Below, piece by piece: positions 1-64,000 of a stretch of DNA of 64,000 bases. Position numbers and translations under genes: made by a program. Source of the DNA: an uncultured Methanosarcinaceae archaeon (lineage in GTDB: Archaea; Halobacteriota; Methanosarcinia; Methanosarcinales; Methanosarcinaceae); the NCBI GenBank assembly GCA_963727895.1, contig CAVSHT010000005.1, forward strand, positions 160,001-224,000. The letters are read 5' to 3'. The notes below the pieces were generated by a model that was not told the origin of the DNA, did no database searches, and saw nothing but the letters and a program-made list of their open reading frames with translations. The stretch's first letter is position 1, and every line of letters begins with the position of its first letter.

Positions 1-980
1 TCCTCAAAACTTTCAAGTACAATTTTTAAAACTATTGTAAGCGGTATTGAAAGCAACACACCTCCAAGTCCAAATATAAAATTCCAGTAAATAAGAGCAA
101 GAAACAAAAAAGCAGGAGATAATTGAAGGCCTTTTCCCATAAGTGATGGAAAAAGAACATTTTCTGTAAGTGCATCGACAGCGATAATAATTAAAATGAC
201 TGCTAGAGCACCTAAAGGTCCATACTTGAAAAGAGCAAGCACTATTGGAGGGACAGAAGCAATAACTAAACCAATATAAGGAATATAACTTAACAGGAAT
301 ATAAGGACTCCCCAGAGAATAGCATAGTCAATACCACCAATAAAGAGAAGGAGAGCTATTGAAATACCAGTTATAAGATTTATCTCCGCTCTTATGACAA
401 TGAATTTTACCAGTTTCTTGCTAAACTCACTGAGCCTCAAACTAAATTCAGATTGATCTCCAATTTCCAAGTTTGCTTTATCAGGAGTATTGGCAGCATC
501 AATTAACAGAAATGCAGTTGTGACTATAATAATTCCGGCTGTTGTCCCAGCATTTACAATTTCATTAACGATGTTTACCATAAGAGAAACTGTTATTGAC
601 ACTATATTCTGGAGAATTGACTGTACGGAAAATCCTCCATAAGAAGGGATATATTTTGTATAGCTATTTACTAATTCGGTTAACTGAGCTTGATAAATAG
701 GAATTTGACTCCCAAATTGTATTGCTGTTTTAACAATTAATACCCCGAGAACTAGGATAATTAGTGTAAATAGTAAAATTACCAGAATAACACTCAGTCC
801 ACCTGGAATCCCTTTTTGTTTTAGCCAGCGGACAAGCGGAGTAAAAATAAGTGCCGTAAAAACAGAGAAAAAGAAAATGGTAAGTATTGATGCAATTTCC
901 CTCATTCCTATTGTAAGAATAACGGCTGCAGTGCTGTAAAGTAACATTTTTGCGGGTATAGAGTAATTATTTGAATTTAT
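1..980 (-). CDS. AI-2E family (PerM-like) transporter, 3' end runs off the window
   Basis: Open hydrophobic reading frame (…FLLSYIPYIG…LGLGGVLLSIPLTIVLK…). Start is either ATA at 980 after GGGGAG or the in-frame ATG at 947. Confidence 0.8.
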   Translation of the reverse strand, partial: MNSNNYSIPAKMLLYSTAAVILTIGMREIASILTIFFFSVFTALIFTPLVRWLKQKGIPGGLSVILVILLFTLIILVLGVLIVKTAIQFGSQIPIYQAQLTELVNSYTKYIPSYGGFSVQSILQNIVSITVSLMVNIVNEIVNAGTTAGIIIVTTAFLLIDAANTPDKANLEIGDQSEFSLRLSEFSKKLVKFIVIRAEINLITGISIALLLFIGGIDYAILWGVLIFLLSYIPYIGLVIASVPPIVLALFKYGPLGALAVILIIIAVDALTENVLFPSLMGKGLQLSPAFLFLALIYWNFIFGLGGVLLSIPLTIVLKIVLESFE

Positions 981-2349
981 ATTTTCATCTCCCCAATAAT
1001 TATTTTGGAGTAATTCATGGAATTTACACCTTGCTTTTTACTCTTCTAAAAATAACGTTTGTTAAAGACAAATTGTCTTATAACAGTGTTTATAACAGTC
1101 GTTTTTTCGCAACTTCTACAGTTTACTCCTCTTGACAGCAATGATATTCATGAACCCGAATATCGCCCCAAATTTTCATAATATCTTTTTTATAATATCT
1201 TAAGACCGCAAATAACTATCTACCTGGGATACAAACTTAGAAGGAGTGTTTTGAGTCAAATATCCGATAAACTACTATATCCTCTGAACTATTGACTGAA
1301 GCTGAACAGGAAGCAACAAGATTTATGAGATAAACATCTCAAAATAGATAATCGGTTTCAAAAAAACAGTTACAGACAAAGGACTCATTCCATACCACGA
1401 AAATATACAAATGTTGCCATCCTGTTATATAGTAGGAAACAAAAAAGAATGTGTTATCTCAATACATATGTCAATACCTATTATAAATGCACATATGAAA
1501 TGAAATATAATATATACTAAGGTGTATAAACTTACTAAAATTTTTTTACGTAAGTAATAAAATAGTTTTTTAAGCTTCTTTGCTTTATCACTGAGTAGAT
1601 TCAGGATTTCTGTCAATAAACCGATCTCCTATATGTGTGACCTACTTTTCAATTAAAATGTATTTGTTTAGGTTTGAGTTTTTAATATCATGTTAAGTTA
1701 ACCATCATTGGAATAAGATGGTAAAATCAATTATTGAAAATGCAACTTTTTTAAAATTAATTTAATTTTAAAAATAATTTATTAAGTTTTTGTATTTATT
1801 TTATATATTTTTTTGTAAACTTGTTGATTATAACTACAAGTTCATATTGAATATGTAGCAAACGCTTAATTTTTTATTTTGGTAAAACTTGTGAATTACA
1901 AGAACCTGTAATATATTACTTACAGTTCAAGATCTTCGGGGCATAACTTCACAAAATTATTTTTGATTAATAATTTGATTTAGGATTTTGAAAAATTAAT
2001 AATACACTTTATTTTTGCATATTGGACCGAATTAATTAAATATAAGAACCAGTATTGTTGAAATATCAATAGTTGAAGTTTCACATAATATTTTACTGGA
2101 AAATCGCTGTTGTTAGGTACTATTCCAGAATATAACATGCACACAAAATTGGCTTTGTATAAAAATATCCAAACCAGCTTCAAGAAACGAAAATTAAACA
2201 CGTAAAATGAGATTCTGTCATTCAGTTCAATAAATGGAGATTAATTACTTTGAGGGTTTCTACAAAGCCTTTATGCTATCTATGGAGGTTATTGCAGGAA
2301 ATAAGAACTATTCAACAAAATATGGTATAAAAAAGAAGGGAAAGCAGAA

Positions 2350-2829
2350 ATGAATGAAGAAATATTGAAAAAAATAATTCTTCTTAGTAGAGAAAAACAT
2401 GCTCTTGATAACTTAATTTTTGAACAGGTTATCCATAAAAAAGCAATCGGTAAGTTTAAAGAACTAAGTAAAAATCAGCCCGTGGTAATTGGGATCATAG
2501 GCACAAAAGGTGAAATTATTTCCTCAACAATCGGAGATTGCATAGGTATGGATAAAAGCAGTCTTTCTCGAATGGTTGACGATTTGGAGAAAAAAGGAAT
2601 GGTTCTTCGAAAAACTGATCCTGAAGATCGAAGAAAAGTGTTGATCTCACTGACAGATAAAGGGCTGAGATGTTATAATTATTTACACAAAGTCATAATT
2701 GAACAACTGGAACTTGCAGATAAAAAGGATCTCGAAGAGTATATGTATATCCTCGAAGAAATGGCAAAAATTCAGAGAAAGATGGCAAAAAGACAGGGCT
2801 TGATTCCACAAGATATTTTGGAAATCTAA
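2350..2829 (+). CDS. MarR family transcriptional regulator
   Basis: Winged HTH motif DKSSLSRMVDDLEKKG…DPEDRRKVLISLTDKG; lies upstream of the MMPL operon. Confidence 0.9.
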   Translation: MNEEILKKIILLSREKHALDNLIFEQVIHKKAIGKFKELSKNQPVVIGIIGTKGEIISSTIGDCIGMDKSSLSRMVDDLEKKGMVLRKTDPEDRRKVLISLTDKGLRCYNYLHKVIIEQLELADKKDLEEYMYILEEMAKIQRKMAKRQGLIPQDILEI

Positions 2830-2979
2830 AATTAAATGTGACCAGTTCAAAATAGAGTACTTTTCAATATTCTGCATCGATCACTAAATTGGAGTGAACT
2901 ACTTTTGAAAAACAAAAAACACACATGTAACACTTTCAAAAAAACAATTATAACTCAAATATAATGAGAGGGATCTGTC

Positions 2980-5301
2980 ATTAAGAACGCTTTTGAAAAA
3001 CTTGGAGTATTCATCCAGAATAACCGTTTGACCATACTAGTGGTCTTTTTCCTTCTTATCTTGTTATCGGCTTAGGGTGCTCAGAATATTACTATGAAAT
3101 AAGGGACAGATACCTTTGTCAGCAAAAACTCTCTGCTTTATCAGGACTATGATCACCTTTACCAGAAATTATTTCAAACTCAATCTATCGTAGTGATGGT
3201 GGAAGGAAATGATGTAAGGTCTGCAGAAGTAATGCAAGCTATAGACCGGCTTGAACATCAGCTTAACTCTACTGAAGGAGTTAAAACAACAACAAGTCCG
3301 GCTGATTATATAAAGCTAATAAACTATAAAATGACAGGTAAATCCCGGATACCGGATGCAGATGCAGACGTCAAAAAAATTATTGACGGATATCCCAGTA
3401 TATTTGGACAATTGATTTCTGACAATACACACACTGTAGTTTCGGTAGGAATGAGTGGATCTGTAACAGATGATAAGAAAAAAGAGATTTTGAAGGCTAC
3501 ACAGGATGCTGCCAAACTTGCTGATTTTCCACCTGGATACAATGTCATAGTGACAGGCGATCCCGCCTTTAGCATTGCAATGAACACTTAGATGAGTTCA
3601 AGTATGGGACCTTTGCTAGGGCTTGCTGGCTTGTTTATGCTCATTGTTCTGTTCATAGTCTTTGGACATGTTCGCTGGAGATGGCTGCCTTTACCTATTG
3701 TTCTCCTTGGAATTATATACACTTTTGGAGCTATGGGTTTTTTAGGAATTCCACTGTCTATGGTTTCAATGTCAGCTTTTCCGGTATTGATAGGGCTCGG
3801 TATCGATTACGCAATTCAGTTCCATAACAGGATTGAAGAAGAATTGCGTAAAGAAGGAAATAAATCTAAAGCTATTATAAGAACAATAAAACATACTGGA
3901 CCTGCGGTCCTTATAGCTCTTTCAATGACTGCTCTTGGTTTCGTTTCCTTATTTACATCCACAGTTCCAATGATCCAGGATTTTGGGAAACTTCTTACGA
4001 TCGGCATAATAATGTGCTATCTTGCAGCTCTTTTTGTTGGAGTAATTACCGTTACTCTCTTTGATGATATCTCAAAAAAGAAATTGAAGAAGAAAAAAAC
4101 AAAAGTTGAAGATGCCTCACTCAAGAAGCCAAAACCCCGGTTTATAGGAGATCTTCTCAGGAAACTTACTGATACTACAATAAAGTACAATGTAATTGTT
4201 ATTGGAATTGCAACTTTACTCTGCATTGGAGGTCTCTATGCCGATGAGTCAGTAGGTATCCAGACTGATACTCAGGCTTTTGTTCCTCAGAACATGCCTG
4301 CTCTTCTCGACCTGTATCATCTAAAGGATATTATGGGTGGAACTGATGCACTTAATCTAATTATAAAAGTTAACGACAATGCTGATCCTAATATTCTTAA
4401 ATGGATAGATGAGTTCAGCGAACATGAAACCCAAAGACCACATATTGACAGTGCTTCAAGCATTGTAACTCTTGTAAAACAATATAATGGTGGCACAATC
4501 CCAGATAGCCGTAGTGAAATTGAAGCAATCTATGCACAAATTCCTGAATCCCAGAAATCTCAATACATTTACGGCAAAAACATGCTTCTTTTAAATCTCA
4601 ATATTGGGAATGCTCAGAAAGAGATCGGAATGACCGGAATTAAGGATTTGACCAATATTGTGAAGCAGGATATTCAATGGATGCAGGCTCCTCCTGGTAC
4701 TTCAATAACCATTACCGGAAGTTCTGTGGTCTTTACTGAGGTTATAGGTGCTCTTACAAGCGGAAGAACTGAAATGACTTACATTGGACTTTTCCTGGTG
4801 CTGGGTGGCCTTCTAATTGTGTACAGAGACTGGATAAAAGCCCTTGTTCCGATCATCCCAATGTTTATGGTAACCGGGTGGTCTGGATTGGTAATGACTT
4901 ACCTGAAACTTGACTATACTCCTATGACCGCAACCCTAGGTGCGCTGATTCTTGGAATAGGCTGTGAGTACTCAATCCTGATGATGGAAAGATACTTTGA
5001 AGAAAAGGACAACGGAGCCAGTCCTATGGAAGCCATACATAAAACAGCTGCAAGTATTGGAGCTGCCTTTATAGCTTCAGGAGCCACAGTTGTTTTCGGA
5101 TTTGCAGCTTTGATAGCATCTCCGTTTCCTATAACCAGCAACTTTGGAATGGTTACAGTTATTGATATTGTGCTTGTCCTCGTTGCAACCTTCACGGTAT
5201 TCCCACCCTTAATTATAATATTGGACTCATGGAGGGAAAAGAAAAGAGGAGTGCATGTATTAGAAAACTCAAAAAAGAGCACAGGGGCTGAGATACAATG
5301 A
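2980..5301 (+). pseudogene. RND/MMPL (HAE3-type) transporter interrupted by in-frame stops
   Basis: One frame from ATT 2980 to TGA 5301 with TAG 3073, TAA 3100 and TAG 3589. Motifs GLGIDYAIQF and GIGCEYSIL. Confidence 0.85.
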
Positions 5302-6443
5302 ATAAACCCCAGAACTATGTACCAGAGAAGTTAGTTACAACATTTGTTTTAATTGCAGTTCTCCTGTCACTTTTCTCAATAACTGTGTCTCCGGTTCTTG
5401 GAAGTTCAAACATAGGAAATTTCCTGATTCCAGGGAACGGGTTTACAGTGGATTATTATAGAAGCTATGGAGAGCCAGATATTCAAGCATCTGTTATAGG
5501 AGACCCAGAATTTCAGAGGGGAGAAATCACAGATGTTCAAATAATGCTTACAAATAAAGGTATAATTGAAGGCATGAAACCTCTGAATGTAAATCAGAAC
5601 CTTATTCCTGATTCTAAAGAGGAGTTAATTGCTGCTGCCGAGATGAGTACAGAACAAGACTGTACAACAGCAAAAGGTATCAAGGCGAATCTAACCTCTG
5701 GATCGAAGTACATTCATATCGACTCCACTACAACTCCCCAAACCGTAGACGAACTTAAAACTGGATATATAGATCCAATAAAGTTCACAATACGTATTGA
5801 TGACGATACGCCTGCTGGAGATTATGAACTACAGCTTCCGATAACTTATCAGTACCAGAGTAATGTCCGTACGGATACGGCAAGTACTGTAGCTATTGGA
5901 CTAAGTTCGGATAGTGTAGCATTCACAAAGGAATACACGGTAAGAAACATTGTTCTTCCTCTTCACATATCAATTAAAAAAGAACCGAAGTTTGAAGTAA
6001 GTAAGGTTTCTGGAACTCTGAAACAGGGTTCAACAGATATGATTAATGTTACTTACACAAATATCGGAGAAACTTCAGCTGAAGATGCACAGGCAAAGAT
6101 TGTTGTCATGAAACCACTGAGCACCACCAAGTCGGCTGTCAGGCTAGGAACAATAGAACCAGGAGAAAGCCAGACAGTGTCATTCAATATTACGGCGGAG
6201 TCTGATGCGGTGGTGAAAAATTACGGTGTTGACAGTGAAGTGAAGTATATTGATGATGAAGGGAAAACACAGTTTTCCAATAATATGAAAGTTGACATGC
6301 CAATTGAAAAAACAGAATCGAAATTTAGCACAACGATGATAATTGGGATATTACTAGCCCTTGTCTTTATCTACCAGATTATAAAGGTGCTCCGGAATAG
6401 GAAAAACTATAGCAAAAATGATTCAGGTGATGAGAATGATTAA
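5298..6443 (+). CDS. COG1361-type S-layer/Ig-like domain protein with C-terminal membrane anchor
   Basis: Signal peptide, beta-rich repeats (TPAGDYELQLPITYQY; LGTIEPGES), C-terminal TM helix. ATGA overlap with the MMPL gene. Confidence 0.8.
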   Translation: MNKPQNYVPEKLVTTFVLIAVLLSLFSITVSPVLGSSNIGNFLIPGNGFTVDYYRSYGEPDIQASVIGDPEFQRGEITDVQIMLTNKGIIEGMKPLNVNQNLIPDSKEELIAAAEMSTEQDCTTAKGIKANLTSGSKYIHIDSTTTPQTVDELKTGYIDPIKFTIRIDDDTPAGDYELQLPITYQYQSNVRTDTASTVAIGLSSDSVAFTKEYTVRNIVLPLHISIKKEPKFEVSKVSGTLKQGSTDMINVTYTNIGETSAEDAQAKIVVMKPLSTTKSAVRLGTIEPGESQTVSFNITAESDAVVKNYGVDSEVKYIDDEGKTQFSNNMKVDMPIEKTESKFSTTMIIGILLALVFIYQIIKVLRNRKNYSKNDSGDEND

Positions 6444-7488
6444 AAGAAGAAGTATCTCTGCGGTTGCAATTCTTCTTATGTTAGTGCTAGCAATAATGCC
6501 TGTACAGGCGGCATTACCAGCATATTTTGATTTCGGTAAAAACTTTTACACCGTTTACGGAGGGCCAAATATAGAGGCTACTCCAATTGGAGATACCGAG
6601 TATTCCAGAGGAGATACTGTTACTCTGAATGTAGGACTTATGAACAAAGGAGTAGTTGAGGGTTTTAAATCAGAAAAAGATGCTGACAGCGTGCTTGATA
6701 CAGTGCTGCAGCAAACTGAGATGAAATACGAGACTCAGGCTACAACGGCTGATGGTATCCTTGCAACTCTGACATCTAACAATTCAAATATACAGGTAAA
6801 ATCAGGCCCTCAGGAATCAGGCAGTCTTATACAGGGAGGACAAAGCGTATATCCCTCACAATTTACTATCGAAATTAGTAAAAACGCTCCTGCAGGTACA
6901 TATCCTTTGAATTTACAGCTTTCGTACCAGTACCAGAATAATACGCAGGTTAGCGGAGATGAGTATGATGCGACTACGGGACTTGTAACTAACGAAGGTG
7001 TAGGTGTCTGGTACGAAAATAAAACACAGAACCAGACAATAATGGTCACGGTTAAGAAAGAGCCTTACTTTGAGGTGACGAATGTAACAGGAGATCTTTA
7101 CCCGAATAAAGAGAGTACAATATATGTTACTTATAAAAATACAGGGGAAAAACCTGCAAAGGATGCAACTGTAAGAGTAACTGCCAGTGATCCATTCAGC
7201 ACAACTGATGATCAGGCATACCTGGGTAATTTGCAACCAGGAGAGAGCGCGGTTGCAGCTTTTGATATGTCTACAGATAGTACTGCAACGCCAAAACCAT
7301 ATTCGCTGGACAGTGAAATCCTTTATGAGGATACTGAGGGACATGACCAGGTTTCAGACAGTGTTAAAATAAACACGAAAGTATCGCCTGAAAAAAGTTC
7401 ACTTCCAGGATTTGAACTGGGAACGGGTATGACATTTGTGGCTCTTGCAGCCTGTTTTATTGCATTAAGAAAGAAGAAACAGGAATGA
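6436..7488 (+). CDS. COG1361-type S-layer domain protein with PGF-CTERM sorting signal
   Basis: Paralogue of the preceding gene. Ends LPGFE + TM helix + RKKKQE. RBS AGGTGA before ATG 6436. Confidence 0.85.
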   Translation: MIKRRSISAVAILLMLVLAIMPVQAALPAYFDFGKNFYTVYGGPNIEATPIGDTEYSRGDTVTLNVGLMNKGVVEGFKSEKDADSVLDTVLQQTEMKYETQATTADGILATLTSNNSNIQVKSGPQESGSLIQGGQSVYPSQFTIEISKNAPAGTYPLNLQLSYQYQNNTQVSGDEYDATTGLVTNEGVGVWYENKTQNQTIMVTVKKEPYFEVTNVTGDLYPNKESTIYVTYKNTGEKPAKDATVRVTASDPFSTTDDQAYLGNLQPGESAVAAFDMSTDSTATPKPYSLDSEILYEDTEGHDQVSDSVKINTKVSPEKSSLPGFELGTGMTFVALAACFIALRKKKQE

Positions 7489-7553
7489 GGATAAAGAACC
7501 TGAAAAATTCCATAAATAAATGTCGAGGCAAAATTTCACGATGAAAGATGAAA

Positions 7554-7584
7554 GTAGCCTTTTTAAAAGGCTACAACTTTTTTT
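7554..7584 (+). terminator. Hairpin plus T-tract after the MMPL/S-layer operon
   Basis: GTAGCCTTT-TTA-AAAGGCTAC followed by a T-run. Confidence 0.55.
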
Positions 7585-7713
7585 AAAATATATTGAAAAA
7601 GAATTTGACAATAAAACTTAGTATACAGCATCTTATCAAGAAAATGAAAAAAGAATGTAATCCTATGCTTAATGTAATTCTGTGCTGTTTTTTCTACAAT
7701 TTTCTAACCTTAA

Positions 7714-7854
7714 TTAATATGTATATTTTCTTTTGTGCAATTTTTTAAAAAGTATGAGAAGCTTAGGTCTTATATATGCCTCGTATGCCATTCCTGCAAA
7801 AAGAAACAAAAAAAGCATGAACAGAGCGAGGACACCGACTGGAATGTTAACCAT
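7714..7854 (-). CDS. Small single-TM protein, 46 aa (not in ORF track)
   Basis: GGAGG RBS; MVNIPVGVLALFMLFLFLFAGMAYEAYIRPKLLILFKKLHKRKYTY. Confidence 0.55.
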   Translation of the reverse strand: MVNIPVGVLALFMLFLFLFAGMAYEAYIRPKLLILFKKLHKRKYTY

Positions 7855-7998
7855 ATTTCATTCCTCCTGCAATGTTTAATCATGCCATTTCAAGCTAATC
7901 ACGATGAAATAGTTCCACCACGATTAACAATTATATCTATTTAATTATATATAATCGTTAGTATTTATAGTATGAAAATAAAAACGTCATACACATAA

Positions 7999-9031
7999 GG
8001 TGGATACCATATTATGCTTTGAAATAAGGAGGTTTGCCGTCAAAAACAAAAAGAGAACTAGTGATTGTTTTAGTGATTGCTTTGTTCATAACCTGTCCAT
8101 AAACTATTGAACTTAGAATATTTCTTATTTCATAATAAAAGTCAAGTTCTGTCTTTCAAGTAAACTCGTTGATACTTTACTTTGATCTATATCCTGACCA
8201 AAAATAATTTTTTTCTATTTTTTGAAGCCTCATTCCCTTCTTATTTTTGACAACCTGAGTATATTTCAAATCATTAGGTACTATTTTTGGTTTCTTAGGT
8301 ATTCCTCTCGGTCCTGTTTTTTGAAACTCTATCCATTTACTGTATTTTTTCAAAAGAGATTCAGCATAGAATTTTAGTCCATCTGTAACGAAAAGAGGCT
8401 TTGGATCTGAAAGATGTTTATCTGTAGTTTGTATCAATTCGTCAGCCACATACTGTTTTCTTGGTCCCAGTACAAAATCAATAATTAACCTGGATTCAGG
8501 AGCAAAACTCATCCACATCCATGTTCCGTCGTCTTCACTTTTTGTTCTTGGTCCACTTTTTTAGACTATTACCCACAATTCATCCATTTCAACTTTTGAA
8601 ATGTTCAGGTCTTTCATTAAATCTTCATTTACCTTCTCACATTGTTTCGCTGCGCGAAACAACCAGTTACTAACTGTAGATGTTGAACTTCCAATAACTC
8701 AGCTACGGATTGTATTGACATTCCCTTGATAGCCATCTTTAAAGCTAATATGACAACAGATTCATCTTTTCGAACATTATCAAAGAAAGTGTTTGTACGA
8801 TCGTTGAATACTCTGCCGCATTCGTGGCAGATATATTTTCGAACTCTCTTGTTCTTGATTTGATAGGTGCCGTTGCCTATGATATTTCCTTTCCCAAAAA
8901 TACTGTAGAATTTACAATCTTGATTAGGACAAGAAATATCCGTAAACTTTGGTTTTGCTCCGCGTTTCCCCATTAATATATCAATTATATAACGCTAATA
9001 CATGATATCAGCTGACTATAAAATGAGCACC
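7999..9031 (-). mobile_element. Degenerate IS1-family element (archaeal type), frameshifted and internally deleted
   Basis: ORF pieces 8629-8973 (CPNxxC…ChECG zinc finger plus HTH) and 8177-8518 (FVTDGL, DDE region). Ends begin GGTG. Confidence 0.75.
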
Positions 9032-9434
9032 AGATTTTGAAGTCCTAAATCTTGAGAGTAAGAAAACCAGAAAAGAATAGCTTTGTTAAAATCTTCAAAA
9101 TGGTTATATTCATAGAGGTGAATTGAGTAACATGGCGTTATAAATGCTATTTTAGCTGTTTAAAAATGTTTTAATTTTTTTTTAATCCAAACTTCAAGAC
9201 TTATTAGTATTGATTGACTGCAAATACTCAAGTTAAATTTCGATTGAATAAGCTTATTTTAACTCTGTTTGTGCACATATGAATATTAGAAAATTTAGCT
9301 AATGTTAAGAAAATTTAGTTAACGTGATTTTTTGATATATACCAACTTTAGTTTAATATATTTGCTCTCAACCCAATAAGTATATATATCTGTCTGGTAG
9401 AGATTAATAAACCTGAAAATTAGGAGGATAGGAT

Positions 9435-9530
9435 ATGCAAAAAAATGGTGTAGAGTTTAATTGTATTTATTTTCTGGAATGCGAAGAATCAAAGATTGTA
9501 GATTTGGATTTCACACTTCCAGCAGCATGA
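9435..9530 (+). CDS. Small acidic Cys-containing ORF, 31 aa, upstream of the ECF Co/Ni transporter
   Basis: AGGAGG RBS; MQKNGVEFNCIYFLECEESKIVDLDFTLPAA. Confidence 0.45.
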   Translation: MQKNGVEFNCIYFLECEESKIVDLDFTLPAA

Positions 9531-9599
9531 AAAATAATTTTCTTACTTGTTGCTTGATTGTTGTTAAACAGAATTCAAATTGAACATTGTCGATGACAT

Positions 9600-10418
9600 A
9601 TGAGTAATTCACAGGCTTCTGGTCATATCCCTGATCTTGACCTCATAACCCATTATAGTGAGAATTGCTACTCTTTTCTCACTAGAATCAGTCCCTGGAC
9701 AAAACTATTTGGACTTATTGCCATCATCGTAATTTTAACCATTTCACAAAGTGTTGAACTACTGATGGTAATGTATGCGTTTATACTCCTTATCTATTGG
9801 CAATCCAACCTGCCAATCAGAAAATTAGTTAACTGGTGCTTTTTGCCGGTTTTGTTTGTACTATCATTAGTTATTTTATTGATGTGGAATGAACCCGGAA
9901 TACCTTTGCTTTCCTTAAAGATCCCCTGGTTTTCTCTGACTTTGACAGATAATGGATTATTGTTATTGATCCGGCTTTTGCTAAAAGCCCTTATATCAAT
10001 GACATCTTCTCTTCTGTTTCTCATGACAACTAGGTATTCACACCTCTCCGCCATAGTTTACAGGATCTTTCCATATCCTGTGGACCAGATATTTTTGATG
10101 TCTTACAGGTTTCTCTTCATAACACTGGATATGATTGACTCCATGATAATGGCTTTTAAATCGAGAGGTGGAGGTTTTATTAAAAACATGAGCAGGCAAA
10201 CCCAAACTTTTGCGGAGATCTTTGCACTTGTTTTTATTCGATCTTACGATCAAGCAGAAAGGGTTAACAAGGCTATGGAATCAAGGGGATATAACGGAAC
10301 ATACACTACGTCAACAGAAATTCAGCAAATAAGACCTGTGGAATATACTGTCCTATTTGCATTTTTAATTGCAATAGCCTATCTGCTAATATTTTATAAT
10401 TCATCGATTTCGAGGTGA
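9600..10418 (+). CDS. cbiQ: ECF cobalt/nickel transporter T component
   Basis: Membrane protein with FKSRGG and AMESRGY motifs. Confidence 0.88.
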   Translation: MSNSQASGHIPDLDLITHYSENCYSFLTRISPWTKLFGLIAIIVILTISQSVELLMVMYAFILLIYWQSNLPIRKLVNWCFLPVLFVLSLVILLMWNEPGIPLLSLKIPWFSLTLTDNGLLLLIRLLLKALISMTSSLLFLMTTRYSHLSAIVYRIFPYPVDQIFLMSYRFLFITLDMIDSMIMAFKSRGGGFIKNMSRQTQTFAEIFALVFIRSYDQAERVNKAMESRGYNGTYTTSTEIQQIRPVEYTVLFAFLIAIAYLLIFYNSSISR

Positions 10419-10429
10419 ATTTGTAATTC

Positions 10430-11326
10430 ATGCAAAAACATATTGATCTAGTACGAAAGCATGACTTTCCCAAGCCTCATGAGCTAATACATATAGACTG
10501 TGCAAGTCACATCTACCCGGATGGAAGCATTGGAATTCATGAGTTGTGTTTTAAGGTAATAGAAAATGAAATAGTTGCCTTATGCGGGGCGAATGGTTCA
10601 GGCAAATCTACTCTTTTAGAACATCTAAACGGCTTGCTTTTGCCTTCAAAAGGCAACATCTACGTCATGGGCGAAAAAATAAATCCAACAACGAAAAAAG
10701 ACCTATGGAAGAATGTAGGGATAGTGTTTCAGAAATCAGATGATCAGCTCTTTGCACCAACCGTTCTGGACGATGTAATGTTTGGTCCTCTCAATCTAGG
10801 CATGAACAAAGATGAAGCCCGGGACGTAGCAATGGAAGCATTAGAAGCCGTAGGAGCTGAGAAGTTTATAAAAAAAATTCCCAATTATCTCAGCGGTGGA
10901 CAGAAACGTTTAGTCTCTATAGCTGGCATTCTTGCAATGAAACCCAAAATAATCGCTCTTGATGAACCAACTTCTGACTTGGATCCAAAGCATTCTGAAA
11001 TTGTTGAAAATATAATTTGTGAATTGAAAGAAAAACATGGCATAAGTATTGTTCTGGCAACCCATGACCTCGACTTTGCTGCACGTATTGCTGATAGGAT
11101 CTGTATTGTTAAGGGAGGATCTGTAATTGCAGAAGGCAGACCCTCTGAGATCTTTTACAATAAAACTTTGCTTGAAGATTCCGGGCTGAAAGAGCCTAAT
11201 GTTGTACAGGTATACAGGGCTATTTGCGAGTTAAAGGGGACGGAGAGTAACAAAATGGAACAGCCTGTGACTATAGGAGAATTGGTGAAATCCCTCCAAC
11301 CTTCAAATAACCATAAACAGTATTGA
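10430..11326 (+). CDS. cbiO: ECF cobalt/nickel transporter ATPase
   Basis: Walker A GANGSGKS, LSGGQ, ALDEPT; VFQKSDDQLF. Confidence 0.9.
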   Translation: MQKHIDLVRKHDFPKPHELIHIDCASHIYPDGSIGIHELCFKVIENEIVALCGANGSGKSTLLEHLNGLLLPSKGNIYVMGEKINPTTKKDLWKNVGIVFQKSDDQLFAPTVLDDVMFGPLNLGMNKDEARDVAMEALEAVGAEKFIKKIPNYLSGGQKRLVSIAGILAMKPKIIALDEPTSDLDPKHSEIVENIICELKEKHGISIVLATHDLDFAARIADRICIVKGGSVIAEGRPSEIFYNKTLLEDSGLKEPNVVQVYRAICELKGTESNKMEQPVTIGELVKSLQPSNNHKQY

Positions 11327-11539
11327 AAGAGATATAACGGACTCTTTTGAATTCTGTTCTTTTCAGTTTTATTTATTACACTGCATAAGTAACTTGCATA
11401 ATTAAAATTTGGCATAATGCCAAATAATTTGGTATAATTACAAAAATTACACAATATATAAATCAGACAAATTGGTGTCACTAAAACCCATTTACAAAAT
11501 CTGCATCGATAAAAACAAACATAATAGGAAGTTCTCAAA

Positions 11540-12199
11540 ATGGCTCATATACATTTAGAAGACGGCTCTTTTTCCCTTCAATGGATCTCCATATGGTGGA
11601 TTCTTTCGATAGCTTTAGTCTGCCTTTGTATATACTGGATGAAAAAGGTGAATAAAAGCGATGACAATAAAGTGTTAACTATAGCAGGAATGTGCACTGC
11701 GGCTTCATTTGCGATTTTTCAGGTCAATATTCCTTTGTTTGGGGGTGTACACATGAATCTAACACCTCTTATAGGCATATTAGTGGGTCCTGCAGTTGGA
11801 GGAATAATTGTATTCATAGTGAATATATTATCTGCTGCAATAGGACATGGTGGATGGGGAATGATTGGAGCGAATGTTCTAGTCAATCTAACTGAAGTTT
11901 CAGTTGCCTATTTCACATATCGTGGACTTGCCAGAGCCAAATTGAGCTCTTTTTCAAGAGCCGGTATTGCTACTCTGGCAGGATTGTTATTTGGTAATGT
12001 AACTATGATAATCGTAATCCTGGTTTCAGGAATCCAGGGAGTAACGCAGAGCCGCATGGATATACTTTATGGGCTTTCTCTCCTTGCAGGAGTCAATATG
12101 GGAGTTGCTGTAATTGAAGCTGTGCTTACTGGATATGTAGTTTCGTACTTGCAAAAAGTCAGACCGGATATGCTTCAGGAGGATGAGTTTCGTGTATGA
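11540..12199 (+). CDS. cbiM: ECF Co/Ni S component, CbiM/NikM family
   Basis: N-terminal HIHLEDG, GVHMNL and GHGG motifs. Confidence 0.85.
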   Translation: MAHIHLEDGSFSLQWISIWWILSIALVCLCIYWMKKVNKSDDNKVLTIAGMCTAASFAIFQVNIPLFGGVHMNLTPLIGILVGPAVGGIIVFIVNILSAAIGHGGWGMIGANVLVNLTEVSVAYFTYRGLARAKLSSFSRAGIATLAGLLFGNVTMIIVILVSGIQGVTQSRMDILYGLSLLAGVNMGVAVIEAVLTGYVVSYLQKVRPDMLQEDEFRV

Positions 12200-12458
12200 A
12201 ATAGACCGAAAAAAAAGTATGCTTCTGTTTGGGGTTTTGATCGTAGCTGTTTCAGGATTAAGCTTGATTGCTTACCATGTCTCAGGTCATATGGGCATAG
12301 AAGAAAGGTTTAATAGTGCTGTTGGAATTAAAGCAGAACCAGAGGACGAAGGACCGTCTGGAATATTTGGATTTAATATTGAGGGCAATGTATTATATTA
12401 TGAGATCATCCTCACCATTCTTATAGTAATATGCCTGATTATTTATATCAAAAAGTAA
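12183..12458 (+). CDS. Two-TM auxiliary ECF component (CbiN/NikN-like)
   Basis: Two TM helices around a hydrophilic loop; overlaps the cbiM end. Confidence 0.65.
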   Translation: MSFVYEIDRKKSMLLFGVLIVAVSGLSLIAYHVSGHMGIEERFNSAVGIKAEPEDEGPSGIFGFNIEGNVLYYEIILTILIVICLIIYIKK

Positions 12459-12498
12459 AACAATGTAATCTATAGCTTAAGAATAATTTCAATAAAGT

Positions 12499-13131
12499 GG
12501 TATTGTTACTTAAATATATCTAGTTATTTATTTCTGTATTTCATCAATAGAATAACCGAGTACTTTAGCATTTCAAGACTTTTTGTATAACACTTTGTCT
12601 TTCGTCTCAATCTTGCTAGAAAATGCCTCAATATGCTGTTATATCCTTCAACAGTATACGTTTCTGCTTTGGATTGAGTATGGATCTTTTCTGGAAGAAC
12701 CTCTGCATATGCTCTCCAGTGATCGGTCATCACTTCTCCAATCTCTTTTTTCTTCAATTTTTTTCAGAGTTGTTGTCCAGTTTCTGTTCCTCTGCTACCA
12801 AAAGAGCAATTGATGAACTTTTTCCCAATTCTATCAATAGCAATCCAGATCCAGCAATATTTATTTTGTCACCGATGTAAGTGTGCATTTCATCCATTTC
12901 AACAATAGATATCTCATTTTCACTTTTTAGGTCCTCTAACTTCTGACCAAATTCCTTTATCCATTTTTGGACAGAAACATGACTTACCCCTAAAACTCTT
13001 CCTATTGAGCGAAAGCCCAATCCTTCAAGATAGAGTTGTAAAGCCTGTCTTTTTACAGAAGCGGAAAAAGCAGTTGATTTTAGCTCTACTGTATAGTTAT
13101 AGCCACAATCAGAGCATTTGTACCGTTGACG
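12499..13131 (-). mobile_element. IS1-family element, 5'-truncated
   Basis: InsA/InsB-like ORFs 12754-13134 and 12524-12757. IR GGTATTGTTA at 12499. Near-identical to 41282-42021, but the frameshift A-run is interrupted (AAAATAAA). Confidence 0.9.
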
Positions 13132-13826
13132 CACTGCCTAATAAAAGATATATAGAACTTTAATTATGAAACAAAGAGTTATCAAATTAAAATGGGAATA
13201 TGATAATAATTATGACAATCTTTTTACTAATTGTCATATACTAAATCTAAAAATTAAATCTATTGAATAGTCGTCCTTTATAAGGATATTTTACTTTCAA
13301 AGAAAAAGCCTTAATTGAAGGTGCTTAGAAATAAAAAAAGTTCAGTAATTTTTCAAACTGAATACACGTTTTTTAAGGTATTAAATTGAATTTAGTTGGA
13401 AAATATGGCTTTTATACAGTATAGAGATTAAATTCGTGTTTAAAAAAGTGGATTGCAGATTATTATTCCCGACTCATTGAGAGTTTTAAAAAAAATGTAA
13501 TTGTATATTAAATGTAAAAGTAAATATGTTTTATTGACTGAGGGTTTACCTAGTTTTTTCAATACTATTAATATTCAGAATAAGTTTTTCTGGGTATTTT
13601 ATATAAAATATTATTATATTTATAATTGTACTTTCATAGCAATCAAATCTATTCCGATCCAAATGAATAGGGAATCAGAATAGTTATTAAATTGCCATAT
13701 GAAAGTATGATTAATGGGGTGAATGAAGAGTTTGCTTAGATAATTGCATATTCTAATCTCACCCAAAAATGTGAACAGAATAAAATAAAACAACAAAATA
13801 AAGTAAAACCACGGAGGTAGATATAA

Positions 13827-13952
13827 ATGTGGGGATGGAATCGCTGGGGCGGCGGATGGAATCGCGGCTGGGGCGGCGGCTGGGGCGGCGGCTGCGGTGG
13901 CTGGGGCGGCGGCTGCGGTGGCTGGGGCGGCGGCTGCGGTGGCTGGTGCTAA
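13827..13952 (+). CDS. Gly/Trp/Cys-rich repeat peptide, 41 aa (not in ORF track)
   Basis: GGAGGT RBS then MWGWNRWGGGWNRGWGGGWGGGCGGWGGGCGGWGGGCGGWC. Confidence 0.75.
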   Translation: MWGWNRWGGGWNRGWGGGWGGGCGGWGGGCGGWGGGCGGWC

Positions 13953-13984
13953 GAGGGCGGCGGCTGCGGTGGCTGGTGCTAAGA
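13925..13984 (+). repeat. 30-bp tandem duplication spanning the peptide stop codon
   Basis: GGGCGGCGGCTGCGGTGGCTGGTGCTAAGA x2. Confidence 0.9.
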
Positions 13985-14458
13985 ACAGTCATTAAGTCCA
14001 AATGCTACTAAATACTAAATAAAACACTAAATAATCATAGCCATATTTCAAGATAAAATCTTTCCGATGAATAGTTTCGTCTGAATATGGCTATACATTT
14101 CAAATAAGCCGTCAACTTATTTGAATTATCGCTTAAGTGCCAAATAAAGATGAAATTATCATCGCAGACCGGGCTGCATTTTGACATATAACTAATTTTC
14201 TCGGGAACTGCATCCATATAGGCGCAGGTTTTCCACAGCCACCTGCGCCACCTCCAATAAGTATAATTGTGAAAATAAAAGGATTTAACTGAAGGTGAGG
14301 GAAATATCACAAGATCACGGATGTGTTATCTATGTCTTTCAAATAGAGCCCAATACCAGCAAAGCTGTCAGTAGGGGCAAAGTAGATGGCACTAATTTGA
14401 AGTTTTTTAATGATTTTTATTACACTCTTGGTTTACTTAAACATCGTTGATAGTTATT

Positions 14459-14676
14459 TGACATGAAAGTACGTGAGGAAATCTCCCTCATGTACTCTCC
14501 CCTTCCTTTTTTCCCATAATTGCGATTATTTCACTAATTATTTTGATACTCTCATCAATCGAGAAAGGTTCAATTTCAATAATTTTCCTTTTTTGATTTC
14601 ACCCTTCTGATAACCTGTTTCATCTTGGTACATCTCATCATTTGTTACAAGATGCCATATTATTGTTGCAATTTTT
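14459..14676 (-). mobile_element. IS110-family transposase 3' remnant
   Basis: Minus strand reads KIATIIWHLVTNDEMYQDETGYQKGEIKK, resembling the methanosarcinal IS110 C-terminus. A terminal hairpin follows; the fragment is cut by a MITE. Confidence 0.6.
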
Positions 14677-14852
14677 GTATCCTCTTCAAATTGTATGGGT
14701 AAAAATAAATTTCATGTATTTGCTGAAAAGTTAAAAATTTAACCAAGTATAAGAAACAACCTCAAGCAATGCATTCAACTTTACAACTGTATGATAAAAT
14801 CGTTGCATATTTTTCGAGTTGGAAAATTCTCCATTGAATTTGAAGAGGATAC
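14677..14852. mobile_element. MITE family B (176 bp), copy 1
   Basis: Terminal IRs GTATCCTCTTCAAATT…AATTTGAAGAGGATAC; second copy at 20927-21102. Confidence 0.85.
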
Positions 14853-15127
14853 GTATTTTTCTATAAAACAGAAGAAAAGCGCGCCTTCCTTTGTGCCTGC
14901 TTGTTCTCCTGACTGAAAAATCCTGAACATATTCTTTTATAATTTTAGTAATAAGGATAGAAACGAAAACAGCACAACTGGCTAATGTAAACATTTAAAC
15001 ACCAGCCAGTTAGGATTTATTTTAGTTATATTTAACTTTTAACTATAATTATACGTTTTTACGAGTACCAATAGTTAGGGTGCAAATAATTAAACATCAG
15101 CTACTTAGAATTATTTTTTCCTCTGCT

Positions 15128-15514
15128 TTAGTGGTAGTATTTATTATAATTGTTGTAAAAATTGTGATAACCGCCGTACCAACCGTTATATTTTGAGTAC
15201 CAGCCATTATATTTTGCCAACCACAAAATATACATTTTGTACCAGTTGTCATAATTTTTGTCGTGTTTCTTGTGGTTCCATTCATTCTTTTGTCTGTCCC
15301 AATTGTTCTTTTGTTTGTTCCAATCGTTCTTTTGGCGATCCCAATTATTCTTTTGTTGGTTCCAATTATTTCTATCCCCAGTATTCTTCCCACCATTATT
15401 ATATGTATTATTCGGAGCTGCACTTACTGCTGCAACTGTCACTGACATTACAAAACAAAATGCCAGCAAAATTCCTAGTATCTTTCTCATTTTCAGCACT
15501 TTATTTACCCCCAT
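15128..15514 (-). CDS. Secreted low-complexity Asn/Trp/Tyr/Lys heptad-repeat protein
   Basis: Signal peptide (…VAAVSA) then NNWDRQK-type repeats x5 and YNGWYxx repeats. GGGGGT RBS suggests a start at the nearby GTG or ATG. Confidence 0.75.
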   Translation of the reverse strand: MGVNKVLKMRKILGILLAFCFVMSVTVAAVSAAPNNTYNNGGKNTGDRNNWNQQKNNWDRQKNDWNKQKNNWDRQKNEWNHKKHDKNYDNWYKMYILWLAKYNGWYSKYNGWYGGYHNFYNNYNKYYH

Positions 15515-15870
15515 ATATTTGCTGTTTGGATAGCCTTTCTTTATTGTCGTAAGTATCTCGCTGATTATTCGCAGCTTGACAATCCTAACATTAACCAGTT
15601 AAAATATAAACATACTTATATATAAAAATATATAAAAGTTTGACAATTACTAAAATGAGGATTTTTAAAAATTGAATTAATATATTAATTAATCTACGAG
15701 ACTTAATTAATAATTAAATGGTCAATAAAGGTTCATTCTTAAAACAAAGGTTTAAAATTTCTGGTTATTAATACTCAAAGATAAAGTAGTATATTCAAAT
15801 ATCACTTTTATATAGCTGTATATTTAAGAAAGAAGTTCATTCTAAGTTAATTTTATCTCCATAATTCATA

Positions 15871-16107
15871 GAATTCTGTTGCAAAAAATCTCCGAATAAG
15901 TATATAAACGTATGGATAATAAACAAAAATCAAAATATTCAAAAAGATGTGTCAATATTATCGAACTATTCCAAATAATTGATTAATATATTTAGCTTCA
16001 TTAAAGCCAGAGTTATTTAAATTATTGACTTGTCCTTTTTTAATCATATTCATTTTGGCTTCGGTAATTGAGTTTATGTGGATCTCTTAAAGTCCAGTCA
16101 ACATTTT
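15871..16107 (+). mobile_element. IS6-type MITE family A, partial copy
   Basis: Starts TTCTGTTGCAAAAAATC and is colinear with 17781-18017. Confidence 0.75.
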
Positions 16108-16324
16108 ATGTAAAATGTTAGGTTATTTTGAGGAAAAAATACTAAATTTACTGCTATAATCCAGGTAACGAATACCAAAACTACATAAAACAAGCCTGAT
16201 AATTAAAAAAATTACAATATTAATAAAATGTTATTGTTCAATATGTGCTGGAAACAAATAGAAAAATTTAAGTCACTGTTTAACTTAACATTACAAAAGA
16301 ATAAAAATAGGAAGATATAAACTG

Positions 16325-17029
16325 ATGGATGTAGATCTCAAAAAAGAAATGGAATCTTTGAAAGGGTTCAAACTGGTATATGATTTAAAAATGTTGGGAA
16401 TTACACAACGAGTATTTATCTATAATTATCATTTTTTATGTGATTCTATAGATAAGTTTGAACAAGATATTGAATTATGTTTTTTAAATAATAGCTCCAA
16501 AAGTAACGAAATTACATTAGTTATTCTTTGTTTGCTTCATAATTATTTAGCTAGTGCTTTCACATTGGTAAATCACAGTAGAAAATTAAAGCAGCAATTA
16601 AATAATGAAAATGTAAATATGTTTTATGCTGAAGAAATTGAAGTTTTGAAAAATACTGAAGTAGTAGCTTTTGTGAAAGATTTTAGAAACTATGTTCAAC
16701 ATCGTTCATTACCAATATGCAATAGACGTGTGCAGCTCGAAAGAATTGAAGGAACAGATCAATGTTTACTAGATCACAAAATTTTATTGAATCGTGTAGA
16801 GTTATTAAAGTGGCGTAAAGGATCTAAATCAAAGTGGACATCAAAATCAAAAAAATATCTCAATCGTTTTGATAGTGATATTGATATTAAACAATTCTGC
16901 ACGGAATATTACAGTATTATTATTAAATTTAATAAGAATTTTTTTGAATTATTGTCTAAAGAATATGAAAATGAAATTAAGGAACTAAGAGATTTTCAAG
17001 AGCATGTAAGTGGTCAGTATCCAAGTTAA
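16325..17029 (+). CDS. Hypothetical protein, putative HEPN-domain RNase
   Basis: Helical protein with an Rx4H motif (FRNYVQH). Very AT-rich and isolated between MITEs. Confidence 0.55.
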   Translation: MDVDLKKEMESLKGFKLVYDLKMLGITQRVFIYNYHFLCDSIDKFEQDIELCFLNNSSKSNEITLVILCLLHNYLASAFTLVNHSRKLKQQLNNENVNMFYAEEIEVLKNTEVVAFVKDFRNYVQHRSLPICNRRVQLERIEGTDQCLLDHKILLNRVELLKWRKGSKSKWTSKSKKYLNRFDSDIDIKQFCTEYYSIIIKFNKNFFELLSKEYENEIKELRDFQEHVSGQYPS

Positions 17030-17361
17030 TATAGAGCTTGTTTCAAAACTACCATCAATCCTTTTATGCCAATTTTTTATTCTTTTCTATCTTTTTTATA
17101 AATTAATGTTGGGAATCTATTACGTTTTTTAGGCACTTGTTTTCTCATTGTAATTGTCTAAAATATTTACTTTTCTATTTGTTCTATGTAATTTTGTAAA
17201 CAAGTAAACACATATACATAAAGTATATGAAGTTTCAATTTCATATATAGAAGTAGGCAAATTGTATGCAAAAGTACGTTTTTGAAGATAGCTTCTACTT
17301 GCGATTACATGATATACGTTGCAAATTAGCATAAAAAAGTCGTTAAAATTGAGAGGTAATC

Positions 17362-17796
17362 ATGGTATCTGTGGGGGAAATTACTGCTGATGTGGGTCTA
17401 AAAATAGACGAGTCTAGTATTAGTTCCGCAGCATCCCTTTTTGAATCTGCCGAGGCATCCCTAACAGGATTAAACGCGGCTGCCATTGAAACTTCGGAAA
17501 CTATAAGTTCAAGTTTTTCAACTGGTTTAATGGGTGCAGATACTTCTATTGAAGAATTCTCATCCTCTTCCACATTAGCTTTTCAGGAAATTTCAGCATC
17601 TATTGATAGTACAATGTCTTCTTTTTCAGCTCTTGGAGAAGCTGGAGCATCAAGTTTTGAAAGTCTAGATAGTGCCATAACTGCAACTTCTGAACAATTA
17701 GCAACAATAGGGGAAGCTGGCACAGCAAGTCTTGAAGAGTTATCTGGGGCGATTGGGGCAACCTCCGAGGAACTTGCCACGGTTCCGTTGCAATAA
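17362..17796 (+). pseudogene. Truncated Ala/Ser-rich repeat protein, phage tape-measure-like N-terminus
   Basis: GAGGT RBS; 22-aa repeats (GEAGxxSxExLxxAIxATSExL). The frame runs into the MITE end at 17781. Confidence 0.45.
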
Positions 17797-18260
17797 ATCT
17801 TAGAATAAGCCTGTAAATCTATGAATAATGAATAAAAGTTAAAATATTCAAAAAGATGTGTAAATATTATATAACTATTCCAAATAATTGATTAATATAT
17901 TTAGCTTCATTAAGACCAGAGTAATTTAGATTTTTGACTTGTCTCTTTTTAACCGTATTCGTTTTGGCCCCAATAATCAAGTTTATGCAGATCTCCTAAA
18001 ATCTAGTCAACATTTTGAACAAATGGTTTTTTTATGATATTACTTTAAAAAGAGACATAAGAACGTAATAGTAAAAAGTTCGTGTTTATTGCTTATTTCT
18101 GAGAAAAACGATAGTAAAACCTGCAAAATTTTTCCTAAAATCCGAACCTCCTAGCTCAAAAAAAGGTTCGTATCTTAAATTATCCTTAAAAATTAGATTT
18201 TTAGATCATTTACTGCATAACAGAGTTTACTTATGTCATATCATTTTTGTAACAGAATCC
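17781..18260 (+). mobile_element. IS6-type MITE family A, long copy (about 480 bp)
   Basis: Left end GGTTCCGTTGCAA, right end TTTTTGTAACAGAATCC. Internal segments recur at 15871, 20858, 39847, 40516 and, inverted, at about 40025-40155 and 41210-41280. Confidence 0.75.
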
Positions 18261-18544
18261 TTAACTTTCTACTTATTTCAATAAACCTCTCTCCTAATTT
18301 TTTACAACTAAACTATTTTGGCTGTGGTGGTGGCTGCAACGCACACGCACATGACTATATAGTATAATAGAGCACAGTGAAAAGTGTTTTAAGATAGCGA
18401 AAATGAAAAAGTGTTTATTATAATAGGTCAAATATAAGAATATTAAGGTTCATATCCAGAGACCTTCTTTTGATTGCGAAAAATAGATACAATTTACTTG
18501 AGCATTCATTATTCAACTATCGAAGTTCAGTGAAAATATGGAAT

Positions 18545-18676
18545 TTCTTGGAAGTTTAATTGAGTGTTACTGCAGGAGGTAAAGGGCGGGAGAAATTAAT
18601 CCGCCCAGGCTTGAATGAACAGGATGAATGATTAGCCCTGTCCAGATGTGGTTGAAGACCCCAACTGATTGGGTTC
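18545..18676 (-). ncRNA. Candidate small RNA with three hairpins and an anti-SD tract
   Basis: TATA box TTTAAATA at 18706-18699. Stems AACCCAA/TTGGGGT, GGACAGG/CCTGTTC, GGGCGG/CCGCCC, followed by TTTACCTCCT. GC-rich island with no ORF. Confidence 0.6.
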
Positions 18677-19790
18677 AAATATATAATTAATTTAAAACTA
18701 TTTAAAGTTTATGAAGGAGTTTTTAATTTCGCTCTCGTTTAGCCATTTTTTGTTATATCCCATAATAATTCGTTTCATAAATAAAGCAACAATATAGCCA
18801 AAGTGTTTCCTTTTTCTCAATTTTTTCAGGAAAAACTAGGGTTTTTTGCAGACATTTAGGAGAAGAAGCAACATTATAAGACCACTGTTGCTTTTCTCTG
18901 ATTGGTTTGTTCTTAGAGGAGTTATCATTTTGATAACTCCTCTTTAGACTGTTAAGAAACAACAAATTGTCAATTTATTGTATATACAGCAAAACGTCTA
19001 ATTACTGTATATACAACGTAAAATAGGAGGATTTACTGAACAACGGTCAATAAATCACCATTAAACATCCGGATTTTGTCATAATAAAGGTATAAAAAAC
19101 GGTTTCAAAACAATAAACCTCTTGATAATGAAAAAATTAAAATAGTAAATGTAACAAAAAAGACGTTTTTTGAGATTTTGTACGTACCTTTGAATCGGGG
19201 AGGGGTATAAGTAGAGTTGAAAATAGATCACTTTGTTAAAACAGGTGAAAAACTTGAGAGAATAAACTAACTATAAATATATTTTAATTCTATATAACAG
19301 ATTCAAAATGTATATATGCATTCAGTTTTATTATATAATTCAGAGGTTTTTGTGCGTCCCTGCTTAGTCGATTTTCGAAAATCCCAAACATCTCAATATT
19401 CTGAAAACCTTTCCCAATGACGCACCACCTCTAGTATAATTCCAAAATGAGTCATCACCAGTTGCTTGTGGTTTGATTTCTTAATGTCTATTTTCTCAGC
19501 TGTCCATTTGTCAGATTTCTGACAAATGGAATTTTCACCACAATTTTTTAGAGAAATGTATCAAAAGTCTTCTGAGATCTAAAATAAACTGTAAAGGTTA
19601 CTGTAAAAAGTAATTGGGGTATTAAATTTATGAATGAAAATGATTCCAAATGCAATAAAAAATCTCATTATGAAGAAAGTAACGTGCTCGCTCTTGCGTT
19701 ACTAGCTCTGCTTGTCTTATTTGCATTTAAGTACATTATTTATCCTGATATTGTCTTTTATATATAAGCCAACAATTTGTCAAAAAATAG

Positions 19791-19940
19791 GGTTCCGTTG
19801 CAAAAAATCAGAGCATTTTACAAAATTGTTGAAAACCTTCACAATAAGATACTTTTAGTGAGAAAATTTGGATTAAAATGACATTTAAAGGAAAGAAGAA
19901 TAACCTCAAAGTACAGAAAAATTATTTTTGCAACGGAACC
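19791..19940. mobile_element. 150-bp MITE with perfect IS6-type IRs
   Basis: GGTTCCGTTGCAAAAA…TTTTTGCAACGGAACC. Confidence 0.9.
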
Positions 19941-20206
19941 GGAATATGATTATCCTGATATCAGAGAGTTGGTTAAAGATTATGGTTATACTGCCTACAT
20001 AAAGAGCCGGGGAGAAGAAAAAATAAGAATAGAGATTCCAGGGTTTAGAGCAAGAAGATGGGTTGTAGAAAGGACACATTCTTGGATAAACATATTCAGA
20101 AGACTCCTTATCAGATGGGAAAAGAAAATTGAGAATTATCTTGCTATGCTTTATTTAGCATGTGCATGCATAACATTCAGGGCATCAGGACTTTTCGGAT
20201 AAGCTC
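19941..20206 (+). mobile_element. IS5-family transposase 3' remnant
   Basis: RARRWVVERTHSW…RRLLIRWEKK; right end CTTTTCGGATAAGCTC. Confidence 0.85.
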
Positions 20207-20294
20207 TTAGTATGAATTAAGCCTGTATATCCAGAAATTTGTATAAAGTCAATGGATTTATACCAAAAAAATGAGACTTGAAATCTATTTTGCT

Positions 20295-20702
20295 TCAAGC
20301 AGGAGCTTCCTTTTTCAGTATATAAGAAATCATTTCAGGATTGAGTTTGCTTTCCCTTGCAATCTTTTCTTCAATTTTTTCGGAAGGCGTACCCTCAGAT
20401 TTCAGTTCCCTTATTTTCTCAATAACTGAAGATGGGACGCTGTAGTATTCGTAAATATCTTTCCTGTGACCCCATACATCTCCTTCAATAAGCTGTATTT
20501 TTTGCATTTCAAAGAACATTTCTATAGATTTGGATACCGTACGCCTGTAAGATTTGGGTAATTGAATGACCTCAATTTTTGGGCAGGTTTCAACCAGTGC
20601 AAAAATGTCTTTGTTCGAAGGCCTGAAAGTCAGGTGAACAATACGTTCATTAGGGTTGAGAGTAAAAATTTCCTCTCTGGAACTAACTACTCTAATTTTC
20701 AT
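20295..20702 (-). CDS. DUF1699 family protein (Methanosarcinales)
   Basis: MKIRVVSSREEIFTLNPNERIVHL…EGDVWGHRKDI signature. Confidence 0.85.
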   Translation of the reverse strand: MKIRVVSSREEIFTLNPNERIVHLTFRPSNKDIFALVETCPKIEVIQLPKSYRRTVSKSIEMFFEMQKIQLIEGDVWGHRKDIYEYYSVPSSVIEKIRELKSEGTPSEKIEEKIARESKLNPEMISYILKKEAPA

Positions 20703-20857
20703 GTCTTTACCCCACTATAAAGTTTTTTTATTTTAATATAAATATAGTTAACTTACTATAAATATTTATCTCAATTAACTGACATTTTTCATACAGTATG
20801 ATGCAAAAAAATATATTCGACTCCCTTTTAAACTTCTTATACAGATAGAAATTTTTT

Positions 20858-21102
20858 GGTTTCGTTGTAAAAAAATCTCAAAATAAGCATGTAAATCTAT
20901 GAATGATAAACAAAAGTTAAAATATTGTATCCTCTTCAAATTATATGGGTAAAAGTAAATTTCATGTATCTGCTAAAAATTTAATAATTTAGCAAAGTAT
21001 AAGAAACAACCTCATGCAATGCATTCAACTTTACAACTGTATGATAAAATTGTTGCACATTTTTCGAGTTGGAAAATTCTCCATTGAATTTGAAGAGGAT
21101 AT
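20858..21102. mobile_element. Family A MITE stub (20858-20926) abutted by family B MITE copy 2 (20927-21102)
   Basis: Sequence matches 17781 onward and 14677-14852. Confidence 0.8.
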
Positions 21103-21375
21103 GTCTTAAATGTCTTTTGATCTTCTTTTCGATTTCAGGTGAGTATTGATGTACTCATCTCATGATAGTACTGTAATCAACTTCTACTCTCCTTTCTGCC
21201 ATCATTTCCTTTAAATTTCGATAACTTAATGGATATTTTAAGTACCATCTGACATTCAATAAAATAATTTCACCCACAAAATGCTTCCATTTAAAGGGAT
21301 TAGATAGCATGTCAGTATCCTTTACTTCCCTTTTATTTGATTATATCCTTAACAGATATTTTTTGCAACGGGACC
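21103..21375 (-). mobile_element. IS6-family element 5' remnant
   Basis: IR GGTCCCGTTGCAAAA at 21375. ATG 21310 reads MLSNPFKWKHFVGEIILLNVRWYLKYPLSYRNLKEMMAERGVEVDYSTIMR*VHQYSPE. Confidence 0.9.
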
Positions 21376-21770
21376 GGATTGATGTTCAGTGATAACAGCA
21401 ATTGTTCAAGAGCTCCAAGATCCATTTTTGTTCTCCAAAATATGAATATGGGTAAATGGAACAACTAATATATTTTTTCTGTAATTGAAAACCCATTAAA
21501 TTTGAAGAGTATACGTAAATACAACTCTGTATCTCAGACAGCCTTTAACCTGTTATGGCTGTATAAACAATATGCGTCTACTTATTTTATACATTTATAC
21601 TTATTATCTCATTTTAGTGTCTTCTCTGCCAAAATCAGCATCAGTAGAAAAACATGTCTTGTTACCTATTACTAGTTAGACATGCGTCTGAGAGGACCAG
21701 ACAGACAGACAAAATTTGCCCTTTTTAGAGTAAAACATCTTAGTTTAAAAAATAGAAAACAGGAAAAAGT

Positions 21771-22118
21771 GGCAGTGCCGCAAATTTGCTGTAAATTTGA
21801 AGTCAAGTTTTTGTGTATTATGGGAAAATTGATCTTCTGATGTGGAATTTATTACTCAATAACTTCTTGAGATTTGTGATTTTACAGAACTTATGTTACA
21901 CTGTCGAAAAAGCCTGTTTAATTTATTATGCCTAAAAATATTAAATGTTCTTCATGCGTCTTCGGTTAAGTGAGAAATCGGGCAGTGTGCCGAAAGTCCT
22001 GTAAATTCAAAGTCTAATGTCTATATATTCACAGATATGTTGGTTTAATGCATAGGTTTTACCACAAAACCTATGAATTAATGAATATCAGATTTCACAG
22101 AACCTTTGGCACACTACC
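21771..22118. mobile_element. Two degenerate copies of MITE family C (21771-21905, 21981-22118)
   Basis: IRs of the type GGCAGTGT-GC-AAAGT-CTGTAAATT / ATTT-ACAGAAC-TT-G-CACACT-CC; third copy at 23575-23685. Confidence 0.65.
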
Positions 22119-22239
22119 AAGATTTTGCACCACAACTCAAAAAAGAGCTTATTCGAGAGCAAGAGCCATTAAAACGAGAATTGAAACATCACCAGATACA
22201 TATACTATTAACATGCATAGTATATTTGAGGGTATTAGT

Positions 22240-22581
22240 ATGGTTAATGAAATTATAGACTTCGAACCATTTACTCTTAATGATCGTGATGCTGTTCTTA
22301 ATATGATTAAAACAACTCACATTTCAGAAAATTATAAAAGTGGTCTAGTTAATACAGCGAATTGGATGTTTGATGATATCGTTTACTTAGAAATAAATAC
22401 GATTGATTCTGCAAAAAAAGCATTGTGTGAAGCAGAACAGCGACTTATGGATGCTAGAGTCGGCGCATCAGAAGAGGATTTGAAGAAAGCCGAATTTTTA
22501 GAACAGACAATGCTTAATAGATTAAAACATCGCCTTGTAAGAACAATCGAGGGCGCTTGTCCAGATTGCATTGATTGGTGA
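22240..22581 (+). CDS. Hypothetical protein (113 aa) ending in CPDC
   Basis: GAGGGT RBS before ATG 22240. The upstream part of the track ORF lies inside a MITE. Confidence 0.6.
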   Translation: MVNEIIDFEPFTLNDRDAVLNMIKTTHISENYKSGLVNTANWMFDDIVYLEINTIDSAKKALCEAEQRLMDARVGASEEDLKKAEFLEQTMLNRLKHRLVRTIEGACPDCIDW

Positions 22582-22595
22582 CCTTAACTCGGCCC

Positions 22596-22878
22596 AATGG
22601 GAGCATAACTGTCATCAAGTGCAAAGTAACTTATAATTAACTAGCAAAAAGCTCAATTGAATCCGCTTTTCCTTATCAAGTTAAAAATCCATATGGATTA
22701 ATGCGGCTATAAATCAGTGTTATAAAGGCCTGAAGTCACCTTGCGTTAGTAGCATATTGTCATAATAAGAAATTTTTTGATACATGTAAAATTGACACTA
22801 CTAGCTTCTGATCCTTATTTTCGAGTATGTTTATTATGTGTAAACTACTTTGCACTTGGTAGCAGCTATGCTCCCATT
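22596..22878. mobile_element. MITE family D with about 33-bp imperfect terminal IRs
   Basis: AATGGGAGCATAACTGTCATCAAGTGCAAAGTA…TACTTTGCACTTGGTAGCAGCTATGCTCCCATT. Confidence 0.8.
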
Positions 22879-22922
22879 AGGCCTATTAGGCATTGGCTAA
22901 AATACCCAAATTGCACAATGAT

Positions 22923-23360
22923 CTAAACGCCGCTTTCACTTTTGAGGTAACGTTCTGCGTATACCCGTGCGTCAATCGCTTCCAGCACTGCCACTTCGGC
23001 ATCGTCAATTGCCATCATGGCAAAATCGATGGCAGCCTTGGCATACGCCTCCGCATCATCCGCCCGTCGTGTTGCTTGCTTGACTTCTTTAGCTTCTTTT
23101 TCGGTTTTAATTTTGTTCTTGATGTGCTGAACACTCTGATGATAATCTTTCTGGAGTTCTTGCCAATGCATATACGTTGCTTCATGTCGCTTTTTGACGT
23201 CAGCTTTGAACGATTCCTGCCTTGCTTCAGCATCTGCTTTTGATTTCTGGATCGAGGCTTCTATCTTTTCCTTGGATGCTTGTTCGGCGGCTGCGACTTT
23301 CTTTTCTGCATCCACCACATGGTCCGCGAGCTCTTGCAAATCATCGGATAGCTTTTTCAT
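22923..23360 (-). CDS. Hypothetical helical coiled-coil protein, GC-richer than its context
   Basis: 145-aa Ala/Glu/Lys-rich ORF with AGAGGA RBS. Confidence 0.7.
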   Translation of the reverse strand: MKKLSDDLQELADHVVDAEKKVAAAEQASKEKIEASIQKSKADAEARQESFKADVKKRHEATYMHWQELQKDYHQSVQHIKNKIKTEKEAKEVKQATRRADDAEAYAKAAIDFAMMAIDDAEVAVLEAIDARVYAERYLKSESGV

Positions 23361-23574
23361 GATTCATTCCTCTATTCTTTGTTCTTTGCATGCGACTTAT
23401 TTTCGATAATAGACTATCTCCGTGTATTAATTTAGTATAGTTTTATAAAAACAATCATATAATAAGGCTGGAGAAACATAGTTAAGAACAGGAATTCGGT
23501 TGTTTGAGTTATGAATATATGAAAAAAATTGAAACGAGTTTCAAGGCGAAATTATTTCAGGATCAAGTATTTTT

Positions 23575-23685
23575 GGCAGTGTAGCGAAAGTTCTGTAAAT
23601 TTGCCTTCTAGTTTATCCAGAGGTTTTACCATGAAGCTTATGGATAAACTACGAAGCAAATTTACAGAAAACTTAGCATACTACT
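23575..23685. mobile_element. MITE family C copy
   Basis: GGCAGTGTAGCGAAAGTTCTGTAAATTTGC…GCAAATTTACAGAAAACTTAGCATACTACT. Confidence 0.7.
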
Positions 23686-24409
23686 CGATCATTAAATGGA
23701 CTTTTTTAATTTTTCCTTACATCGTATGTTTTTTCAAAGCCGTTACATAGTCTTTGGAATGGATATTAACGAAAACACATTTGTCATTTTAGAAGGCTTG
23801 CCTAAGTTTTATTTTTCCACACGAAACAAAGGTAAAAGTGAAGTCAGTATATAAATAGAGTATTACAAATTATTAATTATTTCTTACTAATAGTGTTAAT
23901 GAGATAAAATGTAATTCCAATTGAAGTTTTCAAGATTTTAATCCATTTTTGAACTGGTATATTTCCATTGCATCCACTGTATCCTGTGCAAAAAAGTTAA
24001 TTTGTCTGTGGATACCAATATTCACTAGATATATTACCTGGACTTAACTCGACTATTTCAGACTAGACAGTTATTCCAATTGCAGTTATCGTAAAAGTCA
24101 ATATTTCTGAAAACCAATTTAGAAGTAGATGGTAGGGTTTTAAGTCCCTATTCTCAAATCCCTACCTACGATCCAACCCAAAATTAAGAGGAAACCCTAT
24201 TTCTCTTAATCTACTTATTTATATTATCACGGTTATATATATCATAATTGATATCAAAAATTGTGTCTAAACAAAATATAATTCAACACATTATATTTTA
24301 ACGCTATTATAAATTTCAATATAATAAAATAATTTTATAATATTGAAATTTTAAATTGAAACCAGTTTTTGATATAATTTATTTAATATAATTTATGCTA
24401 TTACTATGT

Positions 24410-24575
24410 GATGGAGTTGGAAAATAGAACGGGGTGTTAGGGGACACCAATAAAATAAAAGAATCGCCTGGAGGTCGCTGATTCCTCTTCGAATTAATAT
24501 GTTTGGGGGAGCATAATATTTCGAAGAAACTGTATCGGGGGCTACAGTAGACACAGTACCTCCGGGATCTTTCTT
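24410..24575 (+). ncRNA. Candidate structured RNA or 5' leader with four G-loop hairpins
   Basis: Hairpins at 24433-24448, 24461-24484, 24487-24526 and 24529-24548 with GGGG or GGAGG loops. AT-rich TATA-like tract at about 24380-24391. Confidence 0.5.
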
Positions 24576-24634
24576 ACACTACACATTCTGAGAAATTATC
24601 CAATTTAAATTTCAAAATTTAGAAGGTATTATTC

Positions 24635-24775
24635 ATGAAACATCTAAAAATATGTCCAAAATGTCATTCTAACCTTAAATTACATTTAGACGGTGAGACT
24701 CAGTATTGTAATATTTGTAAGTACTGGACAAAAGCAGGTACTGCAAGACTTGATTCAATAATGATTTATGGATGA
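24635..24775 (+). CDS. Small zinc-finger protein, 46 aa (not in ORF track)
   Basis: GAAGGT RBS; MKHLKICPKCHSNLKLHLDGETQYCNICKYWTKAGTARLDSIMIYG (CPxC…CxxC). Confidence 0.7.
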   Translation: MKHLKICPKCHSNLKLHLDGETQYCNICKYWTKAGTARLDSIMIYG

Positions 24776-25117
24776 AGAGCCTAAATGAAAAATACAAAAA
24801 ATTTTTAAAATTCTGCTCTATTTTCCTGCATTTTTGCTTTCTGTCAGCTTCTAACTTTAAAAAAAGGAGACTTTTTAATATCTTCTGGGATTGCCAAAAT
24901 ATACTATTAATTCCGCTAGCAATTGACTACAATAAATCAAAAACCAGAAAATAATAAAAAGTCTCCAATTTGAAGAGGATACCTAACTGTAAAGTTTTTC
25001 ACTGGTTTTGTAAAATAACAATATTTTTTGCAACAGAACCAACTATATAATATACATATTAAACGCAGTGTCTAATGCGCCCAAGTTTGTAAATCAAGTT
25101 CATAAGTCCTATTTAGT

Positions 25118-25996
25118 TTACTTTTTTACCGGAACAAAACCGACTTCACTTACTATTTTCTGTCCCTTTGCACTCAGCACAAAGTCAATGAACTCTGTTG
25201 TAAGATTTGAAGAAGATTTCCCATTATTATAGAAGTTAAGAGCTCTTGAAAGCGGATATGTGTCATTGAGGATGCTTTTGGCAGTTGGATACACGTAACC
25301 TTTTCCATTGTTCAGGCTTAATGCCTTTGTTTTTTTGTTGAGATATGCAAAGCCAATGTACCCGATTGCATTGGAGTTTTTAGAGACCACAGTAACTATT
25401 TCTTCATTAGTAGACTCGGTGATGACATCAGATCGATATTTATCCCCTTGCATAACGTCTTTCTGGAAGTCTGCATAAGTTCCTGAATTTTTGTCTCTAG
25501 CGATAACGGAAATAGTTTTGTTTATACCACCAACTTGCTTCCAGTTACTGATGCTCCCATTGTAAATACCGCGCAACTGATTAAAGGTAAGCTTAGAAAC
25601 TTTATTTGCAGGGTTTACTATTAGTGTAATGCCGTCATAAGAAATGACATGCTTCACTGTATTAATTCCTTTTGCTTTAGCAGATTTAATCTCTTGGGCT
25701 GTCATTTCTCTGGATGCGCTAGCGATATTTACTGTGCTATTTATGAATGCATTGATTCCAACAGTAGATCCACCACCAGTAACTGATATAATTTTTCCAG
25801 AATTTTCCTTCATGAATTCTTTAGCTTCAGCCTGTGCAAGAGGCAGGATTGTATCAGAGCCTTTCACAGAAATGTTCTCTGTCACATGAGTGGTAGACTC
25901 CAATACAGGAGTTGCTGCACTACATCCAATTTCCAGAAACACAAATCCTATTACCAGTAATATAAGGAGTGTGTGACCTTTTAATTTATTTATCAT
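25118..25996 (-). CDS. pstS: Phosphate ABC transporter substrate-binding protein (orphan)
   Basis: KGSDT, GGGSTVG, ASASR, RDKNSGT, IGYIG and YPLSRAL motifs; probable start MINKLKG. Confidence 0.9.
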   Translation of the reverse strand: MINKLKGHTLLILLVIGFVFLEIGCSAATPVLESTTHVTENISVKGSDTILPLAQAEAKEFMKENSGKIISVTGGGSTVGINAFINSTVNIASASREMTAQEIKSAKAKGINTVKHVISYDGITLIVNPANKVSKLTFNQLRGIYNGSISNWKQVGGINKTISVIARDKNSGTYADFQKDVMQGDKYRSDVITESTNEEIVTVVSKNSNAIGYIGFAYLNKKTKALSLNNGKGYVYPTAKSILNDTYPLSRALNFYNNGKSSSNLTTEFIDFVLSAKGQKIVSEVGFVPVKK

Positions 25997-26226
25997 TTTA
26001 CCTATTCTCCATTTACCTACTAAAAATTTGTTTAATATATATACATTAAATTGTTTAAATATACAGTATAACATTTACAAAACGGATATATAATTATTCT
26101 CGTTTTAGACAATAGAGTTGTACATATATATATAGAGTATTTAGGAAATATAAAACATATTAATTGTATTATAAAAATACATATAAAAAGGGAGTTATAT
26201 TATGAAAATTAAAAAAGGATATATCA

Positions 26227-26344
26227 TAGGACTTACGCAGTTGGACTGAGAAATAAATAGCATTAAACCCTTAACTGTCTAAAATGCCGAATTCGTCACA
26301 ACGTCGATTGTTCTTGATTTTGTACCTCAAGTGCGTAAGTCCTA
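26227..26344. mobile_element. MITE family E (118 bp)
   Basis: Perfect IR TAGGACTTACGCA…TGCGTAAGTCCTA. Confidence 0.85.
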
Positions 26345-26365
26345 CCAAGTTACAAAACAGATTAC

Positions 26366-26495
26366 GAGCTGATCCCAAAACTCAAAATTGCTTCTCTGAA
26401 TCCTGTATTCCAAATAATCAATCAAGTTTCTGATCATGAAAACAATCCTGAAAATTCTTGATGATTAAGAATTAAATGGCTTTTGGGATAGGCTC
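26366..26495. mobile_element. IS5-type MITE family F (130 bp)
   Basis: GAGCTGATCCCAAAA…TTTTGGGATAGGCTC. Inverted copy at 44367-44496; related copy at 33257-33367. Confidence 0.8.
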
Positions 26496-26636
26496 TACTA
26501 TAAAATCAAAAATCAACGTAACTAAATCCATTGGCTTATTCATCTGTAAGAATATCCATGTCCTCTATACATATTGTTATCACCTTAGAAACGCTCACTG
26601 TTTTTTTGCTTTATGTTTCTCTAGATGAAAGATGAG

Positions 26637-26906
26637 TTGATCTTGTAGCTGCAGGATCTAACCTGCAGCCTTTGTTTGTCTGTATGAAGGTTCCACATCG
26701 ATTTGATTTAGAGGTAATTTTTTGAAGCTATGACTGAAATAAGAGCTATTATGACTATATCAGGATTTTGAGTAGTTTTGGAATCGAATAATTAGAACCT
26801 TCTAAATTATAAATAAAATTTGGGTATTATATATCTTTTCGATATATTCTATAGAGTTAACTTGTTTGTATGCAATGAATATACACTATAAAGTCCTCAA
26901 TAAAAT
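26637..26906 (+). repeat. Dispersed degenerate repeat, about 270 bp
   Basis: Colinear with 40229-40495 (TTGATCTTGT-GCTGCA…AAAGTCCTCAATAAAA). Confidence 0.75.
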
Positions 26907-26959
26907 TAGGATTTACGCGAATGATTAGAGTATCAAATGAAGTTATATTGCACGTATTT

Positions 26960-27125
26960 TAACTTCTGTAGAGGTCATGGAGGATTAAGATACAAAGATG
27001 AAAGAGGGATTGAATGCAAAAATACACCTGCAAGAGAAGCAGGAATTGTACAGTCAAAATGGACTTTAAAGGAACTGTTGACATTCAAGTGTTTTAAAAC
27101 ATCAATCAAATAAAAATGGACCATC
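26960..27125 (+). mobile_element. IS1-family transposase C-terminal remnant
   Basis: Reads HGGLRYKDERGIECKNTPAREAGIVQSKWTLKELLTFK. An isolated IS5-type end follows at about 27212-27229. Confidence 0.55.
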
Positions 27126-27375
27126 ATCACTTCTACGATATGCAATATGCAAAACTGAAACGGATACTCTGATATTATAGACCTATTGTGACATTTCAAT
27201 ATGCTTTACCGACTTTTCGGATAGGCTCTAAGTTAAAAGGACAGAATAAGTGGATTATATTGGTTTAGAATGCTATTGTGAGTAAAAACAGATTAGCTTT
27301 TTATCTCCATTCAATAATTGATTTTAATTCAATTATAATAAAAATATTTCTTGACTTTGAACTCTTTGACAATAT

Positions 27376-29988
27376 TCAGGTAAATAGTTTATACATTCCT
27401 TCGTAGAAGATGTTGTTCTCTTGATACAAATTTTTTATTGCATGTTCAATTTTCTGTCTAAACTCATCACTTTGGACCTTTGCCCAGACTTCCGGGAAGG
27501 TATCGAGTAATGTCTGGAGTTCTTCTTCCCTGTAGGCCTTGTAGGCTTCTACTCCCTTAAGACCTTCAGAAACTTTCTTTTTTCCGAAATCTTTTCTTTC
27601 TTCTGAAAGGCTCCAGTCTCCAGTTTGCAGATATGACCCCATTAAGTCTATTGCAACCATAGCGTCGTGCAAGTCTCCAAGGTGATCCTGCAAAGCTGTG
27701 ACTTCTTTGATCATTATATCTGCTTCCTTTCCCAACACGTCTCCAAAGAACTCAAGTGTATAACGTAGTCCTTTGGATGCAATTCTCAACCTATGAAGTC
27801 TCTCTATAGAGACATGTGGTCCTTCTACCCATTCGGAATAGGCACTGATGTCTGCGAAACGGGCATAGAGGATGGAAGGAAGTACATCCCTTACTCTATA
27901 TGGTAGTGCATCATGTTTTGTATTTGTTGTGGGCAGAGCCCAAGATTCAGAAACAGCGAGAACATCTGAGAAGTCATTTTTGAAATTGGCGTATCTTTCA
28001 CTTTTCAGATAAGTGGTCATGTTTTTCCTGGCTTTTTTTCTCGCTTCAGTGAGAATCATAAAGAGGGGATCAAGATCATGTTCATTTTCAGGAGGCAATT
28101 TTTTAAGATATTCTTCAGCTTTCTCCTTAAAAACATCTAGATCCCTGACATCACTGAATGCCGAAAGAGTACTTTTTAGTCCTTCCAGGTAAGGTTTAAG
28201 CTTTTTAGAATCTAAGTATGCTTCAAAGACCTTTGCAGCAGCTCTCATCCTGCGAATTGCAACCCTCATATCATGCAGATCTTCTATACTTTTTCCCTTT
28301 CGAGTTCCTTTCTCGTGAGCAAGCATTCTAGCAAATTGTCGGGAAAAAACCCTGTTAGCTACCATAGCCATTGAATCTTCAGGTCTAACTACAAATGTCA
28401 GGTCTTCATTCTCTTTTTTGTTTTCTTTCTTTTTTTCATTTTCTCCATTAATTTCCTCTATTCTCTTTTCAATTATTTCGGCTTCATCTATCTTTTTCTT
28501 AGATATAAAGGAGAGTTTGGTACCAAAAAGATACTCCCAGAGCTCGTCTTTCTTTTCTGCTCTTTTTACTGCTTTTTCTGTATCCTGCCCAAAAATCTCT
28601 ACTTCAACTGCTCCCTCTACCTGTCTAATTCTGTCTGGTAGAAGTCTCCAGTTGCCGTTTTCAAGGATTCCCGCGATTCGGAGAAAAGAAGCGAGAATAA
28701 GAGCTTTGTTTTTGATTTCTGGAGGTAACATGATATTTGATTCTTCAAAAAATGAAGAAAGGTTCTTTATTTCGATTTTGGGAGACTGAAGCTCCATTAT
28801 AAGAGCAAGCATCCTAAGTTCGTAGAGCTCTAATTCTTTTAGGGGATGGGTCAGGAGAATTTCCTTACCAATCTTGGATTTTTCTTCCGGGAAAACCGAG
28901 CTTCCGATCTCTTGGAGGAAAGCTGCAAGGCCTAGTATTTTTCTCTCTTTCTGCCCTAACCTATGGTAGGTAAAAAGTCCATCAAAAAGTATGAATGCAT
29001 TATTCCTGGTCTTTTCTGCCTTCTCTTCATCTGCTACATAGAGATCAAACAGGGTCTCAAGAGTCCACTCTTTGAAACCTATATTTTCCTGGCTTTTGCC
29101 CAGGGTGTAGCGCCCGGCATGGAAATGAAATTCTTTTGGCCCATTATTTTTAGATCTAAATGGGAAAATGGAAAGTCTTTCTTTTTCAAATCGGGAGTAC
29201 AAAGTTTCGATTTCTTGTTCAGGAACTTTTAGAAGAAGGCTCACTTCTGCTGTATTTAAGCCATTTTCAAGTGAAAGGAGAATTTTGGCCTGCTTTCCAT
29301 ATATATCTTCCTGGTCTGCAAGCTGCAGACAAAAAGCTCTTTCCCTGAAGCTCAAAAGGATTTTTTCCTGCATATTCTCTTTGAAGAGAAGAGCTCTCTC
29401 AAATTTAGAAAAGGGATCTTTTACAAGCTGGTAATTTCCTAGCAGGTATTCCGAAATAGCCTGCAAATCTTGACTGGTTCCATCAGTCTTTAATTCAATT
29501 TCAACTTCGTTATAGAGCTTTTCTTTATTTCCACTTTTAAGGCTCACATGATCCAGAGAAAATTCAGCTATATGTTTCTCCCCAAGTTTCACTTGGCGTA
29601 AAGCTCTTTTTTGTTCGAGTTTTAGGAATGGGAGCAGAGTAAAGCCCAGGCTAAGTTCTAAAATCATATTTTTTATTTTGGCATCGGAACATTCAAATAC
29701 AGAAGCTCCTTCTGGTAGGAAACTGATATATTCTTCTCTCGTGTGTACCCCATCTTCGAATCCCCCTAGGCTTTTGATAGTCAAGAATTGTCCTTCTTTT
29801 CCCATCTCTTTCCGCAGCCGTAGAAAATAACCTTCAGCCATTAAAGCAAGTTTTTCTGTGTCTAAAAAAGTGTCTTCAATAAGCTGTACTGAAGATTCAG
29901 AAAGGGAATAACTTTCCAGTTGAGATGATGCTTCAAGGGTTTGAAAATCCGCTTCATTTATCATGAAAAACTTTGATTCAATTTCCAT
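27376..29988 (-). CDS. CYTH + HTH-like + degenerate Ppx-type HD + CHAD multidomain protein
   Basis: N-terminal EIESK (ExExK). CHAD motifs LHDMRVAIRRMRA, LHRLRIASKGLRY and LQDHLGDLHD. Central LAAFLQEIG. Confidence 0.85.
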   Translation of the reverse strand: MEIESKFFMINEADFQTLEASSQLESYSLSESSVQLIEDTFLDTEKLALMAEGYFLRLRKEMGKEGQFLTIKSLGGFEDGVHTREEYISFLPEGASVFECSDAKIKNMILELSLGFTLLPFLKLEQKRALRQVKLGEKHIAEFSLDHVSLKSGNKEKLYNEVEIELKTDGTSQDLQAISEYLLGNYQLVKDPFSKFERALLFKENMQEKILLSFRERAFCLQLADQEDIYGKQAKILLSLENGLNTAEVSLLLKVPEQEIETLYSRFEKERLSIFPFRSKNNGPKEFHFHAGRYTLGKSQENIGFKEWTLETLFDLYVADEEKAEKTRNNAFILFDGLFTYHRLGQKERKILGLAAFLQEIGSSVFPEEKSKIGKEILLTHPLKELELYELRMLALIMELQSPKIEIKNLSSFFEESNIMLPPEIKNKALILASFLRIAGILENGNWRLLPDRIRQVEGAVEVEIFGQDTEKAVKRAEKKDELWEYLFGTKLSFISKKKIDEAEIIEKRIEEINGENEKKKENKKENEDLTFVVRPEDSMAMVANRVFSRQFARMLAHEKGTRKGKSIEDLHDMRVAIRRMRAAAKVFEAYLDSKKLKPYLEGLKSTLSAFSDVRDLDVFKEKAEEYLKKLPPENEHDLDPLFMILTEARKKARKNMTTYLKSERYANFKNDFSDVLAVSESWALPTTNTKHDALPYRVRDVLPSILYARFADISAYSEWVEGPHVSIERLHRLRIASKGLRYTLEFFGDVLGKEADIMIKEVTALQDHLGDLHDAMVAIDLMGSYLQTGDWSLSEERKDFGKKKVSEGLKGVEAYKAYREEELQTLLDTFPEVWAKVQSDEFRQKIEHAIKNLYQENNIFYEGMYKLFT

Positions 29989-30235
29989 GTCTTTCCCACC
30001 TATATAATAATATGATTTCAGTATCTAAAGACAAAGTTAAGGTTTGTTTCTATCATAAGTGATAATTTAACAACTAGTATATACACGAATTAAAATAAGT
30101 AAATATGAAACGTTATTACTCAATCTTGGAAAACAAAATATTCCAGATAAAAAGTGATACTTAAAACTCGCCTACAAACCAAGCAAAAGATAAGTGTATT
30201 TTAGAAATCAAATACATAAATGCATATCTGATCTA

Positions 30236-30364
30236 TTATGAGTCAATAATACCTAACATCATTTTTGCTAAAGTTTTAATGTGTGTATCATCTATATCTT
30301 CAGATTCATTTAAATTATCAAATAATGTAAGTAAATGTGAAGCTACTTCCTCAATATCTATCAT
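30236..30364 (-). CDS. Small acidic protein, 42 aa (not in ORF track)
   Basis: GTGGGGA RBS; MIDIEEVASHLLTLFDNLNESEDIDDTHIKTLAKMMLGIIDS. Confidence 0.45.
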   Translation of the reverse strand: MIDIEEVASHLLTLFDNLNESEDIDDTHIKTLAKMMLGIIDS

Positions 30365-30602
30365 TTCATCCCCACTTATTTAAGTCTTCAACCTTTTCAA
30401 TTTTGATATAAACTTCTATATTTTCGTAAGGTGAAAATCTATATAGATATTATAGAAATATTATTATAAAACGATTTGCGGGTTTAAATATGTTAAAATG
30501 CAAATATATTTAATGTTTATGAGATACATAAAATACATTTAATGTTTTTAACTTTTCATGGATATTATAATAAATTAAAGATGTATGATAGGACTTTGAG
30601 AA

Positions 30603-31274
30603 TTACCTGAATCTCCACCAGGGCTTTTTTGCTCCAGATGCAACAATCTGTTTTTGGTTAATCAAAGTCTGTACTTGCATCATGTAATTATTGTGCATCT
30701 CTTCAAAGTATATTTCCCTTTTCTCTGCTTTCTCAAGTTCTCTTTGTAAATCTTTAATTTTCTGTTGTGCTTCATCTATCCTTATTTCAAGTTCTCTTTG
30801 TAATTTCTGGTTATTCGTTTGTTCGTCTGCAAATCTATTTTCTGTTTCTTTCATCTTAGTTTCTAGTTCTTGTTTCTGTCTCTGATTATTCTCATTTTGT
30901 TTTTCCAAGTCATGTATCTCAATTTGTAGTTCCTGAGCATGTTTTTGCTCGTCTACAAATCTATTTTCTGTTTCTTTTAGTTTAATTTGTAATTCCTGAT
31001 CATGCTTTTGTTCATTCTCGATTTGTTTTACCAGGTCCTGGATCTTAATTTGTAGTTCTTGAGTATGTTTGTGTTCATTCTCAAGTTCATCTCTCAATTC
31101 TTGTATCCTTATTGCTTGTTCTTTTCCATACAGATTAAGTTCTGGATCTGATACAAGTTTTTCCAAGGCATTAATAACTGCTTTATTAGTACTATCAAAA
31201 CCTAAAGATTCCACTTTTTGCCATAGGTCAAAAGGTACCTTCGCTTTGATTTTATGCTCTTCCTCCGAATACAT
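30603..31274 (-). CDS. Coiled-coil protein with RHH-like N-terminus and KKPWWRF tail
   Basis: Internal repeats (QELQIK…, KETENRFxDEQ); amphipathic C-terminus. Confidence 0.75.
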   Translation of the reverse strand: MYSEEEHKIKAKVPFDLWQKVESLGFDSTNKAVINALEKLVSDPELNLYGKEQAIRIQELRDELENEHKHTQELQIKIQDLVKQIENEQKHDQELQIKLKETENRFVDEQKHAQELQIEIHDLEKQNENNQRQKQELETKMKETENRFADEQTNNQKLQRELEIRIDEAQQKIKDLQRELEKAEKREIYFEEMHNNYMMQVQTLINQKQIVASGAKKPWWRFR

Positions 31275-31971
31275 ATAAAATAAAAGAATCTAGTAAGTAA
31301 TATAATATCTCATTTTGATGGCTTTATAGAAATCCTCAATATTCAGGCGAAAAGCAAAGTCAACAAAATTCAAAAAGTACTATTACTTATTTAGGGTCCT
31401 TCCAAATTAGTGTTAAAACGAAGAACATATAATGCTTGTTTTGGACAATAAATATGCATTTAGAATCCCCCAAGATAAAATACACTCTAAAAACCAATTT
31501 TTTAGAAAAAATAATTCATAATAATCTTTAAAAGGAACAAATAATTAATATAAAACCGTTATTTGTTCACAATTTATGTTTATTTATAAATAAGGTATCT
31601 GATGTCATTTTTGTCCTTACAAAATTCAATGTTAAAAGTAAGGAAAAAACAACGTTTAATGTACCAATCAAAGTATTTAAGTCCTTAAAATAACAAATAA
31701 ATCTTTTAATGAATGTACTTTAATTGGGGAAGGATTGATACGACGTTTAACTGGGAAAATAAGGTTTAATATTTCTTAAAAAACTAATCATTTTTCAAGG
31801 GGTATAATTACTTATTGGATAGTTTTACCGTTTTCAACCTACTGACAGTGAATTTGAGATATTTTCTACAAAGTCTCTAAAGCGTGTATTATATAATTGA
31901 AGGTCTAAAACATAATGATTTTTCAATTCAACCGCATAAGTCATAATATTTTGATAAGCTCTTAATCATAC

Positions 31972-33125
31972 TTAATCAAGTTTTTCAAAGAGATTTGGAT
32001 GCCTTTCTTTTAACTTTATGAATAGTTTTTCATCTAATTTTACATTATAAAGTGTTTTTACATTTGAAAGCTGGTCAATTAATAAATGTTGAGCCCCTTC
32101 CAGATTTGCGCCCTTAAATTTAGCCCCTTGAAGATTAGCATTTCTAAAGTTAACCCTTTGGAGGTCAGCTCCATTAAGGTTAGCCCCTTTAAGGTTAGCT
32201 CTTTGAAAGTTAACACCCTCAAGTTTAGCTTTTATAAGATTAGCTTCTTGAAGGTCAGCTCCCTGTAGATTAGCTCTTTGAAGCTTGGCTCTTATAAGTT
32301 TAGCTTTCACAAGTTTAGCTTTTATAAGTTTAGCTCCTTTGAGTTTTGCCTCTTCAAAGTTAGCTTCCTCACATTTAGCCTCCCTGAAATTTGCTTCTTT
32401 AAGTTTAGCTTTTTCAAGGTTAGCTTTTCTAAGATCAGCTCCTTTAAGGTTAGCCTTTCTAAGATCAGCTTCTTTAAGGTTAGCTTCCTGAAGATTAGCT
32501 TTCTACGTCCTTGATAGCTCCTAGCTGCTCTTTGAAAGTTAGCTTCTTCAAGTTCAGATCCTTGAAGGTTAGCTCCTTGAAGGTTAGCTTTTTCAAGACC
32601 AGATTTTTACCTTGAAGGTTAGCCCCCTGCAGATTAACTTTTTCAAGATCTGCTCCTTGAAGATTTGCCTCTTGAAGATTTGCCTCTTGAAGATTTGCCT
32701 CTTGAAGATCAACTCCACAAAATGTAGCTCCTTGAAGTTTAGCTCTTTCAAGGTTTGCTTCTATAAATTCAGTCCTTTGCAGATTCGTTTCTTGCATATC
32801 AGCATCTTGTAGATTAGCTCCTTGCAGATTAGCTCCTTGCAGATTGTGAGATTGCTTTTTTAAGATTGACCCCTTGAAGGTCAGCTCCCTTAAGATTAGC
32901 TTCTTGAAGTTTAGCCCCCTTAAGATTAGCGTCTTTAAAATTAGCTCCTTGAAGGTCAGTTACCTGAAGATTCGCTTTCTCAAGGTTAGCTCCTTTAAAG
33001 TTAGTACCTTTGAGATTTGAACCCATAAAATTTGCCATTTCAAGATTAGCTTCTATAAAGTCGGTTCCTTCGAGATTAGATCCTCGAAGATCTTTTTTAT
33101 CATTTTCGTCCATAAAATCACTCAT
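31972..33125 (-). pseudogene. Pentapeptide-repeat protein broken by three frameshifts
   Basis: A(N/D)LxG repeats continue across frames. Breaks at about 32845, 32600 and 32500-32525. Confidence 0.85.
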
Positions 33126-33256
33126 TCAAACTTAAATAAACAGAGTTTTGTAATTAACTTGATTTGATAAATTATCCCAGTAAAATATATATAAATTAGC
33201 GCTAATTAACATTAATAATCTCTGATAATACCTTATTCTTACCTCGATTTAATTTA

Positions 33257-33367
33257 GAGCTTATCTCAAACTCATTTTTGCTCTCAATTATCAGGATTAT
33301 TTGGGATTGTAGAAAATAACTCGCAAATTTATATAATTTAAGAAGAAACTTTGTTTTGGATAAGCTC
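33257..33367. mobile_element. IS5-type MITE family F relative
   Basis: GAGCTTATCTCAAAC…GTTTTGGATAAGCTC. Confidence 0.7.
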
Positions 33368-33545
33368 TTACAGCAACTTAAAAATTAAAGCAACAGAGCT
33401 TCATGAATTTAAACATAAATAATAAAAATTTTAAAATTGTTACTTAAAAAAAGAAGTAATGTGCATTGAAAGATTATATCTGCATATATCAGACATTACT
33501 TACTAACATATGCTTTTTTGATTTTATTTGTGTTTTATCTTAAAT

Positions 33546-33884
33546 CTAGTTGGTGATTTGACTCTCAATTTCAGAATAAGTTTTTGCATATTCATCTTGT
33601 AATGCGGTATATTCATTGAGGGCCATTTCAAGTTCCAACCTTATTAACTTACATTTAGCTTTTTTTATTAAAGCTTTATCTATTGCAATTTTGTCAAAAT
33701 TTCCAATCTCAGTAGACAACTTTTTTATTTCTTTCTTTGATAAGAGTTTGTTTTCCTTTGCTTTCTTTATAAGACTTTTTTTATTTCCTTTTGTAGTATT
33801 TGCCTTATCTACGATCTCTTCAAGTTTTTCAATATTTGATTTGAGTACACTGATTTTCTCTGTTATTTTAGTTCCTTCTGTCAT
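33546..33884 (-). CDS. Hypothetical Lys-rich helical protein
   Basis: 112-aa ORF with AAGGGA RBS. Confidence 0.55.
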   Translation of the reverse strand: MTEGTKITEKISVLKSNIEKLEEIVDKANTTKGNKKSLIKKAKENKLLSKKEIKKLSTEIGNFDKIAIDKALIKKAKCKLIRLELEMALNEYTALQDEYAKTYSEIESQITN

Positions 33885-34054
33885 CTTATCCCTTCTAATT
33901 GATATCCTGCTACTTTATCTACACTCTTATTACTAAAAAGTAAAAATAAAACAACATAGTCTAAATATTCATTTGGCAATTAAAAGTCCTTACATTAGTT
34001 GCTCAGTTAAATAAGTGATATTTTTAAATTTACAGATACTCAATTTTCTAAAGC

Positions 34055-34276
34055 TCATTCAACTACAAGCCAAAAGGTAACCCAGCAGAAACTCCACCAA
34101 ATCAAAGTACCTGCTATCCCACAAGTAACTATCTTCCACGCAGATATGTCTGTATTCATTGTTGCAAATGCTATTACTGCCAATGGCAGTACAATCACAA
34201 ATATAATAGCGAAAACCTCTAAGCTATTTCTAACAGTTTTTATTACTGATGTTGTTACACTATCCTTTACCTCCAT
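34055..34276 (-). CDS. Small two-TM membrane protein
   Basis: Two hydrophobic segments; purine-rich upstream sequence. Confidence 0.55.
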   Translation of the reverse strand: MEVKDSVTTSVIKTVRNSLEVFAIIFVIVLPLAVIAFATMNTDISAWKIVTCGIAGTLIWWSFCWVTFWLVVE

Positions 34277-34351
34277 AATACCACTTCCATATGGATTTGT
34301 TGAAATAAAATAAACAGATATTAAAAATTATAACTTTCAATTATTAGATCA

Positions 34352-34870
34352 TTATAATAGAGAAGGGTATCTCATTTTTAGTTGTACTAGGAGTTCTTTG
34401 TCTATTTTTGCATTGCGAAGTGTTTTTACTTTAGACAACTGATCAATTGTTAATTGGTGAATTCCTAGTAGGTTAGCTTCCTCCATATCAGCCATTTTAA
34501 GGTTTGCTCCTTGAAGATTAGATCCTGCAAGGTTTGCCATGAAAAGATAAGCTCCCTCTAAATTAGCTTCTTCTAGCTGGCTCTTTATTAATTCGGCTCC
34601 TTCAAGATGAACGTCTATTAATTTAGCTTCTCTAATTTGAGCTCTAGAGAGAAAAGCTCCTCTCAGATTAGCTTTTATAAGATTAGCTCCCTCTAAATTA
34701 GCCATTTCAAGGTGAGCTTCTTTAAGATTAGCCTCTTCGAGATTAGCTTCTTTAAGATTAGCTCCCATAAGGTCAGCTCTTACAAGATTAGCTTTTTTAA
34801 GTATCTTTTTTTCAAGGTTAGCGTCTCTGAGATTAGCTTCACTTATTTCAACCCCTTGAAGAATTGTCAT
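34352..34870 (-). CDS. Pentapeptide-repeat protein (intact)
   Basis: ANLxxA repeats. The C-terminal cap LTIDQLSKVKTL is shared with the pseudogene at 31972. GGAGGA RBS. Confidence 0.9.
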   Translation of the reverse strand: MTILQGVEISEANLRDANLEKKILKKANLVRADLMGANLKEANLEEANLKEAHLEMANLEGANLIKANLRGAFLSRAQIREAKLIDVHLEGAELIKSQLEEANLEGAYLFMANLAGSNLQGANLKMADMEEANLLGIHQLTIDQLSKVKTLRNAKIDKELLVQLKMRYPSLL

Positions 34871-35595
34871 TTGACAATCTATCCTCCTTTACTCTTATAC
34901 TTAAATAAGCCTATAGTTTATTTTGTCAAATCAAAATTGTGCTGGAGTACCTCGCAGAAAGTTAGCGGGGTATTCAACTAAATAAAAAATTTAATAATAA
35001 GAATGTTTAATATTTTATAATTAATTACAAAATATATGTATATGTTATACTATATAGAGATATTGAATACAGTATGGCTATATACTTGATAGAGCAGCTG
35101 AATTTAAAAAATATTATGAATTTGAAATAAGGATGTGTATATCTAATGCAAAAAATAAAAATTGACTCTCAGAACCCCAAAATTAAACTATTAATCGAGT
35201 TTCGGATCAAGAAATCTTGGTTTTGAAATAATAACCGAGCTGCCAATTAGGGAATTGGTTTTAAACTCTTATGAGTTTGGAAATCAAAACTGGTTTTGGG
35301 AGAAGATCTAACAGGTAATCACTTTTTGAATAGACCCTTAGTTACCATTAGCAATAAATAAATTCAGCCCCAACTCACACACCTAATCAGCACATACTCT
35401 ATTAATATAAGTTTGTTTTTATATAAATTTATTTTTTTACGGATTCCTATCCATTACCAATCTTTATAAGTCTCCACATCCGTATTCTTAAATATGTAGT
35501 TGTAGAACATTCTAAATATAAAAGTGATTTTTAGGTTTTTTTCCTGATTATAAACAAGGGAATCTGAAGCCATGAGCTTCTATTGGGGATGTGGC

Positions 35596-37569
35596 ATGGT
35601 TGAAAAAAAATCGATAGTGAGGGAACTTGGAGAAGAGGAGCTCCTTCTTCCTGAGCTTGTGAACTCTGCTCTCAATGCAAACGACAAAATCAAATATTAC
35701 TTTACTCTCCTGCAAACTGCCAGAGATAAAGCAGAAAATCCACAGCTTGATTTTCCTTCTTTAAGAACCGAAAGGGAAAACGCAGGAGAAGAAGACACAA
35801 AGTTTGACAGGATTATTCCTGAAACCCTGAAAAAAGGGCATGGCACTTACGTTATTCCTTTCGCCGGAAAAATTATCTCCAGATTTTGGATCTGCATGGA
35901 CGAAATGATGAAACCTCTGCTTGCTACAGGCAGAGCTGAAGGAAAGGAATATGAGGCAAGATTAGAAAGATTAAGATCTTCCCTAACCAAAATTGAGGAA
36001 GAGATTTCGGCAAGAGAATCCGGAATTCTGAAAGGAGATTTCATAAGAGATCTAACTTCTGGAGACCGAGAAAAGGGTGACAGCCTCCACATTCTTGTCA
36101 TGGACGTCCACAAAGCCTTAAACAAAATACAGGAGGAGCTTGCGGTTGAAAATCTCAATGGGGCAAAGGTCTATCTGATAGCAGAAGAGGATAGGGAGCT
36201 GATAATTGCCTTCATGTCGGGAGTAAACCGGACTTTTCCCCTGAAATTCGAACACCCAGGGCTTGGGACAACCGCAACCCGTACGGCAGGCAAGCTTGTA
36301 ATCCAGAACGATATAGGAGAGACACAAGCCCATATACTTGTGATCAATGTCAGGGAGCTTGAGGCATCAGTTACCTGTACCGACGTTCATTTGCAAAGGC
36401 TGCTTTTTTTCCAGAGTCTTTTTGAGGAAAAAGTGATGTCTTGGGCAGATACGGTCTCAAAGCCTGCTGGTGAGAAGTTTGAGGACAAACTTTACCACCT
36501 TTCAGTGGGACGCTTCAAGGCAAAGGACAGAGACGAGTTAAAGAGCTTTCTGACTTTTCTAGGTTCTAAAATCGTTTTTTTGATCGACTGGAATCGTGCC
36601 AGGAAAAGCCTCAGGAATTTCATGCGTAATACAGACTGCATAAAAGTTCTCCACTGGGCAGCTGAAAAGGAATATGGACACAGGGCATTCCTGATACTGG
36701 GGGGAGAACAACTTATTTTTGGAGCTCTTGAACTTGCTTACAGAGCACCTCTTCCCTATGGAGAGCAGCTCTATCAGATAATTGGAAGGGAAAGGACAAT
36801 AGAGTATTTCGAGTGGGTCTTGCAGAGGGCGTCAAAGGGGCTGCTTGCGGGAGAACCGCCTCTTCTAATTAAGGATGAGATAAGAGCTGAGCTTCTTAGA
36901 TATTTCCATTCTGCAGAGCAAGATATTATGGAGATCTGCTCAGAACATGCATCTTTGATCGTAGAAACCGCAGGAGTTATCCGAGACTCTTTTTTCTATA
37001 TTACTTACACAGGAGACCCAAACTTTGTCCTCAGGAACTTAAAGAGGGCAAAAGGCTGGGAAAGTCAGGCCGACGAGCTTGTAAACAAGATCCGAACTAT
37101 TTCAAAAAGAATTGAAAATGCGGAATTCTTTGAAAAACTGATCTTTCATATGGATGACGTTATTGACGCCCTTGAAGATGTTGCCTTTTATATCACTCTT
37201 ATCCCTTCAGTCAATATATCCCGGAAGATTCTGGAAAGCCTCGAAAAGATGGCAGGAATAGTCCTCAAAAGCAGCCGAGAGTTTTTGAAAATTGTTTACT
37301 CTTACCAGTGTAGTACTCGGATCTGCACCCTTAATGAAATGCAGGCATTTTTCGGGTCTACAGCGCAGGTCATTAGCCTAGAAAGAGTCTGTGACGAGGC
37401 TTTTAGGGAGGCAAACAGGGTAATAGTTGAAGATAGCACCGATTTTAAAGAAGCCATACTTGCCCGCGATATTTCAAAAAAAATAGAAGAAGCTTCAAAT
37501 TTCCTGATGCTTGCAGCCTTTACAATCCGTGAAAGGGCTTTTGAGGTACACATCTGGGAGGGACATTGA
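35596..37569 (+). CDS. Large uncharacterised protein with C-terminal DUF47/PhoU-like helical domain
   Basis: WESQADELV…MDDVIDALEDVA and SLERVCDEAFR…IEEASN repeats. Uncharacterised N-terminal region with LKFEHPGLGTTATR. ATG 35572 is an alternative start. Confidence 0.7.
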   Translation: MVEKKSIVRELGEEELLLPELVNSALNANDKIKYYFTLLQTARDKAENPQLDFPSLRTERENAGEEDTKFDRIIPETLKKGHGTYVIPFAGKIISRFWICMDEMMKPLLATGRAEGKEYEARLERLRSSLTKIEEEISARESGILKGDFIRDLTSGDREKGDSLHILVMDVHKALNKIQEELAVENLNGAKVYLIAEEDRELIIAFMSGVNRTFPLKFEHPGLGTTATRTAGKLVIQNDIGETQAHILVINVRELEASVTCTDVHLQRLLFFQSLFEEKVMSWADTVSKPAGEKFEDKLYHLSVGRFKAKDRDELKSFLTFLGSKIVFLIDWNRARKSLRNFMRNTDCIKVLHWAAEKEYGHRAFLILGGEQLIFGALELAYRAPLPYGEQLYQIIGRERTIEYFEWVLQRASKGLLAGEPPLLIKDEIRAELLRYFHSAEQDIMEICSEHASLIVETAGVIRDSFFYITYTGDPNFVLRNLKRAKGWESQADELVNKIRTISKRIENAEFFEKLIFHMDDVIDALEDVAFYITLIPSVNISRKILESLEKMAGIVLKSSREFLKIVYSYQCSTRICTLNEMQAFFGSTAQVISLERVCDEAFREANRVIVEDSTDFKEAILARDISKKIEEASNFLMLAAFTIRERAFEVHIWEGH

Positions 37570-37570
37570 A

Positions 37571-39184
37571 GTGCCTGAAAACATTGAGGGAGCTGAAAAA
37601 AAGATAATGGAAGCAAGGATTCTTGAATTCGGAAACGGAAAGGGAGAGTATGCACCCAAGGAAGCCTTTGGGGATAAAGGTTCGATCCTTATAGCTATGT
37701 CTTCCATGGGTATCCCAGTACCCCCTGGTTTTGTCCTGAACGTCTCGGTATGTGAAGATTATTTCAAAAATTCCAGGCAGCTTCCCGAGGATCTTCCTGG
37801 ACTCCTCAGAAAGGGAATTCTGTTCCTAGAAAATGTAACCGGAAATATTTTTGGGGGTTCTCCTCCCCTGATGGTTTCGATCAGATCAGGGGCTGCTGCT
37901 TCCATGCCAGGTTCTATGGAAACTCTCCTGAACGTGGGACTTTCCAGGGATGTAGTAAGGTCTCTCATTGCCAGGACAGGGAATCCCAGTTTCGCCTGGG
38001 ATTCGTATCGGAGACTAATAGAGGGATTTGGGAGAGTAGTTTTTTCCCACGATTCCTCTCTCTATCAGGGCTTGCTGAACTCTTCAATTGAGGATGCTGG
38101 AGTTTTGGAAGAAAAAGAGCTGGATTACATAGAGTTGAGAGAACTTGCAGGGAATTATGAACGGCTTTTCTTTGAAGAAAGCCGGAGACCTTTCCCAGAG
38201 GATATATACGAGCAACTTGAACTTGCTGTCAGAGCAGTGCTTGATTCTTGGATGAGCCCAAGAGCAAAAGAGTATCGGAAAATTCACAACATAAAGGGAA
38301 TCAGAGGCACGGCAGTTACGGTACAAGCCATGGTTTTCGGAAATATGAGCATGAACTCAGGTGCCGGGATCTATTTTACCCGGAGTCCATGGACAGGGGA
38401 AAAACTGCCAGTTATCGATTTTAGGTTCGAAGCTCAGGGAGAGGACGTAGTCTCAGGCTCAAGGGCAGGAACGTCAGGAATTGAGCTTAAAACCGTATTT
38501 CCTGCTGTTTACAGTGAACTTGAAGGCATAGGGGAAAAGCTCGAAATCCATTTTCGGGATATGCAGGATATAGAATTTACCGTTGAAGAGGGAAAACTCT
38601 ACATTCTCCAGAGCCGCAGAGGAAAACGTTCATCTCTGGCAGCCCTGAGAATCGCAGTCGACCTTGAGAAAAAAGGGCTGATTTCCTCAAGCGAGGCTCT
38701 GGAAAAGCTGGAAGGGATAGACCTTAATTCTATTTCAGTGCAGAAAATCAGAACTGACAAACCTCCCCTAGCAAAAGGTGACTCTGCCTCAACCGGAGTC
38801 GCCATAGGGAAGATTGCATTCAGCAGTGAGAACGCAAAAATCTATGCTTCTGAGACTACAAAAGCTGTAATCCTGGTCCGGGAAACTCCTTCACCTGACG
38901 ACATCTCGGGAATCCATGTATCTGCAGGTTTCCTAACCACAAGAGGTGCCAGAACTGCCCATGCAGCCGTTGTAGCCCGCCAGATGGGAAAAGTCTGTAT
39001 TGTCAACTGTCAGGACCTTAAGCTGTATCCTAGAGATCGGAAATGCAGAATAGGGAAAAAGGAATTCCAGGAGGGAGACATAATCAGTCTGGATGGGGCA
39101 AGCGGAGAGATATATGAAGGTGAAGTTGAGGTCATATCCGAAAGACCTGTGAAATTGCTTGAAATCATTCAAGCGTGGAAATAG
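37571..39184 (+). CDS. Truncated PPDK-like protein (ATP-grasp plus phospho-His domain, no PEP/pyruvate barrel)
   Basis: Motifs VPPGF, VSIRSGA, QAMVFGN, AQGEDVVSG, DMQDIEFT and GARTAHAAVVAR; about 537 aa. GTG start follows the upstream TGA with a 1-nt gap. Confidence 0.85.
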   Translation: MPENIEGAEKKIMEARILEFGNGKGEYAPKEAFGDKGSILIAMSSMGIPVPPGFVLNVSVCEDYFKNSRQLPEDLPGLLRKGILFLENVTGNIFGGSPPLMVSIRSGAAASMPGSMETLLNVGLSRDVVRSLIARTGNPSFAWDSYRRLIEGFGRVVFSHDSSLYQGLLNSSIEDAGVLEEKELDYIELRELAGNYERLFFEESRRPFPEDIYEQLELAVRAVLDSWMSPRAKEYRKIHNIKGIRGTAVTVQAMVFGNMSMNSGAGIYFTRSPWTGEKLPVIDFRFEAQGEDVVSGSRAGTSGIELKTVFPAVYSELEGIGEKLEIHFRDMQDIEFTVEEGKLYILQSRRGKRSSLAALRIAVDLEKKGLISSSEALEKLEGIDLNSISVQKIRTDKPPLAKGDSASTGVAIGKIAFSSENAKIYASETTKAVILVRETPSPDDISGIHVSAGFLTTRGARTAHAAVVARQMGKVCIVNCQDLKLYPRDRKCRIGKKEFQEGDIISLDGASGEIYEGEVEVISERPVKLLEIIQAWK

Positions 39185-39233
39185 GAAATATCTACCAGCA
39201 AAAGAGGTAACTATAAGGGAGAGGGAAAAAGCC

Positions 39234-39596
39234 ATGAAACCAGAGATAGATTCAACCAGTTTCGGCTCAATTATAGTAAAAAATAAGCCGTTTGAGCATG
39301 ATATCCTTATACGTATGAGTGGGCAGATAGAAAAACGCAGGAAAAAGCTTTCGAAAAAAATATATGGAACGTCCCATAAAATCTCGCTTGCAGAGGCAAA
39401 ATATATCTATGAAAAGGGAGCAGAGAAAATAATTATCGGCACTGGCCAAACTGGGTATGTTGAACTTTCAAAAAAAGCCAAAAAGTTTTTTGAAGAGAAA
39501 GACTGTAAAACAAAGCTTCTTCCCACTCAAAAAGCAATAAAACTCTGGAACAGAAGCGAAGGAAAGATAATTGCAATGTTTCATGTTACCTGCTGA
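39234..39596 (+). CDS. Mth938/DUF498-like domain protein
   Basis: IDSTSFGSI, IIIGTGQTG and FHVTC C-terminus; GAGAGGGA RBS. Confidence 0.85.
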   Translation: MKPEIDSTSFGSIIVKNKPFEHDILIRMSGQIEKRRKKLSKKIYGTSHKISLAEAKYIYEKGAEKIIIGTGQTGYVELSKKAKKFFEEKDCKTKLLPTQKAIKLWNRSEGKIIAMFHVTC

Positions 39597-39614
39597 AATT
39601 TGATTTTCGACTTA

Positions 39615-39846
39615 GAGCCTATCCGAAAAGTCCTGCTGCTCTGAAAGTTATCCATGCACATGCTAAATGAAGCATAGCAAGGTAATTCTCAATATTTTCC
39701 CATCTTATTAGCAGTCTTCTGAATCTGTTTATCCAAGAATGTGTCCTTTCTACAACCCATCTTCTTGCTCTAAACCCTGGAATCTCTATTCTTATTTTTT
39801 CTTCTCCCCGGCTCTTTATATGGGCAGTATAACCATAATCTTTAAC
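39615..39846 (-). mobile_element. IS5-family transposase 3' remnant
   Basis: Near-identical to 19971-20206; end GAGCCTATCCGAAAAG. Confidence 0.85.
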
Positions 39847-40630
39847 GGTTCCGTTGCAAAAAATCTTAGAATAAGCCTGTAAATCTATGAATAATGAACA
39901 AAAGTTAAAATATTCAAAAAGATATGTCAATATTATAGAACTATTCCAAATAATTGATAATATATTTAGCTTCATTAAAGCCAGAGTAATTTAGATCCTT
40001 TATTTATTTTTTTTTGGCTCAGTTTCAAAAATCTAATTTTTTCAGGATTTCTTTAGATACGAACCTTTTGACTTAAAACGTTCGGATTTTAGATGAAATT
40101 TTGCAGATTTTTCGATCCTATTCTACAAGAATAAACAATAAAAACGAACCTTTTTCTATTATGTTCATATATGCTTGTATATCAATTTTAGGAATAATAT
40201 AAGAAAAGCAAATACTTTTGATCAAAAAGTTGATCTTGTGGCTGCAAGATATAACCTGCAGCCTTGTCTGTCTGTAAGAGGGCTCCACAACTCGATTTTT
40301 CAAGGAAGTGGTTTTTAGAAGCTATGATGAAAATAAGATTTATTGTGGTTATATCAGGATTCAAGTAGTTTTAGAATCGAGTCATTAGAACCTTCTAAAT
40401 ATAGATTTAATTTTAAGATTATATATCTTTTCGATATATTCAATATAGTGAAATTGTCATATATTTATTGAATATACTGAAAGTCCTCAATAAAACCAAT
40501 TTTACAAAATATTCGGGTTCTGGTGCAAAAAATTTCAGAATAAGCATGTAAATATATGGAGAATGAACAAAAGTCAAAATATTTTAAATTTATCAATATT
40601 ACAGAACTATTCCAAATAATTAATTGATTA
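39847..40630. mobile_element. Mosaic of family A MITE pieces (39847, 40516) and dispersed repeats
   Basis: GGTTCCGTTGCAAAA and GGTTCTGGTGCAAAA starts; matches to 17781 onward and 26637 onward. Confidence 0.7.
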
Positions 40631-41281
40631 CTGGTATTTTGATGGCAGTTTTGTAAATCATAATTGACTATGTGTTTCTTACTTTTTTTAGCTCTTAACG
40701 AATGAGTTATCGATAGGAAAAAATTTTTACCCAAAAATGAAATGGGCTTTCTGATATTTAATTTTCATATATGCATGGTATTTTGTATTCCATATTATCT
40801 GGAATGAATCTGAGCTCAAACACATAGCTCTAATTAGCCGATATCGAAAATTTTCTTTGAGTGAACAAAATTGGATAAAATTTGAAGAAAATCCTTAACT
40901 TTTGGACACTTACATTAATCCCAAATTTCTAGTAGTAAGCTCAAAAGGTATGTTTCCATTGTAATATCTTGGCGTAGCCTCCAATATTTAGTGCTATTGG
41001 GCAATAGTCTCTCGAATCCCCCTTCTAAGAATTCCCCATTCTATGAGCCTCTTTTCGATGTCCCTCATTTCGTAATTTGTAAAAGAAAGGCTCTGATAAT
41101 GTTTAATAAAGCAACAATAACATAAAAATATTGTTTTTTTAGATAATATCTGCTTCAAAACTTGAGATTTTACTGAAAATGTTCAGAAAAACGCAACATA
41201 TTGACCAAAATGTTGACTAGACTTTAGGAGATCCACATAAACTCAATTACCGGAGCCAAAACGAATATGATTAAAAAAGGA

Positions 41282-42021
41282 GGTATTGATACTTAAACAT
41301 AGTTATATACTATTAGAAAGTATATTTCTTCATGAACTGCCCCAGATGCAATAGTTCTAATCACAAAAAGAACGGTATAGTTGGTGGTCGTCAACGCTAC
41401 AAATGCCATGATTGTGGATATAACTATACAGTAGAGCTAAAATCAACTGCTTTTTCCGCCTCTGTCAAAAAACAGGCTTTACAACTTTACCTTGAAGGAT
41501 TGGGCTTTCGTTCAATAGGAAGAGTTTTAGGGGTGAATCATGTTTCTGCCCAAAAATGGATCAAGAAATTTGGTCAAGAGTGAGAGAACCTAAAAAGTGA
41601 AAGTGAGATATCTATTGTTGAAATGGATGAAATGCACACTTACATAGGTAACAAAAAAAATATTGCTGGATCTGGATTGCTATTGATAGAATTGGGAAAA
41701 AGTTCATCAATTGCTCTTTTGGCATCAGAGGAACGGAAACTGGAAAACTACTCTGGGAAAAATTGAAGAAAAAAAAGATTGGAGAAGTGATGACAGATCA
41801 CTGGAGAGCATATGCAGAGTTTCTTCCAGAAAAGATCCATACTCAATCCAAAGCAGAAACGTATACTGTTGAAGGATATAACAGCATATTGAAGCATTTT
41901 CTAGCAAGATTGAGACGAAAGACAAAGTGTTATACAAAAAGTCTTGAAATGCTAAAGTACTCGGTTATTCTATTGATGAAATATAGAAATAAAGAGTTAA
42001 CTATATCTAGTTAACAATACC
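41282..42021 (+). mobile_element. IS1-family element, full length but with a nonsense codon
   Basis: IRs GGTATTGATA…TAACAATACC. InsA starts MNCPRC, TGA at 41581, A8 slippery run at 41653-41660, then InsB. No target duplication seen. Confidence 0.92.
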
Positions 42022-42194
42022 CCATTTAATTTTGTAAGTCGTGAGTATGTTCTTATTTTTCCTAATTCGCTGACATATGTAAAGTTGCTTTTACATATAT
42101 GAATTTTATTTTCAAAAACAGGCTGTGCGCGCTGATTCTTTTCAGCGAAATCTATATATTCGTTACCTACAGATATATTAAGAATAGCATTCAT
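42022..42194 (-). pseudogene. Hypothetical gene truncated by IS1
   Basis: AGGTGA RBS before ATG 42194; the frame runs into the IS end. Confidence 0.45.
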
Positions 42195-42287
42195 TTTATA
42201 ATCACCTACTTTCGTTTCGCTTTGCAGGATTCTAGGCTTGGGAAAACTTTTGAATCTTGTGAAGCAGACGATTATAATATTCTTTTT

Positions 42288-42431
42288 TCAAATGTTTAGC
42301 GCCGCTAATATAACGTTTCTTAAGAATGTTGCTTGATCCATGCTAGAATCTTTCAATTTCATGACTTCCAAATAGTCGGGGAAATCTAAAGAAACGCACA
42401 CGACCGCTTTATTATTTCTCACTTGTGGCAT
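42288..42431 (-). CDS. Small CopG/RHH-like protein, 47 aa (not in ORF track)
   Basis: AAGGAGA RBS; MPQVRNNKAVVCVSLDFPDYLEVMKLKDSSMDQATFLRNVILAALNI (beta-alpha-alpha pattern). Confidence 0.55.
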   Translation of the reverse strand: MPQVRNNKAVVCVSLDFPDYLEVMKLKDSSMDQATFLRNVILAALNI

Positions 42432-42714
42432 TATATTTTCTCCTTTTGCGTCAAACTATATTCATATCTTTAACTTTACTTAATTTATTATTTTAGTTAC
42501 TATAATATTATAGTATTGTTTTAGTATTTAAACCTAATTATTAAGTATATAAACACATGCTGTAAACCCCCTTCTAAATAACATTGTAAATTAGTAAACT
42601 TTTTAGCGGCATCTTTGCATAATATATAAAAATGTCGAGGCCCGAAAAATCAGTAACTGTAATATGCTATTTAACATTTTCGAAACAGCGCAGAGTTTTT
42701 GTTGCAAAAAGTGA

Positions 42715-43980
42715 CTACTTTTCCATGTCTAGGAACCATTGTGTTATTCGTGCATTTGTTGCTTTTTTATTTTTTAGATTTTCGCTGAAGTCCCTACCCG
42801 ACCTCTTTTTTTCCTCTGCCACATCCCCCTCGGTTGTTGTTAGTATTTTTAAAACGTCATATTTTATCTCTTTCAATTCATTTCGTGTGACAATTTGATT
42901 TTCGAGTTCGGCACGTAAAATATCATTTTCACGTCTTATTTCCTGATACTCTTTACTTATTGAAATGTCTAAATCTTTCTGAATCGTTAAAAAAGGAACA
43001 AACTTTTTATATATCTCCTTTAATTTTTCAGGTTGTGCTTGGAAGTAGGCTTCCTGCGTCTGATCTAGTTTGTGCCCCATTAAAAACTCAGTAAAGAAAC
43101 TATCTGCACCTGCATTGAGCAGTGCTGAATTGAAGTATTTTCGGACAGCATGTGCCCCTATATAATTCCATTGATTCAATCCCGTGTTTTTCCCTGCTTT
43201 TTCTACAATTGATCTGTATACCTGATTAATTAAAGGGCTGGTTAGTTTTTGAATCTCTTCGTCTTTACTTGTCTCATACTTAGGTGACACTAACTGTTTA
43301 ATGAATAGGTAGCTATTTTCTGTAACTCTTTGTTTTCTGAGGGCAATCATTTTCTCTTTCTTACGAGTCTTAGGCTTTCTGTTTCTGTAATCAAGATACT
43401 CAAGAACCACTTTTGAAGCTTCAGGTGTGAAAAAAGTTATAAAGTCGACTCTCGTTTTAACTCTCCTTATGTGTAATGTTGTAATTCCTGTATCGGGGTC
43501 GTAACCGTTTTTAAAATCGGCTATTTTCAGATTACACAGTTCGATAGCTGAGAGTCCTGAACTGGCTCCCGCAAGCACTATTGCCTTTTCAATAGGCTCA
43601 CACATTTTTAAAATATCTTGCATATCTTCCTTACTAGGAACTCTTAAATTTTCTATCTTAGTATGCGGACGGCTGCCCCCTCTTTTCATTTTTGGAATTT
43701 CAATATCATAAAATTGATAGAAACTTTTAACACCTCCAAGTCTATTTTTAACAGTATACTCCGACATTCCGCTATCCTGTAGATGTTTTTTGAAACTGAT
43801 CAAATATCGCTTAATTGATCGCCTGCGCATCATCAGACCTGATTTAATTTCATCCTCAGCTTCCTCAATTAATTCTTCAGGCGTCTTACCATGCAAATAA
43901 GCATCAATTGTGTTTCCCCTGTCAAAATTATCCAGCCACTCTATTACTAAGGGATCTTTTCTCAAATCCTCTAACTTTAT
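42715..43980 (-). CDS. Tyrosine recombinase/integrase
   Basis: HAVRK…LMGH…AYF catalytic box, RRVKT, C-terminal coiled coil. Start uncertain (ATA 43980 or TTG 43965). Confidence 0.85.
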   Translation of the reverse strand: MKLEDLRKDPLVIEWLDNFDRGNTIDAYLHGKTPEELIEEAEDEIKSGLMMRRRSIKRYLISFKKHLQDSGMSEYTVKNRLGGVKSFYQFYDIEIPKMKRGGSRPHTKIENLRVPSKEDMQDILKMCEPIEKAIVLAGASSGLSAIELCNLKIADFKNGYDPDTGITTLHIRRVKTRVDFITFFTPEASKVVLEYLDYRNRKPKTRKKEKMIALRKQRVTENSYLFIKQLVSPKYETSKDEEIQKLTSPLINQVYRSIVEKAGKNTGLNQWNYIGAHAVRKYFNSALLNAGADSFFTEFLMGHKLDQTQEAYFQAQPEKLKEIYKKFVPFLTIQKDLDISISKEYQEIRRENDILRAELENQIVTRNELKEIKYDVLKILTTTEGDVAEEKKRSGRDFSENLKNKKATNARITQWFLDMEK

Positions 43981-44026
43981 TTAAAAATTTATTCTGTAAT
44001 GTGTATATGTTGGTCTAGTACTTAAA

Positions 44027-44363
44027 ATGCCAATAAGCATGTGTAATTTACAGGAAGACAGGGGAAACAATCTGGATTGCAGACAATTATTTTCATAAGA
44101 CCCGCAACAATCTGGATGAAAACCCGAGGGGTGCGATCTATGTATGGGGGCTGGAAATTAAAGGCTGCTACCATATAAAAGGAGACATAGAGATCAAAAC
44201 TGAAGGGGCAGACTACGAGAAGATGTATAAAATGGTCAAGAGTAGAGGAGACAGGTTCCCTGCAAAAGCTCTTGCCATTATGAAGATCAAAGAAGTTTAT
44301 GAATGCAAATCAGGAGCTGGAGCCGGAAAACATCTTCTTGAGATGTTATTAGAGGTTATATAA
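44027..44363 (+). pseudogene. Pyridoxamine 5'-phosphate oxidase-like FMN-binding protein, 5'-truncated and frameshifted
   Basis: ETIWIADNYFHKTRNNLDENP…CYHIKG…IKEVYECKSGAGAGK; frameshift near 44062. Confidence 0.7.
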
Positions 44364-44366
44364 AAG

Positions 44367-44496
44367 GAGCTCATCCCAAAACCAATTTTAGCCTCAGATC
44401 AATAAATTTTTAGAATTGTTTTTCGTGATCTGAGACTCGATTGGTTATCCGGAATATAGGATTCAGATAAGCAATATTGAGTTTTGGGATAGGCTC
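44367..44496. mobile_element. IS5-type MITE family F copy
   Basis: GAGCTCATCCCAAAA…TTTTGGGATAGGCTC; inverted homologue of 26366-26495. Confidence 0.8.
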
Positions 44497-44694
44497 AAGG
44501 TCTCAATTTTATCTCATACAACATATAAATAATTATGACAACCTCTCTTTTTTAGTAAAATAATTACAAAAAATAACAGATTGCTATTTTTAATAGTCTT
44601 ATTATAAGTACAGATTTGTCTTTTTTTCAAAGTTTCTGCTATTAAAAAATAAAGCGTGTAAACAAAAAAAATTATATAAACAATAAAGTAACGT

Positions 44695-46300
44695 TTAATT
44701 ATGACAGCACAACCCTATTCTTGAACCCACAAGCCTTTTTGTATACTCATCAGAAGGTGAGAGCATCACATCGTGAGAATTTTCCGTCTCTACAATCTTT
44801 CCATAATTCATAACGGCTATCCTGTCAGCAATCTTCAGTGTCAGGGAGAGATCATGTGAAATATATATCATTGCAAACCCTCTCCTGTTCTGAAGGCCCT
44901 TTAAAAGACGCAATATATTTGCAGAGGTTGAAACATCCAGAGCCGAAGTTATCTCATCGGCAATAAGGAGTTTTGGCTCCATAACCATTGCTCTTGCAAG
45001 TGCAACCCTCTGCCTCAGCCCACCGCTGAGTTCACCACAATATTTGCTGAGGAAATTGTTAGTACTGGGAAGATGAACAAGTTCAAGGGCACTTTTAACC
45101 ATTTGCAGTCTATCTCCATTGGAACCTATCTTATTGATATAAAGAGGCTTCTTTGACTGCATCAATAACGGTAAACCTATTGCTGGTTGAACTGAACGGG
45201 TCTTGGAGTACTATCTGAATGCCATTGAGCCTGCTTCCGTAGTTTCCCTTGCCAACACTCCCACCCATAAACAGTACATCTCCGCGCTCGGGCCTTATCA
45301 CATTTGCAAGGATATGGGCAAGGGTTGACTTTCCCGAACCGATCTGGCCTACAATTGCAAGAACCTCTCCTTCCATCACTTCCAGATTAACATTATCAAC
45401 TGCCTGAGGATATCTTCTATTAGGCAGACAATATCAAAACTCAGGTTTCTGGCTTCCAGAACGTCTGCTATGCCACCTCTATGGCATGCAATTTTCCTTC
45501 CATTTCCTATCGGCATCAGTACCGGAAAACTTTACTGCAGATATCTATTTTTTGAGTACATCTCGGGCTGAAAGGACAGCCTTTAAATTCATTCTCAGCA
45601 GGTAAATCTCCGGGAATTCCCCATAAATCTTTATAAACGAAATATCCGGGGTCGAGTGGACAAGTCCCCTTGTATAAGGATGACGAGGAGATACGAGAAT
45701 ATCCCTTACAGGTCCTGTTTCAACAGTTATTCCTGAATACATAACAGCAATCCTGGATGCCACAGAAGATACAAAAGTGATATCATGAGAGATCATTAAC
45801 ATCGTATACCCGTTCTTCTTTTGAAGGTCGACCAGAAGGTCCCTGATTTCCTTTCGGGTAAATGCATCAAGGGCAGAAGTAATTTCATCGAGAATCAGTA
45901 ATTTCGGGTCGCATGAAAGAGCCATTGCCAGAAGAAACCTCTGCCTCATACCTCCAGAAAGCTGATGCGGATATGAATCCATCCATTTGGGATCAAGGCC
46001 AACCGTCCTGAACAGATTCACATATTTACTCTGTGCTTTCTCGGGGCTTATATCAAGGTGCTTTATCATCGGTTCTCTTACCTGAACGCCCACTTTCATA
46101 ACAGGGTTCAGCACGTCAAGACTGTTCTGAAAAACTATTGCAATATCCTTCCATCTTAATTTGTCCATTTCAGGTTCAGGCAAAGAAGAAATCAGCTCAT
46201 CCCTGTAAAAAATCTCACCGGAAATAGATGTATTTTCTGGCAAAAGCCCCATAATCCCGAGAGCAACAGTGGTCTTGCCACTTCCTGATTCTCCAACAAT
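44695..46300 (-). pseudogene. Two-domain peptide/nickel ABC ATPase (DppD/F-like), frameshifted and 5'-truncated
   Basis: Three ORF pieces carrying GESGSGKT, YPHQLSGGMRQR, GSGKST and ELSGGLRQR. No permease genes adjacent. Confidence 0.85.
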
Positions 46301-46624
46301 AATGAATAAAGAAATTAACAACGCGTGGAAAGTATTACTTTATAATATATAAGTATTATTTAATATACTCAAAATAAAAATACTTTATTAAGTAAACTTT
46401 GAAAAAAAGAATCTCTAATTCGGCAACAAATCCCAAAATAAAGTTACGTTGTTCAAAATATAGTTCTTGCCAAAAAGAATTACTTTACACTAAACTTTCA
46501 TCCAGAATTTAAGTCCATTTATCAGGATTTATAAAAGAGACTAATGAAAAATAAATACGGCAATAAGTAACAATAAAAAACTGTAATAGATAGTAAAATA
46601 GAAAATCGGATCAAAAAATAAACA

Positions 46625-46660
46625 AAAAAAAAGTTAAAGCCCGCCCGCAGGCGGAAACTT
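46625..46660 (-). terminator. Terminator after rps6e
   Basis: CCGCC-TGCG-GGCGG hairpin followed by a T-tract on the minus strand. Confidence 0.6.
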
Positions 46661-46665
46661 GAAAT

Positions 46666-47073
46666 TTACTCTGCAGGAGCTTCTTCTGTGGTTTCGAGAC
46701 CAAGAAGGGCTTTTATAGATTTGCTTCCGTATTCCACGATTTTGGCATTGACCTGAACGATATCAAAAGCAATTTCCTTTCCGCGAATCATCTTTCTTCT
46801 GCGCTGTCCAGGATGTTTTGGGACATAGCCTACGCCTACTGCCATCAGAACTCTCTGTCTTCTGTGGCCTGGAAGGTCTGGTTTCATAACAAAACCACTG
46901 CCGTCACAGCCACCAGTAATCTGGACTTTATATCCAGACAGTCCGAAAATTGCACCATCGACAACCTCGCCAATTGATTTTCCAATTAGTGCATTTGCCT
47001 CTGCGTCTTTTACATCGATCTGGTAAGCGCGTCCTTCCTTTGTATCAGAAACTACAACTTTGAAATTAGCCAT
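46666..47073 (-). CDS. rps6e: 30S ribosomal protein S6e
   Basis: [12 protein letters not shown] and RRRKMIRG motifs. Confidence 0.96.
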
Positions 47074-47211
47074 GTGAAATCCTCCAATATCAGATTAATT
47101 TAAATAATTACTTTGCTTTTCCGTCCAACCTTTACTCGGATTTTCTGAATTTTTTACCTGAACCTCAGTGAATCCTTAAAATAATTCTGAACACAATTGC
47201 ACTTAAAAGCG

Positions 47212-48987
47212 TTATTTTGCCCAGAACGGATTACCTTTTCTTTTCAGGGAAAGGAAAATATCAAGAGTTTCCTTTTCATCGGTTGAAAGGGAATCATATA
47301 TTTCATGCTCAAGAACTTTGGCGTGCCTTTCAGGCACATTGATATAGAGCACATCTTCTTCTTTGATTTGCCTGCCGACGGTTGCACCTTCAATTGCCAT
47401 TGCAACCTCTTTACCTACTCTGGCAGATGCAATATTTTCTCCTTCGATCTGAAGGCCCTTGATTTTGCCTACAACGTTACCGTTTTCAAGCATAACATCT
47501 GCGTTTGTCCTAACGACTCCACCAAGCACTCTTACGCCGACAACTGCAGGCTTGCTCTGGCGGAAAACACAGCCAGGAAGAATCTTGAATTTACCAGGAC
47601 GAATAATCGTTTCGAAAATTTTTTGTTCAGCCTTTTCTTGCTGCTCTTTTACATATTTCTGGTAATCTTCAACAAGGCGATAGATCACATCACTTGTGAA
47701 TAACTTAACATTACTTTCTTGCAGGAAATCTCTTGCGTCAGGATGAACTTTAACGTTGAAACCTATAAGTACAGAGTAAAGAGGGTCTTCGACAGTTGAA
47801 GCTTCAACTGCATCTCTGTGGGAGATATCTCCTACTTCGGCTTTTCTTATAGGAATCTCATCTTTCTGGAACTCATGGACAAGAGCTTCAAGGGAACCTA
47901 GAGTATCAGCTTTAATCATGATTCCGACTGAACCGGTATCAATTCTGACTTCATCAATCTCAGATTTTACCTGAGATACAATTTCGTCAATGGTTTCTTC
48001 AGTAGCAACCCTGATAGGAGAGCCTGCAAGAGCACTTTCTAGACCAGGAGCTGAAATCTTTACACCAACTGCAGCTGTAACTTTATTTACCTGCTTGAAC
48101 TTGCTTTCATAGCGAATCTCAGAAAGCTCTCTAGGTTTCAAAAGAGCCCGTACTTTCGTCTGTATAGGTTCTCCCAGACTTCCTATAACAACAGTATCGC
48201 CTTTTTTCAAAGTACCGTCGTAGAGAATAATATCAAGAGTTGCACCAAGACCTTTTTCTTCCTTTACCTCAAGCACAGTACCTACTCCAGGTCCTTTGGC
48301 ACTATACTGCAGGTTTGCTTCAAGGAATTTCTGGGCAAGGCCAAGGAGCACCATCAGGACGTCAGGAATTCCTTCACCTGTAAAAGCACTTACAGGTACG
48401 ACACCCAGGGTTTTCTGGAAGTTTGTAACCCTATCGTAACGCTCTGCTGCAAAACCCTGGTTATATAATTCTCCTATTACCTCGTAGAGCTTTGTCTCAA
48501 GCCTGGACTGGACATCCTCTGACTGTTTTTTGAAAGTAGCTGCAAAAGGCAAGTCTTTTTGTGAAACCCAACCATTAATCCTGTCAATCTTATTGGCAAC
48601 AACAACAAAAGGAGTTTTAAACCGCTTTAAGATCTGCAGGCTTTCATATGTCTGAGGCTTGAAGCCTTCATTTATGTCAACCACAACAATTGCAAGATCG
48701 GCAAGGGCACCTCCCCTGCTTCTTAAAGTTGTAAAGGCATGATGCCCAGGCGTGTCAATAAAGAGCAGTCCTGGAACTAGGAATCTTTCTTTAAGCCTAG
48801 GGTCTCCAAGTTTGTTAATAATAACATCTATTGGGACTTCGGTTGCCCCTATATGCTGGGTGATGGCTCCGGCTTCTCCACTGACAATTGCAGTACCCCT
48901 GATCTTGTCCAGCAGAGTTGTTTTCCCGTGGTCAACGTGCCCCATCACGCAGACTATCGGAGTTCGTAAATTTTTCTTGTCGGCCAT
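47212..48987 (-). CDS. infB: Translation initiation factor aIF5B (IF-2)
   Basis: GHVDHGKT, DTPGH, NKID; no intein. Confidence 0.97.
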   Translation of the reverse strand: MADKKNLRTPIVCVMGHVDHGKTTLLDKIRGTAIVSGEAGAITQHIGATEVPIDVIINKLGDPRLKERFLVPGLLFIDTPGHHAFTTLRSRGGALADLAIVVVDINEGFKPQTYESLQILKRFKTPFVVVANKIDRINGWVSQKDLPFAATFKKQSEDVQSRLETKLYEVIGELYNQGFAAERYDRVTNFQKTLGVVPVSAFTGEGIPDVLMVLLGLAQKFLEANLQYSAKGPGVGTVLEVKEEKGLGATLDIILYDGTLKKGDTVVIGSLGEPIQTKVRALLKPRELSEIRYESKFKQVNKVTAAVGVKISAPGLESALAGSPIRVATEETIDEIVSQVKSEIDEVRIDTGSVGIMIKADTLGSLEALVHEFQKDEIPIRKAEVGDISHRDAVEASTVEDPLYSVLIGFNVKVHPDARDFLQESNVKLFTSDVIYRLVEDYQKYVKEQQEKAEQKIFETIIRPGKFKILPGCVFRQSKPAVVGVRVLGGVVRTNADVMLENGNVVGKIKGLQIEGENIASARVGKEVAMAIEGATVGRQIKEEDVLYINVPERHAKVLEHEIYDSLSTDEKETLDIFLSLKRKGNPFWAK

Positions 48988-49142
48988 ATGCAAAACCTCT
49001 CTCATTCCTGCGTTTTAATTTGCTGCAGGTCCAGAAGGGTCCTGGTTTTACCCTGACGGACCCATATTGCAGGTACCGGTAACAAGCCTTAATTCATGTC
49101 CTGAAACTTCATAAACAAGAAAAAGGCTTTGATGTACCTGTT

Positions 49143-49592
49143 TTACTCGTACAGACAGACCTCATCGATTCTGGAATATTTCCCGATTTCGGAGTCCTTA
49201 AAGTGAATTGCAATTTCCCTTGCTGCAGCTTCTGAAGAGTCTGATGCATGAACTATATTTCTGCCTACATCCAGAGCAAAATCGCCTCGAATTGTGCCGG
49301 GTGCTGCATCCACAGGATTTGTAGCTCCATTTATAGTTCTCATTGCCTTAATTGAATCTTTTCCAGCAACTACCATTGAAACTGAAGGGCCAGAAGTGAT
49401 AAAGTCGACAAGAGATGAAAAGAAAGGCTTGGATGCATGTTCACTGTAGTGTTCTTTTGCAGTGGCTTTACTGATAACATTCATCCTGAGAGCAACAATT
49501 TTCAGTCCCCGCTTCTCAATTCTGGAAATTATCTCTCCTACAAGCCCACGCTGGACTCCGTCAGGCTTTACCATAACGTATGTCTGTTCCAT
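49143..49592 (-). CDS. ndk: Nucleoside diphosphate kinase
   Basis: [25 protein letters not shown]. Confidence 0.97.
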
Positions 49593-49636
49593 ATTCACAC
49601 CTTAATAATTCAAACAAGTAAACTGACAACTCTATT

Positions 49637-50077
<441 letters not shown>

Positions 50078-50086
50078 TTATCAGGA

Positions 50087-50449
<363 letters not shown>

Positions 50450-50503
50450 TTAATATTCTCCTTCGAAATTGCGATTAACGCAATTTTTCATCAATCATAG
50501 GTT
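50450..50503 (-). promoter_or_regulatory. Possible kink-turn autoregulatory element in the rpl7ae 5' UTR
   Basis: TGATGA-A-AAATTGCG/CGCAATTT-CGA-AGGAG: a stem flanked by tandem GA, next to the RBS. Confidence 0.4.
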
Positions 50504-50789
50504 TTTAACACATATCTGTCAACATTGAGATCCAGATTCTTAAAATCAAAACCTGAGTCGTTTCAATGCGAAGAGTAAATGAATTGAAATATAGATACTG
50601 CTAACTAAATGCCGCAGATCGAACCTTAGAAGTACATGATCATCTATAAACTTTCTGCTTGAAAACGCAAGTCATAAACGAAAATCAGAATAAAATAATA
50701 ATTAACTCATATATATAAGGCTATTTTCATTTCCTGATAATCATGAATAATACGTCATGGTTATAAGGAATGTAAGAAATTTTGATCGC

Positions 50790-51404
50790 ATGGACACAAT
50801 TTACTACGAAGCTCACAACAATCTCTATCTTAACCTTACAAATCGCTGCAGTGCAGACTGTGTATTTTGCATTCGTAATTTTGCAGATGGGGTTTATGGA
50901 TATGACTTAAGGCTTTCAAAAGAACCGACAACTGAAGAGATTCTCGGAGCTTTGGAAGGAATAGACCTCAAAAAGTACAAAGAAATCGTATTCACAGGTC
51001 TTGGAGAACCCACTCTCAGGTTAGATGTTGTACTTTCAGTAACTTGCTGGTTAAAAAACCGGAATATGCGAGTCAGAATTGATACAAACGGACAGGCACC
51101 CCTGATAAACCCTGGAAGAGATGTGATTTCTGAATTAAAGGCCGTAGAAATTGATGCCGTTTCTGTAAGCTTGAATGCCGAGTCGGAAGAAAAATATAAT
51201 AAACTCTGTAGACCAATTCATAAAAATACTTACAATGCAGTACTTGATTTTATAAGGGGAGCAAGAAAAGCAGGAATCAATACAAGGGTTACAGTAGTTA
51301 ATGTGCCAGAAATAGATCTGGAAAAGTGTAAAAAGCTTGCAGAGGAGCTTGATTCTGATTTTCACATAAGAGCTTTGTCGGAAGCTGCAAGCAAAGAGAT
51401 TTGA
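50790..51404 (+). CDS. TatD-associated radical SAM protein
   Basis: LYLNLTNRCSADCVFC (CxxxCxxC), GLGEPT, DTNG. Confidence 0.88.
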   Translation: MDTIYYEAHNNLYLNLTNRCSADCVFCIRNFADGVYGYDLRLSKEPTTEEILGALEGIDLKKYKEIVFTGLGEPTLRLDVVLSVTCWLKNRNMRVRIDTNGQAPLINPGRDVISELKAVEIDAVSVSLNAESEEKYNKLCRPIHKNTYNAVLDFIRGARKAGINTRVTVVNVPEIDLEKCKKLAEELDSDFHIRALSEAASKEI

Positions 51405-52061
51405 AAACTGTTACTTTGGATTTAAGATTGGAAAGATTCAATGTATAAGGTAAAGACGTTTTCATTCATTTCAAGTTTGCTTACCTATTCATCCGGATGG
51501 TTCTTAGAAATCCCACTCAATGAGTGCTCTCCAAAGCGAGTATGGCAATAACTGAACTTATTTAACTGAAGATTATATTTAGAGCCTATCCAAAAAGTAA
51601 TATTATGCTGAAAATTATAAATTTCCTTTTATGTCCTTTCGTGAAAAATCGATGACGTTCTATGGAAATCCATAGAACTTTATCTTCCCCCTCAGAAACC
51701 GAATACACGAAGGCTGCATACAAATATGAGGAAGTTAATGAACGGTATTTTGTACATTGTTATACATGCTAGAAAACTCATTAACTATTTTCTTAGCCCC
51801 AGGACCCCTTTGATCTCAAGTTATAGTTTTTAGGTTTAATGAAATATTTTTTATCCATTATGTTATTCAACCATGTTGATTACAGCCATATCTACAAAAA
51901 ACCTGAAAGGCTCCTGTAAATAAGAGGCAAAACTGTTTTGCTAGGGTTCAGTTCATGTAAAAACCCTAACATCTTACTTCTCTTAATAACTCTCCTGTAA
52001 GCTTCCCCTACCCAAGTTATCCTTTTTTCAAAAATATTCTCCCCCCGAATGCATTTCAGAG

Positions 52062-54052
52062 TTATTCTTCCTTTGCTAGTTTATACAATTCCTGAATTCT
52101 TAACTCGACGATATCCATCGCGTCTTCAAAGAGCCGCCTATCAATTTTGATCCCGAAGTATTCCTTTAATTTTTCTTCAGGAGGCATTATTGAGCCTGCC
52201 GATAGATAAGCGATGTATTTTTTATTGAAAGTTTTAGGGTCTTCTCTTTACTGTTTGAAGAGAGCTAGAGTTATTGCTTTTGAAACCGCGTAATTGAAGG
52301 TATAGTAATTACTTGTCAGGTAAATATGGTTAATATAAGTCCATTCTGCAGAATCTTCAGGATAGTACTCAACTGAGCTACTCCTGTATTCTTTAGAAAT
52401 GTCTGTCCATATAGCATTAAGTTCCGCCCCGCTTACCGTTTCTTTTTCTGCACAGAGCCTGTGTGCCTTATATTCAAATTCTGTAATCAAAGGCTGTCTT
52501 GTAAAGAAGTTCTGGTAGTCATCAATCTACTGGGATAGAACGGCAACTGCGGTGTCCTTATCCGAATTTTCGACAATGTGATCAACAAAGAGCTCTTCAT
52601 TGAAAGTGGAAGGAATTTCCATTTCGTAAATCGTACCTGTGCAGTAAAAATAGTCAACTGAATTACCCATCAGATCGAAATTAATTGCATGTCCCATCTT
52701 ATGGGTTAAAGTTTGCTGGTCCCTGATACGGCCGTCATAGTTCATGAAGATCAGAGGTGGAGCTTTCAGAGCACAGGAATCAGTACAATAGCTCCCTGGT
52801 TGTTTTCCATGATCAGGGTCAGGGTATACGTCTATGAAACCGCCAGTTACCATTTTTAAAAAGATTTTTTTGAAATTGGGATCCATTTTGGAATAGGATT
52901 TCTGAATTTCTCTCAAAGCTTCTAAGTAAGCGTATTTCTTGCCAGGCTGGTTCGTCAGCTGCAGCATAAGGTCATACGGTTTAAGGACATCAAGCCCGAG
53001 TTTATTTTTTCGAAACTCATTGTACGCCTCAAAAACATCTTTTTTCTGCTTGAAAACGGTATTCATGTCATCAATCTGAGAATGAGTCAGATAGAGGTTA
53101 TAAAGGCTACAGTCATAGAAATCAGTGTAGTTCAACTCTTTTGCAACAAGGTCGTCAATCTGCGCTTTTTTGAAATAAAGAGATGCCATAGAATCAGATT
53201 CATTAATCAGGTGGTAAAACCTCTTATCATAACATTTTTTCCTGTTTTCTCGGCTCGTATCTGTTGATAATAAAGCACTATAGGACTGAGAGTTAACGGA
53301 AAATTTCTTTCCATTCTCAAGAGTTATCTCTCCTGCCTTTGTGACTTTATTCGTAATTTCGGAAAGCGCTTCAGTCTCCAGTTTCATACGCTGGTTTTCA
53401 AGATCTGCAATATACGCAGCCTGAGATTCATTCTTTGGCCTATGTTTTACAAACCTCATATAGTTAGCTTCAAGATAAGCCCTGTAAGCTTCAAGTTTGG
53501 GTTCTTCGGAAGAGAGTCGATTCCACTCTTCCTTATTAAATGAAGTCAATTTTACGGTTGCAAAGGCTTGAGATTTCTTATACTCGGTAAGTAAGTCTTG
53601 AACACTTCCAAGCAGAGAATTAAGGAACGATTCATTTACATTTTTACTGAGCTGAGTATATGCGTAAGTATACAGAATATCAATATATTTTGAAAACTCC
53701 TTTTCAGTATCCAGATAATCTAATAAAGTAGATCCCGACAAATTTTCAAATTTTGCCCGAAAAGTTTTATTTATCTCTTTAGGTCCTTTTTTAATCTCTC
53801 AAGTTCTTTTGAAGCATCTTCCCTACTTCTGAAGAGATATGAATCATCCCGTTTCGTCGGAATTTTACTGGCATCAAGTGCTTCGAAAGTATATTCCTCG
53901 CCTGTGCATTTGTCCGTATGTTCAGATGATTTTTCCATATTTTTAGAAACTCCACCGTCTGGGAAAAATGCAAGAGACATTAATGCTCCGAGAGCGAGAG
54001 GCCCTTTAAATAGTTCTGAGGCTATTAGCCCTTTAACTGATTTCAACTTCAT
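52062..54052 (-). pseudogene. pepF: Oligoendopeptidase F (M3B) pseudogene
   Basis: Frameshift near 53780, TAG 52527, TAA 52248. The HExxH motif is altered to HKMGH; EIPSTFNE is retained. Confidence 0.85.
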
Positions 54053-54492
54053 AAGACCACTATCTCCTGATATAATTTCAAAATATCCATTCATTAATTT
54101 CCTTCTATTATCTTTGACTAACGAGTCTTATTGATTTAGTTGAATTGATACAAAATTTAATACATTTCATATAAGTTACTTACAAGTATAGTAACAGGTT
54201 GTCTTATGTTAGTATACGATGTATAGTGATATATTCTGTGATAGGTTCTCCATATATTGGTCATAGCTTTTTTACTTCAAAGTTCTCTCAGTAACTGAGA
54301 CAATTGAATTCTTTATTATAAAATTTGACAACAATAAGATACCAATAAAAATCGAAATAAAACAGTAAAAAATCAAAAAATATTTGAGTAAGACCTCTTT
54401 TTGTGTAAAAAGTTACTCAAGCTAAAACTCTTTCGTCGTAATTAATTACACTCTCGATTTCTTTTTCTGGCACTGGCACTGGCACTAATTCA

Positions 54493-55332
54493 TCAGGAAC
54501 CTTTTTTTGCATCATTCTGAATGTGGACTATGCGTTGCGGTAAAGGAATCTCTATTCCATTTTTTTCCAGTGTCTGTTTTATATCCCATAGAATTCTGGT
54601 TTTTATTCCAAACCACTCGTTAACAGGTGCCCAGATTCTAACAGCAATATTTACTGAACTGTCCCCAAGGTCGTTTACAAAAACCGAAGGAGATGGATTC
54701 AGAAGAGCAAAGGGTTCTTTGTCGATAAGATCTTTGATAAGAAAGATTGCGGCATTGGCATCATCACTGTAACGAATCCTGATTGTATATTCAAATCTTC
54801 TAACCGGATGTCCTACAATGTTTGTGATGTTTGTTGTAAATACCTGCTGGTTAGGGATGCGAACAAGGAGCCCTTCATAGGTCCTTATGAGTGTAGAAAT
54901 TATTCTTATATCTATAACGTAACCCGATACATCATTGATTTGAACCTGGTCTCCTATTTTTATGGGCCTTTCAGCCATCAAGAAAACACCTGATACTAGA
55001 TTTCCTACAATATTCTGGCTTGCAAAACCAAGAACAATACCTGCAACCCCTCCTGCCAGCAGCAATCCTGAAGGATTAATTCCTATTAGAGGTAAATTAG
55101 AAAAAAATACAATAGTAAGTATACTATAGTAAAGAATTTTAATTATCGTCTCACGAGCATCCTTACTGACCCTATCTTTTAAAGACCTGCGCAGATAAAG
55201 CGAGAGAATTTTGGCAAGCAGGGTTGAAATAGAGAGAATAAGTATGAATTTTAGTACAGAGCCCAGCGTTACGCCCTCTGAAATCGGAAGGCTGGTTTCA
55301 AGAAAAGTGAGGTCTGTAGTCAAAATCCCCAC
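54493..55332 (-). CDS. mscS: Small-conductance mechanosensitive channel
   Basis: LGFASQNIVGNLVSG, PIKIGD, RIPN, GIEIP. Confidence 0.9.
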   Translation of the reverse strand: MGILTTDLTFLETSLPISEGVTLGSVLKFILILSISTLLAKILSLYLRRSLKDRVSKDARETIIKILYYSILTIVFFSNLPLIGINPSGLLLAGGVAGIVLGFASQNIVGNLVSGVFLMAERPIKIGDQVQINDVSGYVIDIRIISTLIRTYEGLLVRIPNQQVFTTNITNIVGHPVRRFEYTIRIRYSDDANAAIFLIKDLIDKEPFALLNPSPSVFVNDLGDSSVNIAVRIWAPVNEWFGIKTRILWDIKQTLEKNGIEIPLPQRIVHIQNDAKKGS

Positions 55333-56063
55333 CCCATGTAAAATTTAATGGGCATAAAACCAAGCTTCTGAAGACTGTATACCCCAAAAGCTTCTTTTCT
55401 GGTTTTAAAGTCTTTTAGAGGACTGCTTTTTAACTCTCCACTAATATGTTGCATCTCAAAGCCTGTTTCAGCTGTGTTTCTATTGAGAATGTCCATGCGA
55501 GCGCGCATGTAAACATCGCCTTCATAGTAAAGTTTCATACCGTAACCGCTGAAAACTGCCTTTGAAATCGACACCCAATCCGAAGAGGCATTTCGAAGAG
55601 TCAATTCCATAATTCCTTCTTGAAGTGGGTTAGGAGAAGGTGACGTTGAATATATCTTACTTTTCCAGTGTTTACAAATGACTCCATTTGAAACTTCTCC
55701 ATAAAGAGTGAATTTCTGCCTTGCTAGGCTCAACACATCTAGAAGCTGGAGATTTTTATTTCCTTTGTCAGAGATAAATACGCCTATTTCAACAGGAATA
55801 GTCAGAAAAATCTTTCTTTTTGCTCCCCCCGCAAGAAGCAAGGTTTTCTCAAATTCTATCAGCAGGTTTGGAGTAATTTCTTTAGGAGTGTTTAAGGGTT
55901 CTACCGGGTTTATAATTATTTGTTTTTCATCTCCAAGGATAACTTTCTCTACAGTATCTGTCTCAAGTATTCTCTTGTACATCCACTGATCTCCTTCATG
56001 GGACACTGAAATAAAAATTCCATCTTGTTCCACTGAAAAAGGAGGGCTATAATAACCATACAT
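55320..56063 (-). CDS. DUF432 family protein
   Basis: INPVEP, PVEIGVF and KFTLYG motifs; coupled to mscS. Confidence 0.75.
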   Translation of the reverse strand: MYGYYSPPFSVEQDGIFISVSHEGDQWMYKRILETDTVEKVILGDEKQIIINPVEPLNTPKEITPNLLIEFEKTLLLAGGAKRKIFLTIPVEIGVFISDKGNKNLQLLDVLSLARQKFTLYGEVSNGVICKHWKSKIYSTSPSPNPLQEGIMELTLRNASSDWVSISKAVFSGYGMKLYYEGDVYMRARMDILNRNTAETGFEMQHISGELKSSPLKDFKTRKEAFGVYSLQKLGFMPIKFYMGWGF

Positions 56064-56309
56064 AATATCCCGGAAACTAACATCTTAATCATTGTCTAAA
56101 TTTCTTAATATAGAGATGTATCGTTATAAAAATTTTACCTTTAGAGATTTTTCCTCGCAAATGTAAAAAGAAATGATAAAAAGATTGTAGAAAAAGACTA
56201 TGGAAAAAGACTGTAGAAAAAGGACAAAAATAGTTAAAACAGGAAAATAAAGTAAAAAACTAAAAAAATATTAAAAGCTAGCAGAGCAAAACATTGATAC
56301 GAAAAAATG

Positions 56310-57374
56310 TCAAACCCATTTTCTTTTCTTAAAATAGGCAAACATACTAATTGCTATAAAAGCCATACAAAGCATTACTACAGGATATCCCCAGCGCCAT
56401 TTGAGTTCAGGCATGTTTTCAAAATTCATTCCATAAACACCTACTATGAAAGTAAGAGGAATGAAAATCGTTGCTATAACTGTCAGGACCTTCATAACAT
56501 CGTTCATCCTGTAGCTTACACTGGAAAGGTAGATATCAACCATTGAAGACAAGATATCCCGTAATTCTTCAACTGAATCGATTACCTGGATAGTATGGTC
56601 ATAAATATCTCTCAGATAAATGATGGTACTCTCTCTTATAAGATCAGACTCAACCCTTTGTAATCCATTTATCAGCTCCCGAAGAGGCCAGACAGCTTTC
56701 CTGAGGGTGATCATACCCCTTTTGTACTTCTGGATAGTAGTGAGAGTTTCAGGGCTTGGATGTATTACCAGCCCTTCTTCAAGATCTTCGATTTCATCTC
56801 CAAAATACTCAAGAATTAAAAAATAGCTATCAACCACAGAATCAATGAGGCTGTAAGCAAGATAATCTACGCCACTTTTTCGCAAACGAGAAGCAGGATT
56901 TTCAAATCTTTCTCGCACAGGGTCAAAAACATCTCCGTTCCTTTCCTGAAAAGAGAGGAGATAATTGGAACCAATGATAATGCTTACCTGATCTAAAATA
57001 ATTTCTTCCTTTTTTTTATCAAAAAGCATCATTTTTAAAACTGTATAGATATATGAGTCATAATCTTCAGTCTTGGGTCTTTGCTCTGTGTTGAGTATAT
57101 CTTCAAGGGTGAGTGGATGAATATTAAAATAGCCTCCGAGCTTTTCTATAATATCTACTCTATCCAGTCCATCAACATTTATCCATAGATTGATATCAGA
57201 CTGGTCCTTAAAATCAAGACACTCGTCAACACTCTTTAGCTCTTTTTCTATGAGTTTTTCGTTGTTATAAGCCAGAACCCTTATTACTACTTTTTCGGCT
57301 TTTTTTTCCCCTATATGAACAAGTGTTCCAGGTGCAAGCCCTATTTTTGATTCTCTTGTTACAAAAGCTTCCAT
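56310..57374 (-). CDS. corA: Magnesium/cobalt transporter CorA
   Basis: HPLTLEDI, YGMNF, MPELKW. Confidence 0.95.
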   Translation of the reverse strand: MEAFVTRESKIGLAPGTLVHIGEKKAEKVVIRVLAYNNEKLIEKELKSVDECLDFKDQSDINLWINVDGLDRVDIIEKLGGYFNIHPLTLEDILNTEQRPKTEDYDSYIYTVLKMMLFDKKKEEIILDQVSIIIGSNYLLSFQERNGDVFDPVRERFENPASRLRKSGVDYLAYSLIDSVVDSYFLILEYFGDEIEDLEEGLVIHPSPETLTTIQKYKRGMITLRKAVWPLRELINGLQRVESDLIRESTIIYLRDIYDHTIQVIDSVEELRDILSSMVDIYLSSVSYRMNDVMKVLTVIATIFIPLTFIVGVYGMNFENMPELKWRWGYPVVMLCMAFIAISMFAYFKKRKWV

Positions 57375-57666
57375 GCTCGTTTCTCTGCCTCACCTTCTAG
57401 TAAAAATAGATTATTCAGTAATAAAACTCTATTGATTTAAGTATGTGCATGATTTTTTTCATAGAATTCGTTTAAGTGTTGTGATAAATTGATAATGTAT
57501 TCCAAAACATAGGGTTTTCATGTTGAAATAAGCTTTTTATATAATTCTATTTAATATATAATGCATATATTTAATAAAAAAGATATTAAATATATAATAG
57601 ATCTTTTCCAAAAATTGGGGATTTGGAAAGATCATCAGTTCTGTTATCAAATATGGGGTGATTAAT

Positions 57667-58590
57667 ATGGCTGAAGATCAAATTATGAATAGCATATACA
57701 GCATGCTTAATCAATTTATAGCATTTATTCCAACATTAGTAGCAATAATTCTTCTTATTATTATAGGAAAAATTTTAGGAACATTTCTCGGGAAGGTTGG
57801 TGCAAAGGCACTGGATAAAATAGGGCTTGAGGATCTAGTTGACAAAACCATAATAGGTGGAATGATAAGAAGAGGGAAGATGAGTACGGTTGGCTTTTTT
57901 GATGCAGCTATCAGATGGCTTGTTTACATCATCTTTGCCTTAATTATCCTTAATATTCTAAATATCCAGGCAGTAAATAATTTCATTAACCTGATAATAT
58001 ACTATATCCCGCTAGTGATCTCTGCATTTGTGATATTGCTGATAGGTTTCTTGATTGTGGATTTCATTGGGGATCTGGTAAAAAATCTTCTTGTTTCAAT
58101 AGGAGTAGACGAGAAATTTGAAGGGACACCTTTTGGAGCTTCAATCAGAACAGGAGGATTGACAGCTTCATTAATTATTTCTGGATTGATCAAACTGTTT
58201 GGATATCTTATATTTCTTACAACAGCATCGAATATCTTACAGTTGACCATGTTCACTCAGTTGCTTATAAGCATTACCGAATATTTGCCACGGCTTTTTA
58301 CTGGTATCTTGATCCTGATAATAGGAATCCTATCCATCGATATAGTGATGGATTACCTTACAAGTACGATAAGAGGTATGAATGTAGAAGGAGCAGAGAT
58401 CATTTTTCCTCTCCTGAGAGGCTTTTTATTCCTTATTGTGATTCTGGTAGCGCTTGATACCATGCTCGTTAATACCAGTATTCTTTACCTGTTCTTTGGT
58501 CCGCTTGCATGGGGAATTGCAATCGTGGTTGCGTTCAAGTACGGGGTTAAAGATGCACTTGTTGCATATGCTAGAGAAAAAAACAGATAA
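57667..58590 (+). CDS. Conserved TM-helix repeat membrane protein (CmpX-like)
   Basis: Three repeats of (F/Y)(I/L)PxLxxAxxILxIG; GGGGTG RBS. Confidence 0.8.
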   Translation: MAEDQIMNSIYSMLNQFIAFIPTLVAIILLIIIGKILGTFLGKVGAKALDKIGLEDLVDKTIIGGMIRRGKMSTVGFFDAAIRWLVYIIFALIILNILNIQAVNNFINLIIYYIPLVISAFVILLIGFLIVDFIGDLVKNLLVSIGVDEKFEGTPFGASIRTGGLTASLIISGLIKLFGYLIFLTTASNILQLTMFTQLLISITEYLPRLFTGILILIIGILSIDIVMDYLTSTIRGMNVEGAEIIFPLLRGFLFLIVILVALDTMLVNTSILYLFFGPLAWGIAIVVAFKYGVKDALVAYAREKNR

Positions 58591-58769
58591 AAAGCTACAA
58601 AAAAGATCTATATTCCAATCAAAGAGACAATTGTTGCATTATATGAGAAAGGGAGTAAATTTCCCTTTCATTTATTTAAAAAGAACCTTTAAAAACCTTT
58701 ATAAAAAAGTTATTGGAAAAAAGAATCAGAGAAAAAGTGATCCCTTTACATAGAGATCTCTTAAGGTTC

Positions 58770-59882
58770 TCATAGTACTTTTTCCATGATGTTCAGGGCT
58801 CTTTTGATATCTTCCATTGAAGCTGCATAGGAAATTCTAATATGACCATCACCTTCGCTTCCGAAAGCTGTTCCAGGAGTGACAATAATACCATTTGAGA
58901 TCAATTTTGAAGCAACCTCTGCGGAATTCGAGACTTTAGGAAAAGCATAGAAAGCACCTCTAGGTGGAGGACATTCCATTCCAAGTTCGTTTAGCCCTTT
59001 TACAAGCACATCTCTGCGCTTTCTAAATTCCTCTCGCATTTCAGTTATTGTATCTTTAGGTCCTGTTACTGCGGCATAAGCAGCTTTCTGAGCAATTGAA
59101 TTGGCGCATGCCTGAATATACTGGTGCACCTTGATCATCTGGTCGATATAATCTTTCCTGGCTGCTACGTAACCGAGCCTCCAGCCAGTCATTGCATAGC
59201 TTTTTGAGGTAGCGTTTACGGTAATCACATTGTCAGAATAGCTAGCAGGACTGACATGTTCTCCTTCGTATACAAAGTACTCATAGACTTCATCTGAAAT
59301 AATAGTTATATTGTGGTCATCTGCAATTTCGGCCAGAGCTTTTACATCTTTCCTGCTTGCGACTGTACCTGTGGGATTTGAAGGAGAGTTGAAAATAATG
59401 GCTCGAGTTTTTGGAGTGATTTTCTCAAGCACAGCTTCGGGCTCCATCGAAAGATCTTCGGCAAGTGGGACACCTACAGCTTTGCCGCCAAGAATTTCAG
59501 TCAGTGCATTATAAGAAACGAATCCAGGGTTTGAGATAAGGACTTCATCCCCTTGATTAAGAAGGGCTGTAAGAGCAATGGCAAGAGCTTCAGAAGCTCC
59601 TGAGGTAACAATAATTTCCTCTGGAGAAACAAAAAACTCATTTTCATCCTTGAACTTAAAACTCAAAGCTTCTCTTAATTTGGGAATCCCTGTACCCACG
59701 GTATAACCGGTAAAACCTTCATTTATGGCTTTTATTGCTGCTGCCCTTATATGTTCTGGGGTATCAAAATCTGGCTGCCCGAGCCCAAGGTTAATTGCAT
59801 CCGACCCCGCAGCTTCGAAAATTTTTCTAATTCCAGACACATCTATTCTGGTAACATTTTCTGAAAACTTTATTTCCTTCAA
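58770..59882 (-). CDS. Class I PLP-dependent (aspartate-type) aminotransferase
   Basis: GQPDF, NSPSNPTG, SDEVY, SKSYAMTGWRLG. Confidence 0.93.
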   Translation of the reverse strand: MKEIKFSENVTRIDVSGIRKIFEAAGSDAINLGLGQPDFDTPEHIRAAAIKAINEGFTGYTVGTGIPKLREALSFKFKDENEFFVSPEEIIVTSGASEALAIALTALLNQGDEVLISNPGFVSYNALTEILGGKAVGVPLAEDLSMEPEAVLEKITPKTRAIIFNSPSNPTGTVASRKDVKALAEIADDHNITIISDEVYEYFVYEGEHVSPASYSDNVITVNATSKSYAMTGWRLGYVAARKDYIDQMIKVHQYIQACANSIAQKAAYAAVTGPKDTITEMREEFRKRRDVLVKGLNELGMECPPPRGAFYAFPKVSNSAEVASKLISNGIIVTPGTAFGSEGDGHIRISYAASMEDIKRALNIMEKVL

Positions 59883-59951
59883 AATGAGCCCTCCTGTATC
59901 CCTACAACTAACTGTTCTGAATACTCCAACACTTTATATCAATTCAGGCCT

Positions 59952-60566
59952 TTATTCAATGTTTGTATGTCTTGATTTAAGCTCGGCTTCCGATGCACCT
60001 GTAAGAGTAATCAGCTGAGCAATTATTGAATCAAGGAAAATAAGCGATGTAATCTCAAAAGATGTGCCCAGAGGAGGTACATTTTTGAAATCTCCCCTCA
60101 AATTTCTTTCAAGGAAACCGCCTGCATCAAGGTCATTTTTAGTTTTGCTAGGAAGGATCATAGCAATGTCCGAAGTTCTACCCAGTGTAGATTCCTTTTT
60201 AGAAGTAACTGTTATGAGGGTGGAGCCAATATCTTTTACTATTTTTCCGAGGTCTGCTATCGAATGTGTTTCTCCAGATCCTGAAATGGCAATTACCACA
60301 TCTTGTGGTCGAACAGCAGGTGTTGTAGTTTCCCCTACAACATAAACACTGAAACCAAGGTGCATAAGCCTCATTGCAAAAGCTTTGGCAACCAGCCCGG
60401 ACCTTCCAGCCCCCATTAAAAAGATTCTTTTGCCTTCCAGAATTTTTTGGATCATTGCCTTTATGGCTTCTTTGTCAAGAATATCAATAATTTCATTGAG
60501 GTTTACTGCAATCATTCTCATTGATAATAGTACATCTTCGCAGTCATTTACCTGAGCTTTTTTCAT
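59952..60566 (-). CDS. hxlB: 6-phospho-3-hexuloisomerase (SIS domain)
   Basis: GAGRSG, ISGSGET, PLGTSFE, RHTNIE. Confidence 0.92.
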   Translation of the reverse strand: MKKAQVNDCEDVLLSMRMIAVNLNEIIDILDKEAIKAMIQKILEGKRIFLMGAGRSGLVAKAFAMRLMHLGFSVYVVGETTTPAVRPQDVVIAISGSGETHSIADLGKIVKDIGSTLITVTSKKESTLGRTSDIAMILPSKTKNDLDAGGFLERNLRGDFKNVPPLGTSFEITSLIFLDSIIAQLITLTGASEAELKSRHTNIE

Positions 60567-60776
60567 ACGAGTTCTCCAAAAAACATTGAGTTAAGTACCT
60601 ATTAAGTACATTATAGTCAATTGATCAGATTTTTATATACCTGTCTGCGTCAATGATAGAAAACGATCCTGAAATACTTTTCCCAAACTCTTTTCTCTTT
60701 CATTATTAAGTAACGCTTCAGGGTAAATTTACGGAAGCCTCCTTTGACCTTGCCGCAACGCCATGAGCCAAAATTT

Positions 60777-61298
60777 TTACCTGCTTGTTTGAGATTCGGT
60801 TTTATAATTAATAGCTTTTAATTCCCAAATCTCAATATTATTTTTAAATTCGTGATAAAGTCTCTGGATATCGCAGTCACTCCCATTCCAATAAAAATCC
60901 TTACGTGTTTCTCCTTTTTGAAGTTCTTCAAGTATTAATTGTGATAGGTGGAATAGGGCTTTTTTACTGGAAAAGGGAATGCTATAGTTTACGCGATAAC
61001 CACCGGCTGTTTTTCCGTAGGACACGAGTGTGTACCCTTTACTTTCATATTCCGTGATCTCATCGAAGTTGCAGATTATTTCAAACTCATGAACCGTCGA
61101 CTGATCAACTTTTGCAATTCCTAGGAGTACCTGTGCAATAATATAGTCAGGAACTTTTCGTCCAAACCATACAGCGATTTTTCCGTAAGTACAGATTACA
61201 TTGATGTCATTTCTGCCCATCTCAAATGAGCCGAGGCACTGATGAGGAAAGATTGTAGCTTCCACATCTTTGGTCTTCTGGGTACACATTGCTCCCAC
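60777..61298 (-). CDS. Hypothetical protein, third gene of the GTPase operon
   Basis: 173-aa ORF immediately downstream of the DUF2073 gene. Confidence 0.7.
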   Translation of the reverse strand: MGAMCTQKTKDVEATIFPHQCLGSFEMGRNDINVICTYGKIAVWFGRKVPDYIIAQVLLGIAKVDQSTVHEFEIICNFDEITEYESKGYTLVSYGKTAGGYRVNYSIPFSSKKALFHLSQLILEELQKGETRKDFYWNGSDCDIQRLYHEFKNNIEIWELKAINYKTESQTSR

Positions 61299-61303
61299 TT
61301 CGT

Positions 61304-61672
61304 TTACTTACCTGCAGAGACAAGGGCACTTATGAGGTTCCGATCTTTCTTAAGGGTTTTGAGCTGGTTTGCAGGCCCGATTACTGTAAGCCTCTTATTC
61401 CCCTGTTTTTTAAAAAATTTTCCAAGTAAAGAGCCATCGGAATTTGCAGGATAACTTTGCATTTCTATGCCTGAAAATACATCAGGCTGGATTGCTGACA
61501 TTGTCATTTCTATAAGCTTCGCTTCCTCCATCGGACTCAGGCCTTTTTCAAGCACCAGGATTTTACCTTTTCGTACTTCGTCGATTATATATCGGACTTT
61601 TTCCATTGAAGCCATTTGAGATATTCGGGCTTCAGATATTAAATCAAGTTGAATTCCCTGCATGTAAATCAC
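61304..61672 (-). CDS. DUF2073 family protein (OapB/ArvB-like)
   Basis: ILVLEKGLSPMEEAKLIE…LTVIGPANQL. Confidence 0.85.
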   Translation of the reverse strand: MIYMQGIQLDLISEARISQMASMEKVRYIIDEVRKGKILVLEKGLSPMEEAKLIEMTMSAIQPDVFSGIEMQSYPANSDGSLLGKFFKKQGNKRLTVIGPANQLKTLKKDRNLISALVSAGK

Positions 61673-62310
61673 CCGAATTGTTTTGCCAGAGCTTCATAAA
61701 ATGAATCCATTCCCACTCCTTCAAGTGCTGAAACTGGCACCATGGGATGCTGAGGGAACGCATCTTTTATTCCGGAAGGATCGGCGTTAGGAAGATCTAC
61801 TTTGTTTGCCACAATAAGAAGTGGAAGGTTTCTGGCTTCCATATTTCCTATTACCGTTACATTGACCTGGGTATAGGGATTTTCGGTAGAATCCATAACC
61901 AGTATGACACCATCAAGATCATCTAGCCATTTTACAGCTTCGATTACTCCCTCTGTTGCTTCTTTGGATCTTTTCTTGGATTCTGAATCATTCATACCCT
62001 GCTCCATGAAGTCATGAAAATCGATTTTTGTGGCAAGCCCTGGTGTATCTACTATATCAAGGCTGATTGTATGCCCGTTGGTCTCGATACTTACTTCGTT
62101 CCTTCTCTTTGCATGACGGGTTTCATGGGCTATATGAGAAACGGACCCCATTGTTTCATCTCCTCCGACCCAATCCTTGAGAATACGATTGCTAAGGGTC
62201 GTCTTGCCGGCATTGGGGGGACCATAGATTCCTATGCATGCTCCTTTTTTCTTGAACAGCTTATTAAACATTTTTGAAAAGCTTACCTTAAATCGTTCTA
62301 ACATATTCAT
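61669..62310 (-). CDS. Era-like small GTPase (OapA/ArvA-like)
   Basis: GPPNAGKT, HETR, DTPG, NKVD, SAL; amphipathic N-terminus. Confidence 0.88.
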   Translation of the reverse strand: MNMLERFKVSFSKMFNKLFKKKGACIGIYGPPNAGKTTLSNRILKDWVGGDETMGSVSHIAHETRHAKRRNEVSIETNGHTISLDIVDTPGLATKIDFHDFMEQGMNDSESKKRSKEATEGVIEAVKWLDDLDGVILVMDSTENPYTQVNVTVIGNMEARNLPLLIVANKVDLPNADPSGIKDAFPQHPMVPVSALEGVGMDSFYEALAKQFG

Positions 62311-62967
62311 AGCTTCCCTCCTTTGGGAAAAGCATAGCACCTAAGGATTTATCTGATTACTTTCCTTTACAGTTGGTATTAGTAACCTTTTAAGTATTTA
62401 TAGTAAATTTTGAAACTATTATATATTATATAAGCAACTTATATTATCTTACTGAAGGAATTTGGGAAATTATAGATTATTTTCTTTTCCGGTTGCATCT
62501 GGATGAATAGGAAATATCAAGTCCTTTCTACGGTAAAATAGAAAGTGCCTCATGTAAATTAAGCCAGAATATAAATAAATTATTTTTATTGCTTGATTGC
62601 CTCACAACACTAATAAAAAGCTTTCCATATAGAAGACACCAAGTCTTTATGAATTCATTTTATTTGTATCAAAGTTCATACATGCTCTGATGTTCTTCAC
62701 TTACCTTTATATTTTTTACTATTTTTATTAATTCAACATAAAAACTATAAATTGTTTTTATGAGAATAATTTTATGGTAAACTTATTGTTTAGTCTCAAA
62801 ACATTGAGACGTAAACATATTCTCTCAAAGTTAGGATCTTCCCTATATATCTAATTTTTTTATTTTATTTGTGACATTATACTTGAAAAAAAAACGATTA
62901 TTTTATTACGACTATTATTTTATTTTTGAGACATGGAAAGCTTGTAGTTTCTCATATAGAATTTTGC

Positions 62968-63965
62968 TCATGTATCTCTAATTGCCTTATTTATAGCAAT
63001 TTCAGCTATATTGGAGCTAAGGTCTCCTATTCTAGATAAGCTGTCTACAACAATCCTAAGTGGAATCATGTTTTATATGATTCCAATTTCAGAATAGAGG
63101 CATGAAGTTCCTCTAAGCCTTCACGCATATTATCAACACTATTTATTGCCTGATTGGCAAGAAAAGCATCAGCATCAAATAGAGCCTCAATTGCCTGCCT
63201 CACCAGTTCGACGTAGGTATTATTGAGTTTCTCAATATTTTCCAGTACCTCATTGCCAACTGGAAGTTGCAACTTTCAGGCAACAGTTGCTATTTTCTGT
63301 GCGTGGTCAGCTATCTTTTCCAGTGTATTTGCTGCCATTTTAAACTCATAGTATTCCTCTATATTTATTTCTGCAGAATCCAGTACTCTTCCTCCACATG
63401 AAATTGAACGAAATTGTTTGGAGATCAAAAGATATAGCCTGTCAACCTCATCATCTCTCTGACTTACATCAAGTGCCAGATCACAATCGATAGTTTTGAG
63501 GGCCCTTATGGCATCCTTCTGCATGGATATCGCAATATGAAACATCCTTTGTACACCTCTTTTGATAGGAAGTTCATTTGGATTGAGGAGATCCTGGATA
63601 ACCACACAGCTTGAGCTTTCTTCAATAATTTCAAGGCCTATTAGTTTATGGCAAACCTTACGAATTATTTTTTTTTGATCGACCAGTATTCTTTCGGAGG
63701 AAAGTTCGATTCTATCATATCCATGGAGATATGCAGCAATGATATCTCGCTCCAGTGAGTTGATTTCACAGCCTGTCACATCAATTATTTTAGTAATTGT
63801 GATTTTCCGCTCTTCCAAATGAGGGTCTATTAATAATTTTCCTTTCGGTTGCGCTTGAAGGGAAACCCTCATGCCGGTTTTGATACCTACTGTTTCAGCC
63901 CAGTGTTTTGGCAGTGAAACTATGTAAGTTGATCCACCTGTCTGCTGTACTTTTCTCGTCTCTAT
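62968..63965 (-). pseudogene. phoU: Archaeal PhoU regulator with N-terminal AbrB domain, disrupted
   Basis: (M)ETRKVQQTGGSTYIVSLPK from ATA 63965; RDDEVDRLY, EKIADHA. In-frame TGA at 63276 and frameshift near 63066. Confidence 0.85.
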
Positions 63966-64000
63966 AGTTATTCCCCGTTTTTAGTTTAGATATTAGACAA

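Follow-up and report, generated by a model that had tools for sequence, protein, structure and literature searches.

A barrel-less pyruvate phosphate dikinase homologue conserved with a PhoU-like protein: a probable, hitherto undescribed phosphotransfer enzyme serving phosphate or polyphosphate metabolism

Pyruvate phosphate dikinase (PPDK; EC 2.7.9.1, TIGR01828; PDB: 1dik/1kbl, 5jvj) comprises an ATP-grasp domain, a swivelling histidine domain and a PEP/pyruvate TIM barrel. Phenylphosphate synthase is a further small-molecule dikinase with modules of the same logic. The reports on rifampin phosphotransferase (RPH; PMC4844700) and HpeHI (PMC12167813) present both as cases in which the acceptor domain of the dikinase family has been swapped, and the latter as a two-component dikinase with its modules on different polypeptides, one subunit carrying the ATP-grasp domain and the other the swivel together with an RPH-like substrate-binding domain. 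VadK, the Rv1127c-type short PPDK, has a two-domain barrel-less architecture; according to its published description, it is a regulatory protein that autophosphorylates on the swivel histidine with ATP and Mg and is bound tightly by its operon partner, and the terms DUF47, PhoU and polyphosphate have no occurrence in that text (PMC13400623). The known members of the PhoU/DUF47 group (PhoU_div, PF01865; PDB: 3l39, 2iiu, 1t72) are helical bundles with acidic motifs, which stand alone as proteins of approximately 200–225 aa.

The locus described here combines elements of these systems, and our literature searches found no published description of it. In the window, by which we mean the whole 64,000-nucleotide stretch of archaeal DNA that was analyzed, the list of open reading frames places three intact genes, A, B and C, on one strand between positions 35596 and 39596, with intergenic gaps of 37 bp (A–B) and 49 bp (B–C), confirming the close spacing and intactness reported in a first-pass annotation. 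The frame of A is open from an ATG at 35572 (35572..37569, 665 aa); the ATG at 35596 (MVEKKS), equivalent to the start of its homologues of approximately 647 aa each, is the likely start and coincides with the first coordinate given in the first-pass annotation. The listed frames of B (37511..39184) and C (39159..39596) begin upstream of the ATGs at 37607 and 39234 that correspond to the orthologue starts. The features of the region are as follows:

25118..26074, minus strand: PstS-family phosphate-binding protein gene, 9.5 kb upstream of A (TIGR02136, 251.2 bits, above the cut-off of 206.6)
27376..29988, minus strand: gene for an 869-aa CYTH + CHAD protein (triphosphate-tunnel and polyphosphate-binding domains), 5.6 kb upstream of A
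35596..37569, plus strand: gene A, 657 aa
35596..36882, plus strand: N-terminal region of A, residues 9–437 in the 665-aa numbering
36244..36333, plus strand: KFEHPGLG and QNDIGETQAH motifs of A, residues 225–232 and 245–254
36883..37551, plus strand: PhoU-like/DUF47-like helical bundle of A, residues 438–660
37607..39184, plus strand: gene B, 525 aa, barrel-less PPDK homologue with ATP-grasp nucleotide-binding domain and phospho-His swivel domain
38954..38962, plus strand: T450-A451-H452 codons of B, aligned with the PPDK catalytic His and neighboring Thr
39234..39596, plus strand: gene C, 120-aa Mth938/DUF498 protein
39619-39975: DDE_Tnp_1 transposase fragment in the flank of A-B-C
41332-42014: IS1-type transposase pieces in the flank of A-B-C

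Pfam searches with B recover PPDK_N (PF01326, E = 1.9e-37) and the PEP-utilizers mobile domain (PF00391, E = 5.4e-19), and no match to PEP-utilizers_C. The alignment of B with the 885-aa PPDK reading frame of its own genome (40% identity, residues 14–527) stops at its residue 527, that with the 874-aa solved PPDK 5jvj (residues 3–528, E = 6.4e-122) at 528, and the stop codon at 39182–39184 falls where the TIM barrel would start, in agreement with the earlier description of B as lacking the barrel. The swivel motif GARTAHAAVVAR is present at 38945–38980 as had been claimed. At both the T-x-H site and the nucleotide site B keeps the residues of PPDK: T450 and H452, together with K24, R93, E323, Q335 and R337, do not vary among 15 orthologues or in the PPDK of the same genome. 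B remains below the cut-offs of both TIGR01828 (PPDK; 547.8 versus 843.45 bits, covering profile positions 3–521 of 865) and NF004531/PRK05878 (VadK/short PPDK; 421.4 versus 456 bits), the latter being a non-specific model for which full-length PPDKs of approximately 890 aa score above the cut-off. A VadK-like protein shows 34% identity to B, and differs from it in a 47-residue deletion, in having GGAASH instead of G-A-R-T-A-H, and in its partner, which is a winged-helix protein of 201 aa with no relationship to A. In an unrooted tree computed by a quick method, a branch with SH-aLRT 99 separates 55 B sequences from 11 PPDKs and 2 VadK-like proteins. All 15 aligned orthologues share the end point W[K/R], so that a recent truncation of a full-length PPDK, which would have refuted the earlier reading, does not apply. 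The truncation is ancient, with B forming a clade of its own apart from both canonical PPDKs and the VadK-like short PPDKs, and, unlike PPDK, always occurring paired or fused with A.

This pairing, predicted from the single locus, is widely conserved. B is the next gene downstream of A in all 20 genome loci and in 95 of the 96 testable loci, archaeal and bacterial, a testable locus being one with at least 400 bp of DNA downstream of A (96 out of 107 examined). The exception (L103) has an MFS transporter after A and no B. Natural A–B fusions are represented by 104 database proteins of 1175–1243 aa, every one of which contains both PF01326 and PF00391 (104/104), and in one surveyed locus (L021) the two parts are likewise joined without a stop. 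All the genomic predictions named in the first-pass annotation had outcomes that favor it. The phyletic pattern of A–B is patchy: among 201 genomes of the order, 9 carry the pair, counting the genome of the window, as does 1 of the 27 other genomes of the genus, and A–B is therefore dispensable.

Protein A (657–665 aa) consists of an N-terminal region of about 430 aa followed by the PhoU-like bundle. It departs from the known PhoU/DUF47 members both in adding this conserved region, which belongs to no family, and in pairing with a dikinase fragment. The family has 1783 matches, and of the 150 best among 1390 representatives, most keep a length of 640–660 aa. This fixed architecture, along with approximately 80 invariant columns among 22 sequences of 34–83% identity, makes A look like a functional module. 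The N-terminal region is the most conserved part of the protein and is dense in invariant polar residues, namely His, Asp, Arg, Lys and Asn. The motifs KFEHPGLG and QNDIGETQAH occur in it as previously noted, and H228, N246, G249, T251, A253 and H254 within them are invariant in alignments of 22 and of 16 sequences. No Pfam family was detected in this region in any of the 16 members checked. Its predicted model (pLDDT 88, pTM 0.81) comprises a four-helix bundle (~21–192), an alpha/beta domain (~193–337) and a helical part (340–437), for which searches of solved folds with Foldseek and VIA-align returned no convincing match. A rifampin-binding-domain chain was found among neither the Foldseek nor the VIA-align matches of the A model, no CHAD chain is among the VIA-align matches listed for it, and hhalign comparison of the four-helix bundle with CHAD, using a thin CHAD profile from a 4-sequence alignment, gave a probability of 0.26.

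The PhoU-like bundle that had been proposed for the C-terminus of A is upheld as a fold, and as a Pfam assignment it falls short: the match to PF01865 over residues 458–643 is weak (17.7 bits, below the cut-off of 24.4; E = 0.0024). Several A homologues and most A–B fusions have a precomputed PF01865 match. The model of the bundle aligns with 3l39 over 205/209 residues (VIA-align Z 25.1, rmsd 2.9; Foldseek E = 2.9e-4, TMt 0.82), as well as with 2iiu (Z 22.1) and PhoU 1t72 (Z 21.6), and a profile search against PDB gave E = 4.2e-4. The models hence clearly predict a PhoU-like helical-bundle fold, which shares with the above structures a set of acidic motifs, represented in A by the invariant E497/D501, D532/E535, E604/D608 and E639.

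The contextual evidence strengthens the link to phosphate that had been surmised earlier, as polyphosphate and Pi genes lie beside A–B in many lineages. Polyphosphate genes (PPK1, PPK2, PPX, CHAD, CYTH) adjoin A–B in 15 of the 107 loci, which by our own grouping represent roughly ten lineages, and occur in 8 of the 29 loci having at least 5 kb on either side of the pair. The most elaborate arrangement, PPX - PPK1 - CHAD - Metallophos/HD - A - B - PPK2, is seen in L032, L033, L034 and L058, with a similar one in L046; elsewhere A–B is accompanied by PPK2 plus CYTH (L030), CYTH-CHAD (L013, L089 and the window), CHAD (L056, L093), PPX (L060, L017) or PPK2 (L086, L100). The orthologue of the CYTH-CHAD gene of the window follows A–B immediately in L013 and at a distance of 4.2 kb in L089. 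PstS homologues are also found near A–B in L010, L045, L083 and L089. Run against the 3.67-Mb genome to which the window belongs, the same polyphosphate queries match no more than about 5 places, 2 of them beside A–B or its remnant; our chance estimate for such neighbors applies the gene density of this one genome to all others. Polyphosphate genes are absent from many long-flanked bacterial loci (e.g. L021, L022, L024, L028 and L044, and further L063, L064, L075 and L087). The polyphosphate neighborhood of A–B is a new observation of this analysis.

Taken together, these observations make it probable that A–B catalyzes a phosphotransfer within phosphate or polyphosphate metabolism and has so far gone undescribed. 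The presence of PPK1, PPK2, PPX, CHAD, CYTH, PstS and PhoU among its neighbors and domains suggests that the chemistry it serves is that of Pi, pyrophosphate or polyphosphate. We see about an even chance that A–B is specifically a two-part, sometimes fused, dikinase-type phosphotransferase of Pi/PPi/polyphosphate metabolism, in which A supplies the acceptor site in place of the barrel. Under this proposal A and B would act as separate subunits in the window and as a single polypeptide in some bacteria. ATP would be bound in the ATP-grasp domain of B and its phosphoryl group loaded onto the swivel His452 as in PPDK, a step suggested by the conserved residues and the VadK precedent. In the absence of a TIM barrel from B, the phospho-His would be delivered to a site in A, whose conserved His/Asp/Arg/Lys-rich N-terminal domain and PhoU-like bundle would replace the barrel as acceptor or substrate module. 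We infer this placement for a protein whose N-terminal domain shows no recognizable catalytic fold, and any naming of the acceptor is guesswork. A–B, HpeHI and RPH would thus follow one logic, in which ATP-grasp and a swivelling phospho-His work with a distinct module that binds the acceptor; the split differs from that of HpeHI, with ATP-grasp and swivel together on B and A as the presumed acceptor module. A more specific version, which we rate as quite doubtful, is an inorganic-phosphate dikinase catalyzing ATP + Pi + polyP(n) <-> AMP + PPi + polyP(n+1). Here A, through its novel domain and PhoU-like bundle, would form a site for the polyphosphate end or for Pi/PPi, and the phospho-His of B would move back and forth between this site and that of the ATP-grasp domain; in the reverse direction ATP would be regenerated from AMP + PPi while polyphosphate is spent. 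If true, A–B would be a previously unrecognized enzyme of polyphosphate metabolism, and would provide an energy-saving salvage route for anaerobes with AMP- and PPi-forming activations, including acetate-using methanogens.

Other readings assign different roles to the same parts. B could be a regulated, VadK-like protein kinase that autophosphorylates on histidine and acts on or binds other enzymes, such as those of polyphosphate, with A serving through its PhoU-like bundle as a Pi- or metal-sensing regulatory subunit and not as acceptor. PhoU proteins are modulators of phosphate transport and signalling, and the fold at the end of A would fit such a role. VadK itself, as described, provides the precedent of a regulatory barrel-less PPDK with a tight-binding operon partner (PMC13400623). 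We nevertheless consider this fairly unlikely: the most conserved part of A is its 430-aa N-terminal portion, beyond what a sensor needs, B falls outside the VadK-like clade, the winged-helix partner bears no relation to A, and the fusions suit an enzyme at least equally well. A phospho-His relay, in which B~P passes its phosphate to a histidine of A (e.g. H173 or H180 in the last helix of an HPt-like four-helix bundle) and phospho-A signals phosphate status, corresponds to the version put forward in the first-pass annotation and is to our mind a poor prospect. The modeled four-helix bundle (residues 21–192), the invariance of H173 and H180, and weak CheA P1 neighbors (3kyj Z 8.1, 1tqg Z 7.9, 1i5n Z 7.4) are in its favor; yet Z of 7–10 for helical bundles is within the tool's own stated background, the HxxKG-type motif of HPt domains is absent (the local sequence being DVHKALN), and no output domain or response regulator was found conserved adjacent to A–B.

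Repeated swapping of acceptor domains in this family, as reported for RPH and HpeHI (PMC4844700, PMC12167813), along with the lack of phosphate genes at most bacterial loci, might alternatively favor a small-molecule dikinase with an organic substrate, with A as a novel subunit for substrate binding and with polyphosphate neighbors whose presence would be coincidental or indirect. This is distinctly improbable in view of the PhoU-like domain and the recurrence of polyphosphate/Pi genes in those roughly ten lineages of our grouping, both of which point to inorganic phosphate chemistry; moreover, we found no catabolic or biosynthetic gene kept beside A–B across clades. That A and B are adjacent by chance, with B a decaying PPDK fragment, might be entertained from the IS fragments and integrase in the region, and has next to no probability: it is contradicted by the near-invariant gene order and the 104 natural fusions, while the shared truncation point of the 15 orthologues, their invariant catalytic residues and the separate full-length PPDK encoded in the genome all speak against decay.

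In the flanks of the A-B-C genes lie transposase fragments, an integrase and a number of short ORFs with pentapeptide repeats. The higher GC content of the three genes relative to the immediate flanks (0.39–0.48 versus 0.26–0.35), noted in the first-pass annotation, is real, but not peculiar to these genes, as other coding DNA of the window reaches 0.43–0.45 (45000–46000); the contrast is therefore mostly one between intact coding and decayed or intergenic DNA. It does not indicate foreign origin, because B of the window nests among Methanosarcinaceae sequences in the tree. Parts of A, B and C are covered by RNA-library contigs (4 runs from 2 studies) with ~1–4% differing letters, which constitute no proof of transcription and none of which spans the junctions between the genes.

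Protein C belongs to the DUF498/Mth938 family (PF04430; 43.4 bits, above the cut-off of 33; E = 3.8e-11). Its inclusion in the system, as initially envisaged, did not hold up: Mth938 accompanies A–B at 10 of the 107 loci, each of them from archaea, and lies outside the conserved core, being a lineage-restricted companion of A–B in some methanogens only, where its role would be accessory.

Proteins A and B, the latter a homologue of pyruvate, phosphate dikinase (PPDK), are tightly coupled. At all 20 loci taken from reference genomes, B directly follows A in the same orientation. Pooling these with 6 regions of relatives, 80 metagenome loci and the window gave 107 loci, 96 of which retain at least 400 bp 3' of A; B is present in 95 of these at a gap of 3-238 bp, the sole exception (L103) having an MFS transporter in its place. 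The pair also occurs as a single chain: among longer proteins, the A query recovered 104 A-B fusions of 1175-1243 aa, all with precomputed PPDK_N and PEP-utilizers families; these proteins cover 76-98% of A and, where named, belong mostly to Solirubrobacteraceae. Fusions of this length leave no room for a barrel. The Thermoleophilia locus L021, one of those examined, shows this arrangement: its 1210-aa frame runs through both halves uninterrupted by a stop. The first-pass annotation had described a barrel-less PPDK coupled to the upstream protein A, and this structural inference is supported by the pairing and the fusions, together with a truncation point common to the 15 aligned orthologues of B. 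A complex prediction for full-length A with B residues 340-525 scored 0.00 in two runs without controls, and bears neither way on binding. The Thermoleophilia genome with the A-B fusion has a further long open frame, of 1391 aa, with a PPDK_N-type match (G201:C4:158549-159895, minus strand).

On the plus strand of the window, A, B and the Mth938/DUF498 protein gene C are three closely spaced genes. The 657-aa product of A is the likelier one because its homologues start at the Met encoded at 35596.

Features of the window in and around the A-B-C genes
25118-26074, minus strand: PstS-family phosphate-binding protein gene, 9.5 kb upstream of A
27376-29988, minus strand: CYTH + CHAD fusion gene, 869 aa, 5.6 kb upstream of A
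35572..37569, plus strand: gene A as listed, 665 aa; likelier start Met at 35596 (MVEKKS...), 657 aa, from homologue starts
37607..39184, plus strand: gene B from its ATG, 525 aa, a start equivalent in all orthologues; TTG at 37511 as listed
38945-38980, plus strand: motif G-A-R-T-A-H-A-A-V-V-A-R of B, read from the sequence
39234..39596, plus strand: gene C from its ATG, 120 aa, an open reading frame

The GC content is 0.39-0.48 across A-B-C as against 0.26-0.35 just outside. Other intact genes of the window also reach 0.43-0.45, and the difference is therefore one between coding and decayed DNA; recent foreign acquisition is rejected as its cause because B nests within a Methanosarcinaceae clade in the tree. 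The flanks contain transposase fragments, an integrase and short pentapeptide-repeat ORFs. Mobile-element debris occupies 39619-43965, directly downstream of C, and includes a 117-aa DDE_Tnp_1 fragment, IS1-type HTH and DDE pieces in two short ORFs (41332-41583 and 41763-42014) and a phage-integrase-family gene (42715-43965, minus strand, 415 aa). Upstream, a run of pentapeptide-repeat ORFs of 97-171 aa (31972-34870, minus strand) may be parts of one longer repeat protein or of several; in Methanosarcina sp. Ant1 (L013), too, a pentapeptide protein, of 284 aa, lies upstream of A.

Pfam recognizes the PPDK_N and PEP-utilizers mobile domains in B and no other family. Against the 865-position PPDK model TIGR01828, B matches positions 3-521 with 547.8 bits, far under the cut-off of 843.45. 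It aligns to residues 3-528 of a solved PPDK (5jvj, 874 aa) and shares 40% identity with residues 14-527 of the full-length PPDK encoded in its own genome (an 885-aa open frame on contig C2), stopping where the PPDK barrel starts. The same W[K/R] end point is found in all 15 aligned orthologues, which span Methanosarcina, Geobacteraceae, Burkholderiales, Rhodomicrobium, Binatia and Thermoleophilia, and the truncation is evidently old. Residues T450, H452, K24, R93, E323, Q335 and R337 are invariant across these orthologues and canonical PPDK; we take them to correspond to the nucleotide/Mg site and the Thr453/His455 pair of the Clostridium symbiosum enzyme.

A quick maximum likelihood tree (LG+G4) was computed from 55 B sequences, 11 canonical PPDKs and 2 VadK-like short PPDKs. 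HSPs of B with stops or with fewer than 495 query residues covered had been dropped, and the 55 are what remained of 76 once rows sharing 80% identity or more with a retained one had been taken out. In this unrooted tree, which carries no bootstrap values, all 55 fall on one side of a branch with an SH-aLRT of 99; 22 of them make up an archaeal-type clade and 33 a bacterial one, and the window B groups with other Methanosarcinaceae sequences. Two interrupted orthologues were noticed, either of which may reflect an assembly error, a pseudogene or recoding: B split into ORFs of 365 and 173 aa in one MAG (L012:7004-8632), and, in another genome, A with one in-frame TGA (G191:C95:79920-81866).

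Protein A belongs to a large family, with 1783 matches at E <= 0.001 among 7998 scored candidates and a typical length of about 647 aa. Its C-terminal 220 residues give a below-threshold Pfam match to DUF47/PhoU_div, and the predicted model of this part (pLDDT 84.6) superposes on PhoU-like proteins, namely 3l39 (Z 25.1, rmsd 2.9 over 205 residues) and PhoU 1t72 (Z 21.6); 3l39 is also retrieved by Foldseek with the model (E 2.9e-4) and by an alignment profile (E 4.2e-4). The N-terminal region is the best conserved part of A, with D170, H173, D178, H180, R220, H228, T233, T234, N246, H254, D271, H273, D339, N341, R344, K345 and H370 invariant. In none of 16 members do the first ~430 residues match a Pfam family, and an ESM Atlas search with residues 1-440 gave no lead, the top score of 0.77 being an unnamed cluster. 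Modelled alone (pLDDT 88, pTM 0.81), this region forms a four-helix bundle (~21-192), an alpha/beta domain (~193-337) and further helices. Foldseek found no solved fold at E <= 0.001 for the N-terminal 440 residues. With VIA-align, residues 21-192 matched nothing beyond four-helix bundles of a generic kind, at Z no higher than 10.0, and residues 202-337 nothing beyond the MotA C-terminal domain, at Z 7.7-8.4; all of these values fall inside the background range that the tool gives. Comparing the profiles of A and CHAD gave a probability of 0.26. The N-terminal profile recovers 1390 representative clusters at 50% identity; the best 150 of these are mostly of 640-660 aa with a few of ~1200 aa, the remainder being mainly shorter rows, many evidently fragments. 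Judged by these lengths, the two-part architecture is a fixed one.

Phyletically, A-B is an accessory module: of a sample of 201 genomes of the order, the own genome included, 9 have A, as does 1 of the 27 other genomes of the genus. A decayed second copy lies outside the window in the own genome (C5:259078-267820; L115, ~4078-12820) and is made up of what is left of the C-terminal part of B (residues 388-525, at 56-65% identity) and an Mth938 with a frameshift. Its neighbours are PPK2, which is intact, a GT4 glycosyltransferase and a paralogue of the window's CYTH-CHAD gene, with which it shares 87% identity. Parts of A, of B and of C are represented in metatranscriptome contigs (four runs, two studies) that differ from them in ~1-4% of letters; other parts of the stretch have no contig, and neither the A-B nor the B-C junction is bridged. 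They suggest that the three genes are transcribed in a close relative, with DNA carry-over being possible.

No third gene is conserved beside A-B in all clades, and Mth938 occurs near the pair in 10 of the 107 loci, restricted to the archaeal clade. Genes related to phosphate or polyphosphate recur in several arrangements.

Polyphosphate-related gene arrangements at examined A-B loci
L032, L033, L034, L058 (related loci): PPX - small ORF - PPK1 - CHAD - Metallophos/HD - A - B - PPK2
L046: PPK1 - CHAD - Metallophos - PPX - A - B
L030: MazE-PhoU, DUF498, two-domain PPK2 and CYTH/Ppx-III adjoining B-A
L013, L089: CYTH-CHAD protein downstream of A-B
L056, L093: CHAD directly upstream of A-B
L060, L017: PPX near A-B
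L086, L100: PPK2 near A-B

At least one polyphosphate gene stands beside A-B in 15 of the 107 loci, which by our own count represent about ten distinct lineages, and in 8 of the 29 loci that extend 5 kb or more to each side. In the whole own genome of 3.67 Mb these queries match at about five places, giving a chance expectation of ~1.4 matches in the 1.02 Mb of flanks examined, a rough figure extrapolated from the density of one genome and with related loci not independent. PstS, PhoU or NptA homologues occur at seven of the 107 loci; at many long bacterial A-B loci phosphate genes were not found at all. Nine bacterial loci encode a calcineurin-like phosphoesterase of ~448 aa with an unassigned 180-aa N-terminus (L017:10392-11735, with homologues at L068, L069, L076, L079, L090, L101, L104 and L105), ~0.1-3 kb from A and often just upstream and divergently transcribed. 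A PhoU-type match lies close to the window end (~63264-63962, minus strand). A GT4 glycosyltransferase gene is found near the module in two Methanosarcinales genomes (L012:183-4089, L115:6872-8065), accompanied in the former by an MGH1-like glycoside hydrolase.

The dikinase family is small, and every new acceptor module in it has brought a reaction of its own, as with pyruvate, glucan, rifampin and phenols. The architecture, conservation, coupling and genomic company of A-B are matters of observation, and the module is a variant within this family, with a candidate function. To the proposal that it is a phosphotransfer enzyme we would give an even chance: ATP would load a phosphoryl group onto His452 of B, which would then pass to an acceptor site formed by A, the chemistry served being that of Pi, PPi or polyP. 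The more specific version, a polyphosphate-linked dikinase interconverting ATP + Pi and AMP + PPi, is doubtful. The PhoU-like bundle of A brings to mind a PhoU-type regulated kinase, which we consider unlikely, and the invariant histidines of both proteins a His-to-His relay, the kind of phosphate-signalling role first suggested for these genes, which we hold to be slightly less likely still. An organic-substrate dikinase, with A providing for another kind of acceptor, is improbable, and that A and B, paired at nearly every locus, have no functional link is hardly credible. A defence-system reading of A-B-C was dropped, PADLOC giving no match for A or B and only a sub-threshold 30-residue match for C.

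What is observed is a widespread module in which a conserved ATP-grasp and phospho-His engine is joined to a 430-aa domain without known fold and a PhoU-like bundle, and which is found time and again inside clusters of polyphosphate genes. If it is a Pi, PPi or polyP enzyme, it would fill a gap in the polyphosphate biology of archaea and bacteria and provide a first function for a large family labelled "hypothetical/DUF47"; the fusions that occur naturally as single chains are a convenient start for biochemistry and structural work. A literature search, supplementary files aside, found no description of the A-B pair, and accounts of Mth938/DUF498 and of polyphosphate, Methanosarcina, CHAD or PPK2 held nothing relevant to it; the word "dikinase" is absent from PMC6864096.

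A published counterpart of B is VadK (Rv1127c), a barrel-less PPDK for which autophosphorylation on His422 and a role in regulating the methylcitrate cycle are reported (PMC13400623). B belongs to another lineage. Its identity to a VadK-like protein is 34%, and that protein is without the Thr and 47 residues are deleted from it; B also occupies a separate branch of the tree and scores under the NF004531 cut-off. Downstream of the VadK-like gene, the partner is a winged-helix protein of 201 aa, which is not related to A (profile comparison probability 0.3). If the proposed function of A-B holds, barrel-less PPDKs would have arisen more than once, with a different partner each time. Two-component dikinases such as HpeHI differ in that the engine is split at another place than in A-B (PMC12167813). 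At the VadK-like locus L116 (G379:C7:164017-168576, 1510-3680), a 522-aa short PPDK precedes the 201-aa protein with stop and start overlapping; the latter shows weak winged-helix matches (MarR/PheRS_DBD1-like) and is of the same length class as Rv1126c, the partner named in the VadK paper (PMC13400623).
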